Shown: piece by piece, positions 1 through 64,000 of the stretch
Position numbering within the stretch: the first letter of the stretch is position 1
How the letters are laid out: every line of letters begins with the position of its first letter
Origin: an uncultured Alphaproteobacteria bacterium
GTDB taxonomy: Bacteria; Pseudomonadota; Alphaproteobacteria; Acetobacterales; Acetobacteraceae
Direction: 5' to 3'
DNA length: 64,000 nt
NCBI GenBank assembly: GCA_963705035.1
Contig: CAVPIQ010000002.1
Coordinates: 386,662 to 450,661 of the forward strand
Made by a program: the position numbers and the translations under genes
The notes under the pieces: generated by a model
The model's input: only the letters and a program-made list of their open reading frames with translations
The model's database searches: none
What the model was told of the DNA's origin: nothing

Positions 1-527
1 AGCACCGCGGCGCGGCGGCCGCATTGACCTCGATCAAAAAGGGCGGGGCAGGCTCGCTCAGCAAGGCACGGGCGCCCGAACGGGCTACTGCAACTGCCGG
101 CACGTGACCGACGGCTCTACGATTCTGCGTTGGGCCGTTGCAATTGCACGCCTGCCGAGCACCTGCGTCGGGCGCTGGTCCACTTGCTGCAGATTGCCGG
201 CGCGTCAGTAGTCGAGGCGGTTGCGTATTGGGCAAGCACGATGCGACCTGACGAGCCTTTAGCGCCTTAGACTAGAGTCATCTTTGTTCGTCGTTGCCGG
301 ACAGTGCGTCAGATATAGCATGGGTGTTCGTTTTCGTTCGAACTCGCAATTCTTGCACTCAGTGCCGCATCGAGCTGTCGAGAGATGCATCGCGAAGACG
401 CGCAAGCTGCGCCACGCGCCCACGACTGCCACCGCACGCGGATCTGCATGATGCGACAGTTTACTGATGAGCGCAGATGCATGACCCGCCGCGCATTGGT
501 CACTGGGGCGAGGCGCGGCGGCGGTCG

Positions 528-1390
528 TCAGTCGGTGAACACCACCGTCTTGCTGCCGTTCAGGATCACCCGGTCCTCCAGGTGATGCCGCACCGCGCGG
601 GCCAGCACGCGGCGCTCGATGTCGCGGCCCTTGCGGACCAGATCCTCCGGGCTGTCGCGGTGGCTGATGCGCTCGACGTCCTGCTCGATGATCGGGCCCT
701 CGTCGAGATCGGCGGTGACGTAGTGCGCGGTGGCGCCGATCAGCTTCACGCCGCGGGCATGCGCCTGATGATAGGGGCTGCGCGCCCTTGAAGCCGGGCA
801 GGAAGGAGTGGTGGATGTTGATGCACCGGCCTGCGAGTTTCGCCACCAGCCCGTCCGACAGCACCTGCATGTAGCGCGCGAGCACGACCAGATCGGTCGC
901 GGGAGGTGCGCACCACCTCCCAGATCTGGCCCTCCTGCTCCAGCTTGGTCTCGCGCGTGACCGGCAGATAGTGAAAGTCGATGCCGGCGAGATCGAGATG
1001 CGCGAACGCCTCGCGCGGATGGTTGGCGACGATGCCGGCCACGTCCATCGCGATCTCGCCGATGCGCCAGCGATAGAGAAGATCGGCGAGGCAGTGGTCG
1101 AACTTCGACACGAACAGCATCACGCGCCGCCGCTCGGCCCGCGCGCGCATGTGCCACGTCATCCCGAACCGCTCGGCGATGGTGCCGAAGTTGTCGCGCA
1201 GCGCGTCGAGCGCCACGCCCTCGCCGACCGCGTTGAACACCACGCGCATGAAGAAGCGGTTCGACTCGGTGTCGTCGAACTGCTGCGCGTCGAGGATGTT
1301 GCAGCCGCCCTCGAACAGATAGGTCGAGACGGCCGAGACGATGCCCGGCCGGTTGCGGCAGGAGAGCGTGAGGATCAGGGGCTCGGACAT
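528..1390 (-). pseudogene. purU: formyltetrahydrofolate deformylase (PurU), frame-disrupted as sequenced
   Basis: One protein is spread over three frames. The N-terminal ACT-like part [40 protein letters not shown] is in ORF 746..1390. The middle [34 protein letters not shown] is in ORF 259..885. The C-terminus [39 protein letters not shown] is in ORF 528..1157. That requires two frame changes, near 890 and 780. Confidence 0.8.
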
Positions 1391-1421
1391 GGGGCTGGAG
1401 CAGCGATGGCCGGCATGGACC

Positions 1422-1533
1422 GCGCCCTCACCCCGGCCCTCTCCCGCAAGCGGGAGAGGAAGAAGGAACGCTAGAGGAGAGATCGTGCATCGCCCCCTCT
1501 CCCGCTTGCGGGAGAGGGCCGGGGTGAGGGCGC
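1422..1533. repeat. REP-like nested-palindrome intergenic element (possible terminator between valS and purU)
   Basis: The 38-nt arm GCGCCCTCACCCCGGCCCTCTCCCGCAAGCGGGAGAGG (1422..1459) is repeated as a perfect reverse complement at 1496..1533. Each arm also contains its own palindrome, CTCTCCCGCAAGCGGGAGAG. The spacer is about 36 nt. Confidence 0.8.
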
Positions 1534-1550
1534 CGCAGCGCGCGCATGCC

Positions 1551-4226
<2,676 letters not shown>

Positions 4227-4245
4227 CGTGTGGCAGACGTGCGCG

Positions 4246-4885
4246 TCAGGAGAGCGCGCGGCCGACCACGCGCTCGATCTCCGCGCGCACCAGGCGCTCG
4301 ACCAGCGACGGCAGGTTCGCGTCCAGCCAGACCTTCAGCACCGGCCGGATCTCCTCGCGCACCAGATCCTCGATGGTCGGGCCGCCGCGCGTCACCGCCA
4401 CCTGCTGACGCTCGGAGGCGAGCGTGCGCAACAGCGAACCGACGGAGGAGGCCGCGGCAGCGGCCGCTTCCGGGGCGAGCAGCGCCTCGGGCCGCTCGGC
4501 CGGCGCCGCGTCGAAGGGGTCGGGACCGGGCGGCGGCATCGGGGGCTCCTTGGCGGCGGGCGGCGGTGTGGCGACGCGCGTCGGCTCGGCCCGCGTCGGC
4601 TCGGCCCGCGTCGGCTCGGGGCGTGGCGATGGCGGGGGCGCAGGCGGCGGCGGGAGGGTTTCCTCGACCAGCATGGAAGTGTCGAGCGACAGCACGTCGG
4701 GCTCGCCTTCCGGCATGCGCCAGCGGGTCCGTGCCCGGGTCGTGCGCCGGCGCCGGTGCCGCCTCCTCGTCCTCGCTGAGGATCCGGCGGATCGAGGCCA
4801 GGATCTCCTCCATCGAGGGATCGGCCCCGCCGCCGGGCGCGCCCGGGGCGTTCGGAGAACCGGGAGACGCGGGCGCGGCGGTCAC
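4246..4885 (-). pseudogene. popZ: PopZ-like DUF2497 protein, one frame change
   Basis: The N-terminal helix MEEILASIRRILSEDEE is in ORF 4220..4885. The C-terminal EDLVREEIRPVLKVWLDANLPSLVERLVRAEIERVV is in ORF 4246..4716. A Pro-rich linker lies between them and the frame switches near 4716-4740. The gene is adjacent to valS. The exact start (GTG 4885 or ATG 4813) is uncertain. Confidence 0.7.
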
Positions 4886-4897
4886 GACGCCGCCCGC

Positions 4898-6296
4898 TCA
4901 GCGGCCGGGCTGGTTGGTCGCGTAGTCGCCGGTGCCGATCCAGAGGTCACGCACGGCATTGTAGTATGCCTTGTCATCATAGAGCGGAACGTTCAGCCCG
5001 AGGTCGCGCGCGGTGAGCCGCCCCACGCCCTGCGCCACCTGATAGGACGCATTCACCAGGGCCGCCAGCGACTGCACGAGCGCGGTCTGCGCGTTCAGCA
5101 GCTGCTGGATGCCGATCAGCACGTCGAGCGTGGTGCGGGTGCCGACCAGCGCCTCGCGCTCCAGCCCCTCGACCGCGATCTCGTTGGCGCGCACGGCGGA
5201 GCGGTTGCTGGCGATCGAGGCGCGCGCGGCGACGAGCTGCTCCCACGCCGAGGTCGCCTGCTGCACCGCCGTGCGCCGCTGGTCCTCGAGCTGCTTGCGC
5301 GCCGCGATCTCCTGCTGGCGCGCCTGACGGATGCCGGAATACTCCGACCCGCCCTGGTAGATCGGGATCGAGAGGTTGCCGAGGATCTGGCCGCCGGACT
5401 CGAACAGTCCGGGGAACACCTGGTTCTCGCTGCGGAAGGCCGAGAACTGCACGTTGATGTTCGGCATCAGCGCGGAATAGGCGACATCGAAGGCGTCGCG
5501 CGCCGCGGCGTCGTTGAACAGCGCCGAGACGACGTTGGGGTTGTTGCGCGCGGCCAGCACCTTCGCGGCATCCAGCGTCTTGACCGGCAGTTGCAGCGGC
5601 TGCGGCGGCGGAGAGGTTGCGCGCCGGCTGCCCCACGAACTGCTCATAGGTCGCGCGCGCCGCCTGCAGGTTGCCCTCGGCGGTCTCGCGCTGGGCGGTC
5701 GCGCTGGCGAGCGCCGCCTCGGCCTGGGCGACGTCGGTGCGGGTCAGCTCGCCCACCCGGAAGCGGTCGTTGGTGGACTGGAGCTGCTTGGTGAGGATCT
5801 GCTCGTTGTTGATGTCGATCTGCAGGATCTGCTCGTCCTGCACCACGTTCACATAGGCCTGCACGGTGTCGAACAGGACCGTCTCCTCGGTGGCGAGGAG
5901 CTGGGCGCGGGTGGCGAACACCTGGTTCTTGGCCCGGTGCAGCGTCGCGGAGACCTTGCCGCCGGTATAGATCGGCTGGGTCACGGTGCCCTGCAGGGCG
6001 TAGATGTTGCGCACCAGGCTGCTGTACGTCGGCGGCACCCCGGGCGATTGCTGCTCACTCTGGCCGAAAGGGCCGCGGCCGGCGTTGACGGTGCCGACGA
6101 TCTGCGGCCGCCAGCCGGCCAGCGCCGCCGGCACGCCTTCGTCCGTGGCGCGCAGCTGGGCGCGCGAGGTCTGCAGCGTGGGGTTGGTCGCATAGGCCGT
6201 GGCGAGCGCCTCGGGCAGCGTGCGCGGCTGCGCGTGGGCGGCCCCGGCCGCAAGCAGGCCGGCCACGAGACTGGCTATGGCGGCGCGTGACATCAT
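4898..6296 (-). pseudogene. tolC: TolC-family outer membrane efflux protein, one frame change
   Basis: The N-terminal half, with signal peptide MMSRAAIASLVAGLLAAGAAHAQ and LPEALATAYATNPTLQ...RFRVGELTRTDVAQAEAAL, is in ORF 4977..6494. The C-terminal half, NNPNVVSALFNDAAARDAFDVAYSALMPNINVQ...VGTRTTLDVLIGIQQLLNAQTALV, is in ORF 4898..5647. The switch is near 5630. Confidence 0.8.
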
Positions 6297-6348
6297 GGGC
6301 GTGATCCCCTTTGCGCCACCCTCTGCCATGGCGGCGCGTCCCAGGCCA

Positions 6349-7014
6349 TCAGAACACGAAGCCCCGCCCCTGGCGCAAGGGCGGCAGCAACGGCGCGGCG
6401 CAGTCGAAGGCGGGCTGGACGCTGAGGCCGCCGACGCTCGGCTCGGCCAGCACCGCCCGTCCCATATGCTCGCCCGTCGCGAGCACGCCGACAAGGCGGC
6501 CGCCGGGCACCCGCACCTGGGCCGCCAGCGCCGCCGGCACCGCCTCGGCGGCCCCTTCGATCAGCACGAGGTCGAACGGCGCGCCGGCCTGCCAGCCCTC
6601 GCGCAGCGGCCCGCTCACCAGCGTCACACCCGCCACCCCGGCGAGCGCGCCGCGGGCGAAGGTCAGCAGCGCCTCGTCCTCGTCGAGCGCGGTCACCGCC
6701 GGCCCGCAGGCGGCGAGCAGTGCCGTGCCGTAGCCGGTCGCGCAGCCGACCACCAGCGCCCGCTCGCCCGCGCGCGGCGCGCCGAGCTGGATCAGGCGGG
6801 CGATCGACATCGGCGCGAGCAGCATCCGCCCGCCGCCGAGCGGCACGTCCTCGTCGGCATAGGCGCGGGCGATCGCCTGCGGCGGCACGAAGCGCTCGCG
6901 CGGCAGGCGCCGCATCGCCTCCAGCAGGCGGCGGTCGTTCACGCGGTTGGGCCGGACCTGCCCGTCCACCATCAGGTTGCGGGCATCGGCATAGCGATCC
7001 GTCGAAACGTCCAT
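6349..7014 (-). CDS. pcm: protein-L-isoaspartate O-methyltransferase
   Basis: 221 aa from ATG 7014: MDVSTDRYADARNLMVDGQVRPNRVNDRRLLEAMRRLPRERFVP, with the SAM-binding motif ERALVVGCATGYGTALLA. The upstream codons of ORF 6349..8463 belong to a different gene. Confidence 0.85.
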   Translation of the reverse strand: MDVSTDRYADARNLMVDGQVRPNRVNDRRLLEAMRRLPRERFVPPQAIARAYADEDVPLGGGRMLLAPMSIARLIQLGAPRAGERALVVGCATGYGTALLAACGPAVTALDEDEALLTFARGALAGVAGVTLVSGPLREGWQAGAPFDLVLIEGAAEAVPAALAAQVRVPGGRLVGVLATGEHMGRAVLAEPSVGGLSVQPAFDCAAPLLPPLRQGRGFVF

Positions 7015-7102
7015 GCGGGCTCGTTCGGCTGCGGGCACGGCTGTTATAGAGAGGCGCCGGCCGCGCCGCAAAGCCGGCCCCGAAATCGCTCCCGCGTCCG
7101 CC

Positions 7103-9352
7103 TCAGCCGCGGCGGTAGCGCCCGCCGCCGCCCCAATCGCGCTGGCGCTGCCAGCCGCCCTCGCGCGCGCCGCGGTCCTGCTCGAGCTGCTGGTAGGAAG
7201 ACGCCCCACCACCCTGCCGCGCCGGCGGCTGCACCGCGTTCCAGCCGCCGTTGCTCCATTTCGACCAGCCGCTGTGAACTGTGCTGGTAAACGTTGCCGT
7301 CCTTGCCGGCATAGACGTTGCCCTGGGCGCCCTTCACCACGCCCGCGTTGTTGCCGTTCGTGCCGTGCACCGCCGCGCCCTCGGCGCCGGTGGTGCTGGA
7401 AAACCCGCCCACGGTGCCGCGCGCGTTGCCCTCGCTCGCGGTGTGCACGGTCTGGGTCGGGGTCGCTCACCACGCTCGATCCCCAGTGGCCGTAGGCGTT
7501 GGCGTTCTGGTTCGTGCTGCCGGAGACGCCGTAGCGCGGATTGGCGAAACTGGCGTTTGCGGTGCCGCCATTCGGCCCCCAGGCGGCGCTGCCATGGGCG
7601 TAGGTGCCCGTGGCCGGGTTGTAGGCCGACCAGGCGCCGGCGCCGCCATACGGGCCATAGACCTCGCCGCCGCGGGCGTAGGCGCCGGTGGCGGGGTTGT
7701 AGGCCGCGCCGGCCGCGGCCCCGCCGTACGGGCCATAGACGGCCCCGCCCCGCGCCCACGCGCCGGTCGCGGAGTTGTAGTAGACATTGCCGGCGTAGGA
7801 ATACGGGTAGGGGAAATACGCGGGCACCGGCCCCGGCACCACCACCGGCGGGTAGTAATACCCGGTGCCATAGACGACCACACCCGCGCTGACGAACCCC
7901 ATCATGTAGCCGGCGGTGTAGCCATAGGTGACGGCGGCCGGCGTCGCTGCGTAGACCTTCACATAGGTCACGTTATACAGCGGGCTGGACGGCGGAATGG
8001 TGTAGATCACCTCCGGCACCGCGGCCGCCAGCACCCACGGCCCGGTCGGCGAAGGGGCGACGAACCAGACGCCCTGATAGCAGGCGTAATACTTGCCCTC
8101 GACCGCGATCACCGCCTCGTTGGTGTTCACCGCATACGCCATCGGGGTGCCGGGAATCGGCTGGAACTGCGGCGGCCCGGCATAGTGCACGGCGAGCTTC
8201 GCCTCGCTGCGCTTCAACGTCGCCTGTTGCGGGATCTCCGCCGCGATCAGCGCCTCCTGCGCCTGCGGCGTGCCGGGCACCGAGACCAGCACGCGCGCGG
8301 CCGGGTCGCCGGGCGGGATGCGGGCGAAGTCGGCGGGCAGCTCGGGCGTCGCGAAATGCCACGGCCCCTCCAGTCCCGGTGCCGCGAACCAGCGGCCGGA
8401 GACGAGGTAGTAGAACCGGCCCTTGGCGGTATCCAGGAACAGGTCGGAACGCGTGTTGCGCACCGCCTGCAGCGCGGTGCCGGCGATTGCGCCGAAGGCG
8501 GGCGGGCCGTCGGTGACGATGATCTCCGCGGGCTTGGTGCTGACGAAGATCGTCGGTGCCGCGGCCGGCGCGGCGGCGTGCGGCGGCAGGGCCTTGCGCG
8601 CGGCATCGAAGTTGGCGCCCGGCGGCAGCTTCTCGAACGCGGCCGGCAGGTCCGTGGTACGGCGCGTAGGGGCCGGCGACGACCGGCGCGCCGAACCAGC
8701 CGGTGCTGTCGAGCAGATACCAGGTGCCGCGCATCGGATCGAAGAACACGTCCCAGTTCGTGTTCACCGCGTATTCCAGGCCGCTCTGGCCGGCCGGCGC
8801 CAGCACCGGCGCGCCGTCGAAGACGACGAGGCGCGCCGGGCGCTGACTGTAGAAGATCACCGGCGGCGCATTGTCGGTCGCGACCGGCGCCGGCTTCACC
8901 GCCTCCTGCGCGAGGCTCATCAGCACCGTGTCGAGCGGGATGCGCTTGGGCGGCATCGCCGCCAGGGCGGCCCTGATGCGGGTGTCGAAGTGCTCCGCCG
9001 CCTGCGTCGAAAGCGTGGGGAAATGCGAGGCGGTCAGCTTCAGGTCGGTGAGCGTGACGAGGCGCGTTCCGAGATCGGTCGTCGTCGAGCCGGAAATCTC
9101 GATCGTCCCCAGCACCGGCTGCCCGGCGCCCTCCGGCGTGACCGCGAGGGCGACGCGGGCGTTGAGCTTGGTGCGCCAGGGCCAGGAGATGACCTGCGGC
9201 TGATAGATGACGACGGTCGCGTGATCGACGCGCTGCGTGTGCGGCCAGCCGGACGCGGGGGCGGCGGCGGCCTGGGCGCGTGCGCCGCCCGGCAGCGCCG
9301 CCGCCACGAGCAGCGCCAAGCCAAGAGCCTCGCGACGTGTCGGCATCGTCAT
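7103..9352 (-). pseudogene. large secreted Gly/Tyr/Pro-rich repeat protein of unknown function, about three frame changes
   Basis: The signal peptide MTMPTRREALGLALLVAAALPGGARAQA is in ORF 7973..9352. The middle part, FLDTAKGRFYYLVSGRWFAAPGLEGPWHF...GKYYACYQGVWFVAPSPTGPW, and the repeats YNPATGAYARGGEVYGPYGG are in ORF 6349..8463. The tail, GNVYAGKDGNVYQHSS then GWSKWSNGGWNAV...GGGGRYRRG, is in ORFs 7044..7448 and 7103..7312. Confidence 0.6.
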
Positions 9353-9514
9353 CCCTCCCCGCGCCGCGACATCAGCACGCCGGCGCAGCGCGGCGAAGGG
9401 GTTTCACGGCGCGGCCGACGCGGGCGGCTCCGGCGCGACAGGCCGCCGGCGCGCCCGCCCCCGTTGCCGCGAGGCGGCGGCACAGGGTTTCTGAAATGAC
9501 GCCGTTATCTCTCC

Positions 9515-9607
9515 GTCATGCCCGGGCTTGTCCCGGGCATCCACGCCGGCACGCCAGCGATGATGTGGTGCAACGGCGTGGATGGCCGGGACAAGCCCGG
9601 CCATGAC
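9515..9607. repeat. REP-like nested-palindrome element
   Basis: GTCATGCCCGGGCTTGTCCCGGGCATCCACGCC (9515..9547) faces GGCGTGGATGGCCGGGACAAGCCCGGCCATGAC (9575..9607). Each arm contains an internal hairpin (GCCCGGGCTTGTCCCGGGC). The element is intergenic, downstream of doxX. Confidence 0.75.
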
Positions 9608-9632
9608 CGGTGAGGGACAGGCATTCCCCCAT

Positions 9633-10069
9633 TCACGCCCGCGCCGGCCGGAACCGCCACGCCAGCAGCGCGTCCAGCGAAAAGGCGCCGGCGCCGCGGC
9701 AGAGCAGCACCAGCAGCATCGCTGCCCACTGAATGTGGGTCGGCCACGCCTCGCGGATAGACGAACACCTCGATCACCGTCGTCATGCCGAGCAGCACCG
9801 CCGCCACCGGGCGCGTGAGCAGGCCGAGCACCAGCAGCGGCGGCGTGGAAAGCTCGATCGTCGCCGCAGATATACGCGCCGACCACCGGCGGCAGTAGCG
9901 GCAGCCGGTACTCGTCGGTGAACAGGGCGACGGTGGCGCTCCAGTCGGCGAGCTTGGCCATGCCGGAGTTCCAGAAGATCACCGCCACCGCCACACGCAG
10001 CGGCAGCGCGAGCAGCGCATAGGGCACCGCGTCGAGCACGGCCACGATGCCGGCGATCAGGCGTCGCAT
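9633..10069 (-). pseudogene. DoxX-family membrane protein (last gene of the bufferin-type operon), about two frame changes
   Basis: MRRLIAGIVAVLDAVPYALLALPLRVAVAVIFWNSGMAKLADWSATVALFTDEYRLPLLPPVVGAYI is in ORF 9404..10480. LGLLTRPVAAVLLGMTTVIEVFVYP is in ORF 9505..9831. The tail WPTHIQWAAMLLVLLCRGAGAFSLDALLAWRF, ending at TGA 9633, is in a third frame. Confidence 0.65.
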
Positions 10070-10848
10070 GGCGTCCCCTCCCGGCATACCGCGGCGGCAG
10101 CGAGTTGGCCGCGGGCGAATCTGTGCCGCGAGCATCGAGGCGGCGTCCAGGCGTGCCGGCGCCCGGGCCAGCACCTCGCCCAGCGGCGCGCCCGCGAACA
10201 GGGGCCGCAGGAAGCGCCAAGCCGAGGCGGCGCCATGCGCTCGGCGACGATTTCGCCCGCCGCGCGATGCACGAGCAGGTGCACGGGGCCGCTGCCAAGG
10301 TCGATCGCCGCCATCGCCGCCTCGTCGCCGGCCCGCACCGCATCCGTGATCGCATCCGCCGGATAGCGCAGGCGCAGCAGCGTGACCGATGGGTGCGAGG
10401 TGAAGCATAGCCGCGGATGTTGCTCGGCGCGGCACCGACGCGAGCGAGGCGGCATCGAGCGCGGGCACGTCGGCGCGCATTCGCCGCCCGCGCCAGCGCC
10501 CACTCGAACCGCGCGACGTCGGCGAGATACGCGACCGCGCGCGCAGCGTGCATCCGCGCCGAGAAAATTGCCGAACGCGTCGCCCCAGCCGCCGAGCCAG
10601 GCCTCGCGCGGCGGATGCGCATGCCAGAACTTCGCTGCCGCCAGCCGCGAAGAATTCCTCGCCGACGATCGCTTCCGTCGCCGGGAAGCCAATGCGCAGC
10701 GCCTCGACCGCGACCGTGCGCGCGGTGTTGCGATAGACGTCGAGCCGCGCGAGATCGGGCAGCGATCAGCGCCGCGAGCCGCGGGCTCGCGCTCCCGCCG
10801 CGCAGCGCGTCGGCGAAGTCGTGCTTGCAGGTCACGCAGCGCGAGCAT
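10057..10848 (-). pseudogene. DUF2063-family protein (BufC-like MNIO partner), multiple frame changes
   Basis: It starts at MLALRDLQ, overlapping the DUF692 gene's stop. Recognisable fragments lie in different frames: FADALRGGSASPRLAALIA, AAKFWHAHPPREAWLGGWGDAFGNFLG, and LLRLRYPADAITDAVRAGDEAAMAAIDLGSGPVHLLVHRAAGEIV. It sits between the DUF692 and DoxX genes, as in gig/buf operons. The 3' end is approximate. Confidence 0.55.
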
Positions 10849-11695
10849 GCCCCGCCTCCTCGATCAGCACCTGCGCCCGCGCCGCCTCGGCGGCGAGCAC
10901 GCCGAGCGGCGGGATGCGCGTGTCCCACTCCACCAGCACCGGCACCGGCCCGAACCGCGCGAGCGCGGTCGGCGAGCAGCCCCCACACTTCCGCCGAGAC
11001 CGCGCGAGCCGTGATCGTCGATGCGCAGCGTGCGGCCGTCGCCGAGCGGGCGCACCGCATGGCCGGCGACATGGATTTCGCCCACCGCACCGGCCGGCAG
11101 CGCGCGCAGATAGGCATGCGGGTCGAAGCCGTGGTTGTGCGCCTAGACCGCGATGTTGTTCACGTCGCACAGCATGCCGCATCCGGTGCGCGCGGCCACC
11201 GCCGCCATGAACTCCCATTCCGGAATCGTCGCGTGCGCGAACTGCAGGTAGCTCGACGGGTTCTCCACCAGGACCTGCGCGGCCGAGGGCGCTCTGCATC
11301 GTCTCGACATTGCGGCAGACGACGTCCAGCGCCTCCTCGGTCATCGGCAGCGGCAGCAGGTCGGCGAGGTAGGTGCCGCCGGCGACGCTCCAGGCGACGT
11401 GCTCGGAGATCAGGCCGGGCTCGATGCGCGCGGCCAGCGCGGCGAGGCGCGCGAGGTGGCCGGCATCGAGCCCCTCCGCGCTGCCGAGCGAGAGGCCGAC
11501 GCCGTGCAGCGTTACCGGCCAGTCGCGCCGCACGGCCTCGAGCGCGGCGACCGCGGCCCCGCCGCCAAAGTAGTTCTCCGGATGCACCTCCATCCAGCCG
11601 ACCGCCGGGCGCTGCTCGAGCACCGCGTGGTGGTGGGGAAAGCGCAGGCCGATCCCCGCGGCAGCGGGAACCGGGCCGGGCGGGACCGCGGCCAT
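10832..11695 (-). pseudogene. DUF692 / MNIO (multinuclear non-heme iron oxidase, MbnB/BufB-like) enzyme, frame changes plus an in-frame TAG
   Basis: AAGIGLRFPHHHAVLEQRPAVGWMEVHPENYFGGG...LHGVGLSLGSAEGLDAGHLARLAALAARIEPGLISEHVAWS is in ORF 10832..11695. It continues in other frames as [41 protein letters not shown], with a TAG at about 11143..11145 where family members have a sense codon. The tail [28 protein letters not shown] follows. Confidence 0.7.
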
Positions 11696-11705
11696 CGCGC
11701 CGGCC

Positions 11706-11961
11706 TCAGGTCGCCGTCAGCTTGCCGCCGGCGATCTTCCCGCACGCGCCCTTCGGCAGATAGCACGAAGCTCTTGGGGTCGCGGGCCATCGTCGACTGC
11801 CCGGCGCAGGAATGCGCGCCGGCGGCGCAGTCGTTCATCGCCTTGGCGGCGATGCCGAAGCACTTCTCGCTGCCGGCCGGTGCGGCGGCATTGGCGACGA
11901 AGGGGGTGGCCGCGAGCCCGATGGCGGCGACGAGGGTGGCGGTGGCGAGGCTTCGGGTCAT
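11706..11961 (-). pseudogene. DUF2282 bufferin-type RiPP precursor (BufA-like), one frame change before the last Cys
   Basis: MTRSLATATLVAAIGLAATPFVANAAAPAGSEKCFGIAAKAMNDCAAGAHSCAGQSTMARDPKSFV, then a one-base shift is needed to read (Y)LPKGACGKIAGGKLTAT*. This gives a signal peptide plus a four-Cys core of the form EKC..NDC..HSC..GxC, directly upstream of the DUF692 gene. Confidence 0.7.
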
Positions 11962-12013
11962 GAAATGACGCTCCCTATGCAGCCGGCCCGGGAGCGGGCC
12001 GGTGCGAGAGGAA

Positions 12014-12039
12014 TTCGCCCCTCGCCCGCGGAAGGTTAC
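12014..12039 (-). promoter_or_regulatory. candidate SigF-type ECF promoter driving the bufferin operon
   Basis: The minus strand reads GTAACC (12039..12034), then exactly 16 nt, then CGAA (12017..12014), about 50 nt upstream of the bufA ATG. This matches the GTAACC-N16-CGAA motif I recall for Caulobacter sigma-F dependent promoters. That recollection is not verified here. Confidence 0.5.
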
Positions 12040-12100
12040 GCGGCCCCGTAACGCCATCGCCAGTCGCGTGTCCGCACCGCCGAAGGCAAAGGAGAACCGC

Positions 12101-12662
12101 ATGCCGCAGGAGGAAGCCCGGCCCGACACGTGGTCGGCGCTGATGGCATCGGCGCAGGGCGGCGACCGCGCGGCGTACCGGCGTCTGCTGAGCGAAATCG
12201 TTCCCTATTTGCGGGCGGTGGCGCGGCACGCGCTGCGCGATGCGGTGGAGGCGGAGGATGCGGTCCAGGACACGCTGCTGACCCTGCACGCGATGCGCCA
12301 TGCCTACGACGCACGCCGCCCGTTCAAGCCCTGGCTGCTCGGCATCGCGCGCCACCGCATCCCCGACCGGCGCCGCGCCGGCCGGCGGCGGGCGGCGCGC
12401 GAGGTGGTGTTTGACGAGAGTTACGAAACCATTGCAGCCCCGCCGACGAATGAGACGGTGCTGCTGGACGGCGGCGCGGCGCTGGCAGGCGCGCTGAACC
12501 AGTTGCCGCCGGGCCAGCGGACGGCCCTGGAGCTGTTGAAGTTGAAGGAAATGTCGCTGAAGGAAGCGGCGGCGGTGAGCGGGATGACGGTGGCGGCGCT
12601 AAAGGTGGCGACGCATCGCGGCCTGTGCCCGGCTGCGCGCGCTGCTGGGCGACGCGCCATGA
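12101..12662 (+). pseudogene. ECF sigma factor (SigF-like), one frame change near the 3' end
   Basis: The RBS AAGGAG lies about 8 nt before ATG 12101. Region 2 reads DAVQDTLLTLHAMRHAYDARRPFKPWLLGIARHRI and region 4 reads LPPGQRTALELLKLKEMSLKEAAAVSGMTVAALKVATHRG. The expected end ARLRALLGDAP* is in another frame, with ATGA overlapping the next gene. Confidence 0.75.
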
Positions 12663-13354
12663 TGCCGACCACGGACCTGATCGAGCGACTGGTCGCCGAG
12701 GCCGAGCCGGTGCGCCCGCTGCACGCGCCCGCCGCGCGCGCGGCGCTGTGGCTGCTGCTGGCGGCGGTGGTGATCGGTGCGCTGGTGCTGGTCTACGGGC
12801 TGGCCGACAATTTGGCGGCGCGGTTCGCACGGGCGCGCGAGTGGCTGTTCCTCGGCGGTGGCGGTCGCGACCGGCGTGCTCGCGGCGGTGGCCGCGTTCC
12901 AGGCGAGCCTTCCCGACCGCTCGCGCGCCTGGCTGCTGCTGCCGGTTCCGGCCGCGGCGCTCTGGCTGCTCACCGTCAGCGGCGGCTGCCTCGCCGCGCT
13001 GGCTGTGGCCGGCGCCGAGCGGGCCCTACATGGGGCCGGGGCGGCTCTGCTTCGAACTGCTGATCGCCTCCGGCGTGCCGATGACGGTCGCGATGGCGCT
13101 GATGCTGCGCCACGCGCGGCGGCTGCACGCGACCGGGCCGGTGGCGCATGGGGGCGCTGGCGGTCGCCGCCCTCACCGCGGCCGGGATGGCGCTGATAAA
13201 CCCGATGGACGCGACGGCGCTGGTGCTGACCTGCGACCTGGGCGTGGCGTTGCTGGTGCTGGCCGCCGACCGCGCGGCCGGCGGGCGGCTGCTCACGCGC
13301 CGGTGGCGGCGTGCAGCACCTCGGCGGCATGCCGCGTCCGGCCCGCATCCGTGA
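12659..13354 (+). pseudogene. NrsF-like DUF1109 anti-sigma-F membrane protein, about three frame changes
   Basis: MMPTTDLIERLVAEAEPVRPLHAPAARAALWLLLAAVVIGALVLVYGLADNLAARF comes first. It continues in other frames as GSAVATGVLAAVAAFQASLPDRSRAWLLLPVPAAALWLLTVSGGCL, then CFELLIASGVPMTVAMALMLRHARRLH, then GALAVAALTAAGMALINPMDATALVLTCDLGVALLVLAA. The 3' end is uncertain. Confidence 0.6.
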
Positions 13355-13517
13355 GTTCGTAGCGCCCGTCGGGACGTTTGCGGACCAGCCCGCGCTCGGC
13401 GAGGCGGGCGAGGCATGGCCCGTCCTTCAGCCCGTCCGGCCGGCCCACCTCCCCCGCGAGATGCAGCCGCTGCATCGCCGAGCGGCAGCAGGTTTCCAGG
13501 TACGGCTCATGCCACAT
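13293..13517 (-). CDS. small hypothetical protein, winged-helix-like
   Basis: 74-aa intact reading frame: [68 protein letters not shown]. The call rests on sequence character only; I recognise no family. Confidence 0.4.
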
Positions 13518-13580
13518 GCCGGTGGATGTGCCCGCCGCCGCGTGCTTGCCGCAAGCGCCGCGGTGCGGCAGGAAGCCGCC

Positions 13581-14631
13581 ATGCTTGCCGCCGCCGCCAT
13601 GCCGCTGCTCCGCCGCCTCGATGCCGAGCGGGCCCACGCGATCGCGCTCCGGGCGCTGCGCCTGCGCCGCGGCGCGGCGCCGGCTGCGCCGGACGACCCG
13701 CGCCTCGCGGTCCGCGCGCTGGGGCTCGGCTTCGCCAACCCGATCGGGCTTGCCGCCGGGTTCGACAAGAACGCGGTGGCGCTGGCCCGGCCTGATGCGG
13801 CTCGGCTTCGGGTTCCTGGAAGCCGGGACGGTCACGCCCCGGCCGCAGCCGGGCAACCCGCGCCCGCGCATCTTCCGCCTGCGAGCCCGACGGCGCGGTC
13901 ATCAACCGGCTGGGCTTCAACAACGCCGGCATCGCCGCCTTCGTCCGCCACCTCGCCGCCCGCCCGCGCGGTGGTGCCGGTGGGCGCCAATGTCGGGCCG
14001 AACCGCGAGGGCGCGGTGCCGGAGCGCGACTACCCGGCGCTGGTCGCGGCGGTGGCGCCGCACGCCGACTACGTGGTGATCAACGTCTCCTCGCCGAACA
14101 CGCCTGGGCTGCGCGATCTGCAGGCGCGCGGCGCGGCTGGCGCGGCATCCTGGACGCGATCCGCGCCGCGGTGCCGCAGCCGCCGCCGCTGCTGGTCAAG
14201 CTCGCCCCGGATCTCGCCGCCGCCGACCTCGCGCCGATCGTCGACGCTGCGTGTGCGAAGCGGGCGTCGCCGGGCTGGTGGTGGCGAACACGACGCTCGC
14301 CCGCCCCGGCGGGCTGCGCTCGCCGGCACGCGGGCGAGGCCGGCGGGCTCTCCGGCGCGCCGCTGTTCGCGCCTTCGACCGCGATGCTCGCCGCGGTGGC
14401 GCGGCTGGCGGCCGGGCGGCTGGTGCTGATCGGCGTCGGCGGCATCGCGACCGGGCGCGAGGTGCTGGAGAAGATCCGGGCCGGCGCGAGCCTGGTGCAG
14501 CTCTACACCGGCTTCGCGCTGCACGGCCCGGCGCTGATCCCGCGGCTGAAGCGCGAGCTGCTCGCCGCGCTCGACGAAGGCGGTTTTGCAACGCGTCGCG
14601 CGACGCCATCGGCGCCGACCTCAGGGACTGA
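13581..14631 (+). pseudogene. pyrD: dihydroorotate dehydrogenase (quinone), several frame changes
   Basis: [18 protein letters not shown]...[19 protein letters not shown] is followed, in different frames, by [99 protein letters not shown], and GGLSGAPLFAPSTAMLAAVARLAAGRLVLIGVGGIATGREVLEKIRAGASLVQLYTGF. Confidence 0.8.
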
Positions 14632-14632
14632 C

Positions 14633-15502
14633 ATGCAGCATCTGCACAATTTCGCGCCGCTCGCCGCGCGCTACGACGGGTTCGTGCTCGATCTGTGGGG
14701 CGTCATCCATGACGGGGTGTCGCCCTATCCCGGCGCCGTCGATTGCCTGGAGCGGCTGCGCGCCGCCGGCAAGCGGGTGGTGCTGCTCTCCAACGCGCCG
14801 CGCCGCGCCGCCGACGCCGCCGCCGCGATGCGCGCGATGGGGATCGGCGACGCGCTCTACACCGGCATCGTGACCAGCGGCGAGGCGACGCACGCCCTGC
14901 TGCGCGACCGCAGCCGACCCGGCGTTCGCCGCACTCGGCCGGCGGCTGTTCCATCTCGGCCCGGAGCGCGACCGCAACGTGTTCGACGGGCTCGACGTCG
15001 AGAGCGTGGCCGCGCCGGCGGCGGCGACGTTCGTGCTCAACACCGGCCCCGACGACAGCCACCAGCCCGACCGAGATCGGCCCGTGGGAGGCGACGCTGC
15101 GTGCGTGCCGCGCGGCGCGGGCTGCCGATGGTCTGCGCCAATCCGGACCTGGAAGTGATCCGCGGCGGCGAGCGGGTGATCTGCGCCGGCGCGCTGGCGC
15201 TGCGCTACGCGGCGCTCGGCGGCGACGTGCTGCTGGGTCGGCAAGCCGGACCCGGCGGTCTATCGGCCGGTGCTCGACGCTGCTCGGCGATGCCGAAGGC
15301 GCGCGTGCTCGCGGTGGGCGACGCGCTGCGCACCGACATCGCCGGCGCCGCCGCGGCCGGGCTCGACGCGGCCTGGGTGCTCGGCGGCATCCATGGCGCG
15401 GCACTGGTGGGGGCCGCGCTCGCGGGGCCGGATGCGGCAGAGGCGATGGCGCGGCGGGCGGGCCTGGCGCCGCTGGCGACCCTGCCCGCCCTCCGCTGGT
15501 AG
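14633..15502 (+). pseudogene. HAD-IIA family hydrolase (TIGR01459-like), several frame changes
   Basis: MQHLHNFAPLAARYDGFVLDLWGVIHDGVSPYPGAVDCLERLRAAGKRVVLLSNAPRRA comes first. Later, in other frames, come MVCANPDLEVIRGGERVICAGALALRYAALGGDV and VLAVGDALRTDIAGAAAAGLDAAWVLGGIHG. Confidence 0.7.
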
Positions 15503-15518
15503 CGCGCGGCGCGCCCGG

Positions 15519-15767
15519 TCAGTTCGAGCGCGGACCGGTCTGGGTCGCCGACGCCGTCGTGTTGTCGTGGAACACGCTCGTCCACGACCCGCTCACGATC
15601 GGCGAAGTGCTGTTGTACGCCCAGGGTCGGCTGCCGCAGTCCGAGCCCACGTAGTAGCCGAGCGGCCGGCCGGGCGGGCCGTTGTCGTGATCGTTCGGCG
15701 GCGGGCAGAAGGCAAAGGCCGGCGTTGCCGCAATCAGCGACGCCGCCATGAACAGAATTGTTTTCAT
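15519..15767 (-). CDS. small secreted protein of unknown function
   Basis: The RBS AAGGAG precedes ATG 15767. The signal peptide is MKTILFMAASLIAATPAFA. The mature part is about 60 aa with two Cys. The gene sits next to a locally AT-richer upstream region. Confidence 0.55.
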   Translation of the reverse strand: MKTILFMAASLIAATPAFAFCPPPNDHDNGPPGRPLGYYVGSDCGSRPWAYNSTSPIVSGSWTSVFHDNTTASATQTGPRSN

Positions 15768-15947
15768 GAGGGATCTCCTTGTGCCTGACCGGAGAAGTTG
15801 GCCCCGATTAAGGAAGTCGTCAGGCACGCTCATGAACTTCGGCATACAAACGACGAGCACCAGACACGCCAGCGCTAAAAAATCAGATATAACATTGCTG
15901 TCGTATTGCTCACGTCGACGCGAACCCGATCGTGACTGGAGGCCGAC

Positions 15948-16274
15948 TTAGCGGCCGCCGCCGCTTCCGCCGCCACCCCCGCCGGCGCCGCCACCCGCGT
16001 TCCCTCCGCCGCCGCGACCAACGGATGATGCATGCGCCGGGGCCGACCGGAACCCGACCGGGGCGACGGTCCCGCTGGGCGTCGCGGCGGTGGCGGAGGC
16101 CGAGGTGCCCGCCGTCTTCGTCAGCGCCTGCGGGAATGCGTTGTGGTCGAGCGAGCCGCCGTGCGAGAGCAGGCCCGGCGGATAGGTCGGGATCGTCCCG
16201 CCCTCACAGCCGATGACGGCACCCGCCGCCGGCAGCAGCAGCGCCGCCCGCAGTGTCAGCCTTGTCAGTGTCAT
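15948..16274 (-). CDS. lipoprotein with a Gly-rich C-terminal tail
   Basis: The RBS GAGGAGGG precedes ATG 16274. MTLTRLTLRAALLLPAAGAVIGC contains a lipobox (VIGC). The tail is GRGGGGNAGGGAGGGGGGSGGGR. Confidence 0.55.
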   Translation of the reverse strand: MTLTRLTLRAALLLPAAGAVIGCEGGTIPTYPPGLLSHGGSLDHNAFPQALTKTAGTSASATAATPSGTVAPVGFRSAPAHASSVGRGGGGNAGGGAGGGGGGSGGGR

Positions 16275-16340
16275 GGTTGCCCTCCTCGCGCCGCGGCTGG
16301 CGCGCACCCAGTCCGCGCCGCCTGCGATGGACGTCGTGGC

Positions 16341-16390
16341 CCCCGCGGCAATTCCCCCGCGGCAAATCCCCCGCGGCAATTCCCCCGCTT
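16341..16390. repeat. 14-bp tandem repeat (about 3.4 copies) upstream of the lipoprotein gene
   Basis: CCCCGCGGCAATTC / CCCCGCGGCAAATC / CCCCGCGGCAATTC / CCCCGCTTCAC, located 67-116 nt upstream of ATG 16274. Confidence 0.85.
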
Positions 16391-16414
16391 CACCCGCGCG
16401 TCAATCCCCGCGCG

Positions 16415-17065
16415 TCAGGCGCGGCCGGCGGAGGGGGAGAGCAGCAGCGGATCGACCTTCAACTTCGCCAACGCCCGCCGCCATTTCGTGTCGTGCTCGT
16501 CGTCGAACAGCAGCGCCGGGTCGGCCGAGCACCGACAGCCAGGCATTCTGGGCGAACTCCGCCTCCAGTTGGCCCGGACCCCAGCCGGCGTAGCCGAGCG
16601 CCAGCATGCCCTGCGCCGGGCCGCCGCCGGCGGCGATCGCCTTGAGGATGTCGAGCGAGGCGGTCAGCGCCGTCTGCGCATCCACCCGCAGGCTGCCGTC
16701 GCCGGTCCAGTCCGCCGTGTGCAGCACGAAGCCGCGCGCGTGATCGACCGGCCCGCCCTGGCACAGCCGGATCGAGCGCGCGGGCGGCACCGGATCGACG
16801 CCCAACTGCTTCAGCAGGTCGGAAAAACTCGGTGAGGCGAGCGGGCGGTTGACCACGATGCCCATCGCGCCTTCGTCAGTGTGCGCGCAAACATAGATCA
16901 CGGACTGAGCGAAGCGCGGATCGCCCATCGTCGGCATGGCGATCAGCAATTGTCCGGTGAACGCCTGCCTCGCCCGCCGCCTCTCGCGCCAGCGACCGCG
17001 CGCGCCCGGGCGCGCGACGCGCGCGGGCGCTTGGGCGGCGGGCCGGAAGGGGCGGTCGGAGCCAT
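16415..17065 (-). pseudogene. YqgE/AlgH family (UPF0301) protein, one or two frame changes
   Basis: GQLLIAMPTMGDPRFAQSVIYVCAHTDEGAMGIVVNRPL...GFVLHT...GMLALGYAGWGPGQLEAEFAQNAWL is in ORF 16401..16949. The expected tail ADPALLFDDEHDTKWRRALAKLKVDPLLLS, ending at TGA 16415, is in another frame. The start is uncertain (possibly ATG 17065). Confidence 0.7.
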
Positions 17066-17181
17066 GTGCAATACTTTGGACATATTCGTGACGAAAACAA
17101 GTCGCGCTCCGCCCAGCGTGACAGCGCCCCGCACTGGCGCTAGGACTCCGCCCGCACCGTCACAGGGAAGGGCGCGCAGCG

Positions 17182-17663
17182 ATGACGATCAAGGTGGGCG
17201 ACAGCATTCCGTCGGTGAAGTTGATGACACCGACCGCCGACGGGCCCAAGGAGATCTCCACCGACGAGATTTTCAAGGGCAAGAAGGTCGTGCTGTTCGC
17301 GGTGCCCGGCGCATTCACGCCGACCTGCAGCGCCAAGCACCTTCCTGGTTTCTTGAGAGCGCCGCGGCGATCCGCGCCAAGGGCGTGGACACCATTGCCT
17401 GCATGGCGGTGAACGATGCGTTCGTGATGGGCGCGTGGAGCAAGGAGAAGGGTGTCGACGGCGCGATCGTGATGCTCGCCGACGGCTCCGGCACGTTCAC
17501 GAAAGCCCTGGGGCTCGAGCTCGACCTCATCGCGCGCGGCCTCGGCGTGCGCAGCCAGCGCTTCGCGTTGATCGCGCAGGACGGAAAGGTGACGCATCTG
17601 GCGGTGGAGCCGCCCGGCGGTTTCGACGTCAGCCGCGCCGAGGCGGTGCTCGCCGCCCTTTGA
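17182..17663 (+). pseudogene. peroxiredoxin (Prx5-like), one frame change
   Basis: MTIKVGDSIPSVKLMTPTADGPKEISTDEIFKGKKVVLFAVPGAFTPTCSAKHLPGF is in ORF 17182..17412. ESAAAIRAKGVDTIACMAVNDAFVMGAWSKEKGVDGAIVMLADGSGTFTKALG is in ORF 16881..17663. Confidence 0.8.
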
Positions 17664-17706
17664 CCGGATCGCGGCACACGCCGGCGTGGGTTGACGGCGG
17701 GGAGTT

Positions 17707-17723
17707 TTGCGAATAAGTCGCAA
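17707..17723 (+). promoter_or_regulatory. perfect 6-5-6 palindrome, candidate metalloregulator operator upstream of cupredoxin-FTR1
   Basis: TTGCGA-ATAAG-TCGCAA lies 25 nt upstream of the cupredoxin GTG. Its form resembles TGCA-N-TGCA type Fur/Mur boxes. No regulator gene is in the window. Confidence 0.3.
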
Positions 17724-17747
17724 CCGCAAATCTGCGGAGCCCTCGCC

Positions 17748-18073
17748 GTGCCCCGTCCTGCGCTGCTGCTTGCCCTGGCCCTCGCGGCCTTGCCGGTGCT
17801 GGCCGTCGCCGCGCCGCTCGGAACTCGTCATCGAGGGCCACGTCTTCGCGCCGGCCGAGCTGCACGTGAAGGCGGGCGAGCCGATCGAGCTGCGCGTGGT
17901 CAATCGCGACGCCACCGCGGAGGAGTTCGAAGTCTTCCGCGCTCAAGGTGGAGAAGGTCGTGGCGGGCCACAGCGAGGCGGTGGTGCGGATCCGTCCGCT
18001 CAAGCCCGGCCAGTACAAGTTCGTGGGCGAGTATCACGAGGATACCGCACACGGCGTGATCATCGCCGAATAG
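17748..18073 (+). pseudogene. cupredoxin-domain periplasmic protein, about two frame changes
   Basis: The signal-like VPRPALLLALALAALPVLAVAAP is followed by ELVIEGHVFAPAELHVKAGEPIELRVVNRDATAEEFE, then ALKVEKVVAGHSEAVVRIRPLKPGQYKFVGEYHEDTAHGVIIAE*, spread across three frames. Confidence 0.65.
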
Positions 18074-18080
18074 GCCGCCC

Positions 18081-18935
18081 ATGCTCGCCGCGGCACTCAT
18101 CGTCTTTCGCGAGGTGATCGAGGCCGGCCTCGATCGTCGGCATCGTTCTCGCGGCGACGCGCGGCGTGGCGGGGCGCGGGCGGATGGTCGCCGGCGGGAT
18201 TGCCGCGGGCGTGCTGGGCGCGCTGCTGCTGGCCGGCTTCGCCCAGCAGATCGCGGCCCTGTTCGAGGGCAGCGGCGCGGAGTTGTTCAACGCCGCCGTG
18301 CTGCTCGCGGCGGTGGTCATGCTGACCTGGCACACGGTCTGGATGGCACGCCACGGGCGCGCGATGGCGCAGTCGCTGCGCGCGGTCGGCGCGCGCGTCG
18401 CGGCCGGGGAGCGGCCGCCGGCCGCGCTCGCTGTCGTGATCGGCCTCGCGGTGCTGCGCGAGGGCAGCGAGGTGGTGCTGTTCCTCTACGGCGTTCTCGC
18501 GGCAGCGGCGGCACCTCGGCGCTCAACGTCGCATTCGGCGGCGTGCTCGGGCTCGCGGCCGGCGCCGCCGCGGCGGCGCTGATCTATGCCGGGCTGCTGG
18601 CGATTCCGGTCTCGCGCCTGTTCTCCGCCACCAACGCGCTGATCACGCTGCTCGCTGCCGGGATGGCGGCGCAGGCGGTGGCGTTCCTCCAGCAAGGCGG
18701 GCTCGCGCAGGTCTGGCAGACGCCGCTGTGGGACACGTCCGGCGTGCTGGCGGAGAATTCGCTCGTCGGGCGGCTGCTGCATACGCTGATCGGCTACACC
18801 GAGCAGCCGAACGGATTGCAGCTCGCGGTCTGGGTCGGAACGATCGCCGTTATCTGGGCGCTCGCGCGCGCACTCGGCGGCGGCCCCTCGCCCGGAAGAC
18901 GCGTTGTGATGCAGGACACGCGCCAGCGCGCCTGA
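18081..18935 (+). pseudogene. FTR1-family iron permease, about two frame changes
   Basis: MLAAALIVFREVIEAGL carries the REVIE (RExxE-type) motif. It is followed by VAGGIAAGVLGALLLAGFAQQIAALFEGSGAELFNAAVLLAAVVMLTWHTVWM and LAVLREGSEVVLFLYGV in ORF 18166..18582. The C-terminal part is in ORF 18081..18935. Confidence 0.75.
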
Positions 18936-19130
18936 TCGCCGCGTCAACGCGGTTGCCACCTAGGACAATTTCGTCCGGCGCACGCATGACATCAAACGCC
19001 GCGCGTCAACGCGCGGCATAGTGTCATTCGAACGGCGCCTTGATTTGTGTCAAGGTGGGCCGTCGAAGAAGATCGCAATCTCACCTGCCCGCGCGATCGG
19101 AGGATTCCGTCGCCAGCAGCAAAGGAGGCC

Positions 19131-21344
19131 GTGGTGAACAGTGCGTCCATGACCGCACCGACGACGATGTCGCTTTCGACCACGCTCGGACCGCTCGGCG
19201 AGTACTGGGTGGACGCGTGGCAGCGATGGATCCTCACGCTCGACGTGCTGCGCGAACGCGGCGACATCTATTTCGAGCACACGTCGCGCCCGGTGCCGCA
19301 TGTGCTGGGCTTCTCCATCGAGTTGGTGATGGACGGACGCACCCTCGCGCATCCGGTCAACTATGGCCTCGTGCGCGTGCTGCCGCCGGACGGCACCGCG
19401 CCGGCCGCCGAGAAGCGACCCTTCGTCGTGTTCGATCCGCGCGCCGGCCACGGGCCGGGCATCGGCGGGATGAAGCAGGAGAGCGAGATCGGCCTCGCCA
19501 TGGCGGCCGGGCATCCCTGCTATTTCGTGGGCTTCGCCCCTGCGCCGGTCCCCGGGCAGACGGTCGAGGATGTCTGCCGGGCGCAAGGCGCGTTCATGGC
19601 GGAGGTCGCTGCGCGGCATCCGAAGTCGGAAGGCAAGCCGGCGGTGATCGCCAACTGCCAGGCCGGCTGGCAGGTGATGATGACCGCCGCGATCCGGCCC
19701 GACCTGTTCGGCCCGATCGTGCTCGCCGGCGCCCCCCTCTCCTACTGGGCCGGCGTGCGCGGCGGCAGCCCGCTGCGCTATCTCGGCGGGCTACTGGGCG
19801 GCACGTGGCTGACGGCACTCGCCGGCGACACGGGCAGCGGCATCTTCGACGGCGCGAACCTGGTGGCCAATTTCGAGTCGATGAATCCCGCCAACACGTA
19901 CTGGAAGAAGCCGTACAACCTCTACTCGAAGGTGGATACCGAGGCGGCACGGTTCCTCGATTTCGAGACCTGGTGGGGCAGCCCGGTGCTGCTGGAAGCG
20001 CGGGAGATGCAGTGGATCGCCGACAATCTCTTCGTCGGCAACAAGCTCGCCTCCGGCCAGATCCGCACGTCGGAGGGGGCGCGCGTCGATCTGCGCAACA
20101 TCCGCTCGCCGATCGTGGTGTTCTGCTCCTGGGGCGACGACATCACGCCGCCGCAGCAGGCGCTCGGCTGGATCACCGATCTCTACGCGAAGGACGAGGA
20201 GATTGCGGCCAACGGGCAGACCATCGTCTACACGCTGCACCAGAGCATCGGCCACCTCGGCATCTTCGTCTCCGGCAAGGTCGCGAGCAAGGAACACGAC
20301 GAGCTGATCAACTGCATGGACCTGATCGACCTGCTGCCGCCCGGTCTCTATGAGGCGGTGATCACGGAGGTCGATGCGAACACCGCCAACCGCGAACTCG
20401 TCCACGGCCGCTACCTGTTCAGCCTGGAGCCGCGCCGGCTCGACGATATCCGCGCACTCGGCAACAACGCCGCCGAGGACGATTTGCGCTTCGCGACCGC
20501 GGCGCGCGTCGCCGAGATCAATCTCGGCCTCTATCGCAGCATGCTCGCGCCCCTCGTGCGCTCGATGTCGACGCCGCAGAGTGCCGAGGCGATGCGGTCG
20601 CTGCATCCGAACCGGCTGCGCTTCGCCGCGTTTTCCGACAAGAACCCGGTCATGGCGCCGGTGAAGGCGCTGGCCGAAACGGTGCGCGCCCATCGCCAGC
20701 CGGTGCCGGCGGACAATCCGCTGCTGGCGATGGAGCGGCTTGCATCCTCGACGATGACAAGCTGGCTGGAAGCCTGGGGCCGCACCCGCGACATGATGAC
20801 CGAGGCGTTCTTCCTCTCGACCTACGGCTCGCCGTTCCTCCAGTCGCTGGTCGGGCTCGGCGTCGGCGAGGCGCCGACCCCGATCCATGCGGAGCGCGAC
20901 TTGCTGCGCGAGGCGACGGAGGCGCAGCTGCGCAGCGAGCTTGTGCAGCACTTCGAAACCGGCGGCGCCGCGGAGGCCGTCGTGCGGGCACTGATCTACG
21001 TTCGCGGACTGGAAGCCGGCGTGGATGAACGCGGATATGCACTCATGCAGGCGATCCGCGCCGAGCGGCCGGCCGCGGAGCGGATCGACTTCGCGCGCTT
21101 CAAGGAGCTGTTGCGCGAGCAGGCGCTGCTGGTGCGGCTCGATGCGAAGCGGGCGGTCAAGGCGATCCCCGCGCTGCTGCCGAAGGAAACTGCGGTGCGC
21201 CGGACGGCGCTCGATATCATCCGCCGCATGGCGGGCGCGCGCGGCGTGCTGCCCGACGACGCCAAGCGACGCCTCGCGGAAATCGAGGCCATGTTCGCGG
21301 CGAAGGGTGACGCCGCGGCCAAGTCGGAGCTCACCGATGCCTGA
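19131..21344 (+). CDS. DUF3141-family alpha/beta-hydrolase-like protein (PHA-synthase-related, function unknown)
   Basis: Uninterrupted ORF. The RBS AAGGAGG is followed by GTG 19131/19134. The sequence LGPLGEYWVDAWQRWILTLDVLRERGDIYFEHTSRPVPHVLGF...VVFDPRAGHGPGIGGMK...NCQAGW is what I recognise as DUF3141. It overlaps the pta-like gene start. Confidence 0.8.
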   Translation: MVNSASMTAPTTMSLSTTLGPLGEYWVDAWQRWILTLDVLRERGDIYFEHTSRPVPHVLGFSIELVMDGRTLAHPVNYGLVRVLPPDGTAPAAEKRPFVVFDPRAGHGPGIGGMKQESEIGLAMAAGHPCYFVGFAPAPVPGQTVEDVCRAQGAFMAEVAARHPKSEGKPAVIANCQAGWQVMMTAAIRPDLFGPIVLAGAPLSYWAGVRGGSPLRYLGGLLGGTWLTALAGDTGSGIFDGANLVANFESMNPANTYWKKPYNLYSKVDTEAARFLDFETWWGSPVLLEAREMQWIADNLFVGNKLASGQIRTSEGARVDLRNIRSPIVVFCSWGDDITPPQQALGWITDLYAKDEEIAANGQTIVYTLHQSIGHLGIFVSGKVASKEHDELINCMDLIDLLPPGLYEAVITEVDANTANRELVHGRYLFSLEPRRLDDIRALGNNAAEDDLRFATAARVAEINLGLYRSMLAPLVRSMSTPQSAEAMRSLHPNRLRFAAFSDKNPVMAPVKALAETVRAHRQPVPADNPLLAMERLASSTMTSWLEAWGRTRDMMTEAFFLSTYGSPFLQSLVGLGVGEAPTPIHAERDLLREATEAQLRSELVQHFETGGAAEAVVRALIYVRGLEAGVDERGYALMQAIRAERPAAERIDFARFKELLREQALLVRLDAKRAVKAIPALLPKETAVRRTALDIIRRMAGARGVLPDDAKRRLAEIEAMFAAKGDAAAKSELTDA

Positions 21345-22305
21345 CGAGCACAAGCCGAAGCCCGCGGCGCGGCACGACAAATACGAGCGCCTGGTCGCCG
21401 CCGCGCAGCAGAACCCGCCGGTCCCGACCGCGGTCGCGCATCCGTGTGACGAAGTCTCGCTCGAAGGCGCGGTCGAGGCGGCGCGGATGGGACTGATCGA
21501 GCCCATCGCTGGTCGGGCCGGAAGCGCGCATCCGTGCCGTCGCGGCGAAGGCCAAGATCGACCTCGCCCCGTTCGAGATCGTCGATGCCGCGCACAGCCA
21601 CGATGCCGCGGCGAAGGCGGTGGCGCTGGTCACGGCCGGCCGTGCCGAGGCGCTGATGAAGGGCAGCCTGCACACCGACGAGCTGATGGGCGCCGTCGTC
21701 GCGCGCGAGGGCGGGCATCCGCACCGCGCGGCGCATCAGCCACTGCTTCGTCATGGACGTGCCGGGCCACCCCGATCCGCTCATCATCACCGACGCGGCG
21801 GTGAACATCGCGCCCACGCTCGAGGACAAGGTCGACATCGTGCAGAACGCGATCGACCTCGCGCAGGCGATGCGTTTTGCCGAGGTGCGGGTCGCGATCC
21901 TGAGTGCCATGGAGACGGTGAACCCGAAAGTCGCCCTCCACGGTCGAGGCGGCGGCGCTGTGCAAGATGGCCGATCGCGGGCAGATCACCGGCGCGCTGC
22001 TCGACGGACCGCTGGCGCTCGACAATGCCATCAGCGCCGAGGCCGCTGCGATCAAGCACATCGTCTCGCCCGTCGCTGGGCGCGCGAACGTGCTGGTGGT
22101 GCCGGACCTGGAGGCGGGCAACATGCTCGCGAAGAGCCTGTCGTTCCTGGCAGGCGCAGACGCCGCCGGCATCGTGCTCGGCGCGCGCGTGCCGATCATC
22201 CTGACCAGCCGCGCGGACTCGCTGCTCACCCGCCTCGCCTCCTGCGCCGTCGCCTCGCTGGTCGCGGCGGCGCGGCGCAGCAGCCCCGCCGCCGCCGTTC
22301 GCTGA
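21337..22305 (+). pseudogene. phosphate acetyl/butyryl-transferase (PTA_PTB family), about three frame changes
   Basis: The fragments are MPDEHKPKPAARHDKYERLVAAAQQNPPVPTAVAHPCDEVSLEGAVEAARMGLIEPI, then VTAGRAEALMKGSLHTDELMGAVVAREGG, then FVMDVPGHPDPLIITDAAVNIAPTLEDKVDIVQNAIDLA, then GALLDGPLALDNAISAEAAAIKHIVSPVAGRANVLVVPDLEAGNMLAKSL. They lie in four successive frames. Confidence 0.8.
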
Positions 22306-22314
22306 GGAGTTGGC

Positions 22315-23094
22315 ATGAGCGACGCAATCCGTCCGGTGCTCGCCGGCAAGAAGGCCCTCGTGGTCGGGATCGCCAACGAGCAATCCATCGCCTATGGCTG
22401 CGCGAAAGCATTCCAGATCGCGGGCGCCGAGCTTGCGGTCACCTGGCTGAACGAGAAGGCGCGGCCCTATGTCGAGCCGCTCGCGCAGGAGCTGTCGGCC
22501 GCGATCACCGCACCGCTCGACGTCGCCGCGCCTGGCGAGCTGGACGCCGTGTTCGACCTGATCGCGCAGCGGTGGGGAACGCTGGACATTCTCGTCCACT
22601 CGATCGCCTTCGCGCCGAAGGCGGACCTGCAGGGCGGCCTGCTCGACTGTTCGGCCGAGGGGTTCGCGAAGGCGATGGACATCTCCTGCCATTCCTTCGT
22701 GCGCATGGCGAAGCGCGCGGCACCGCTGATGCGTGACGGCGGCGCGATGTTCGCGATGAGCTATTACGGCGCCAACCGGGTGGTGCCCAACTACAACGTG
22801 ATGGGGCCGGTGAAGGCGGCGCTGGAGGCGTCGTGCCGCTACCTCGCCTACGAACTCGGGCCGCGCGGCATTCGCGTGCATGCGATCTCGCCCGGACCGC
22901 TGAAGACGCGCGCCGCGTCCGGGCTGAAGCAGTTCGAGCTGCTGCTGAACGAGGCGGCGCAGAAGGCGCCCGTCGGCGAGCTGATCGACATCATGGATGT
23001 CGGCTATACCTGCGCCTATCTCGCAACGCCGTTCGCGCGCCGCGTCACGGGCGGCACCGTCTACGTGGACGGCGGCGTGAACATCGTCGCATGA
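22315..23094 (+). CDS. fabI: enoyl-[acyl-carrier-protein] reductase (NADH), FabI-type
   Basis: Intact 259 aa: GKKALVVGIANEQSIAYGCAKAF...VHSIAFAPK...MSYYGANRVVPNYNVMGPVKAALEASCRYLA (Tyr-x6-Lys SDR motif). Confidence 0.9.
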   Translation: MSDAIRPVLAGKKALVVGIANEQSIAYGCAKAFQIAGAELAVTWLNEKARPYVEPLAQELSAAITAPLDVAAPGELDAVFDLIAQRWGTLDILVHSIAFAPKADLQGGLLDCSAEGFAKAMDISCHSFVRMAKRAAPLMRDGGAMFAMSYYGANRVVPNYNVMGPVKAALEASCRYLAYELGPRGIRVHAISPGPLKTRAASGLKQFELLLNEAAQKAPVGELIDIMDVGYTCAYLATPFARRVTGGTVYVDGGVNIVA

Positions 23095-24272
23095 CAAGCC
23101 AGGACGCCGGCCGCATCGCGGTGCTGAACGCAGGCTCGTCGAGCATCAAGTTCGCGCTGTACCAGGGCGCGGACGCGCTGCTGTTTCGCGGCCAGATCGA
23201 GCGGATCGGCACCGGGCCGCGGCTGACCGCGCACGACGCCGCGGGCAAGTCCGTGGCCGAGCGCACCTGGCCCGCGCTCGATCATCGCGCCGCCACGCGG
23301 GAGATCGTGCGCGTCGTCGCCGAACTTTCGGCCGGCGCGCCGGTGACGGCGGTCGGGCATCGCGTGGTGCATGGCGGCACGCACTATGCGGCGCCGGTGC
23401 GCGTCGATGCCGATGTGCTGGAAAAACTCGCGGCGCTGATACCGCTCGCGCCGCTGCACCAGCCGCACAACCTGGAGCCGATCCGCGCGATTGCCGAGCA
23501 CGCGCCGCACCTGCCGCAGGTCGCCTGCTTCGACACCGCCTTCCATCGCAGCCAGGCACCGGTCGCGCAGGAATTCGCGCTGCCGCGCAAGTTCAGCGAC
23601 GAGGGCGTGCGGCGCTACGGGTTTCACGGCCTCTCGTACGAATACATCGCGGCCCGCCTGCATGAGATTGCCCCGGAGCTCGCAGCGAAGCGGCTGATCG
23701 TCGCGCATCTCGGCAACGGCGCCAGCCTCTGCGCCGTGCATCGCGGCCGCAGCGTGGCGAGCACGATGGGCTTCACCGCGGTCGACGGGCTGGTGATGGG
23801 CACCCGCTGCGGCGCCATCGACCCCGGGGTGATCCTCTATCTCCTCGACCAGCATCACATGGATGCGCGCGCGATCGAGGACCTGATCTATCGCCGCTCC
23901 GGCCTGCTGGGCGTCTCCGGCATCGCTTCCGACATGCGCACGCTGCGCGCCTCGGCCGAGCCGGCGGCGGGCGAAGCGATCGCGCTCTTCGTCTACCGCA
24001 TCGTGCGCGAGATCGGCTCGCTCGCGGCGGCCCTGGGCGGGCTCGACGGGCTCGTGTTCACCGCCGGCATCGGCGAGAACGACGCGGCGACCCGGCAGGA
24101 GGTGGCGGCGGGCTGCGGCTGGCTCGGCGTCACGCTGGATGCGGCGCGCAACGCGGCGGGCGGCGGCCGGATCAGCACGGAGGCATCGCGCGTCGCCGTC
24201 TGGGTCGTGCCGACCGACGAGGAACGCATGATCGCGCGCCACACGGTCGCGACGCTGGCACGTGCGGCGTAG
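23091..24272 (+). CDS. ackA: acetate (or short-chain acyl) kinase
   Basis: Intact. ATG 23091 overlaps the fabI stop (ATGA). Sequence: IAVLNAGSSSIKFALY...GHRVVHGG...PLHQPHNL...FDTAFH...YGFHGLSYEY...AHLGNGASLCA...GFTAVDGLVMGTRCGAIDPG. Confidence 0.92.
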   Translation: MTSQDAGRIAVLNAGSSSIKFALYQGADALLFRGQIERIGTGPRLTAHDAAGKSVAERTWPALDHRAATREIVRVVAELSAGAPVTAVGHRVVHGGTHYAAPVRVDADVLEKLAALIPLAPLHQPHNLEPIRAIAEHAPHLPQVACFDTAFHRSQAPVAQEFALPRKFSDEGVRRYGFHGLSYEYIAARLHEIAPELAAKRLIVAHLGNGASLCAVHRGRSVASTMGFTAVDGLVMGTRCGAIDPGVILYLLDQHHMDARAIEDLIYRRSGLLGVSGIASDMRTLRASAEPAAGEAIALFVYRIVREIGSLAAALGGLDGLVFTAGIGENDAATRQEVAAGCGWLGVTLDAARNAAGGGRISTEASRVAVWVVPTDEERMIARHTVATLARAA

Positions 24273-24291
24273 GCACCGAACGCGCAGGCCC

Positions 24292-24558
24292 TCAGCCCGC
24301 CATCGCCGCCATCGTCACCCCGCCCTCGGTGCCGGTGACGAACAGCAGCCGCCCCGCCGCCGGGGTCGAGACCAGCACCATGTCGCCCAGCGCCAGCAGG
24401 TCCGCGGCCTCGTCGAAGAAGCCCGGCGCGCCCACCGCCTCCGGCCCCACCGGCTCGACCAGCCGACCGGCAAGCGTCGGGCGGTGGGCCCGGTAGTGCC
24501 AGAGCGTGAAGCCCTGGGCGTAGGCCAGGACGGAGAGGTTGCGGATCGCGAACGCCAT
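24292..24558 (-). CDS. small conserved hypothetical protein
   Basis: The RBS GAGGAG precedes ATG 24558. 88 aa: MAFAIRNLSVLAYAQGFTLWHYRAHRPTLAGRL. It lies downstream of the regulator-like gene on the same strand. Confidence 0.5.
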   Translation of the reverse strand: MAFAIRNLSVLAYAQGFTLWHYRAHRPTLAGRLVEPVGPEAVGAPGFFDEAADLLALGDMVLVSTPAAGRLLFVTGTEGGVTMAAMAG

Positions 24559-24691
24559 CGACGGCTCCTCGACAACGAAAAGCGGGGACAACGAAAAACG
24601 GGCCGCCCCGACTGAGCGGGGCGGCCACGAGAGTCCGGATCAGGGGAGCAAGGGAGGCGGTGGGCGCACGTCGCCCGCCGACATCCCGCCT

Positions 24692-25127
24692 CTACCGCCG
24701 CACCACGCGGCCGTCAACGATTATTTTCCTAGATACGTGAAGCTCGGCAACAATCCCCCGCACCCGCAGCGGCCAGTCGAGCAGGGCCATCGCCTCCTCC
24801 CACAGCCGCGCCTCGGTCCGCTCCGCCGCCACCCGCGCATCGGGGGCGATCCCCCGCTCGCCCCAGCGCGCGCAGCACCCTCGCGTGCTCCAGCATGATC
24901 CGCTTGCGGCGGTACAGCGCGTCGAGGCACAGAATTACGTCGTCAGGCTCACAGGGCCGCGGAGTGCCCGGTGCCCGGCCGGCTGCTGCCGTCATGGCGC
25001 GCGATCAGCGCGGCCATCGTCCACAGCCAGGCCTGCTCGGCGCTGCGGAACGGCTCCGGCGCCACGCCGCGCGGGCGGCTTGCGGTCCAGGAAGGGGTGC
25101 GGCGGGAACGACCGGATCGGCAGCATG
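24692..25127 (-). pseudogene. hypothetical regulator-like protein, about three frame changes
   Basis: Reconstructed across three frames as MLPIRSFPPHPFLDRKPPA / GVAPEPFRSAEQAWLWTMAALIARHDG / PCEPDDVILCLDALYRRKRIMLEHARVLR / WGERGIAPDARVAAERTEARLWEEAMALLDWPLRVRGIVAEL. The function is unknown. Confidence 0.45.
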
Positions 25128-25143
25128 TGGCACCTCGCGACGT

Positions 25144-25158
25144 GAACGTAACAGGAAC
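25144..25158. promoter_or_regulatory. alphaproteobacterial LexA-type SOS box (GAAC-N7-GAAC)
   Basis: GAACGTAACAGGAAC lies in the divergent intergenic region. It is 17 nt upstream of the minus-strand ATG 25127 and 123 nt upstream of the S24 repressor gene. Confidence 0.5.
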
Positions 25159-25280
25159 ACCGTCGCACGGCCCGCCCTTTCCGGGCAAGTCGTTCCAGCA
25201 AAATTTCCTATTCCCCTAGCATCGATTCCTCGGCACACTGCAACCGGGCGCCGAGTCGCACCCGAGGGGACAGCGCGGCC

Positions 25281-25926
25281 ATGAAGCACGAGGACATCTG
25301 GCGCGCCATCGACACGCTCGCCGCCGAGCGCGGGCCTCTCCGCCTCCGGCCTCGCCCGCCGCGCCGGGCTCGATCCCACCACCTTCAACCCCTCCAAGCG
25401 CCACATGCCGGACGGGCGGGCGCGCTGGCCCTCGACCGAGAGTCTGGCGAAAGTCCTCGCCGCCACCGGCGCCGATCTCAGCGAGTTCACCGCCCTCGTT
25501 CTCGGCGCCCGCGCGCTGCCCGCCGCCGCCCGGCCGGCGTCGCGGCGCGTGCCGCTGATCGGCTTCGCGCAGGCCGGGGCGGACGGGTTCTTCGACGACG
25601 GCGGCTACCCGTCGGCGCCGGCTGGGACGAGGTGAGCCTGCCCGAGATCGCCGACCCCAACGCCTATGCGCTGGAGATTTCCGGCGATTCGATGGAGCCG
25701 GTGTTCCGCGACGGCGACCTCGTCGATCGTCTCGCCCAACGCGCCGGTGCGCCGCGGCGACCGCGTGGTGGTGCGCACGCGCGGCGGCGAGGTGATGGCC
25801 AAGGAACTGCAGCGCCGCTCGGCGCGCCGGGTGGAGCTGCGCAGCCTCAATCCCGCCCATCCCAGCTACGTGTTCGAGCTGGCCGAGGTCGCGTGGCTGC
25901 ACCGCATCGTCTGGGCAAGCCAATGA
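25281..25926 (+). pseudogene. HTH + S24 peptidase (LexA/CI-like) repressor, three frame changes
   Basis: The fragments are MKHEDIWRAIDTLAAERG, then LSASGLARRAGLDPTTFNPSKRHMPDGRARWPSTESLAKVLAATGADLSEF, then GWDEVSLPEIADPNAYALEISGDSMEPVFRDGDLV, then IVSPNAPVRRGDRVVVRTRGGEVMAKEL...LHRIVWASQ*. The frame alternates 0/1/0/1. Confidence 0.75.
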
Positions 25927-25927
25927 G

Positions 25928-26628
25928 ATGGGCCAGCCAATGATGCTCGCCGAACGTCGCGCTGCGCCTGGCGGTCGGGCTGCTGGCGGGCGCCGCGATC
26001 GGGCTGGAGCGCGAGTGGCGGCAGAAGAGGCCGGCGTGCGGACCAACTGCCTGGTCGCCCTCGGCGCCGCCGGGTTCGCGAGCTTCGCCGGCCTCGTCGC
26101 CGATCCGAACGACACCCGCATCGCCGCCCAGGTCGTCACCGGCGTGGGCTTCCTCGGCGGCGGCGTGATCCTGCGCGAAGGGATTTCGGTGCATGGGCTG
26201 AACACGGCGGCGACGCTGTGGTGTTCCGCGATGGTCGGCACGCTCGCCGGCGGCGGCGCCATCTCGCCTGCGTGCTGGCGACCGCGCGGTGGTCGGCGCC
26301 AACATCCTGCTGCGTCCGCTTGATGCACCGGCTCGATGCGCATCTGGCGCGGCTCGGGCGAGCGCAGGCCCGCTACAGCGCCAGTCTCTCCGCCGCGCCG
26401 GAGGCGGAGGATCGGCTGCGCGGCGCGCTGGTCGCCGCCCTCGATGACGCGGGCGTGTTCGTCAGCGGCGTGGCAAGCACGCCGGTGGGTGCCGATATTC
26501 AACTCACCGCGCATGCCGAAGGGCAAAGTCGTGCGGTGGCGGTCGAGGCGGCGATGGCGCGGCTCGCGCGCGAGCCGGGGGTGCGCGCCAGCAGTTGGTC
26601 CGAGCAGCGGCAGGTTCCGGATACCTGA
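25928..26628 (+). pseudogene. MgtC/SapB family membrane protein, two or three frame changes
   Basis: The fragments are VALRLAVGLLAGAAIGLEREWRQK, then GVRTNCLVALGAAGFASFAGLVADPNDTRIAAQVVTGVGFLGGGVILREGISVHGLNTAATLWCSAMVGTLAGGG, then the C-terminal ACT-like domain in ORF 26218..26628. Confidence 0.75.
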
Positions 26629-26722
26629 CTGCCGTTCCTGCTGCGCGATGGCGTGCTTTCCTTAACGCGTCGCACGCGCTGTGCTATGCTTTCGCCGCCG
26701 TGGCCCTCGCGAAGGACCCCGC

Positions 26723-28489
26723 ATGACTGAAACAACTCTGCCCGACCCGACGACATCCCAGCGCAGGCTCGCCGCCATCCTGACGGCGGACGTGGCGGGC
26801 TGGTCGCTGCTCATGGGACAGGACGAGGAAGGCACGCTGGCACGGCTGAAGCTGCTGCGCCGCGACCTCATCGACGTGGAGATCGCGCGCTATCACGGCC
26901 GCATCGTCAAGACCGTCGGCGACGGGGTGCTGGTCGAGTTCCCGAGCGTCGTCGATGCCCTGCGCAGCGCGCTCGCGGTGCAGAGCGGCATGGCCGAGCG
27001 CAACCGCAACGAGCCGGAATGCACGCGCATCAGCTTCCGCGTCGGCATCAACCTCGGCGATGTCGTCGTCGACAACGGCGACATCTTCGGCGACGGCGTG
27101 AACATTGCGGCCCGGCTGCAGACGCTGGCCGAGCCGGGCGGCATCTGCGTGTCGCAGAGCGTGGTCAACCATGCCCGCGGCAAGGTCGCGTTCGTCGCCA
27201 CCGACGCGGGCGAGCAGATGCTGAAGAACATCGCCCAGCCGGTGCATGTCTGGCGGATCACCCCGCCCGCCGACCCCGCCCGCGCCGCCGAGCCCGCCGC
27301 CCCGGAAGGCGCGATCAAGCCCGCGATCGCGGTGCTGCCGTTCGTCAACATGAGCGGCGATCCCGAGCAGGAGTTTTTCGCCGACGGACTGACCGAAGAC
27401 ATCCTCACCGAGCTCTCGCGCTTCCGCGAGCTGCTGGTGATCTCCCGCAATTCCGTCTTCGTCTACAAGCGCAAGCCGGTGAACGTGCAGGCGGTGGCGC
27501 GGGAGCTCAGCGTGCACTACGTCGTTGAGGGCAGCGTGCGCCGGGCCGGCAATCGCGTGCGCGTCACCGTCCAGCTCATCGAGGCGGCGGGCGACCGCCA
27601 TCTCTGGGCCGAGCGCTACGACCGCGAGCTCAAGGACATCTTCGACATCCAGGATGAGATCACCCGCGCGATCGTCGCCGTGCTCCCCGGCCGGATCGAG
27701 GCGGCGGCGCGCGAGCGGGTCAAGCGCAAGACGACCGACAACATGGCGGCCTACGAGCTGGTGCTGGCCGGAAAACTGCTGCACCACCGCTCCAGCCGCG
27801 CCGACAATACCGAGGCGCTGCGGCTGCTCGACCGCGCGATCGCGCTCGATCCGGGCTATGCGCACGCGCGCGCCTGGAAGGCCTGCACGCTCGGCCAGGC
27901 CTGGGTCTATTCGTGGTGCGCGGACCGCGACGCGACCGGCGCGGCGCTGACCCAGGAGCTGCACACCGCGCAGGCGCTCGACGACAACGACAGCGACGTG
28001 CACCGCATCCTCGCCGCCAAGACGCTCGCGATCGACCATGACCACGACCGCGCCCTCTATCATCAGAGCCGCGCGCTGGCGCTCAATCCGAACGACGACC
28101 TGATCGTCGTGCAGCAGGGCGAGATTCTCACCTGGCTCGGCAGCGCCGAGGAGGGGATCGAGTGGATCCTGCGGGCGATGCGGCTCAATCCGTATCATCC
28201 CGAGCGATTCTGGGGCCATCTCGGCCGCGCGCGGTTCGTGGCCCGGCAGTATGCGGCGGCGGTGGAGGCGTTCGGGCGCGTCACGCGGCCCGATTTCACC
28301 CAGCTCGCCTTCCTCGCCCCTGCGCACGCGGCGCTCGATGAGCCCGCCGCCGCGGCGGCGCGGGCGCACGAGGTGCGGCGCCTGGTACCGGACTTCGCCG
28401 CCGATGCGTTTCTCGAAACCCAGCATTACCGCCATGCCGAGGACCGCGACCACCACCGCGCGCTGCTGATCCGCGCCGGCCTCGGGTGA
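26723..28489 (+). CDS. class III adenylate/guanylate cyclase with TolB-like and TPR C-terminal region
   Basis: Intact. RRLAAILTADVAGWSLLMGQDEEGTLARLKLLRRDLIDVEIARYHGRIVKTVGDGVLVEFPSVVDAL...GINLGDVVVDNGDIFGDGVNIAARL is followed by IAVLPFVNMSGDPEQEFFADGLTEDILTELSR and TPR-like repeats. Confidence 0.88.
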   Translation: MTETTLPDPTTSQRRLAAILTADVAGWSLLMGQDEEGTLARLKLLRRDLIDVEIARYHGRIVKTVGDGVLVEFPSVVDALRSALAVQSGMAERNRNEPECTRISFRVGINLGDVVVDNGDIFGDGVNIAARLQTLAEPGGICVSQSVVNHARGKVAFVATDAGEQMLKNIAQPVHVWRITPPADPARAAEPAAPEGAIKPAIAVLPFVNMSGDPEQEFFADGLTEDILTELSRFRELLVISRNSVFVYKRKPVNVQAVARELSVHYVVEGSVRRAGNRVRVTVQLIEAAGDRHLWAERYDRELKDIFDIQDEITRAIVAVLPGRIEAAARERVKRKTTDNMAAYELVLAGKLLHHRSSRADNTEALRLLDRAIALDPGYAHARAWKACTLGQAWVYSWCADRDATGAALTQELHTAQALDDNDSDVHRILAAKTLAIDHDHDRALYHQSRALALNPNDDLIVVQQGEILTWLGSAEEGIEWILRAMRLNPYHPERFWGHLGRARFVARQYAAAVEAFGRVTRPDFTQLAFLAPAHAALDEPAAAAARAHEVRRLVPDFAADAFLETQHYRHAEDRDHHRALLIRAGLG

Positions 28490-28546
28490 AGCAGTCGGGA
28501 CTTTTTCCCGCTGGCGCCCCCAGCGATTTCTTGCGAATATCGCGGG

Positions 28547-29286
28547 ATGCGAACGGCAATAGCCCTGTTGGGCGCGTGCCTGCTGGCTGGCCCTGCGATG
28601 GCCGCCGATGCACCGGAAACGCCGCCGGTCGATGTCGCTCTCGTGCTGGTGGACGACGTGTCCCGCAGTATCGACGACGCGGAATTCCGCCTCCAGAAGC
28701 AAGGCTATCTCTACGCCTTCACCAACCCGGCGGTGATCGCGGCGATCCATGGCGGGCAGAACGGCGCGATCGCCGTCGCCTATGTGGAGTTCGCCTCGGT
28801 CGGCGAGGTGCGCACCGTGATCGACTGGACGGTGATCCGCGATGCGGCGAGCGCAAGGCGTTCGCCGACCGCCTGATCGCCGAGCCGCGCATCTTCTGGG
28901 GCCGCACCGCGATCGGCGAAGGGATCACGGCGGCATCCACGCGCTGGCCAGCTCCGGCTACAAGGCAACGCGGCAGGTGATCGACGTCTGCGGCGACGGC
29001 ACCAACAACGCCGGCCGCGACGTGGACGCGGCCCGCGACGAGGCGGTGGCGGCGGGATCACCATCAACGGGCTCGCGATCATCAACGAGCACCCGGTCGC
29101 GTGGGCCTATGCCCATGTCCAGCCGCCCGGCGGGCTGGCCAAATACTACCGCGAGAACGTCATCGGCGGCCCCGGCAGTTTCGTCGCCGAAGTCCACGAT
29201 TTCCACGTTTCGGCAACGCCATCACGCGCAAGCTGGTCGACGAGATCGCGCGCGCCGGCGGCCACAGCGGCCCGCCGCGCGGCTGA
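28547..29286 (+). pseudogene. DUF1194 (vWA-like) secreted protein, about four frame changes
   Basis: MRTAIALLGACLLAGPAMAADAPETPPVDVALVLVDDVSRSIDDAEFRLQKQGY...AVAYVEFAS comes first. In other frames follow TAIGEGI, ATRQVIDVCGDGTNNAGRDV, ITINGLAIINEHPVAWAYAHVQPPGGLAKYYRENVIGGPGSFV and FGNAITRKLVDEIA. Confidence 0.7.
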
Positions 29287-29417
29287 GCCCGCGCCGCCTC
29301 AGCAAAGCCTTCATGCCTGCCGCCTAGAGCCAGCGGGATTCCCCCCCTGGCAGGAAGCCTCGCGTGGACCCGTCCGTCTCCGGCCGCCGCCCCTGCCGCG
29401 CTCGCTGACGCGGCGCC

Positions 29418-31799
29418 GTGGCCGACCGCTATCTCTGGGTCGGCGGCAGCACGCTCGCGCGCCGGCCGACTGGATCGACCTCACCACCGGCCAGACCCCC
29501 GCGGGCCCGCCGAAATTCGTCAATACCGCGACCATCGATCCGGTCGGCGGCTTCGGCGGGATCACGGCCACCGACACCCTCGTGGTCGGCGTGCTCACGC
29601 TGGGCGCGGACTGTTCCTCAACGGCTGGATCCTCACCAGCGCGATCCAGCTTGCCGGCGGCACGATCGACCTGCCCGCCACCGGCACGCTCAGCGTCGGC
29701 ACCGTGCCCTGGCTGCCGGGCACGGCCTATATCGGCAGCAACGGGCAGATCGTCGGCAATGGCCGCATCGACGCGCCGCTGAGCGTCGCCGGCACGCTCG
29801 ACCGCGAGCGGCGGTGCGCTCGGCGTGTTCGGGCCGATCAGCGGCACCGGGACGCTGGCGATCGGCGCCGGCGCGGTGCTGTTCGCGGCTGGCGCCGTCG
29901 CCAGCGGCCTCACCGCCGCCTTCCAGGGGGCCGCCGGCACGCTCGAGCTGTTCACCGCCGCGACCCCGTTCGGCGCCACGATCCGCGGCTTTGCCGCGGG
30001 CGACGTGATCGACATCACCGCGAGCAGTTTTTCCACCGCGAACTACAGCGCCGGCACACTGACGCTGGGCGGCAGATGGCGGCACGCTCGACCTCGCCTT
30101 CGCCGGCACCTATTCGGCCGGCGGCTTCATTCTGGTCCGCGACGCCTTCGGGGGCACGGCGGTCGTGCTCGCCGGCACGACGAGCCTGCCGACTCTCAGC
30201 AACGCTCTGGCGCTCGGCGGGTCGTCCCGACGCTCTACCAGGGCAGCGGCACCGCCAGCACCGTCACCGCCAGCGGCACCGTCGCACTCGCCGGCAGCCT
30301 CTCGGCCGGGCGGGTCACGCAGTCGGGCCAGCTCAGCGTCGCCGCCGGCGGCACGCTCTCGGCCGGCACGATCAGCCTCGCGGGTGAGCTGTCGGCCCTC
30401 GGCGGCGGGGTCGTCGCGGCCAGTGCGGTGAGCCTCGCCGGCGGCACGCTGGCGCCGGACGGGCTCTCGGGGGTCGCGATCGGCACCGGCACCGCCGGCA
30501 GCGGCGGGCTCATCGCGCTCGGCGCGCGGCGGCACGCTGAGCGGCGCGGGACGGATCGCCGCCACCCTCGCCGGCGCGGGCGGCACGGTGCGGGCCGCCG
30601 GCGGGCTGCTGGCGCTGTTCGGGGCGGCGAACGGGTGGGGCACGCTTGCCATCACCGCGGGGGCGACGCTGTTCCTCGGCGGCGCCGTCGCCGCCGGCTA
30701 CACCGCCGATTTCCTCGGCACCGGCGCGACGCTCGACCTGTTCGCGCCGAGCAGCGGGTTCGCCGGCACGCTCGAGAATTTCACCTGGGGCGACGCGCTC
30801 GATATCGGCTTCGCGAGCGTCGATGCCGCCACCTGGGCCGCAGGCACGCTCACGCTGAAGGCGGCGGGTGCCGCGGTGGAGACGATCGCGATCGCCGGCC
30901 GCTATGCCGGGCAGACCTTCGGCGTGCGGCCCGACGGCGCGGGCGGGGCGCTGGTCATGCTCGCCTGCTTCGCGGCCGGCACCCGCATCGCGACCCCCGC
31001 CGGGGCGCGGGCGGTGGAGACACTGCGCCCGGGCGATGCCGTGCTGACCCCGCGCGGGCCGCGCCGGTTGCGCTGGGCGGGACGGCGGCGGGGCGATGCG
31101 CGGGACGCGTCGGAACTGCGCCCCGTCCGCATCGCCGCGGATGCCCTCGGGCCGGGGCAGCCGAGCCGCGACCTCCTGCTCTCCGCCTCGCACGCGGTGT
31201 TACTGGCGGGGCGGCTGGTGCCCGCGATCGCACTGCTGCACGGCGCCGCGGTGCGGCGCGAAGCCGCCGGGTGGCGTGGACTACTGCCATCTCGCGCTCG
31301 ACACCCACGACATCGTTTTCGCCGAGGACGTCGCGGTGGAGACGTTCATGCCCGGCCCGGCGGCGCCGGGCTTCGACGCCGAGTGGGGAACGCGCCCCCG
31401 CCCCGGCCCGCTCCACGCGCCCGCGGCTGGAAGGCGGGGCGCGAACTGGAGGCGCTGCGCGCCACCCTGTTCGGCCCCGGTGCCGGCGTGCGACCCAGCC
31501 GGGCGCGCTGCTCGGCCATGTAGAACGCATCGTGCGCGCGGGCGACGCGATCCGGCTGGAGGGCTGGGCGCATGACCCGACGACGCCCGCCGTGCCCGTG
31601 CTGCTTGACGGCGCTGCGCGCGGATGTGCCGTGCGGACGCATCGTCGCCAATCGCTGGCGCCCCGACCTCGACCGCGCGGGGCTCGGCGACGGGCGCTGC
31701 GCGTTCGAGGCGACGCTCGCCGGGACGGATGCCCGTCTCGTCCTGCGCCGCTGCACGGATGGGGCGGTGCTGCCGGTGGCGCCGGACGCGGGGCAGTAG
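29418..31799 (+). pseudogene. Hint (bacterial intein-like) domain exoprotein, paralogue 1, at least eight frame changes
   Basis: Fragments in shifting frames include RYLWVGGS, DWIDLTTGQTPAGPPKFVNTATIDP, GTLAIGAGAVLFAAGAVASGLTAAFQGAAGTLELFTAATPFGATIRGFAAGDVIDIT and WGTLAITAGATLFLGG...GTLENFTWGDALDIGFASV. The Hint core is CFAAGTRIATPAGARAVETLRPGDAVLTPRG...HAVLLAG, then VDYCHLALDTHDIVFAEDVAVETFMPG. The tail is GHVERIVRAGDAIRLEGWAHDP...ANRWRPDLDRAGLGDGRCAFE, ending at TAG 31799. Confidence 0.65.
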
Positions 31800-32297
31800 C
31801 CGTTTGCGTCGTGGTCGCGAACGGTCGCGCGACGCGGAAAGGGACGCATTCGGGCCATGTATGAAATGTTACAAAACGCCCGCTTGCGGGGCGCTTCTCG
31901 GAACGCCTAAGGTTCATTCCACAAGCGACTGAAAATGACCCATGGCTGGGGGGCCGTGGCGAGTGGTGCGGTGTGTCCCGGATCGCGCCATCCGGCGCAG
32001 TCGGTCGCTTCTCCGACCCGCGACATGCGCGCGACCGCCCGCCGCGCCGTTCCCTGCCCGGCTTAGCAGCGCGAACGGCAACGGAAGGCGGCGCCAACCA
32101 TGGGCACCACGGTCAGCAGCGGTCGGGTCGTGCCGATCGGCGGACCAGAATCAATGTCAGCGTAACGAACGGCGGCAGCGCGCTCGTAATTTCCGGCGGC
32201 TAGATCGTTGTCGGCGTCGTCTTAACGGCGGCGTCGTCAGCGTCAACTCCGGCGGCATCGTCGAGGCGCTGCAGTCTGGGACAGGTGGTCAGACGGC

Positions 32298-41061: not shown

Positions 41062-42663
41062 ATGCGCGACCCCACCCGGCTCCGCGAGCTGCGCAGTTCG
41101 CTGCTCGCCGGCGCCTTGGCGGCCCTCGAGGCCGGACGGTTCGAGGAGGCTGAGCGGCAGGCGGGCGCGTGGACCGCGCATGATGCCGCGGATACCGAGG
41201 CGAGCCTGCTTCAGGGCCTCGCGGCGGCGGCGCGCGGCGACGTGGCGCTGGCGGCGCCGCTGTTGCAGCGCGTGGCAACCGCCCGCCCGAATTTCGCGCA
41301 CCCATGCCGCGATCTTGCGCGCCTGCGTCCCGACGCGCCGGAACTGGTCGCCGCCGCCTTCCGCGCCTGCCGCTCGCTGGCGCCGCGCGACCCGCGGCTC
41401 GCTTACGCCTATGCCGACTTCCTGGTGGACACCGACAAGGCCGCCGCCGCCGCCGCGGTGTTGCGGCGGGTGCGGCAGAGCGATGCGTGGTTCGCGCCGG
41501 CGCACAACCTCTACGGCATGGCGCTGATCGACCTCGGCGACATGGAAGGCGCGATCGCGGCGTTCCGCGAGGCGATCGCGCTCAACGCGCAGGACGCCGC
41601 CGCCTGGGCCAATCTCGGCATGGCGCTGAAGATCGAGGGTCGGTTCGACGCAAGCTTCGACGCGTACGACCGCGCCGTCGCGGCCGCGCCGCAGGACCCG
41701 CAGATCCGCCTCAACCGCGCGGTGGCGTTGCTGCGCGCCGGGCGCATGGCGGAAGCCTGGGCCGACTACGAAAGCCGCCTCGTGCTCGGCCGGCCGCGGC
41801 TGCCGATGGCGAGCCTCCTGCCCTCCCTCGACACCCTGCCTGACCTCGCCGGGCGCACGGTGCTGGCGTGGCATGAGGAAGGGTTCGGCGACACCCTGCA
41901 ATTCGCCCGCTACCTGCCGCTGCTGGCCGCGCGCGGGGCGCGGGTGGTGGCGTTCGTGCCACCGGAGTTACAACGCCTGCTGCGCACGCTGGATGGCGTC
42001 GGGACGGTGCTCGGGCCGCCCGCGCCGGTACCGGCATTCGACTGGCACGTGCCCTTCTTCAGCCTGCCCCGCGCCTTCGGCACCACGCTGGAGTCGATCC
42101 CCGACCGGGTGCCCTACCTCGCCGCCACGCCGGACGGCGCCGCCGCCTGGGCGCCGCTGCTGCCGGAGCGGGGGCTGCGCGTCGGTCTCGCCTGGGCCGG
42201 GCAGGCGCGGCCCTGGCTGCCGGGCTTCTCCGCCCTCGACCGGCGGCGCAGCATCGACCCCGCCGAGTTGGCGCCGATCGGCGGCCTCGCGGGCCTCAGC
42301 CTCGTGTCGCTGCAAAAGCGTCCTGCCACCGTCGCGGCAGAGCCGCTGCCGCCGGGCATGGCCCTCACCGACCCGATGCTGGGCGTGGCCGACTTCGCCG
42401 ATACCGCCGCGATCATCGCCGGGCTCGACGTCGTGGTCAGCGTCGACACCGCGGTCGCCCATCTCGCCGGCGCCCTGGGCAAGCGCGTGTTCCTGCTCGA
42501 CCGCTACGACAGTTGCTGGCGCTGGCTCGCGGGGCGGGAGGACAGCCCGTGGTATCCGGCGCTGCGCATCTTCCGCCAGCCGCGCCCCGGCGACTGGGCG
42601 ACCCCGGTGGCGCGGGTGGCGGCCGAACTGCGGCGGCTGGCGAGGGGCGGCGCCGCGCGCTAG
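41062..42663 (+). CDS. TPR-repeat protein fused to a GT9-like (heptosyltransferase-fold) glycosyltransferase domain
   Basis: Intact 533 aa. The N-terminal TPRs include [62 protein letters not shown]. The C-terminal part is [27 protein letters not shown]...[21 protein letters not shown]. Confidence 0.75.
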
Positions 42664-42695
42664 ACCTGCCTTCCGGTTCTCGGGAGGAACAGCCC

Positions 42696-43874
42696 ATGCG
42701 TGAAGCGGTCATCGTCGCCCAGGCGCGCACCCCCATCGGCCGCGCCTATCGCGGGGCGTTCAACGCCACCCCCGCCCCCGCCCTCGCCGCCCACGCGATC
42801 AGCCGCGCGCTGGAGCGCGCCGCCATCGCCGGGGAGGAAGTGGACGACGTAGTGTTCGGCTGCGCCCTGCCGCAGGGCTCGCAGGCGCCGAACGTCGCCC
42901 GCCTCGCCGCGCTCCGCGCCGGGCTGCCGGTCAGCGTCGCCGGCATGACCGTGGACCGGCAATGCGCCTCCGGCATGATGGCGATCGCCACCGCGGCCAA
43001 GCAGATCGTGCATGACGGCATGCGCATCGCGGTCGGCGGCGGCGTGGAGTCGATCTCGATCGTCCAGACCGAGAAGCTGCGCATCGAACCCGACCCCGGG
43101 CTGCTGAAGATCCAGCGCGACGCCTACATGGCCATGCTCGACACGGCCGAGACCGTCGCCAAGCGCTACGGGATCGCGCGCGAGGCGCAGGACGCGTACG
43201 CGCTCGCCAGCCAGCAGCGCACCGCCGCCGGGCAGGCTTCAGGCGCCTTCGACGCCGAGATCGCGCCGGTCACGACGCGCATGAAGGTCGTGGACAAGGA
43301 GACGAAGGCGGAGAGCTTCCGCGAGGTCACGCTGAGCAAGGACGAGGGCAACCGGCCCGACACCAACGCCGCCGGGCTCGCCGCGCTCGCCCCCGTGCGC
43401 GGTCCCGAGTTCACGATCACCGCCGGGAATGCGAGCCAGCTTTCCGACGGCGCCGCGGCGACCGTGCTGATGGAGGCGGGCGAGGCGTCGCGGCGCGGGC
43501 TCACGCCGCTCGGCCTCTATCGCGGCATCGCCGTCGCCGGTGTCGCCCCCGACGAGATGGGCATCGGCCCCGTGTTCGCGGTGCCGAAGCTGCTCGCGCA
43601 GCACGGGCTCAAGGTGGACGACATCGGCCTGTGGGAGCTGAACGAGGCGTTCGCCGTGCAGGTGATCTATTGCCGCGACCGGCTCGGCATTCCGGACGAG
43701 CGGCTGAACGTCAACGGCGGGGCGATCGCGATCGGGCACCCGTACGGCATGTCCGGCGCGCGCCTCGTGTCGCACGCGCTGATCGAAGGCAAGCGGCGCG
43801 GCGTGCGGCACGTGGTCGTCACGATGTGCGTCGGCGGCGGCATGGGCGCCGCCGGGCTGTTCGAGGTGGCCTGA
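42696..43874 (+). CDS. acetyl-CoA C-acetyltransferase (thiolase)
   Basis: Intact 392 aa. The RBS GGGAGG precedes the start. Motifs: [12 protein letters not shown] (active-site Cys), [41 protein letters not shown]. Confidence 0.92.
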
Positions 43875-43926
43875 TCGGCTAGGGCCGGCTGAGCGACTAG
43901 GGCCGACTGATCGGCTAGGGCCGGCC
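43873..43926. repeat. 18-bp tandem repeat x3 overlapping the mop stop codon
   Basis: GATCGGCTAGGGCCGGCT / GAGCGACTAGGGCCGACT / GATCGGCTAGGGCCGGCC. On the minus strand each unit carries GGCCCTAG, matching the ...GRP* end of mop. The repeat lies between the convergent thiolase and mop genes. Confidence 0.8.
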
Positions 43927-44121
43927 GACCATCACGTCGCTCGCCTTGATCACGGCCAGGGCGTCCTGACCGGCGGCGAGGCCGAGTTCGTCCACCGCCT
44001 CGTTGGTGATGGACGCGGTGACGATCGCGCCGCCGACATCGATGCGGACATGCGCCGTCGTTTGCCCCTTCTTCACCTCGACCACCTTGCCGTGCAGCTG
44101 GTTGCGTGCACTGAGCTTCAT
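43915..44121 (-). CDS. mop: molybdopterin/molybdate-binding Mop (TOBE-domain) protein
   Basis: Intact 68 aa: MKLSARNQLHGKVVEVKKGQTTAHVRIDVGGAIVTASITNEAVDELGLAAGQDALAVIKASDVMV. Confidence 0.88.
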   Translation of the reverse strand: MKLSARNQLHGKVVEVKKGQTTAHVRIDVGGAIVTASITNEAVDELGLAAGQDALAVIKASDVMVGRP

Positions 44122-44153
44122 TCTGGCGTGCCCTTTCCCGTGCGGCAGGTTGC

Positions 44154-44177
44154 CGCTATACCCACCGAGATATATCG
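44154..44177. promoter_or_regulatory. candidate ModE/Mop-type Mo-box in the divergent mop / PBP-modABC promoter
   Basis: CGCTATAC-CCACCGAG-ATATATCG has an 8-8-8 layout and imperfect dyad symmetry. It is an isolated AT-rich patch in GC-rich DNA. It resembles the E. coli modA operator layout CGTTATAT-N8-ACATAACG as I recall it. Confidence 0.4.
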
Positions 44178-44198
44178 TATCGCCGGACGGAGGAACAG

Positions 44199-45071
44199 AT
44201 GCGCCGGGTGATCGTGATCGCGCTCGCGCTGCTCATGCCGGTCATCGGCCGGGCGGCGGAGCTTGTCGACGCGACCGGGCGGCACGTGACGCTGCCGGAG
44301 CATATCGCCGGCGTGCTGCCGGCCGGCCCGCCCGCCGCGGTGCTGCTGGCGGCGCTGGCGCCGGACCTCATGATCGGCTGGCCCGCCAAACTGACCCCGG
44401 AGGGGCGCGCGGCGCTCGACCCGATCACCGCGAAACTGCCCGAAGTGCCGCGCCTGACCGCCAACGCCGACGTGACCGAGGCGGTGCGCGCGCTGGCACC
44501 CGACCTGATCGTCGACTACGGCACCGTCTCGCCGGAATACGCGACGCTTGCCGAGAAGACGCAGGCGCGCACCGGCATCCCGACGGTGCTGCTCGACGGC
44601 GCACTGACGGCCACGCCCGCGGTGCTGCGCGCGCTGGGCGCCGCACTCCATCGGGCGGAGCGCGGCGAGGCGCTGGCGCGGGAGGCGGAGGCGGTGCTGG
44701 CCCTGCCGCCGCCCGCGCACGGGCTGCGCGTGGTCTATGCGCGCGGGCCGGACGCGACGCTGCTTGCCGCCCCGGGCGGTGGGCCGGCGGAAGTGTTCGA
44801 ACGCCTGCACTGGCAGCTTCTCGCTCCGGAAGGCACCGGCAATTCGCGGATGGCGACGCCGGCGCAGGTCGCGGCCCTCGATCCCGACTATGTCATCGTC
44901 GCCGATCCGGCCTCGGTGGCGCGCGTGCGCGCATGGCCGGGGCTGCGCGCGGCGGCGGCAGCGCATGTGCTGGCCGATCCCGGACAGCCGTTCGGCTGGA
45001 TCGCCGAGCCGCCCTCGATCAATCGTCTGCTTGGACTGATCTGGCTGCGCGGACTGGCGGTGACCCCATGA
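44199..45071 (+). CDS. periplasmic binding protein of the FecB/BtuF (cluster A, type 8) class
   Basis: Intact 290 aa. The signal peptide is MRRVIVIALALLMPVIGRAAE. Also LAPDLIVDYG and DPDYVIVADP, typical of siderophore/cobalamin-type PBPs. Confidence 0.7.
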   Translation: MRRVIVIALALLMPVIGRAAELVDATGRHVTLPEHIAGVLPAGPPAAVLLAALAPDLMIGWPAKLTPEGRAALDPITAKLPEVPRLTANADVTEAVRALAPDLIVDYGTVSPEYATLAEKTQARTGIPTVLLDGALTATPAVLRALGAALHRAERGEALAREAEAVLALPPPAHGLRVVYARGPDATLLAAPGGGPAEVFERLHWQLLAPEGTGNSRMATPAQVAALDPDYVIVADPASVARVRAWPGLRAAAAAHVLADPGQPFGWIAEPPSINRLLGLIWLRGLAVTP

Positions 45072-45820
45072 AGTCCTTCTCGTTCTCTGCTGCCTGCTGC
45101 TCGGCATCCCGTCCGCCCGCGCCGACGGGCTCACGGTGTTCGCGGCGGCGAGCCTCACCGACGCGATGCGCGCGGTGGCAGCACTTTGGCAGGCGCAGGG
45201 CCATCCGGCGCCGCGCCTCGTCTTCGCGTCGTCCTCGACGCTCGCGAAGCAGATCGTGGCCGGCGCCCCGGCCGACCTCTATGCCTCGGCCGACCTGAAG
45301 TGGATGGATTACCTGGCCCAGCACAAGCAGATCGCGCCCGAGACGCGGCACAACCTCCTGGGCAACGACCTCGTCCTGATCGTGCCGGCCGACCATCCGA
45401 AGCATGTCACGATCGGGCCGAAGTTCGACCTCGCCGCGCTGCTCGGGCCGCGCGGCCGCCTCGCGGTCGGCGATCCGGCGCATGTGCCGGCGGGGATCTA
45501 TGCCGCGCAGGCGCTGAAGAAGCTCGGTCTGTGGGCGATGGCGGAGCCGCGGCTGGCCCGCGCGGAGGATGTCCGGGCGGCACTGCTGCTGGTGGAGCGG
45601 GGCGAGGCCCCGCCGGGCATCGTCTACGGCACCGACGCCGCGGCCTCGGCGCGGGTGATGGTCGCGGGGCGCGTTTCCCGGCGATAGCCACGATCCGATC
45701 GTCTATCCGTTCGCGCTGACCCACGCGGGTGACACGCCCGAAGGCCGCGCGCTGCTGGCCTTCCTGCAAGGCCCGGCGGCGCGGGAGGTGTTCGTCAAGC
45801 GCGGCTTCATCGCGGAGTAG
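45068..45820 (+). pseudogene. modA: molybdate ABC transporter substrate-binding protein, about two frame changes
   Basis: MKSF, then GLTVFAAASLTDAMRAVAALWQAQGHPAPRLVFASSSTLAKQIVAGAPADLYASADLKWMDYL...GDPAHVPAGIYAAQALKKLGLW...GIVYGTDA in ORF 45136..45687. The tail PIVYPFALTHAGDTPEGRALLAFLQGPAAREVFVKRGF is in another frame. Confidence 0.8.
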
Positions 45821-45821
45821 C

Positions 45822-46511
45822 GTCATCCTCGGCCCGACGAATGGCAGGCGGTCCGGCTCACCCTCGCGGTGGCGGCACGGGCGGTGGGGTTCGGATTGCC
45901 GGTCGCGGTCGCGGTGGCCTGGGTGCTGGCGCGCGGCCGGTTCCGCGGCCGGCCGCTGCTCATGCCCTGGTGCACCTGCCGCTCGTGCTGCCGCCGGTGG
46001 TCACCGGCTGGCTGCTGCTGCTGATCTTCGGCATGCACGGCCCGCTCGGCGCGCATGCTGTTCGATTGGTTCGGGGCGCGGCTGGCGTTCACCACCGCTG
46101 GGGCGGCGCTGGCCTGCGCGCGTGATGTGCTTTCCGATCATGGTCCGCTCCGTCCGCCTCGCGATCGAGGCGATCGACCCGGGGCTTGAGCAGGCGGCGC
46201 GCACGCTCGGCGCCGGGCGGCTCGACCGGCTGGTGACGGTCACCCTGCCCCTCGCGCGCCCGGGGATCCTCGTCGCCGCGATCGTGGGCTATGCCACCTG
46301 CCTCGGCGAGTTCGGGGCCGTGATCACCTTCGCCTCCAACATTCCGGGCCAGACGCAGACCCTGCCGCTGGCCATCTTCACCGCGCTGCAGGTGCCCGGC
46401 GGCGAAGCGGCCGCGGCCCGGCTCGCCGGCGTGTCGGTGGCGCTCGCGCTGGCCGGTCTGCTGCTGGCGGAGTGGCTCGGCCGGCGGCTGCGGGTGGCGG
46501 TGGGGCGGTGA
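45822..46511 (+). pseudogene. modB: molybdate ABC transporter permease, about two frame changes
   Basis: The fragments are EWQAVRLTLAVAARAVGFGLPVAVAVAWVLARGRFRGRPLL, then ALVHLPLVLPPVVTGWLLLLIFGMHGPLG, then MLFDWFGARLAFTTAGAALA...MVRSVRLAIEAIDPGLEQAARTLGAG...LPLARPGILVAAIVGYATCLGEFGA. The start codon is unresolved. Confidence 0.75.
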
Positions 46512-47618
46512 CGCTCGCGGTGGCGCTGCGCCATCGGTTCGGCGCCGCCACGCTCGACATCGCGTTCGAGGTGCCGACCCCGGGCGTGACGGCGCTGTTC
46601 GGCCCCTCGGGCGTCGGGCAAGTCGAGCGTGCTGGCGGCGATCGCGGGGCTGCTGCGGCCCGACACCTGCCGCGTCACGCTCGACGGCGAGCGGCTGGCG
46701 GACACCGAAGCCGGCCTCTGGCAGCCGCCCGAGCGGCGCCGGGTCGGCTTCGTGTTCCAGGACGCGCGGCTGTTCCCGCACCTCTCGGTCGCCACCAACC
46801 TGCGCTACGGGCTGCGCCGGGCCGGCGCCGGGGCGATCGGGTTCGATGAGGTCGTGGCCCTGCTCGGCCTGCCCGCGCTGCTCGCGCGCCGGCCGCATAC
46901 GCTCTCCGGCGGCGAGCGGCAGCGGGTCGCGATCGGCCGGGCGCTGCTCGCGCAGCCCCGCCTGCTGCTCATGGACGAGCCGCTGGCGAGCCTCGATGCC
47001 GCGCGCAAGGCCGAGATCCTGCCCTATCTCGCGCGGCTGGACACCGCGCTGCGGCTGCCGATCCTCTACGTCACGCATGCGCTGGACGAGGTGGCGCAGC
47101 TCGCCGAGAGCGTCGTGCTGCTGGGCGCCGGGCGCGTCATCGCCGCCGGCCCGCTCGACGCCATCGCCGCGCGCGCCGACACGCCGCTGGCGATCCGCGA
47201 CGATGCCGGCGCCGTGCTGACCTGCCGGGTCGCCGAGCACGACGCGGCGCGGCGGCTCAGCCGGCTGGAGCGCGACGGGCTGTCGCTCCTGGTACCGGGG
47301 CAGGCCGCGCCGGTGGGCAGCCTGGTGCGCGTCCGGGTGCCGGCGCGCGAGGTGATCCTGGCGCGTGCCCAGGCGGCGGGCATCGGCGAGGCGCTCAGCC
47401 TGCACAACATCCTGCCCGGCACCGTCCGCGCGATCGCCGAGGATGCGGAGCACGGCGCCGCGATGGTCGAGATCGAGGCCGGCGGCGCCCCCCTGCTCTC
47501 CCGCGTCACCCCCGACGCGGTCGCGCGGCTGGGCCTCGCCCCCGGCGTTCCGGTGCTCGCCCTGGTGAAGTCGATGTCGGTGGAGGTGCTCGGCGGGCGG
47601 CCCCTCACGAATTCGTGA
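46508..47618 (+). pseudogene. modC: molybdate ABC transporter ATP-binding protein, one frame change in the Walker A region
   Basis: GTG 46508 overlaps the modB stop. ALFGPSGVG is followed by a shift, then SVLAAIAGLLRPD...LSGGERQRVAIGRALLAQPRLLLMDEPLASLD...YVTHALDEV and a C-terminal TOBE domain (ORF 46629..47618). Confidence 0.8.
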
Positions 47619-47754
47619 GGATAGCCCTTGCCCTCGGTTGCGTCATGGGTAATGTTTGGTGCCGCAGAATCGGGCGAGCCCTGATTACCGAGCAGGCGGC
47701 CCAGCGTCCTTCCCGGCCGGCCCGTGGACCGACGCTGCCACGGGAAGGATGCGC

Positions 47755-48983
47755 ATGCTTTATCATCTCTATGAGTTGCAGCGGGCGACGCTCGGGCCGA
47801 TGCGGATGTTCGCGCACGGCGCCCTGTCGTTCATGGACGCGCCGTTCAACCCGCTGCGCCCGACGCCCATGGGCCGGCTCGCGGTCGCCGCGCTGGACAG
47901 TTTCGAGCATTCCACCCGCCGCTTCGGCAAGCCCGACTTCGGCCACGCCACGACGTTGATCGGCGGCGAACCGGTGCCGGTGACCGAGGAGGTCGTCGCG
48001 ACCCGCCCCTGGTGCGAGCTCCGGCGCTTCCGGCGCGAGGCGGCGCGGCCGGACGATCCGCCGCTGCTGCTGGTGGCGCCGATGTCGGGCCACTACTCCA
48101 CGCTGCTGCGCGGCACGGTGGAGGCGTTCCTGCCGCGACCACGACGTCTATGTCACCGACTGGCGCGACGCCCGCGACGTGCCCTGCATCGGAGCCGGAT
48201 TTCGCGCTCGACGACTACATCGACTACGTCATCGACTTCCTGCGCCTGCTGGGGCCGGAGACGCACGTGATCGCGGTCTGCCAGCCGGCGGTGCCGGTGC
48301 TGGCCGCGGTCGCGCTGCTGAACGCACGAACGAGCCCGCGATCGCGCCGCGCAGCATGACCTTGATCGGCGGGCCGATCGACACGCGCGAGGCGCCGACC
48401 GCGGTCAACCTGTTCGCCAAGCGCCACAGACCTCGACTGGTTCCACGCCAACGCGATCCATCCCGTGCCGTTCGGCCATCCCGGCTTCATGCGCCGCGTC
48501 TATCCGGGCTTCCTGCAGCTCGCCGGGTTCATGGCGATGAACCTCGACCGGCACGTGGAAGCGCACTGGCAGATGTTCCAGCACCTGGTGCAGGGCGACG
48601 GCGAGACGCTGGCGGCCAAGCGCGCCTTCTACGAGGAATATCGCGCGGTGATGGACCTGCCGGCGGATTACTATCTCGCAGACGGTGCACGCGGTGTTCC
48701 ACGAGCACCTGCTGCCGCGCGGGCTGTTCACCTGGCATGGCGAGCGGGTGGAGCCGGCGGCGAACGCGCGCACCGCGCTGCTCACGATCGAGGGCGAGCG
48801 CGACGACATCTCCGGCCTCGGCCAGACGCGGGCGGCGCACCGGCTCATGCCGCATCTCTCGCCCGGCAAGCGCGAGCATCGCGAGCAGCCCGGCGTCGGC
48901 CACTACGGCCTGTTCAACGGCCAGCCGCTTCCGCAGCGAGATCGCGCCGCAGCATCGCGGGCTTCGTCGCCGCCCATCGGTGA
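47755..48983 (+). pseudogene. phaZ: intracellular polyhydroxyalkanoate depolymerase (PhaZ, TIGR01849-like), about five frame changes
   Basis: MLYHLYELQRATLGPMRMFAHGALSFMDAPFNPLRPTPMGRLAVAALDSFEHSTRRFGKPDFG...LLLVAPMSGHYSTLLRGTVEAFLP comes first. In other frames follow DVYVTDWRDARDVP, DYIDYVIDFLRLLGPETHVIAVCQPAVPVLAAVALL, MTLIGGPIDTREAPTAVN, VYPGFLQLAGFMAMNLDRHVEAHWQMF and LLTIEGERDDISGLGQT...GHYGLFNG. Confidence 0.75.
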
Positions 48984-49071
48984 CCGCGGAAACCGTCGCG
49001 CCAGGGCGCGCGGCGGCGTAGTCTCGCCGCCAAAACATGGGCCGAAGGCCCGGACAGGGAGGAGGCACGTC

Positions 49072-50733
<1,662 letters not shown>

Positions 50734-51106
50734 TCCCGCGCGGAGTAACCTAATGTAATTGGCCCCGGCCCGGTGAATGGAAGCCGCGCGACGAAAAGTG
50801 AAGCGCGGTGGGTTGAGACGTGTCCGCGATCGGCTGGCGCGCATTGACGATCGTGTGATCCATCGGCGGTACCCACGGTGGCATTTGGTCGGGACACACC
50901 AGGAGTTTTTGTGCAAGCCGTTGCCACGAGTTCATTTGCAAGTAGGCGCCTCTACCCTACATTACCGGTGACGGAGCGGCCCTGGCCGCCTGTCCGCCTT
51001 TCGAGGCGTTCCCTTACCTGACTTGGGCGGCGTCCACTTTGGCGCCGCCCCTTTTCATCTCGGCCCCGCGGCTCACCGCTGGAACCGGCCCATTGGGGAG
51101 CCCCCG

Positions 51107-51766
51107 ATGCCGCTCACGCTCTACGGTCACCCATTCTCCTCGTACACGCAGAAGGTGCTCATCGCGCTGTACGAGAACGCCACGCCCTTCGAGTTCCGTT
51201 GCCTGGGGCCGGATACGCCGCAGCACTCGGCGGAGTGGTTGCGGCGCTGGCCGCTGCGCAAGTTCCCGCTGCTGGTGGACGGCGAACGCAACGTCGCCGA
51301 GACCAGCATCATCATCGAGTACCTGCAGATCGCGCATCCCGGGCCGGTGCGCCTGCTGCCGGCGGACCCGATGGCCGCGCTGGACGTGCGCTTCCTCGAC
51401 CGCTTCTTTGACCTGCACGTGATGAACGCGGCGCAGCACGCCGTCGACGGTGCACTGACCGCTGACCCAGTGAAGCGCCAGGAGGGACTGGCGCTTGCCG
51501 AGGAAAAGCTGGCGCGCGCCTACGCCTGGCTCGAAGCGCAGCTCGCGGGCAGAACCTGGGCCGCGGGCACCGACTTCACGCTGGCAGACTGCGCAGCCGC
51601 GCCCGCATTGTTCTACGCGGACTGGACGCACCGGATTCCCGAGACCTTTCCCGTGCTGCGCGCCTACCGCGCCCGCCTGCTCGGTCGGCCGTCCTTCGCC
51701 CGGGCGGTGGACGGGGGGCGCCCGTTCCGATCTTACTTCCCGCTCGGCGCGCCCGATAGGGATTGA
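51107..51766 (+). CDS. glutathione S-transferase
   Basis: Intact 219 aa: MPLTLYGHPFSSYTQKVLIALYENATPFEFRCL...KFPLLVDGERNVAETSIIIEYL...FTLADCAAAPALFY. Confidence 0.85.
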   Translation: MPLTLYGHPFSSYTQKVLIALYENATPFEFRCLGPDTPQHSAEWLRRWPLRKFPLLVDGERNVAETSIIIEYLQIAHPGPVRLLPADPMAALDVRFLDRFFDLHVMNAAQHAVDGALTADPVKRQEGLALAEEKLARAYAWLEAQLAGRTWAAGTDFTLADCAAAPALFYADWTHRIPETFPVLRAYRARLLGRPSFARAVDGGRPFRSYFPLGAPDRD

Positions 51767-51798
51767 GCGCTGCCCCGCCCAGGCGGGCAGGTTTCTCG

Positions 51799-52680
51799 TC
51801 AGGTCGGCGCCGCCGTCCAGGTGAATGCGTCGTGACCGGGGGAATAGAACCGGTTGGTCAGGATGGCGTCGCGGTTGACCAGGGTGCGGTTGAACAGCGG
51901 GTGGCGCATGCTGCGCACCTCATGCTCGACGCGCATCACTTCGGCGCCGGTGTCGAGGTCGGTCAGCGCCTCGAACCGATACTGGTGCTGGTCGCTCTCC
52001 TCGCTGATCAGCCCGCGCTCCAGCAGCCGGCGATGCGGGCCGGAGAAGTCGGCGAGCGTGATCTGCACGTGGTGGCCATCGAACGGCGGCATCGGCGCCG
52101 CGGTCTCGCGATAGTGCAGCGTGGTGTAGAGGCCGGCACCCACCCGCACACCGCCCTCTTCCAAGGTTGCCGGCGAATCCAGGATTTCCTTGTAGAAGCG
52201 CGCAATCGGCGCGGGGCTGCCGCGCGGCGCGTCGAGTTCGACGTAGGGCATGCCGAGCACGATCGGCCCGAACTGCGGGGCGGGCGCATGCAGGCGCATG
52301 CGGTTGCCCCACGGGCAAGTCGCCTCCACCGCGCCGTCACGCTCGGCATAGGTGAAGCTGGTGCCTTTGAGTTTCGATGCCACGCGCTTCAGCCGCTGCA
52401 CCAGCGCGCCGAGATCCGGCACCACGATCCCCACCACGCCGCGCACCACCTGCGGCTGGCCGGTGGGCAGGTGGAACTGCGCGCAGCCGACGTTGATCCA
52501 CATGTTGTCGGTGCTGGTCATCAGATACGGGTCGCGCGTCAGGCCGAGCCCGCTCACGTAGAACAGCGTCGCCAGCGCCTGGTCCGGCACGCGGACGTTG
52601 ACGTGGCCGAATTCGACGATATTGCCGACATCCTCGACCGTGCGGTCGTAGGCCGGCGTCGCGGCGTGTACTTGGTCCAT
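51799..52680 (-). CDS. hypothetical protein, VOC/glyoxalase-like N-terminal region
   Basis: Intact 293 aa from ATG 52680: MDQVHAATPAYDRTVEDVGNIVEFGHVNVRVPDQALATLFYVSGLGLTRDPYLM...WINVGCAQFHLP. The longer ORF 51799..53427 is an off-frame extension across the neighbouring gene. Confidence 0.6.
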   Translation of the reverse strand: MDQVHAATPAYDRTVEDVGNIVEFGHVNVRVPDQALATLFYVSGLGLTRDPYLMTSTDNMWINVGCAQFHLPTGQPQVVRGVVGIVVPDLGALVQRLKRVASKLKGTSFTYAERDGAVEATCPWGNRMRLHAPAPQFGPIVLGMPYVELDAPRGSPAPIARFYKEILDSPATLEEGGVRVGAGLYTTLHYRETAAPMPPFDGHHVQITLADFSGPHRRLLERGLISEESDQHQYRFEALTDLDTGAEVMRVEHEVRSMRHPLFNRTLVNRDAILTNRFYSPGHDAFTWTAAPT

Positions 52681-52691
52681 GATTTGCTCCC

Positions 52692-53489
52692 TCAGGCGTC
52701 CTTCCAGTGCGGCGCCCGTTTCTCGAAGAACGCGTCGATTCCCTCGGCGGCGTCGTCGGCGAGCATGTTGCAGGTCATGACGGAGGCCGTGTAGCGGTAC
52801 GCCTCGTCCAGCCCCATTTCCGCCTGCCGGTAGAACGCCTCCTTGCCGAGGCCGATCGCGCGCCGGCTCTTCGCGGCGATCGCGGCGGCGAGCGCGCGCA
52901 CCGCCTCGTCCAGCGCCTCGGGCGCGACCACTGTGTTGACCAGCCCGATCTCGCGCGCGCGATGCGCGTCGACCATGGCGCCGGTGAACAGCATCTCCAG
53001 CGCCGCCTTCCGCCCCACCACGCGCGACAGTGCCACCATCGGCGTCGAGCAGAACAGGCCGACGTTGATGCCCGACACCGCGAACTGCGCGGCGGTGCTG
53101 GCGACCGCGAGATCGCAGCTCGCGACGAGCTGGCAGCCGGCGGCGGTCGCGATGCCGTGCACGCGCGCGATCACCGGCTGCGGCTGGCGCACGATCTGCG
53201 TCATCAGCGCCGAGCACTGCGCGAACAGCCGGTCGAGAAACCCCTGGTCGCGGTTGGCGCGCATCTCGCGCAGGTCGTGCCCGCCGCAGAAGCCCGGGCC
53301 GGCGCCGGCGATCACGACCACGCGCACGCTCGCGTCGCGGCCGATTTCGGTCAGCGCCGCCTGCAGCCGGCCCATCATCTCCGAGGAGAGGGCGTTGCGC
53401 GCCGCCGGGCGGTTGAGCGTGAGCCACGCTACGCCGGCCTCGTCATGCCGCAGCAGGGGCGCGGTTTCGACCGGGGTCTGGATGTTCAT
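52692..53489 (-). CDS. enoyl-CoA hydratase/isomerase (crotonase family)
   Basis: Intact 265 aa from ATG 53489: VAWLTLNRPAARNALSSEMM...VVVIAGAGPGFCGGHDLRE...VHGIATAAGCQLVASCDLAVAS...EGIDAFFEKRAPHW. Confidence 0.9.
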   Translation of the reverse strand: MNIQTPVETAPLLRHDEAGVAWLTLNRPAARNALSSEMMGRLQAALTEIGRDASVRVVVIAGAGPGFCGGHDLREMRANRDQGFLDRLFAQCSALMTQIVRQPQPVIARVHGIATAAGCQLVASCDLAVASTAAQFAVSGINVGLFCSTPMVALSRVVGRKAALEMLFTGAMVDAHRAREIGLVNTVVAPEALDEAVRALAAAIAAKSRRAIGLGKEAFYRQAEMGLDEAYRYTASVMTCNMLADDAAEGIDAFFEKRAPHWKDA

Positions 53490-53597
53490 TTGGCGGGCCT
53501 CCTCGCTGTATCGTCGCTCTTTCCCGACCGCGGTCCAAGTCCCTTCCGCGCCGGGCAAGGCAGACCTACGTTGCAGGAGAGAGCAAGGGGGAAAGCG

Positions 53598-54611
53598 ATG
53601 CAATCGCAACTGTTCGGCCGCATGCCGGATGGCACGGCCGTGCAAGCGTTCACGCTCGGCCGCGCCGGCGGGCTCAGCGCCACCGTCACGCAATATGGCG
53701 CCCGGCTGACCGCGCTCGAGGTGCCGGTGGCCGCGGGGACGCGCAACATCGTGCTCGGCCACACCGACTTCGCGTCCTACCTGGCCGACCACGCCCATCT
53801 CGGCGCCGTCGCCGGGCGCTATGCCAACCGCATCCGCGGCGCCCGGTTCGTGCTGGACGGGCGAGAGGTGCGGCTGCCCGCCAACGCCGGCGCCAACACG
53901 CTGCACGGCGGCCCGCACGGCTTCGGCACGCTGGTGTGGGAGGCGGCGTCGGACGGGGAGGACGTGGTGCTGACGCTCACCAGCCCCGACGGCGACCAGG
54001 GGTTTCCCGGCCGGCTTGAGGTCAGCGTGCGCTACGCGATCGCCGACGACACGCTGAGCATCGACTACATGGCCCGCACCGACGCGCCGACCGTGATCAA
54101 CCTCACCAACCATGCCTATTTCAACCTCGCCGGCGCGGGCACGGTGCTCGATCACGAGCTGACCATCGCGGCGGACGCGTTCCTGCCGGTGGATGTGACC
54201 CTGATCCCGACCGGTGAGCGGCGGGCGGTTGCCGGCACGCCGTTCGATTTCCGCACGCCGATGGCGATCGGCGCGCGCATCGACGCCGATGACGCGCAGC
54301 TTCGCCTCGGCGGCGGCTACGACCACTGCTTCATCCTCGCCGGCGCGCCGCGCGCCGCACCCGCCCTCGCGGCCCGGGTCGCGGCGGGAGGGATCACGCT
54401 CGAGGTGCTGACCACCGAGCCCGCGGTGCAGCTCTACACCGGCAACGGGCTGAACGGGGCGCCGTTCGCGCGGCGGACCGGGCTTTGCCTGGAGACGCAG
54501 CACTTCCCCGACAGTCCCAACCACCCGGATTTCCCCTCGACCGTCCTGCGCCCGGGCGAAACCTTCCGCTCGCGCACCGCGTTACGTTGCGTGGGCATCG
54601 GGACCGGCTGA
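53598..54611 (+). CDS. aldose 1-epimerase (galactose mutarotase)
   Basis: Intact 337 aa: GAVAGRYANRIRGARFVLDGREVRLPANAGANTLHGGPHGF...SPDGDQGFPGRLEVSVRY...INLTNHAYFNL...GYDHCF...GLCLETQHFPDSPNHPDFPS. Confidence 0.9.
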   Translation: MQSQLFGRMPDGTAVQAFTLGRAGGLSATVTQYGARLTALEVPVAAGTRNIVLGHTDFASYLADHAHLGAVAGRYANRIRGARFVLDGREVRLPANAGANTLHGGPHGFGTLVWEAASDGEDVVLTLTSPDGDQGFPGRLEVSVRYAIADDTLSIDYMARTDAPTVINLTNHAYFNLAGAGTVLDHELTIAADAFLPVDVTLIPTGERRAVAGTPFDFRTPMAIGARIDADDAQLRLGGGYDHCFILAGAPRAAPALAARVAAGGITLEVLTTEPAVQLYTGNGLNGAPFARRTGLCLETQHFPDSPNHPDFPSTVLRPGETFRSRTALRCVGIGTG

Positions 54612-54843
54612 GGGGGAATGGGGCCCGGCCGCGTGCGGTCGGGTTCGCGCTAAGCGTTTTTCTTTGGTCAGGTCCTCTGGCGCAAGGCGCTCACGCGCTT
54701 TACGCTGGGCGCAAGCGATTCCGCGGCCCTGGAGGGATCCGGCCACCGCGGGCGCGCCCGCCCGTGACATCGGCTGCCGGCCGCGCCGCAGCGCATCGCA
54801 GCGACACAGGTGCAGCCCGCGCCACGACGAAGAGGACCTGCAG

Positions 54844-55200
54844 ATGGACCAAAACATGCCGCACGACCTGGCCGTGCAAACGCTGCGTGAAGTCATCGTC
54901 GCCCTGGTGCGGCGGGACGGCCCGGCACTCTCCGCCCACCAGCTGGCCGTCTACCTCACCTGCTACCTGAAGGACGGCAATCACACCGTCCGCGGCCTCG
55001 CTGCCGAACTCAACGTGTCGAAGTCGGTCATCACGCGCTCGCTCGACAAGCTCGGCGACATGGAGCTGGCGCGCCGCATCCCGGACCCGGCCGACCGGCG
55101 CAGCGTGCTGGTGGAGCGTACCGAGGCGGGGCACCAGTTGCTGAACGAACTGCGCAATATCGTCAGCAACGTCTCTCGCCCGGTGCGCGAGCGGCAGTGA
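54844..55200 (+). CDS. MarR-family transcriptional regulator
   Basis: Intact 118 aa: HTVRGLAAELNVSKSVITRSLDKLGDMELARRIPDPADRRSVLVERTEAGHQLL. Confidence 0.8.
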   Translation: MDQNMPHDLAVQTLREVIVALVRRDGPALSAHQLAVYLTCYLKDGNHTVRGLAAELNVSKSVITRSLDKLGDMELARRIPDPADRRSVLVERTEAGHQLLNELRNIVSNVSRPVRERQ

Positions 55201-55413
55201 CGTTCCCCTCCCCCGATTGCCGTCACGGATTTCGTCCGGCATAAGAGCGCAACAAAAGTGTCGTCCGGAGACGGGGAGGAAGACGTGAGGAAGCTGCTGC
55301 CGACGCTCGGCGCGCGCGAGGCCGGATCTGGCGGCGCATCGCCACCGGCAGGCTGATCACCGTCATCGCCCGTTGCCACCCGTCGCGCCGCCGCCGGCGC
55401 TGACGCCCGCCCC

Positions 55414-56607
55414 GTGACGCCGATGCCGAAGCGCGGGCTGGTCGTCACCGTGGTCGGCCTGTGCCAGATCTTCGCGTGGGGCAGCAGCTATTACCTGCCG
55501 GCGGTGCTCGCCGACCCGATTGCGCGCGACACCGGCTGGCCGCTCGCCTGGGTCCTCGGCGGGCTGTCGATCGGCCTGCTCGTCTCCGGCCTCGTCTCGC
55601 CCTTCGCCGGCCGCGCGATCGAGCGGGTCGGCGGCCGCCCGGTGCTGGCGGCGAGCGCGGTGCTGCTCGCGGCGGGCCTGCTGGCCCTGGCACTCGCGCC
55701 CACGCTGGCGGCCTATGCGGGCGCCTGGATCGTGATCGGGCTCGGCATGGGCGCCGGCCTCTACGACCCGGCATTCTCCACCCTCGGCCATCTCTATGGT
55801 GAGGAGGCGCGCCCGCTGATCACGGGCGTCACGCTGTGGGGCGGGTTCGCCAGCACCGTCTGCTGGCCGCTCTCCGCCCTGCTCGCCGCCCATTTCGGCT
55901 GGCGCGGTGCCTGCGCCGTCTACGCGGCGCTGCAGCTCGGCATGGTGCTGCCGCTCTATCTGTTCGGCCTGCCCCGGCCGGCGGCCGCGCCGCGGCCGCC
56001 GCAGCCGAAGCCGGTGGGCGCGCCGGTCGCACGAGGCGCGCCGTTCTGGCTGACGGCGATCGCGATGACGTTCGCGGCGCTCGTCATGACCATCATCTCC
56101 GTCGAGCTGCCGACCCTTCTGCGCGCGCGCGGCGCGGACGCGACCGCCGCGGTCGCCCTCGGCACGCTGCTCGGCCCGGCGCAGGTCGGCGCCCGGGCGA
56201 TCGAGTTCGTCGTCGGCCGCCGCGGGCATCCGGTCTGGACCATGCTCGCCGCGACCGTGCTGGTCGCGATCGGGCTCGCGGCCCTGCTGCTCGATCGCGC
56301 GTTCTTCGCGCTCGCGGTGATCATCTACGGCGCCGGCGGCGGCATCCGCTCGATCGCGCGCGGCACGCTGCCGCTGGCGCTGTTCGGCCGCGACGGCTAC
56401 CCGACGGTGATGGGCCGCCTCGCGATGCCGTCGCTGATCGCGCAGGCCGCGTCGCCGGTCCTGGGCGGGGCGATGCTGAGCGGCCTCGGCGCCGACACCA
56501 TGCTGCTCGCGGTGCTGGCGCTCGCCGGCGCGAACATCGTGCCGGTCCTGCTGCTGATCCCCTACGCCCGCACCGGCGCCCGAACCGGCGCCGCCGAACC
56601 CGGCTGA
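55414..56607 (+). CDS. MFS transporter
   Basis: Intact 397 aa with about 12 hydrophobic segments: LCQIFAWGSSYYLPAVLADPIARDTGW...GRAIERVGGRPVL. The start is GTG 55414 or ATG 55423. Confidence 0.8.
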   Translation: MTPMPKRGLVVTVVGLCQIFAWGSSYYLPAVLADPIARDTGWPLAWVLGGLSIGLLVSGLVSPFAGRAIERVGGRPVLAASAVLLAAGLLALALAPTLAAYAGAWIVIGLGMGAGLYDPAFSTLGHLYGEEARPLITGVTLWGGFASTVCWPLSALLAAHFGWRGACAVYAALQLGMVLPLYLFGLPRPAAAPRPPQPKPVGAPVARGAPFWLTAIAMTFAALVMTIISVELPTLLRARGADATAAVALGTLLGPAQVGARAIEFVVGRRGHPVWTMLAATVLVAIGLAALLLDRAFFALAVIIYGAGGGIRSIARGTLPLALFGRDGYPTVMGRLAMPSLIAQAASPVLGGAMLSGLGADTMLLAVLALAGANIVPVLLLIPYARTGARTGAAEPG

Positions 56608-56613
56608 GGCCCG

Positions 56614-57888
56614 CTACTCAGCCGCCGGCGCCGCGCGCATCCGCTGCGCCGTGCCCGGATGCTTGTGGAACGCGCCGTCCTTCATGATCATCATCAGCCG
56701 GTCGCGCTCCTGCATGATCCGCACGTCGCGCGTCGGGTCGCCATCGACGAGCAGCAGATCGGCCAGATAGCCCTCGCGCACCTGGCCGAGCTCCTCGCCC
56801 ATCATCTGGCCGCCGATCTTGGTGGCGCACGCCAGCGCCTCCGCCGGCGAATAGCCGAACAGGTTCACGAAGTGCTCGAGGTCGCGCGCGTTCGTCCCCT
56901 GCGGCGTCCAGGCGAACCCGTAGTCGCCGCCGATCACCACCCGCACGCCGCGCTTGCGCAGCGCGTGATAGGTGCGGCAGGCGATGTCGAGGTTGCGCTG
57001 CATGCCGAGGTTCGCGACCACTTCCGGCGTCATGCCGAACTCCGCCGCCTCGTGGATCGTGTTCCAGATCAGGCCGATCGCGGGGCCGACGAACACGCGC
57101 TCCTTCGCCGCCTCCAGCATGTCGAGCGCCTCTTCGTCGGCATGCTCGCAGTGGTAGATCACGTCGACGCCGCAGATCAGCGCGCGCTTCACCGATTCGC
57201 CCGCGCGCGAATGGCTGTTCACGCGCTTGCCGAAATCATGCGCGGTCTCCACCGCCGCGCGCACCTCCGCCTCGCTCATCACCGTCATCGCGCCCTTGGC
57301 GGGATTGACGAAGTCGTCGCCGGAGATGTTGACCTTGATGTTGTCGGTGCCCTCGCGGATGCAGATGCGCGCCGCGCGCCGCACCTCGTCCGGCCCGTTC
57401 GCGATCAGGCCGAAGCTGCTGCGCGTCTGGTGCGCCTGGTCCTCGTCGCCCAGCCCGCCGGTCACGGTGATCTCGGGGCTGGAGGCGCGCAGGCGCGGTC
57501 CCTTCGCGCGCCCGGCGTTGATCTCGTTGCGGGTGACGATGTCGAGCCGCAGCTTCGAGCTCGCGGCCGAATAGAGGCTGGTGAAGCCGTGATCGAGCAG
57601 CAGTTCCGCGTTGCGCATCGTGGCGAGCAGATGCTCCTCGGGCGGCACGTCGCCGAGGTCGGTGTTGCGCCGCGCGCCGCAGAAGCTGGGATGCGCGTGG
57701 CCCTCGACCATGCCGGGCATCAGCGTCATGCCCTGCGCGTCGATCACCTCGCAGCCGGCCGCCTGCAGGCTGGCGCCGGCATCGGCCACGGTGCGGATGC
57801 GGTTGCCACGGATGATGACCTCGCCGGGCCGCAACGCGCCGCCACTGCCGTCGAAAATCATTGCATTGCGAATATGGACGTCGGCCAT
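56614..57888 (-). CDS. metal-dependent amidohydrolase family protein
   Basis: Intact 424 aa: MADVHIRNAMIFDGSG...VIDAQGMTLMPGMVEGHAHPSF...IKVNISGDDF...HSRAGESV...IYHCEHADEE...LADLLLVDGDP. Confidence 0.85.
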   Translation of the reverse strand: MADVHIRNAMIFDGSGGALRPGEVIIRGNRIRTVADAGASLQAAGCEVIDAQGMTLMPGMVEGHAHPSFCGARRNTDLGDVPPEEHLLATMRNAELLLDHGFTSLYSAASSKLRLDIVTRNEINAGRAKGPRLRASSPEITVTGGLGDEDQAHQTRSSFGLIANGPDEVRRAARICIREGTDNIKVNISGDDFVNPAKGAMTVMSEAEVRAAVETAHDFGKRVNSHSRAGESVKRALICGVDVIYHCEHADEEALDMLEAAKERVFVGPAIGLIWNTIHEAAEFGMTPEVVANLGMQRNLDIACRTYHALRKRGVRVVIGGDYGFAWTPQGTNARDLEHFVNLFGYSPAEALACATKIGGQMMGEELGQVREGYLADLLLVDGDPTRDVRIMQERDRLMMIMKDGAFHKHPGTAQRMRAAPAAE

Positions 57889-57945
57889 GTCTGCCTCCCG
57901 ATCGCCGTCTTATTGGAAACGAGGGTAGGCGGACCGGCGGCGGCG

Positions 57946-59422
57946 TCAAGCGCGGGCAGCGCGCTCGGCCGGATACAGCGCGCGAAACCGCGCGAGCCGC
58001 GGGGCGTAGCGCGCCGCCCGCGTCGCGTCGGGGCGGAAGGTCTCGCGCACCGGCGGCGGCGCACAGACGCTCGCCTCGTCGCCGGCCCCGGCCGCGAGCA
58101 TCGCGAGCCGGGCCGCGCCGAGCGCCGCCCCGGTCTCCGCCCTCTCCGGCAGCGCGAGCGGCAGGCCGAGCACGTCGGCCAGCATCTGGCCCCAGAACGC
58201 GCTGCGGGCCCCGCCGCCCACCAGCATGCAGGAGGCGAGCGGCGCGCCCGCGTCCTTCAGCACCGCAGCACCGTCGGCGAGCGCGAACGCCACGCCTTCC
58301 AGCACCGCATAGACCAGCGCCTCCGCGCCGTGGCCCGCGCGCAGCCCGGCGAAGACGCCGCTCGCCTCGGGGTCGTTGTGCGGCGTGCGCTCGCCGTTGA
58401 GGTAGGGCAGGAACACCGGCGCCGTCGCCGCGTGGGCGGGCACCGCGGCCCAGGCGGTGGTGCGGTCCAGCAGCGCGCCGACATCCGCCGCCCCCAGCAC
58501 CTCCGCGATCCAGGCGAGCGAGGCGGCGGCGGAGAGGATGACGGACATGCCGTGCCAGCGCCCGGGCAGCGCGTGGCAGAATGCGTGCAGCGTGCGCTCG
58601 GGCGCCGCCACGAACCGGTTGGTCACCGCGAACACGACGCCCGAGGTGCCGAGCGACAGGAACCCCTCGCCGGCCCGGATCGCGCCGATGCCGACCGCCG
58701 AGGCGGCGTTGTCCCCGCCCCCGCCAGCGACCGGCACCGCGCTCACGCCCCATTCCGCGGCCAATGCCGGGGCAAGCATCGCCGAAACCTCGGAGCCCTC
58801 GACTAGCGCCGGCATATGGCGCCGATCCAGCCCGCAGGCGCCGAGCAGCGGCCCGTCCCAGGCCCTGCGCGGCGACGTTCAGCCACAGGGTCCCCGCGGC
58901 ATCCGACATATCGGACACCATCGCGCCGGTCAGGCGGAGGCGCACATAGTCCTTCGGCAGCAGCACGTATCGCGTGGCCGCGAACACCTCCGGCTCGTGC
59001 CGCCGCACCCAGAGCAGCTTCGGCGCGGTGAAGCCCGGGCATGGCGATATTGCCCGCGCGCGCCGTGAGGTCCGGCACCAGGCGGTGCAGCTCCGCGCAT
59101 CCGCCCCGCTGCGCCCGTCGTTCCACAGGATGGCCGGGCGCAGCACCCGCCCCGCGCCGTCGAGCAGCGTGGCGCCGTGCATCTGGCCGGACAGCCCGAT
59201 GCCGGCGCAGCGCCACCCATGCCCCGGCGCCGCCGCGCGCACCGCAGCGACCGCGGCGAGCGTCGCCTGCCACCAGTCTTCGGGGTCCTGCTCCGACCAC
59301 AGCGGATGCGGGCGCGACACGTCCAGCGGCGCCGAGGCGACCGCCGGCACACGCTGCGCCGCGTCGATCAGCAGCGCCTTGACCGAGGACGTGCCGACAT
59401 CAAGCCCGAGATAGCTCGCCAC
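57946..59422 (-). pseudogene. xylB: xylulokinase (FGGY family), about three frame changes
   Basis: The RBS GGGAGGA precedes GTG 59422. VASYLGLDVGTSSVKALLIDAAQ...PHPLWSEQDPEDWWQAT...GIGLSGQMHGATLLD...PAILWNDGRSGA is in ORF 57236..59512. Next come ECAELHRLVPDLTARAGNIAMPG and FTAPKLLWV...LPKDYVRLRLTG, then the C-terminal 289 aa in ORF 57946..58815 (GGGDNAASAVGIG...FLPYLNGERTPHNDP...GGGARSAFWGQMLADV). Confidence 0.8.
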
Positions 59423-59477
59423 TGATTCCTCCCTGCGGCCGGCGACGCGCCGCGGGAAGTGATAGCGGTGCGCCCGC

Positions 59478-59570
59478 GGCGCCTCAATCGCCGCGGCGCG
59501 AAGGCGCCTCAATCGCCGCGGCGCGAAGGCGCCTCAGTCGGTCCGGCGCGAAGGCGCCTCAATCGCCGAC
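59478..59570. repeat. 25-bp tandem repeat (about 3.7 copies)
   Basis: GGCGCCTCAATCGCCGCGGCGCGAA occurs twice (59478..59527). It is followed by GGCGCCTCAGTCGGTCCGGCGCGAA and then the partial GGCGCCTCAATCGCCGAC. The repeat covers the 3' tail of the upstream GT4 gene and lies 56 nt or more upstream of the xylB start. Confidence 0.9.
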
Positions 59571-60622
59571 AGCGCGCAAGCTGCGGGCGGCCGGCGTTGA
59601 TCAGGCGCTCGTAGACATCGACATAGTCCTCGGCCATGCGCCGCGCAGTGAAGCGCCGCTCGAACTGCTTGCGCACGTCGGCGCGGTCGATCGTGTCCAG
59701 CCGCGCCGCAGGCCGCGATCGCCTCCTCCAGGTTGTCCACGACGAAGCCGGTGACGCCGTCTTCCATCACCTCCGGCACCGAGCCGCGGCGGAACGCGAT
59801 CACCGGGCAGCCGCAGGCCATCGCCTCGATCATCACGAGGCCGAACGGCTCCGGCCAGTCGATCGGGAACAGCAGCGCCTTGGCGCCGGAGAGGAAGGCC
59901 GGCTTCTGGGCGTCGTTGATCTCGCCGATGAACTCGACATTGGCGTCGGCGAGCAGCGGCGCTACTTCCGCTTCGTAGTATTCGCGGTCGACCTTGTCGA
60001 CCTTCGCCGCGACCTTCAGCTTCACGCCGCAGGCGCTTGGCGATCCGGATCGCCCGCTCGATCCCCTTCTCCGGGCAGATCCGGCCGAGGAAGGCGAAAT
60101 AGCTCGGCTCCACATCAACCGGACGCAGCAGGTTCGCCGGCATGCCGTGATAGACCGTGCCGACCCAGTTGAGATCGGGCAGCGGCGCGCGCTGGCTGTC
60201 GGAGATCGACACCACCGGCGCCTGCGGGAACAGTCCGGTAGACGGCCGCGAACTCGGGCAGGTCGAGCCGGCCGTGCAGCGTGGTCACGAACGGCACCGA
60301 CTGGCGCGTGAACACGGAGTTCGGCCAGTAGTCGAGATGGAAGTGCAGCACGTCGAACTGCTGCGCGCGCTGGCGGACATACTCGATCATCAGCGCATAG
60401 GTCGCGACCCAGTCGCGCACGTCCGGATCGAGCCGCAGCGCGCGCGGCCACGGTCGGCATCCAGTTTCGCGCTCGTCACGGAATCGCCAGCTCGCGAACA
60501 GCGTCACGTCATGCCCGAGCGCGACCAGCTCCTCGGTCAGCGCCGACGACGACGCGTTCAGTGCCGCCATACAGCTTCGGCGGCACGGCCTCGAACAGTG
60601 GCGCAATCTGCGCGATGCGCAT
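59509..60622 (-). pseudogene. GT4-family glycosyltransferase, paralogue 1, several frame changes
   Basis: The fragments are MRIAQIAPLFEAVPPKLYGGTERVV, then [178 protein letters not shown] and RRMAEDYVDVYERLI. They are spread over three frames. Confidence 0.75.
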
Positions 60623-60727
60623 GGGCGGTTTCCCTCTCGGTTACACGCGGGACGGAACCCGCTCGACTGAACATCTATGCGGCGAACATGGCGAAAACGC
60701 GGCGCATGCTCCGGCGTTGCTTACGCT

Positions 60728-61787
60728 TTACGTACCCACCGCCCGCAGCTTCGGCCGCGCCGGACGCGCGAGGCGCTGGTAGAGCGCCACGTAGTCCTCG
60801 GCCATCCGCCACGCCGTCCAGCGCGTCTCGAACCGCTGGCGCACGGCAGCGCGGTCGATCGCGTCCAGCCGGCGCACGGCGCGCCGACCGCGCCGTCGAC
60901 ATCGTCCACGATGAAGCCGGTCACGCCTTCCTCCACGACTTCGGGCACCGAGCCGCGGCGGAAGGCGATCACCGGGCAGCCGCAGGCCATCGCCTCGATC
61001 ATGACGAGGCCGAACGGCTCCGGCCAGTCGATCGGGAACAGCAGCGCCCTCGGCGCCGGAGAGGAACGCCGGCTTCTGCGCGTCGTCGATTTCGCCGACG
61101 AACTCGACCGCATCGGCGCCGAGCAGCGGCGCGATGACATTCGCGTGGTACGCCGCATCCTCCTCGCCGATCTTCGCGGCGACCCTCAACTTGAGCCCGC
61201 GTGGCGCGGGCGATGCGGATCGCGTGCTCGATCCCCTTCTCGGGCGAGATGCGGCCGAGGAAGGCGAGGTAGTCCTGCTTCGCCGGCTGCGGCGTCAGCA
61301 GGTTGGCGGGCATGCCGTGATGGATCGTTCCGGCCCACCCCAGATGCGGCACCGGCGCGCGCTGTGCGTCGGAGATCGAGACCAGCGGCGCGGTCGGAAA
61401 CAGGTCGTAGATGCCGCGCACCCAGTCGCGGTCGAGCCGGCCGTGCAGCGTGCTCAGAAACGGCGTCGCCTGCCGCGAGAACAGCGAGAGCGGCCAGAAG
61501 TCGATATGAAAGTGCAGCACATCGAACTCGTGCGCCTCGCGTAACACCAGCTCCAGCAGCCGCATGTAGGGCGCGCCGTTCTCCTCGAAATTCGGCACGA
61601 AGCGCTGCGCCCGCTCGCGCGTCGCGACGAGCCGTGCCGAGGTCGTGGAATTGCCGGCGGCAAACAGGGTGACGTCGTGGCCCTGGGCGACCAGTGCCTC
61701 GGTCAGCCAGTGCACGACACGTTCGGTGCCACCGTAGCGGGGCGGCGGAACCGGCTCGAACAGGGGGGCGATCTGGGCAATGCGCAT
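60728..61787 (-). pseudogene. GT4-family glycosyltransferase, paralogue 2, several frame changes
   Basis: MRIAQIAPLFEPVPPPRYGGTERVVHWLTEALVAQGHDVTLFAAGNS...DVLHFHIDFWPLSLFSRQATPFLSTLHGRLD...LVSISDAQRAPVPHLGWAGTIHHGMPANLL is in ORF 60999..61970. Next come [46 protein letters not shown], then [49 protein letters not shown], then [14 protein letters not shown]. It is collinear with paralogue 1. Confidence 0.75.
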
Positions 61788-61926
61788 GACGCCGCAAACT
61801 GGGCTGTCTTCATGGCGAAAGCGCGGCGCTTTTTTCCGGGGCGGCCAAATTTGCGCCGCAATGCGGTCGTTGACTCCCCTGTCTCGGGTGGCCTCCCGTC
61901 GCCCGTGTGGAATAGAGAGCGCCGCA

Positions 61927-64000: not shown

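Follow-up and report, generated by a model that had tools for sequence, protein, structure and literature searches.

The region at positions 9633-13354 of the window, by which we mean the whole 64-kb stretch of DNA analyzed here, is recognizable from its sequence as an ordinary Buf1-type bufferin cluster (gig-like) with a divergently transcribed SigF/NrsF pair. This cluster type is already well described, and the locus is one more instance of a known family; it adds a single member to the thousands already catalogued. The 18 frameshifts that interrupt its six genes very probably reflect insertion errors in the consensus sequence. They belong to an error process that extends across most of the window, and thus a standard Buf1 cluster under SigF/NrsF control is most likely intact and functional in the organism. 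The locus serves as a caution, because residual one-base insertion errors can make a textbook Buf1 cluster and its SigF/NrsF pair look "completely pseudogenised." Declaring metal-stress systems, or any other genes, dead from such error-rich sequence would be wrong.

How is the locus organized? Four genes lie on the minus strand, beginning with bufA (11961..11706), which encodes a DUF2282 precursor of 84 aa after frame correction. It is followed by bufB (11695..10832), encoding the MNIO (DUF692) bufferin maturase; bufC (10848..10057), encoding the DUF2063 partner of the MNIO enzyme; and bufD (10070..9633), the last gene of the operon, encoding a DoxX-family membrane protein. A gap of 10 nt separates the bufA stop from bufB, while bufB and bufC overlap by 17 nt and bufC and bufD by 14 nt. 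Divergent from bufA, on the plus strand, are sigF (12102..12662), encoding an ECF sigma factor, and nrsF (12659..13354), encoding a membrane anti-sigma factor (DUF1109/NrsF), coupled by an ATGA at 12659-12662. Gene positions and order, the overlaps and gaps, and the ATGA coupling all agree with the preliminary description of this DNA. The divergent nrsF-sigF/bufABCD order is common to 14 of the 20 closest genome loci and is typical of Buf1 clusters (PMC12452194; PMC11626156).

The same description had named the genes as a bufferin (gig-like) set with SigF/NrsF, and profile searches bear this out: once frames are corrected, all six proteins pass their Pfam gathering scores. BufA matches DUF2282 at 77.2 bits (gathering score 22.4), BufB matches PF05114 at 335 bits, BufC matches DUF2063 at 74 bits, and BufD matches DoxX at 60.3 bits. 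SigF matches Sigma70_r2 (48 bits), Sigma70_r4_2 (43.5 bits), and Sigma70_ECF, and NrsF matches PF06532 at 41.3 bits (cutoff 26.8). BufB also passes the NCBIfam equivalog MNIO_BufB (359.3 bits, cutoff 310), and among solved structures it is closest to the DUF692 protein 3BWW. Several of these assignments precede any correction, as the raw open reading frame fragments already match DUF2282, PF05114 (MNIO), and Sigma70_r2/r4. The raw matches to DUF2063 (16.7 bits) and DoxX are weak, and the raw nrsF fragments have no Pfam match.

In the precursor, four cysteines—C34, C45, C52, and C73—are invariant in an alignment of 12 sequences (A1), in the pattern EKC...NDC...HxCAG...C; most relatives have a longer core peptide. 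By inspection, the BufA N terminus (MTRS, a hydrophobic stretch of ~19 residues, A-N-A, and then AA) is signal peptide-like, and this region aligns with the N termini of relatives; the preliminary description had anticipated both a conserved Cys pattern and a Sec signal peptide. Upstream of bufA, at 12039..12014 on the minus strand, lies an exact match to the sigmaF-type promoter GTAACC-N16-CGAA, whose 3' end is 53 nt from the bufA start codon. It is the only exact occurrence in the 64 kb, against a chance expectation of 0.01, and 17 of the 20 closest genome loci likewise carry the motif upstream of bufA. The motif, which the preliminary description had assigned to sigma-F-dependent promoters of this operon in Caulobacter, is identical to the published Caulobacter sigmaF-binding sequence (PMC3511200). 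On the other side of the divergent pair, no sigmaF motif was found upstream of sigF with up to 2 substitutions allowed. NrsF carries two cysteines, C109 and C129, that its full-length orthologs in the clade share; they may correspond to C131 and C181, the two conserved, periplasm-facing cysteines of Caulobacter NrsF.

By homology to Caulobacter buf1, NrsF would keep SigF, the ECF sigma factor, bound at the membrane; metal stress would free SigF to transcribe bufABCD from the GTAACC-N16-CGAA promoter. BufB, a multinuclear iron oxidase, would act with BufC to turn BufA cysteines into 5-thiooxazoles, as we infer from the published work on bufferins (PMC11626156). On the Caulobacter model, BufA would leave the cytoplasm via the Sec pathway and chelate excess periplasmic copper. 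BufD would be an accessory protein by the same homology; a DoxX gene is a frequent core member of Buf1 clusters and is dispensable for modification.

Which known systems does the locus resemble? The Caulobacter vibrioides buf1 cluster (CCNA_03363-03366 = CC3254-CC3257) matches the window gene for gene and in gene order—DUF2282 precursor, MNIO, DUF2063, DoxX (PMC3511200, PMC11626156)—and has the same promoter (PMC3511200). It too adjoins a sigF-nrsF operon (CC3253-CC3252), and its precursor likewise has a signal peptide-like N terminus and four conserved cysteines. The window differs in coming from another, uncultured, high-GC (~72%) alphaproteobacterium, in its short BufA core peptide, in having no sigF-side sigmaF motif within 2 substitutions, and in being frameshifted as given. 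The Cupriavidus metallidurans gig (gold-induced genes) operon and its Legionella pneumophila homolog are of the same four-gene MNIO type, and metal stress induces their expression (PMC11626156). The HvfABC(X)/oxazolin clusters of Haemophilus influenzae and relatives similarly pair a DUF2063-type partner and a DoxX-like protein with an MNIO enzyme, and they too target a secreted, Cys-rich, copper-binding protein. However, the window precursor is of the DUF2282 (Buf1) type rather than the EGKCG-repeat type. The corrected window proteins match NCBIfam HvfB, HvfC, and HvfX only below threshold, and BufB, which passes the BufB cutoff, scores 212 bits against HvfB (cutoff 360). In the methanobactin system MbnABC, the MNIO enzyme MbnB likewise builds a copper-binding heterocycle from Cys of a ribosomal peptide. 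MbnB is a distant relative (46 bits for the window BufB against a cutoff of 325), and methanobactin differs in having a precursor leader peptide that is not a Sec signal, an MbnC partner, and oxazolone-thioamide chemistry.

We assessed the lesions against L001, the best match in a genome contig search, which represents a different species at ~90% nucleotide identity. L001 is collinear with positions 7393-21715 of the window, and every gene is intact in it; a metagenome contig search for a same-species reference yielded nothing beyond L032, a contig identical to L001. Exact-protein look-ups with three start variants of the intact gene at 19.1-21.3 kb, and with the thiolase at 42.7-43.9 kb, gave no match. 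Identity to the intact L001 orthologs is 98% for bufA, 97% for bufD, and 94% for both bufB and sigF. The frame changes that the preliminary description had seen in all six genes, and the in-frame TAG in bufB, are present. There is one change in bufA (a one-base insertion near 11764), three in bufB (one-base insertions at 10973, 11004, and 11279), eight in bufC (frameshifting insertions at 10121, 10234, 10428, 10475, 10558, 10646, 10761, and 10823), two in bufD (one-base insertions near 9754 and 9867), one in sigF (near 12626), and three in nrsF (12861, 12997, and 13146), the last four also being one-base insertions. Insertions relative to L001 occur in intergenic DNA as well, at 12008 and 12074.

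Taken at face value, frame changes in six of six genes plus a nonsense codon would indicate a cluster of true pseudogenes and a metal-stress system inactivated in this organism specifically at this locus. The locus is also the densest patch of lesions, at ~4.8 per kb compared with a window-wide ~1.4 per kb. We nonetheless regard this explanation as extremely improbable, since the lesions run on unbroken into the neighboring genes. Indels relative to L001 range from 9754 to 19085, well past the buf/sigF locus, and include 11 insertions in the housekeeping gene pyrD, 6 in the adjacent HAD-like gene, 2 in yqgE, and 1 in a peroxiredoxin gene. The locus itself lacks large deletions, and its promoter motif, start codons, and stop codons are all intact. 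Programmed frameshifting or slippage was also considered and rejected, given up to 11 shifts per gene, located off slippery sites and in intergenic DNA too.

Do the lesions extend beyond the region that can be aligned with L001? A codon-model Viterbi analysis of the 64 kb found 111 same-strand frame switches. About 89 of these lie outside gene junctions, and 67 of the 89 are in the +1 phase. The switches affect 24 of 32 two-kb bins; the same method applied to L001 places them at gene boundaries only. Elsewhere in the window, single Pfam domains cross frame junctions in eight unrelated genes; the genes affected include a purU-like gene, a xylulokinase-like gene, and an ABC transporter, and the modABC region is hit as well. 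The frame changes are not peculiar to the locus; one-base insertions of the same kind occur beyond it and through most of the 64 kb. The errors are unevenly spread: blocks of 2-4 kb are clean, and density does not follow GC content, which we took as a proxy for polishing or coverage (Spearman 0.24, P = 0.19).

A window-wide, patchy distribution of lesions could instead mean that the whole genome is decaying, or has been struck by an unusual insertion-mutagenic process, such that the frameshifts are real and genome-wide. This possibility appears highly improbable. Lesion density follows position rather than dispensability: pyrD, the purU-like gene, and the modABC region are hit, while of two neighboring giant repeat proteins, one is riddled with lesions and the other is clean. 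Moreover, pyrD has 11 frameshifts and yet a dN/dS of 0.12, with no stop once corrected, a combination that would require an indel rate at least as high as the substitution rate and a very short time.

The lesions also carry a distinctive context signature, not that of a biological process. Relative to L001, the window has 52 one-base insertions and 8 one-base deletions. Only 9 of the 52 inserted bases sit beside a homopolymer (42% expected; P = 2e-4), and 27 of the 52 split a GG or CC pair (24% expected; P = 1e-5), favoring GG to GCG and CC to CGC. This homopolymer avoidance and splitting of GG/CC pairs is unlike replication slippage. In bacterial pseudogenes, a deletion bias and slippage contexts are expected; indels that are nearly all +1 and outside homopolymers are the opposite, which again argues against a pseudogene cluster. 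The same one-sided CgC/GcG signature recurs when L008, an independent public metagenome-assembled genome, is compared with its 93-96% identical relative L009 (23 insertions versus 1), a recurrence that also speaks against decay of the window's own genome. Same-strand frame switches occur at 1.3 per kb in L008 and 0.63 per kb in L009. We take L008 (an MFD record) to be a long-read genome and L009 (a k141 record) to be a short-read assembly. If the insertions in the window were nevertheless real, they would record a very recent, genome-wide +1 burst converting GG to GCG and CC to CGC, an undescribed process that would have inactivated the bufferin system along with pyrD and many further genes; we find this exceedingly hard to credit.

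Substitution patterns point in the same direction as the insertion signature. Pooled over the buf/sigF locus, dN/dS is 0.165 (CI 0.12-0.21), far from 1 and near the value of 0.128 (0.10-0.16) in the nearly clean neighbors; it is 0.22 in both bufB and bufC. In 3.6 kb of corrected locus sequence there is a single stop. All dN/dS figures leave out the cupredoxin/FTR1 region g2 (17.8-18.9 kb). The preliminary description had concluded that, if the lesions were real, this metal-stress system would be dead. With insertions throughout the window, 11 of them in pyrD, this low locus dN/dS, and the insertion-only signature, that conclusion is unsupported. The signature (GG to GCG, CC to CGC), together with dN/dS against a close relative, provides a quick test for artefacts of this kind.

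The in-frame TAG in bufB, at 11145..11143, stands apart. It replaces a Ser codon of L001 and is a substitution, and so the insertion error mode cannot account for it; it could be either one more base error or a genuine allele. Under the latter alternative, the frameshifts would be artefactual and the TAG a genuine nonsense mutation, leaving bufB, and hence bufferin maturation, as the only inactive part of the system. Consistent with such an allele, the TAG falls outside the insertion error type and is the sole internal stop in ~11.8 kb of corrected coding sequence once the insertions are removed. However, an assembly with more than one indel error per kb likely holds base-substitution errors too. 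Otherwise, bufB shows purifying selection and 94% identity to its intact ortholog, as noted above, and the overlapping downstream gene bufC is preserved. We therefore consider a real nonsense allele unlikely, with a small but appreciable chance of being correct, and a functional bufB within an intact cluster the better reading.

Finally, the bufD stop is followed ~25 nt downstream by a REP-like palindrome at 9515..9607. It is a 34-nt inverted repeat with arms at 9515-9548 and 9574-9607 that are 94% complementary and separated by a 25-nt loop. L001 lacks this repeat and has ~0.9 kb of other sequence at the corresponding position. In the window, the repeat may serve as a hairpin at the operon end.

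What kind of locus lies at positions 9633–13354, and are its genes as broken as they appear? The window is GC rich (~72%). Four reading frames packed tightly on the minus strand—bufA (11961..11706), bufB (11695..10832), bufC (10848..10057), and bufD (10070..9633)—are divergent from a plus-strand pair, sigF (12102..12662) and nrsF (12659..13354), which share an ATGA overlap. All six frame-corrected proteins pass Pfam gathering thresholds: BufA as DUF2282 (77 bits), BufB as the multinuclear iron oxidase (MNIO) family PF05114 (335 bits), BufC as DUF2063 (74 bits), BufD as DoxX (60 bits), SigF as Sigma70_r2 and Sigma70_r4_2 (48 and 43.5 bits), and NrsF as PF06532 (41 bits). Raw ORF fragments already match DUF2282, PF05114, and Sigma70 regions 2 and 4, with weak matches to DUF2063 and DoxX; the NrsF fragments had no Pfam match before frame correction. 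This ORF and Pfam reexamination bore out the coordinates, gene order, and junctions of the preliminary description, along with the in-frame TAG that it had called in bufB (11145..11143).

The protein features agree with the bufferin identity proposed there. With 359 bits against a cutoff of 310, BufB passes the NCBIfam equivalog model "MNIO family bufferin maturase," and it falls under the cutoffs of the HvfB, ApyH, MbnB, and ChrH models; its nearest solved structure is 3BWW, a DUF692 protein. The 84-residue BufA precursor opens with MTRS, a hydrophobic segment, and then A-N-A, and it carries an EKC...NDC...HxCAG...C pattern that is invariant across 12 aligned relatives. The architecture is that of the Caulobacter Buf1 (DUF2282-precursor) cluster, known in Cupriavidus as gig, and Buf1 clusters are reported to include sigma factor and NrsF genes typically (PMC12452194). 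The sole anatomical departure is a somewhat shorter core peptide in the precursor alignment, so we regard the locus as an already known type. Its apparent pseudogenization is best explained as an assembly artifact.

A scan of species-representative genomes yielded a close collinear relative with intact genes, L001 (JAFKFJ010000249.1, an alphaproteobacterial MAG). Its MNIO fragment shares 95% protein identity with the window, and it is collinear with positions 7393–21715 at ~90% nucleotide identity. In L001, the six locus genes, pyrD, and other neighbors are all unbroken ORFs, and a codon-model Viterbi pass confined frame changes to gene boundaries. The alignment holds 72 gaps, among them 52 one-base insertions and 8 one-base deletions in the window. 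Eighteen frameshifting insertions fall inside the six locus genes (bufD 2, bufC 8, bufB 3, bufA 1, sigF 1, and nrsF 3), and the series continues past the locus edge to ~19.1 kb, through pyrD (11), the adjoining HAD-like hydrolase gene (6), yqgE (2), and a peroxiredoxin gene (1), with cupredoxin/FTR1 genes likewise within it.

How far do such lesions extend? The Viterbi pass found 111 same-strand frame switches in the 64 kb, of which ~22 are ordinary gene junctions and ~89 frameshift-like; 67 of these 89 have the +1 phase that single inserted bases would produce, and 24 of 32 two-kb bins are affected. Thus, frame changes do occur in all six genes, as first described, but they are not confined to the locus. 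Stitched Viterbi segments give coherent proteins, and in eight unrelated genes one Pfam domain spans frame junctions uninterrupted (Formyl_trans_N in a purU-like gene, Peptidase_S24, PHB_depo_C, FGGY_N, Glycos_transf_1, those of a TibC-like heptosyltransferase and an ABC transporter, and DUF1194, whose full-length match crosses four junctions). The errors are patchy, since some stretches are free of them (valS, the gene at 19.1–21.3 kb, 26.8–28.5 kb, 32.3–36.4 kb, 41–43.9 kb, and 49–50.7 kb). This patchiness tracks position rather than gene dispensability, and across the window lesion density did not track GC content.

Frame switches mark three further regions. The molybdate uptake region (43924–47594; a mop-like gene, then modA-, modB-, and modC-like genes) has many frame switches at 45.0–46.6 kb. 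Two tandem paralogous GT4/GT1 glycosyltransferase genes on the minus strand (59572–60622 and 60737–61793), with near-identical N-termini (MRIAQIAPLFE...), carry 3–4 frameshifts each. Genes at 29456–36392 and 36527–37715 encode two giant repeat-rich proteins ending in Hint-like modules (...AGTRIATPAG...) and then a TibC-like heptosyltransferase (Pfam TibC_1st and Glyco_transf_9), which together may form a glycosylated adhesin system. Frameshifts are dense in the transferase gene and in the first of the giant genes; the second is clean.

Bacterial indels are deletion-biased and driven by homopolymer slippage; the insertion spectrum of the window is the opposite. Changes relative to L001 are almost all insertions, and the inserted base is G or C in 44 of 52. 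Homopolymers are avoided (9 of 52 insertions adjacent vs. 42% expected; P = 2e-4), the two flanking bases match each other in 27 of 52 cases (vs. 24% expected; P = 1e-5), and GG or CC pairs tend to be split (GcG 12 and CgC 10, or 22 of 52, at window 9754–19085). Two other public loci, 93–96% identical to each other, offer a precedent: L008, a MAG whose record bears an MFD identifier, has 23 one-base insertions relative to L009, a k141 assembly, with 1 the opposite way, and these are again mostly CgC and GcG. We take MFD records to be long-read (nanopore) MAGs and k141 records to be short-read assemblies. Same-strand frame switches per kilobase number 1.7 in the window, 1.3 in L008, 0.63 in L009, and 0–0.24 in other short-read-style loci; ~0.5 corresponds to switches at gene junctions alone, as in L001. 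In a further MFD record (L004, ~9650–10000), bufA is frameshifted too, its C-terminus reading ...PRDPKSFVSAARRRLRQDSG vs. ...SFVLLPAGDC...; apparently broken bufferin genes are therefore present in other public assemblies. The one-sided signature looks like systematic consensus error in high-GC DNA.

Were the lesions real, the metal-stress system would be dead, as the preliminary description had cautioned. A pseudogene old enough to have gathered 8–11 indels per kilobase is expected to show near-neutral substitution and several stops. Once window-specific insertions were stripped, guided by the L001 alignment, the sole internal stop in the corrected genes was the TAG. Their dN/dS against L001 was 0.06–0.22 (pooled for the locus, 0.165, CI 0.12–0.21; pyrD, 0.12), and that of two nearly clean neighbors was 0.128 (0.10–0.16). 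Selection, mutation spectrum, and the L008/L009 precedent together argue against real lesions and favor consensus errors, by far the best explanation on these comparative and statistical grounds. Being a substitution, the TAG falls outside the insertion mode; it could be either an erroneous base or a genuine allele.

How might the operon be controlled? The window has a single GTAACC-N16-CGAA, on the operon strand at 12039..12014 (chance expectation 0.01); the bufA ATG lies 53 nt downstream of its 3' end. The string matches exactly the Caulobacter sigmaF-binding sequence, which was defined with 5' RACE in the regions preceding CC3254 and CC2907 (Kohler et al. 2012; PMC3511200). Among the 20 closest genome loci, 17 have GTAACC(TT)-N15/16-CGAA at the equivalent place and 14 have the divergent nrsF–sigF pair. 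A search upstream of sigF in the window found no sigmaF motif within 2 substitutions; the Caulobacter sigF operon is reported to lack strong autoregulation (PMC3511200). Two Cys are conserved in NrsF orthologs of the clade, and C131 and C181 of Caulobacter NrsF have been functionally tested (PMC3511200). By homology (PMC3511200, PMC11626156), metal stress would free SigF from the membrane protein NrsF, and SigF would then transcribe bufABCD; BufB and BufC would turn BufA Cys residues into 5-thiooxazoles, with DoxX probably dispensable for this modification, and BufA, exported via the Sec pathway, would buffer periplasmic copper.

Both ends of the locus have further features. A small minus-strand ORF with a winged-helix-like C-terminus (13296–13637) is convergent to nrsF, with its end overlapping the final 60 nt of that gene, so actual translation of the odd Arg-rich NrsF tail may differ from the annotation. 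A GC-rich, REP/MITE-like 34-nt inverted repeat (9515–9607; 94% complementary, 25-nt loop) closely follows the bufD stop; in its place L001 has ~0.9 kb with two small ORFs (L001 12193–12860).
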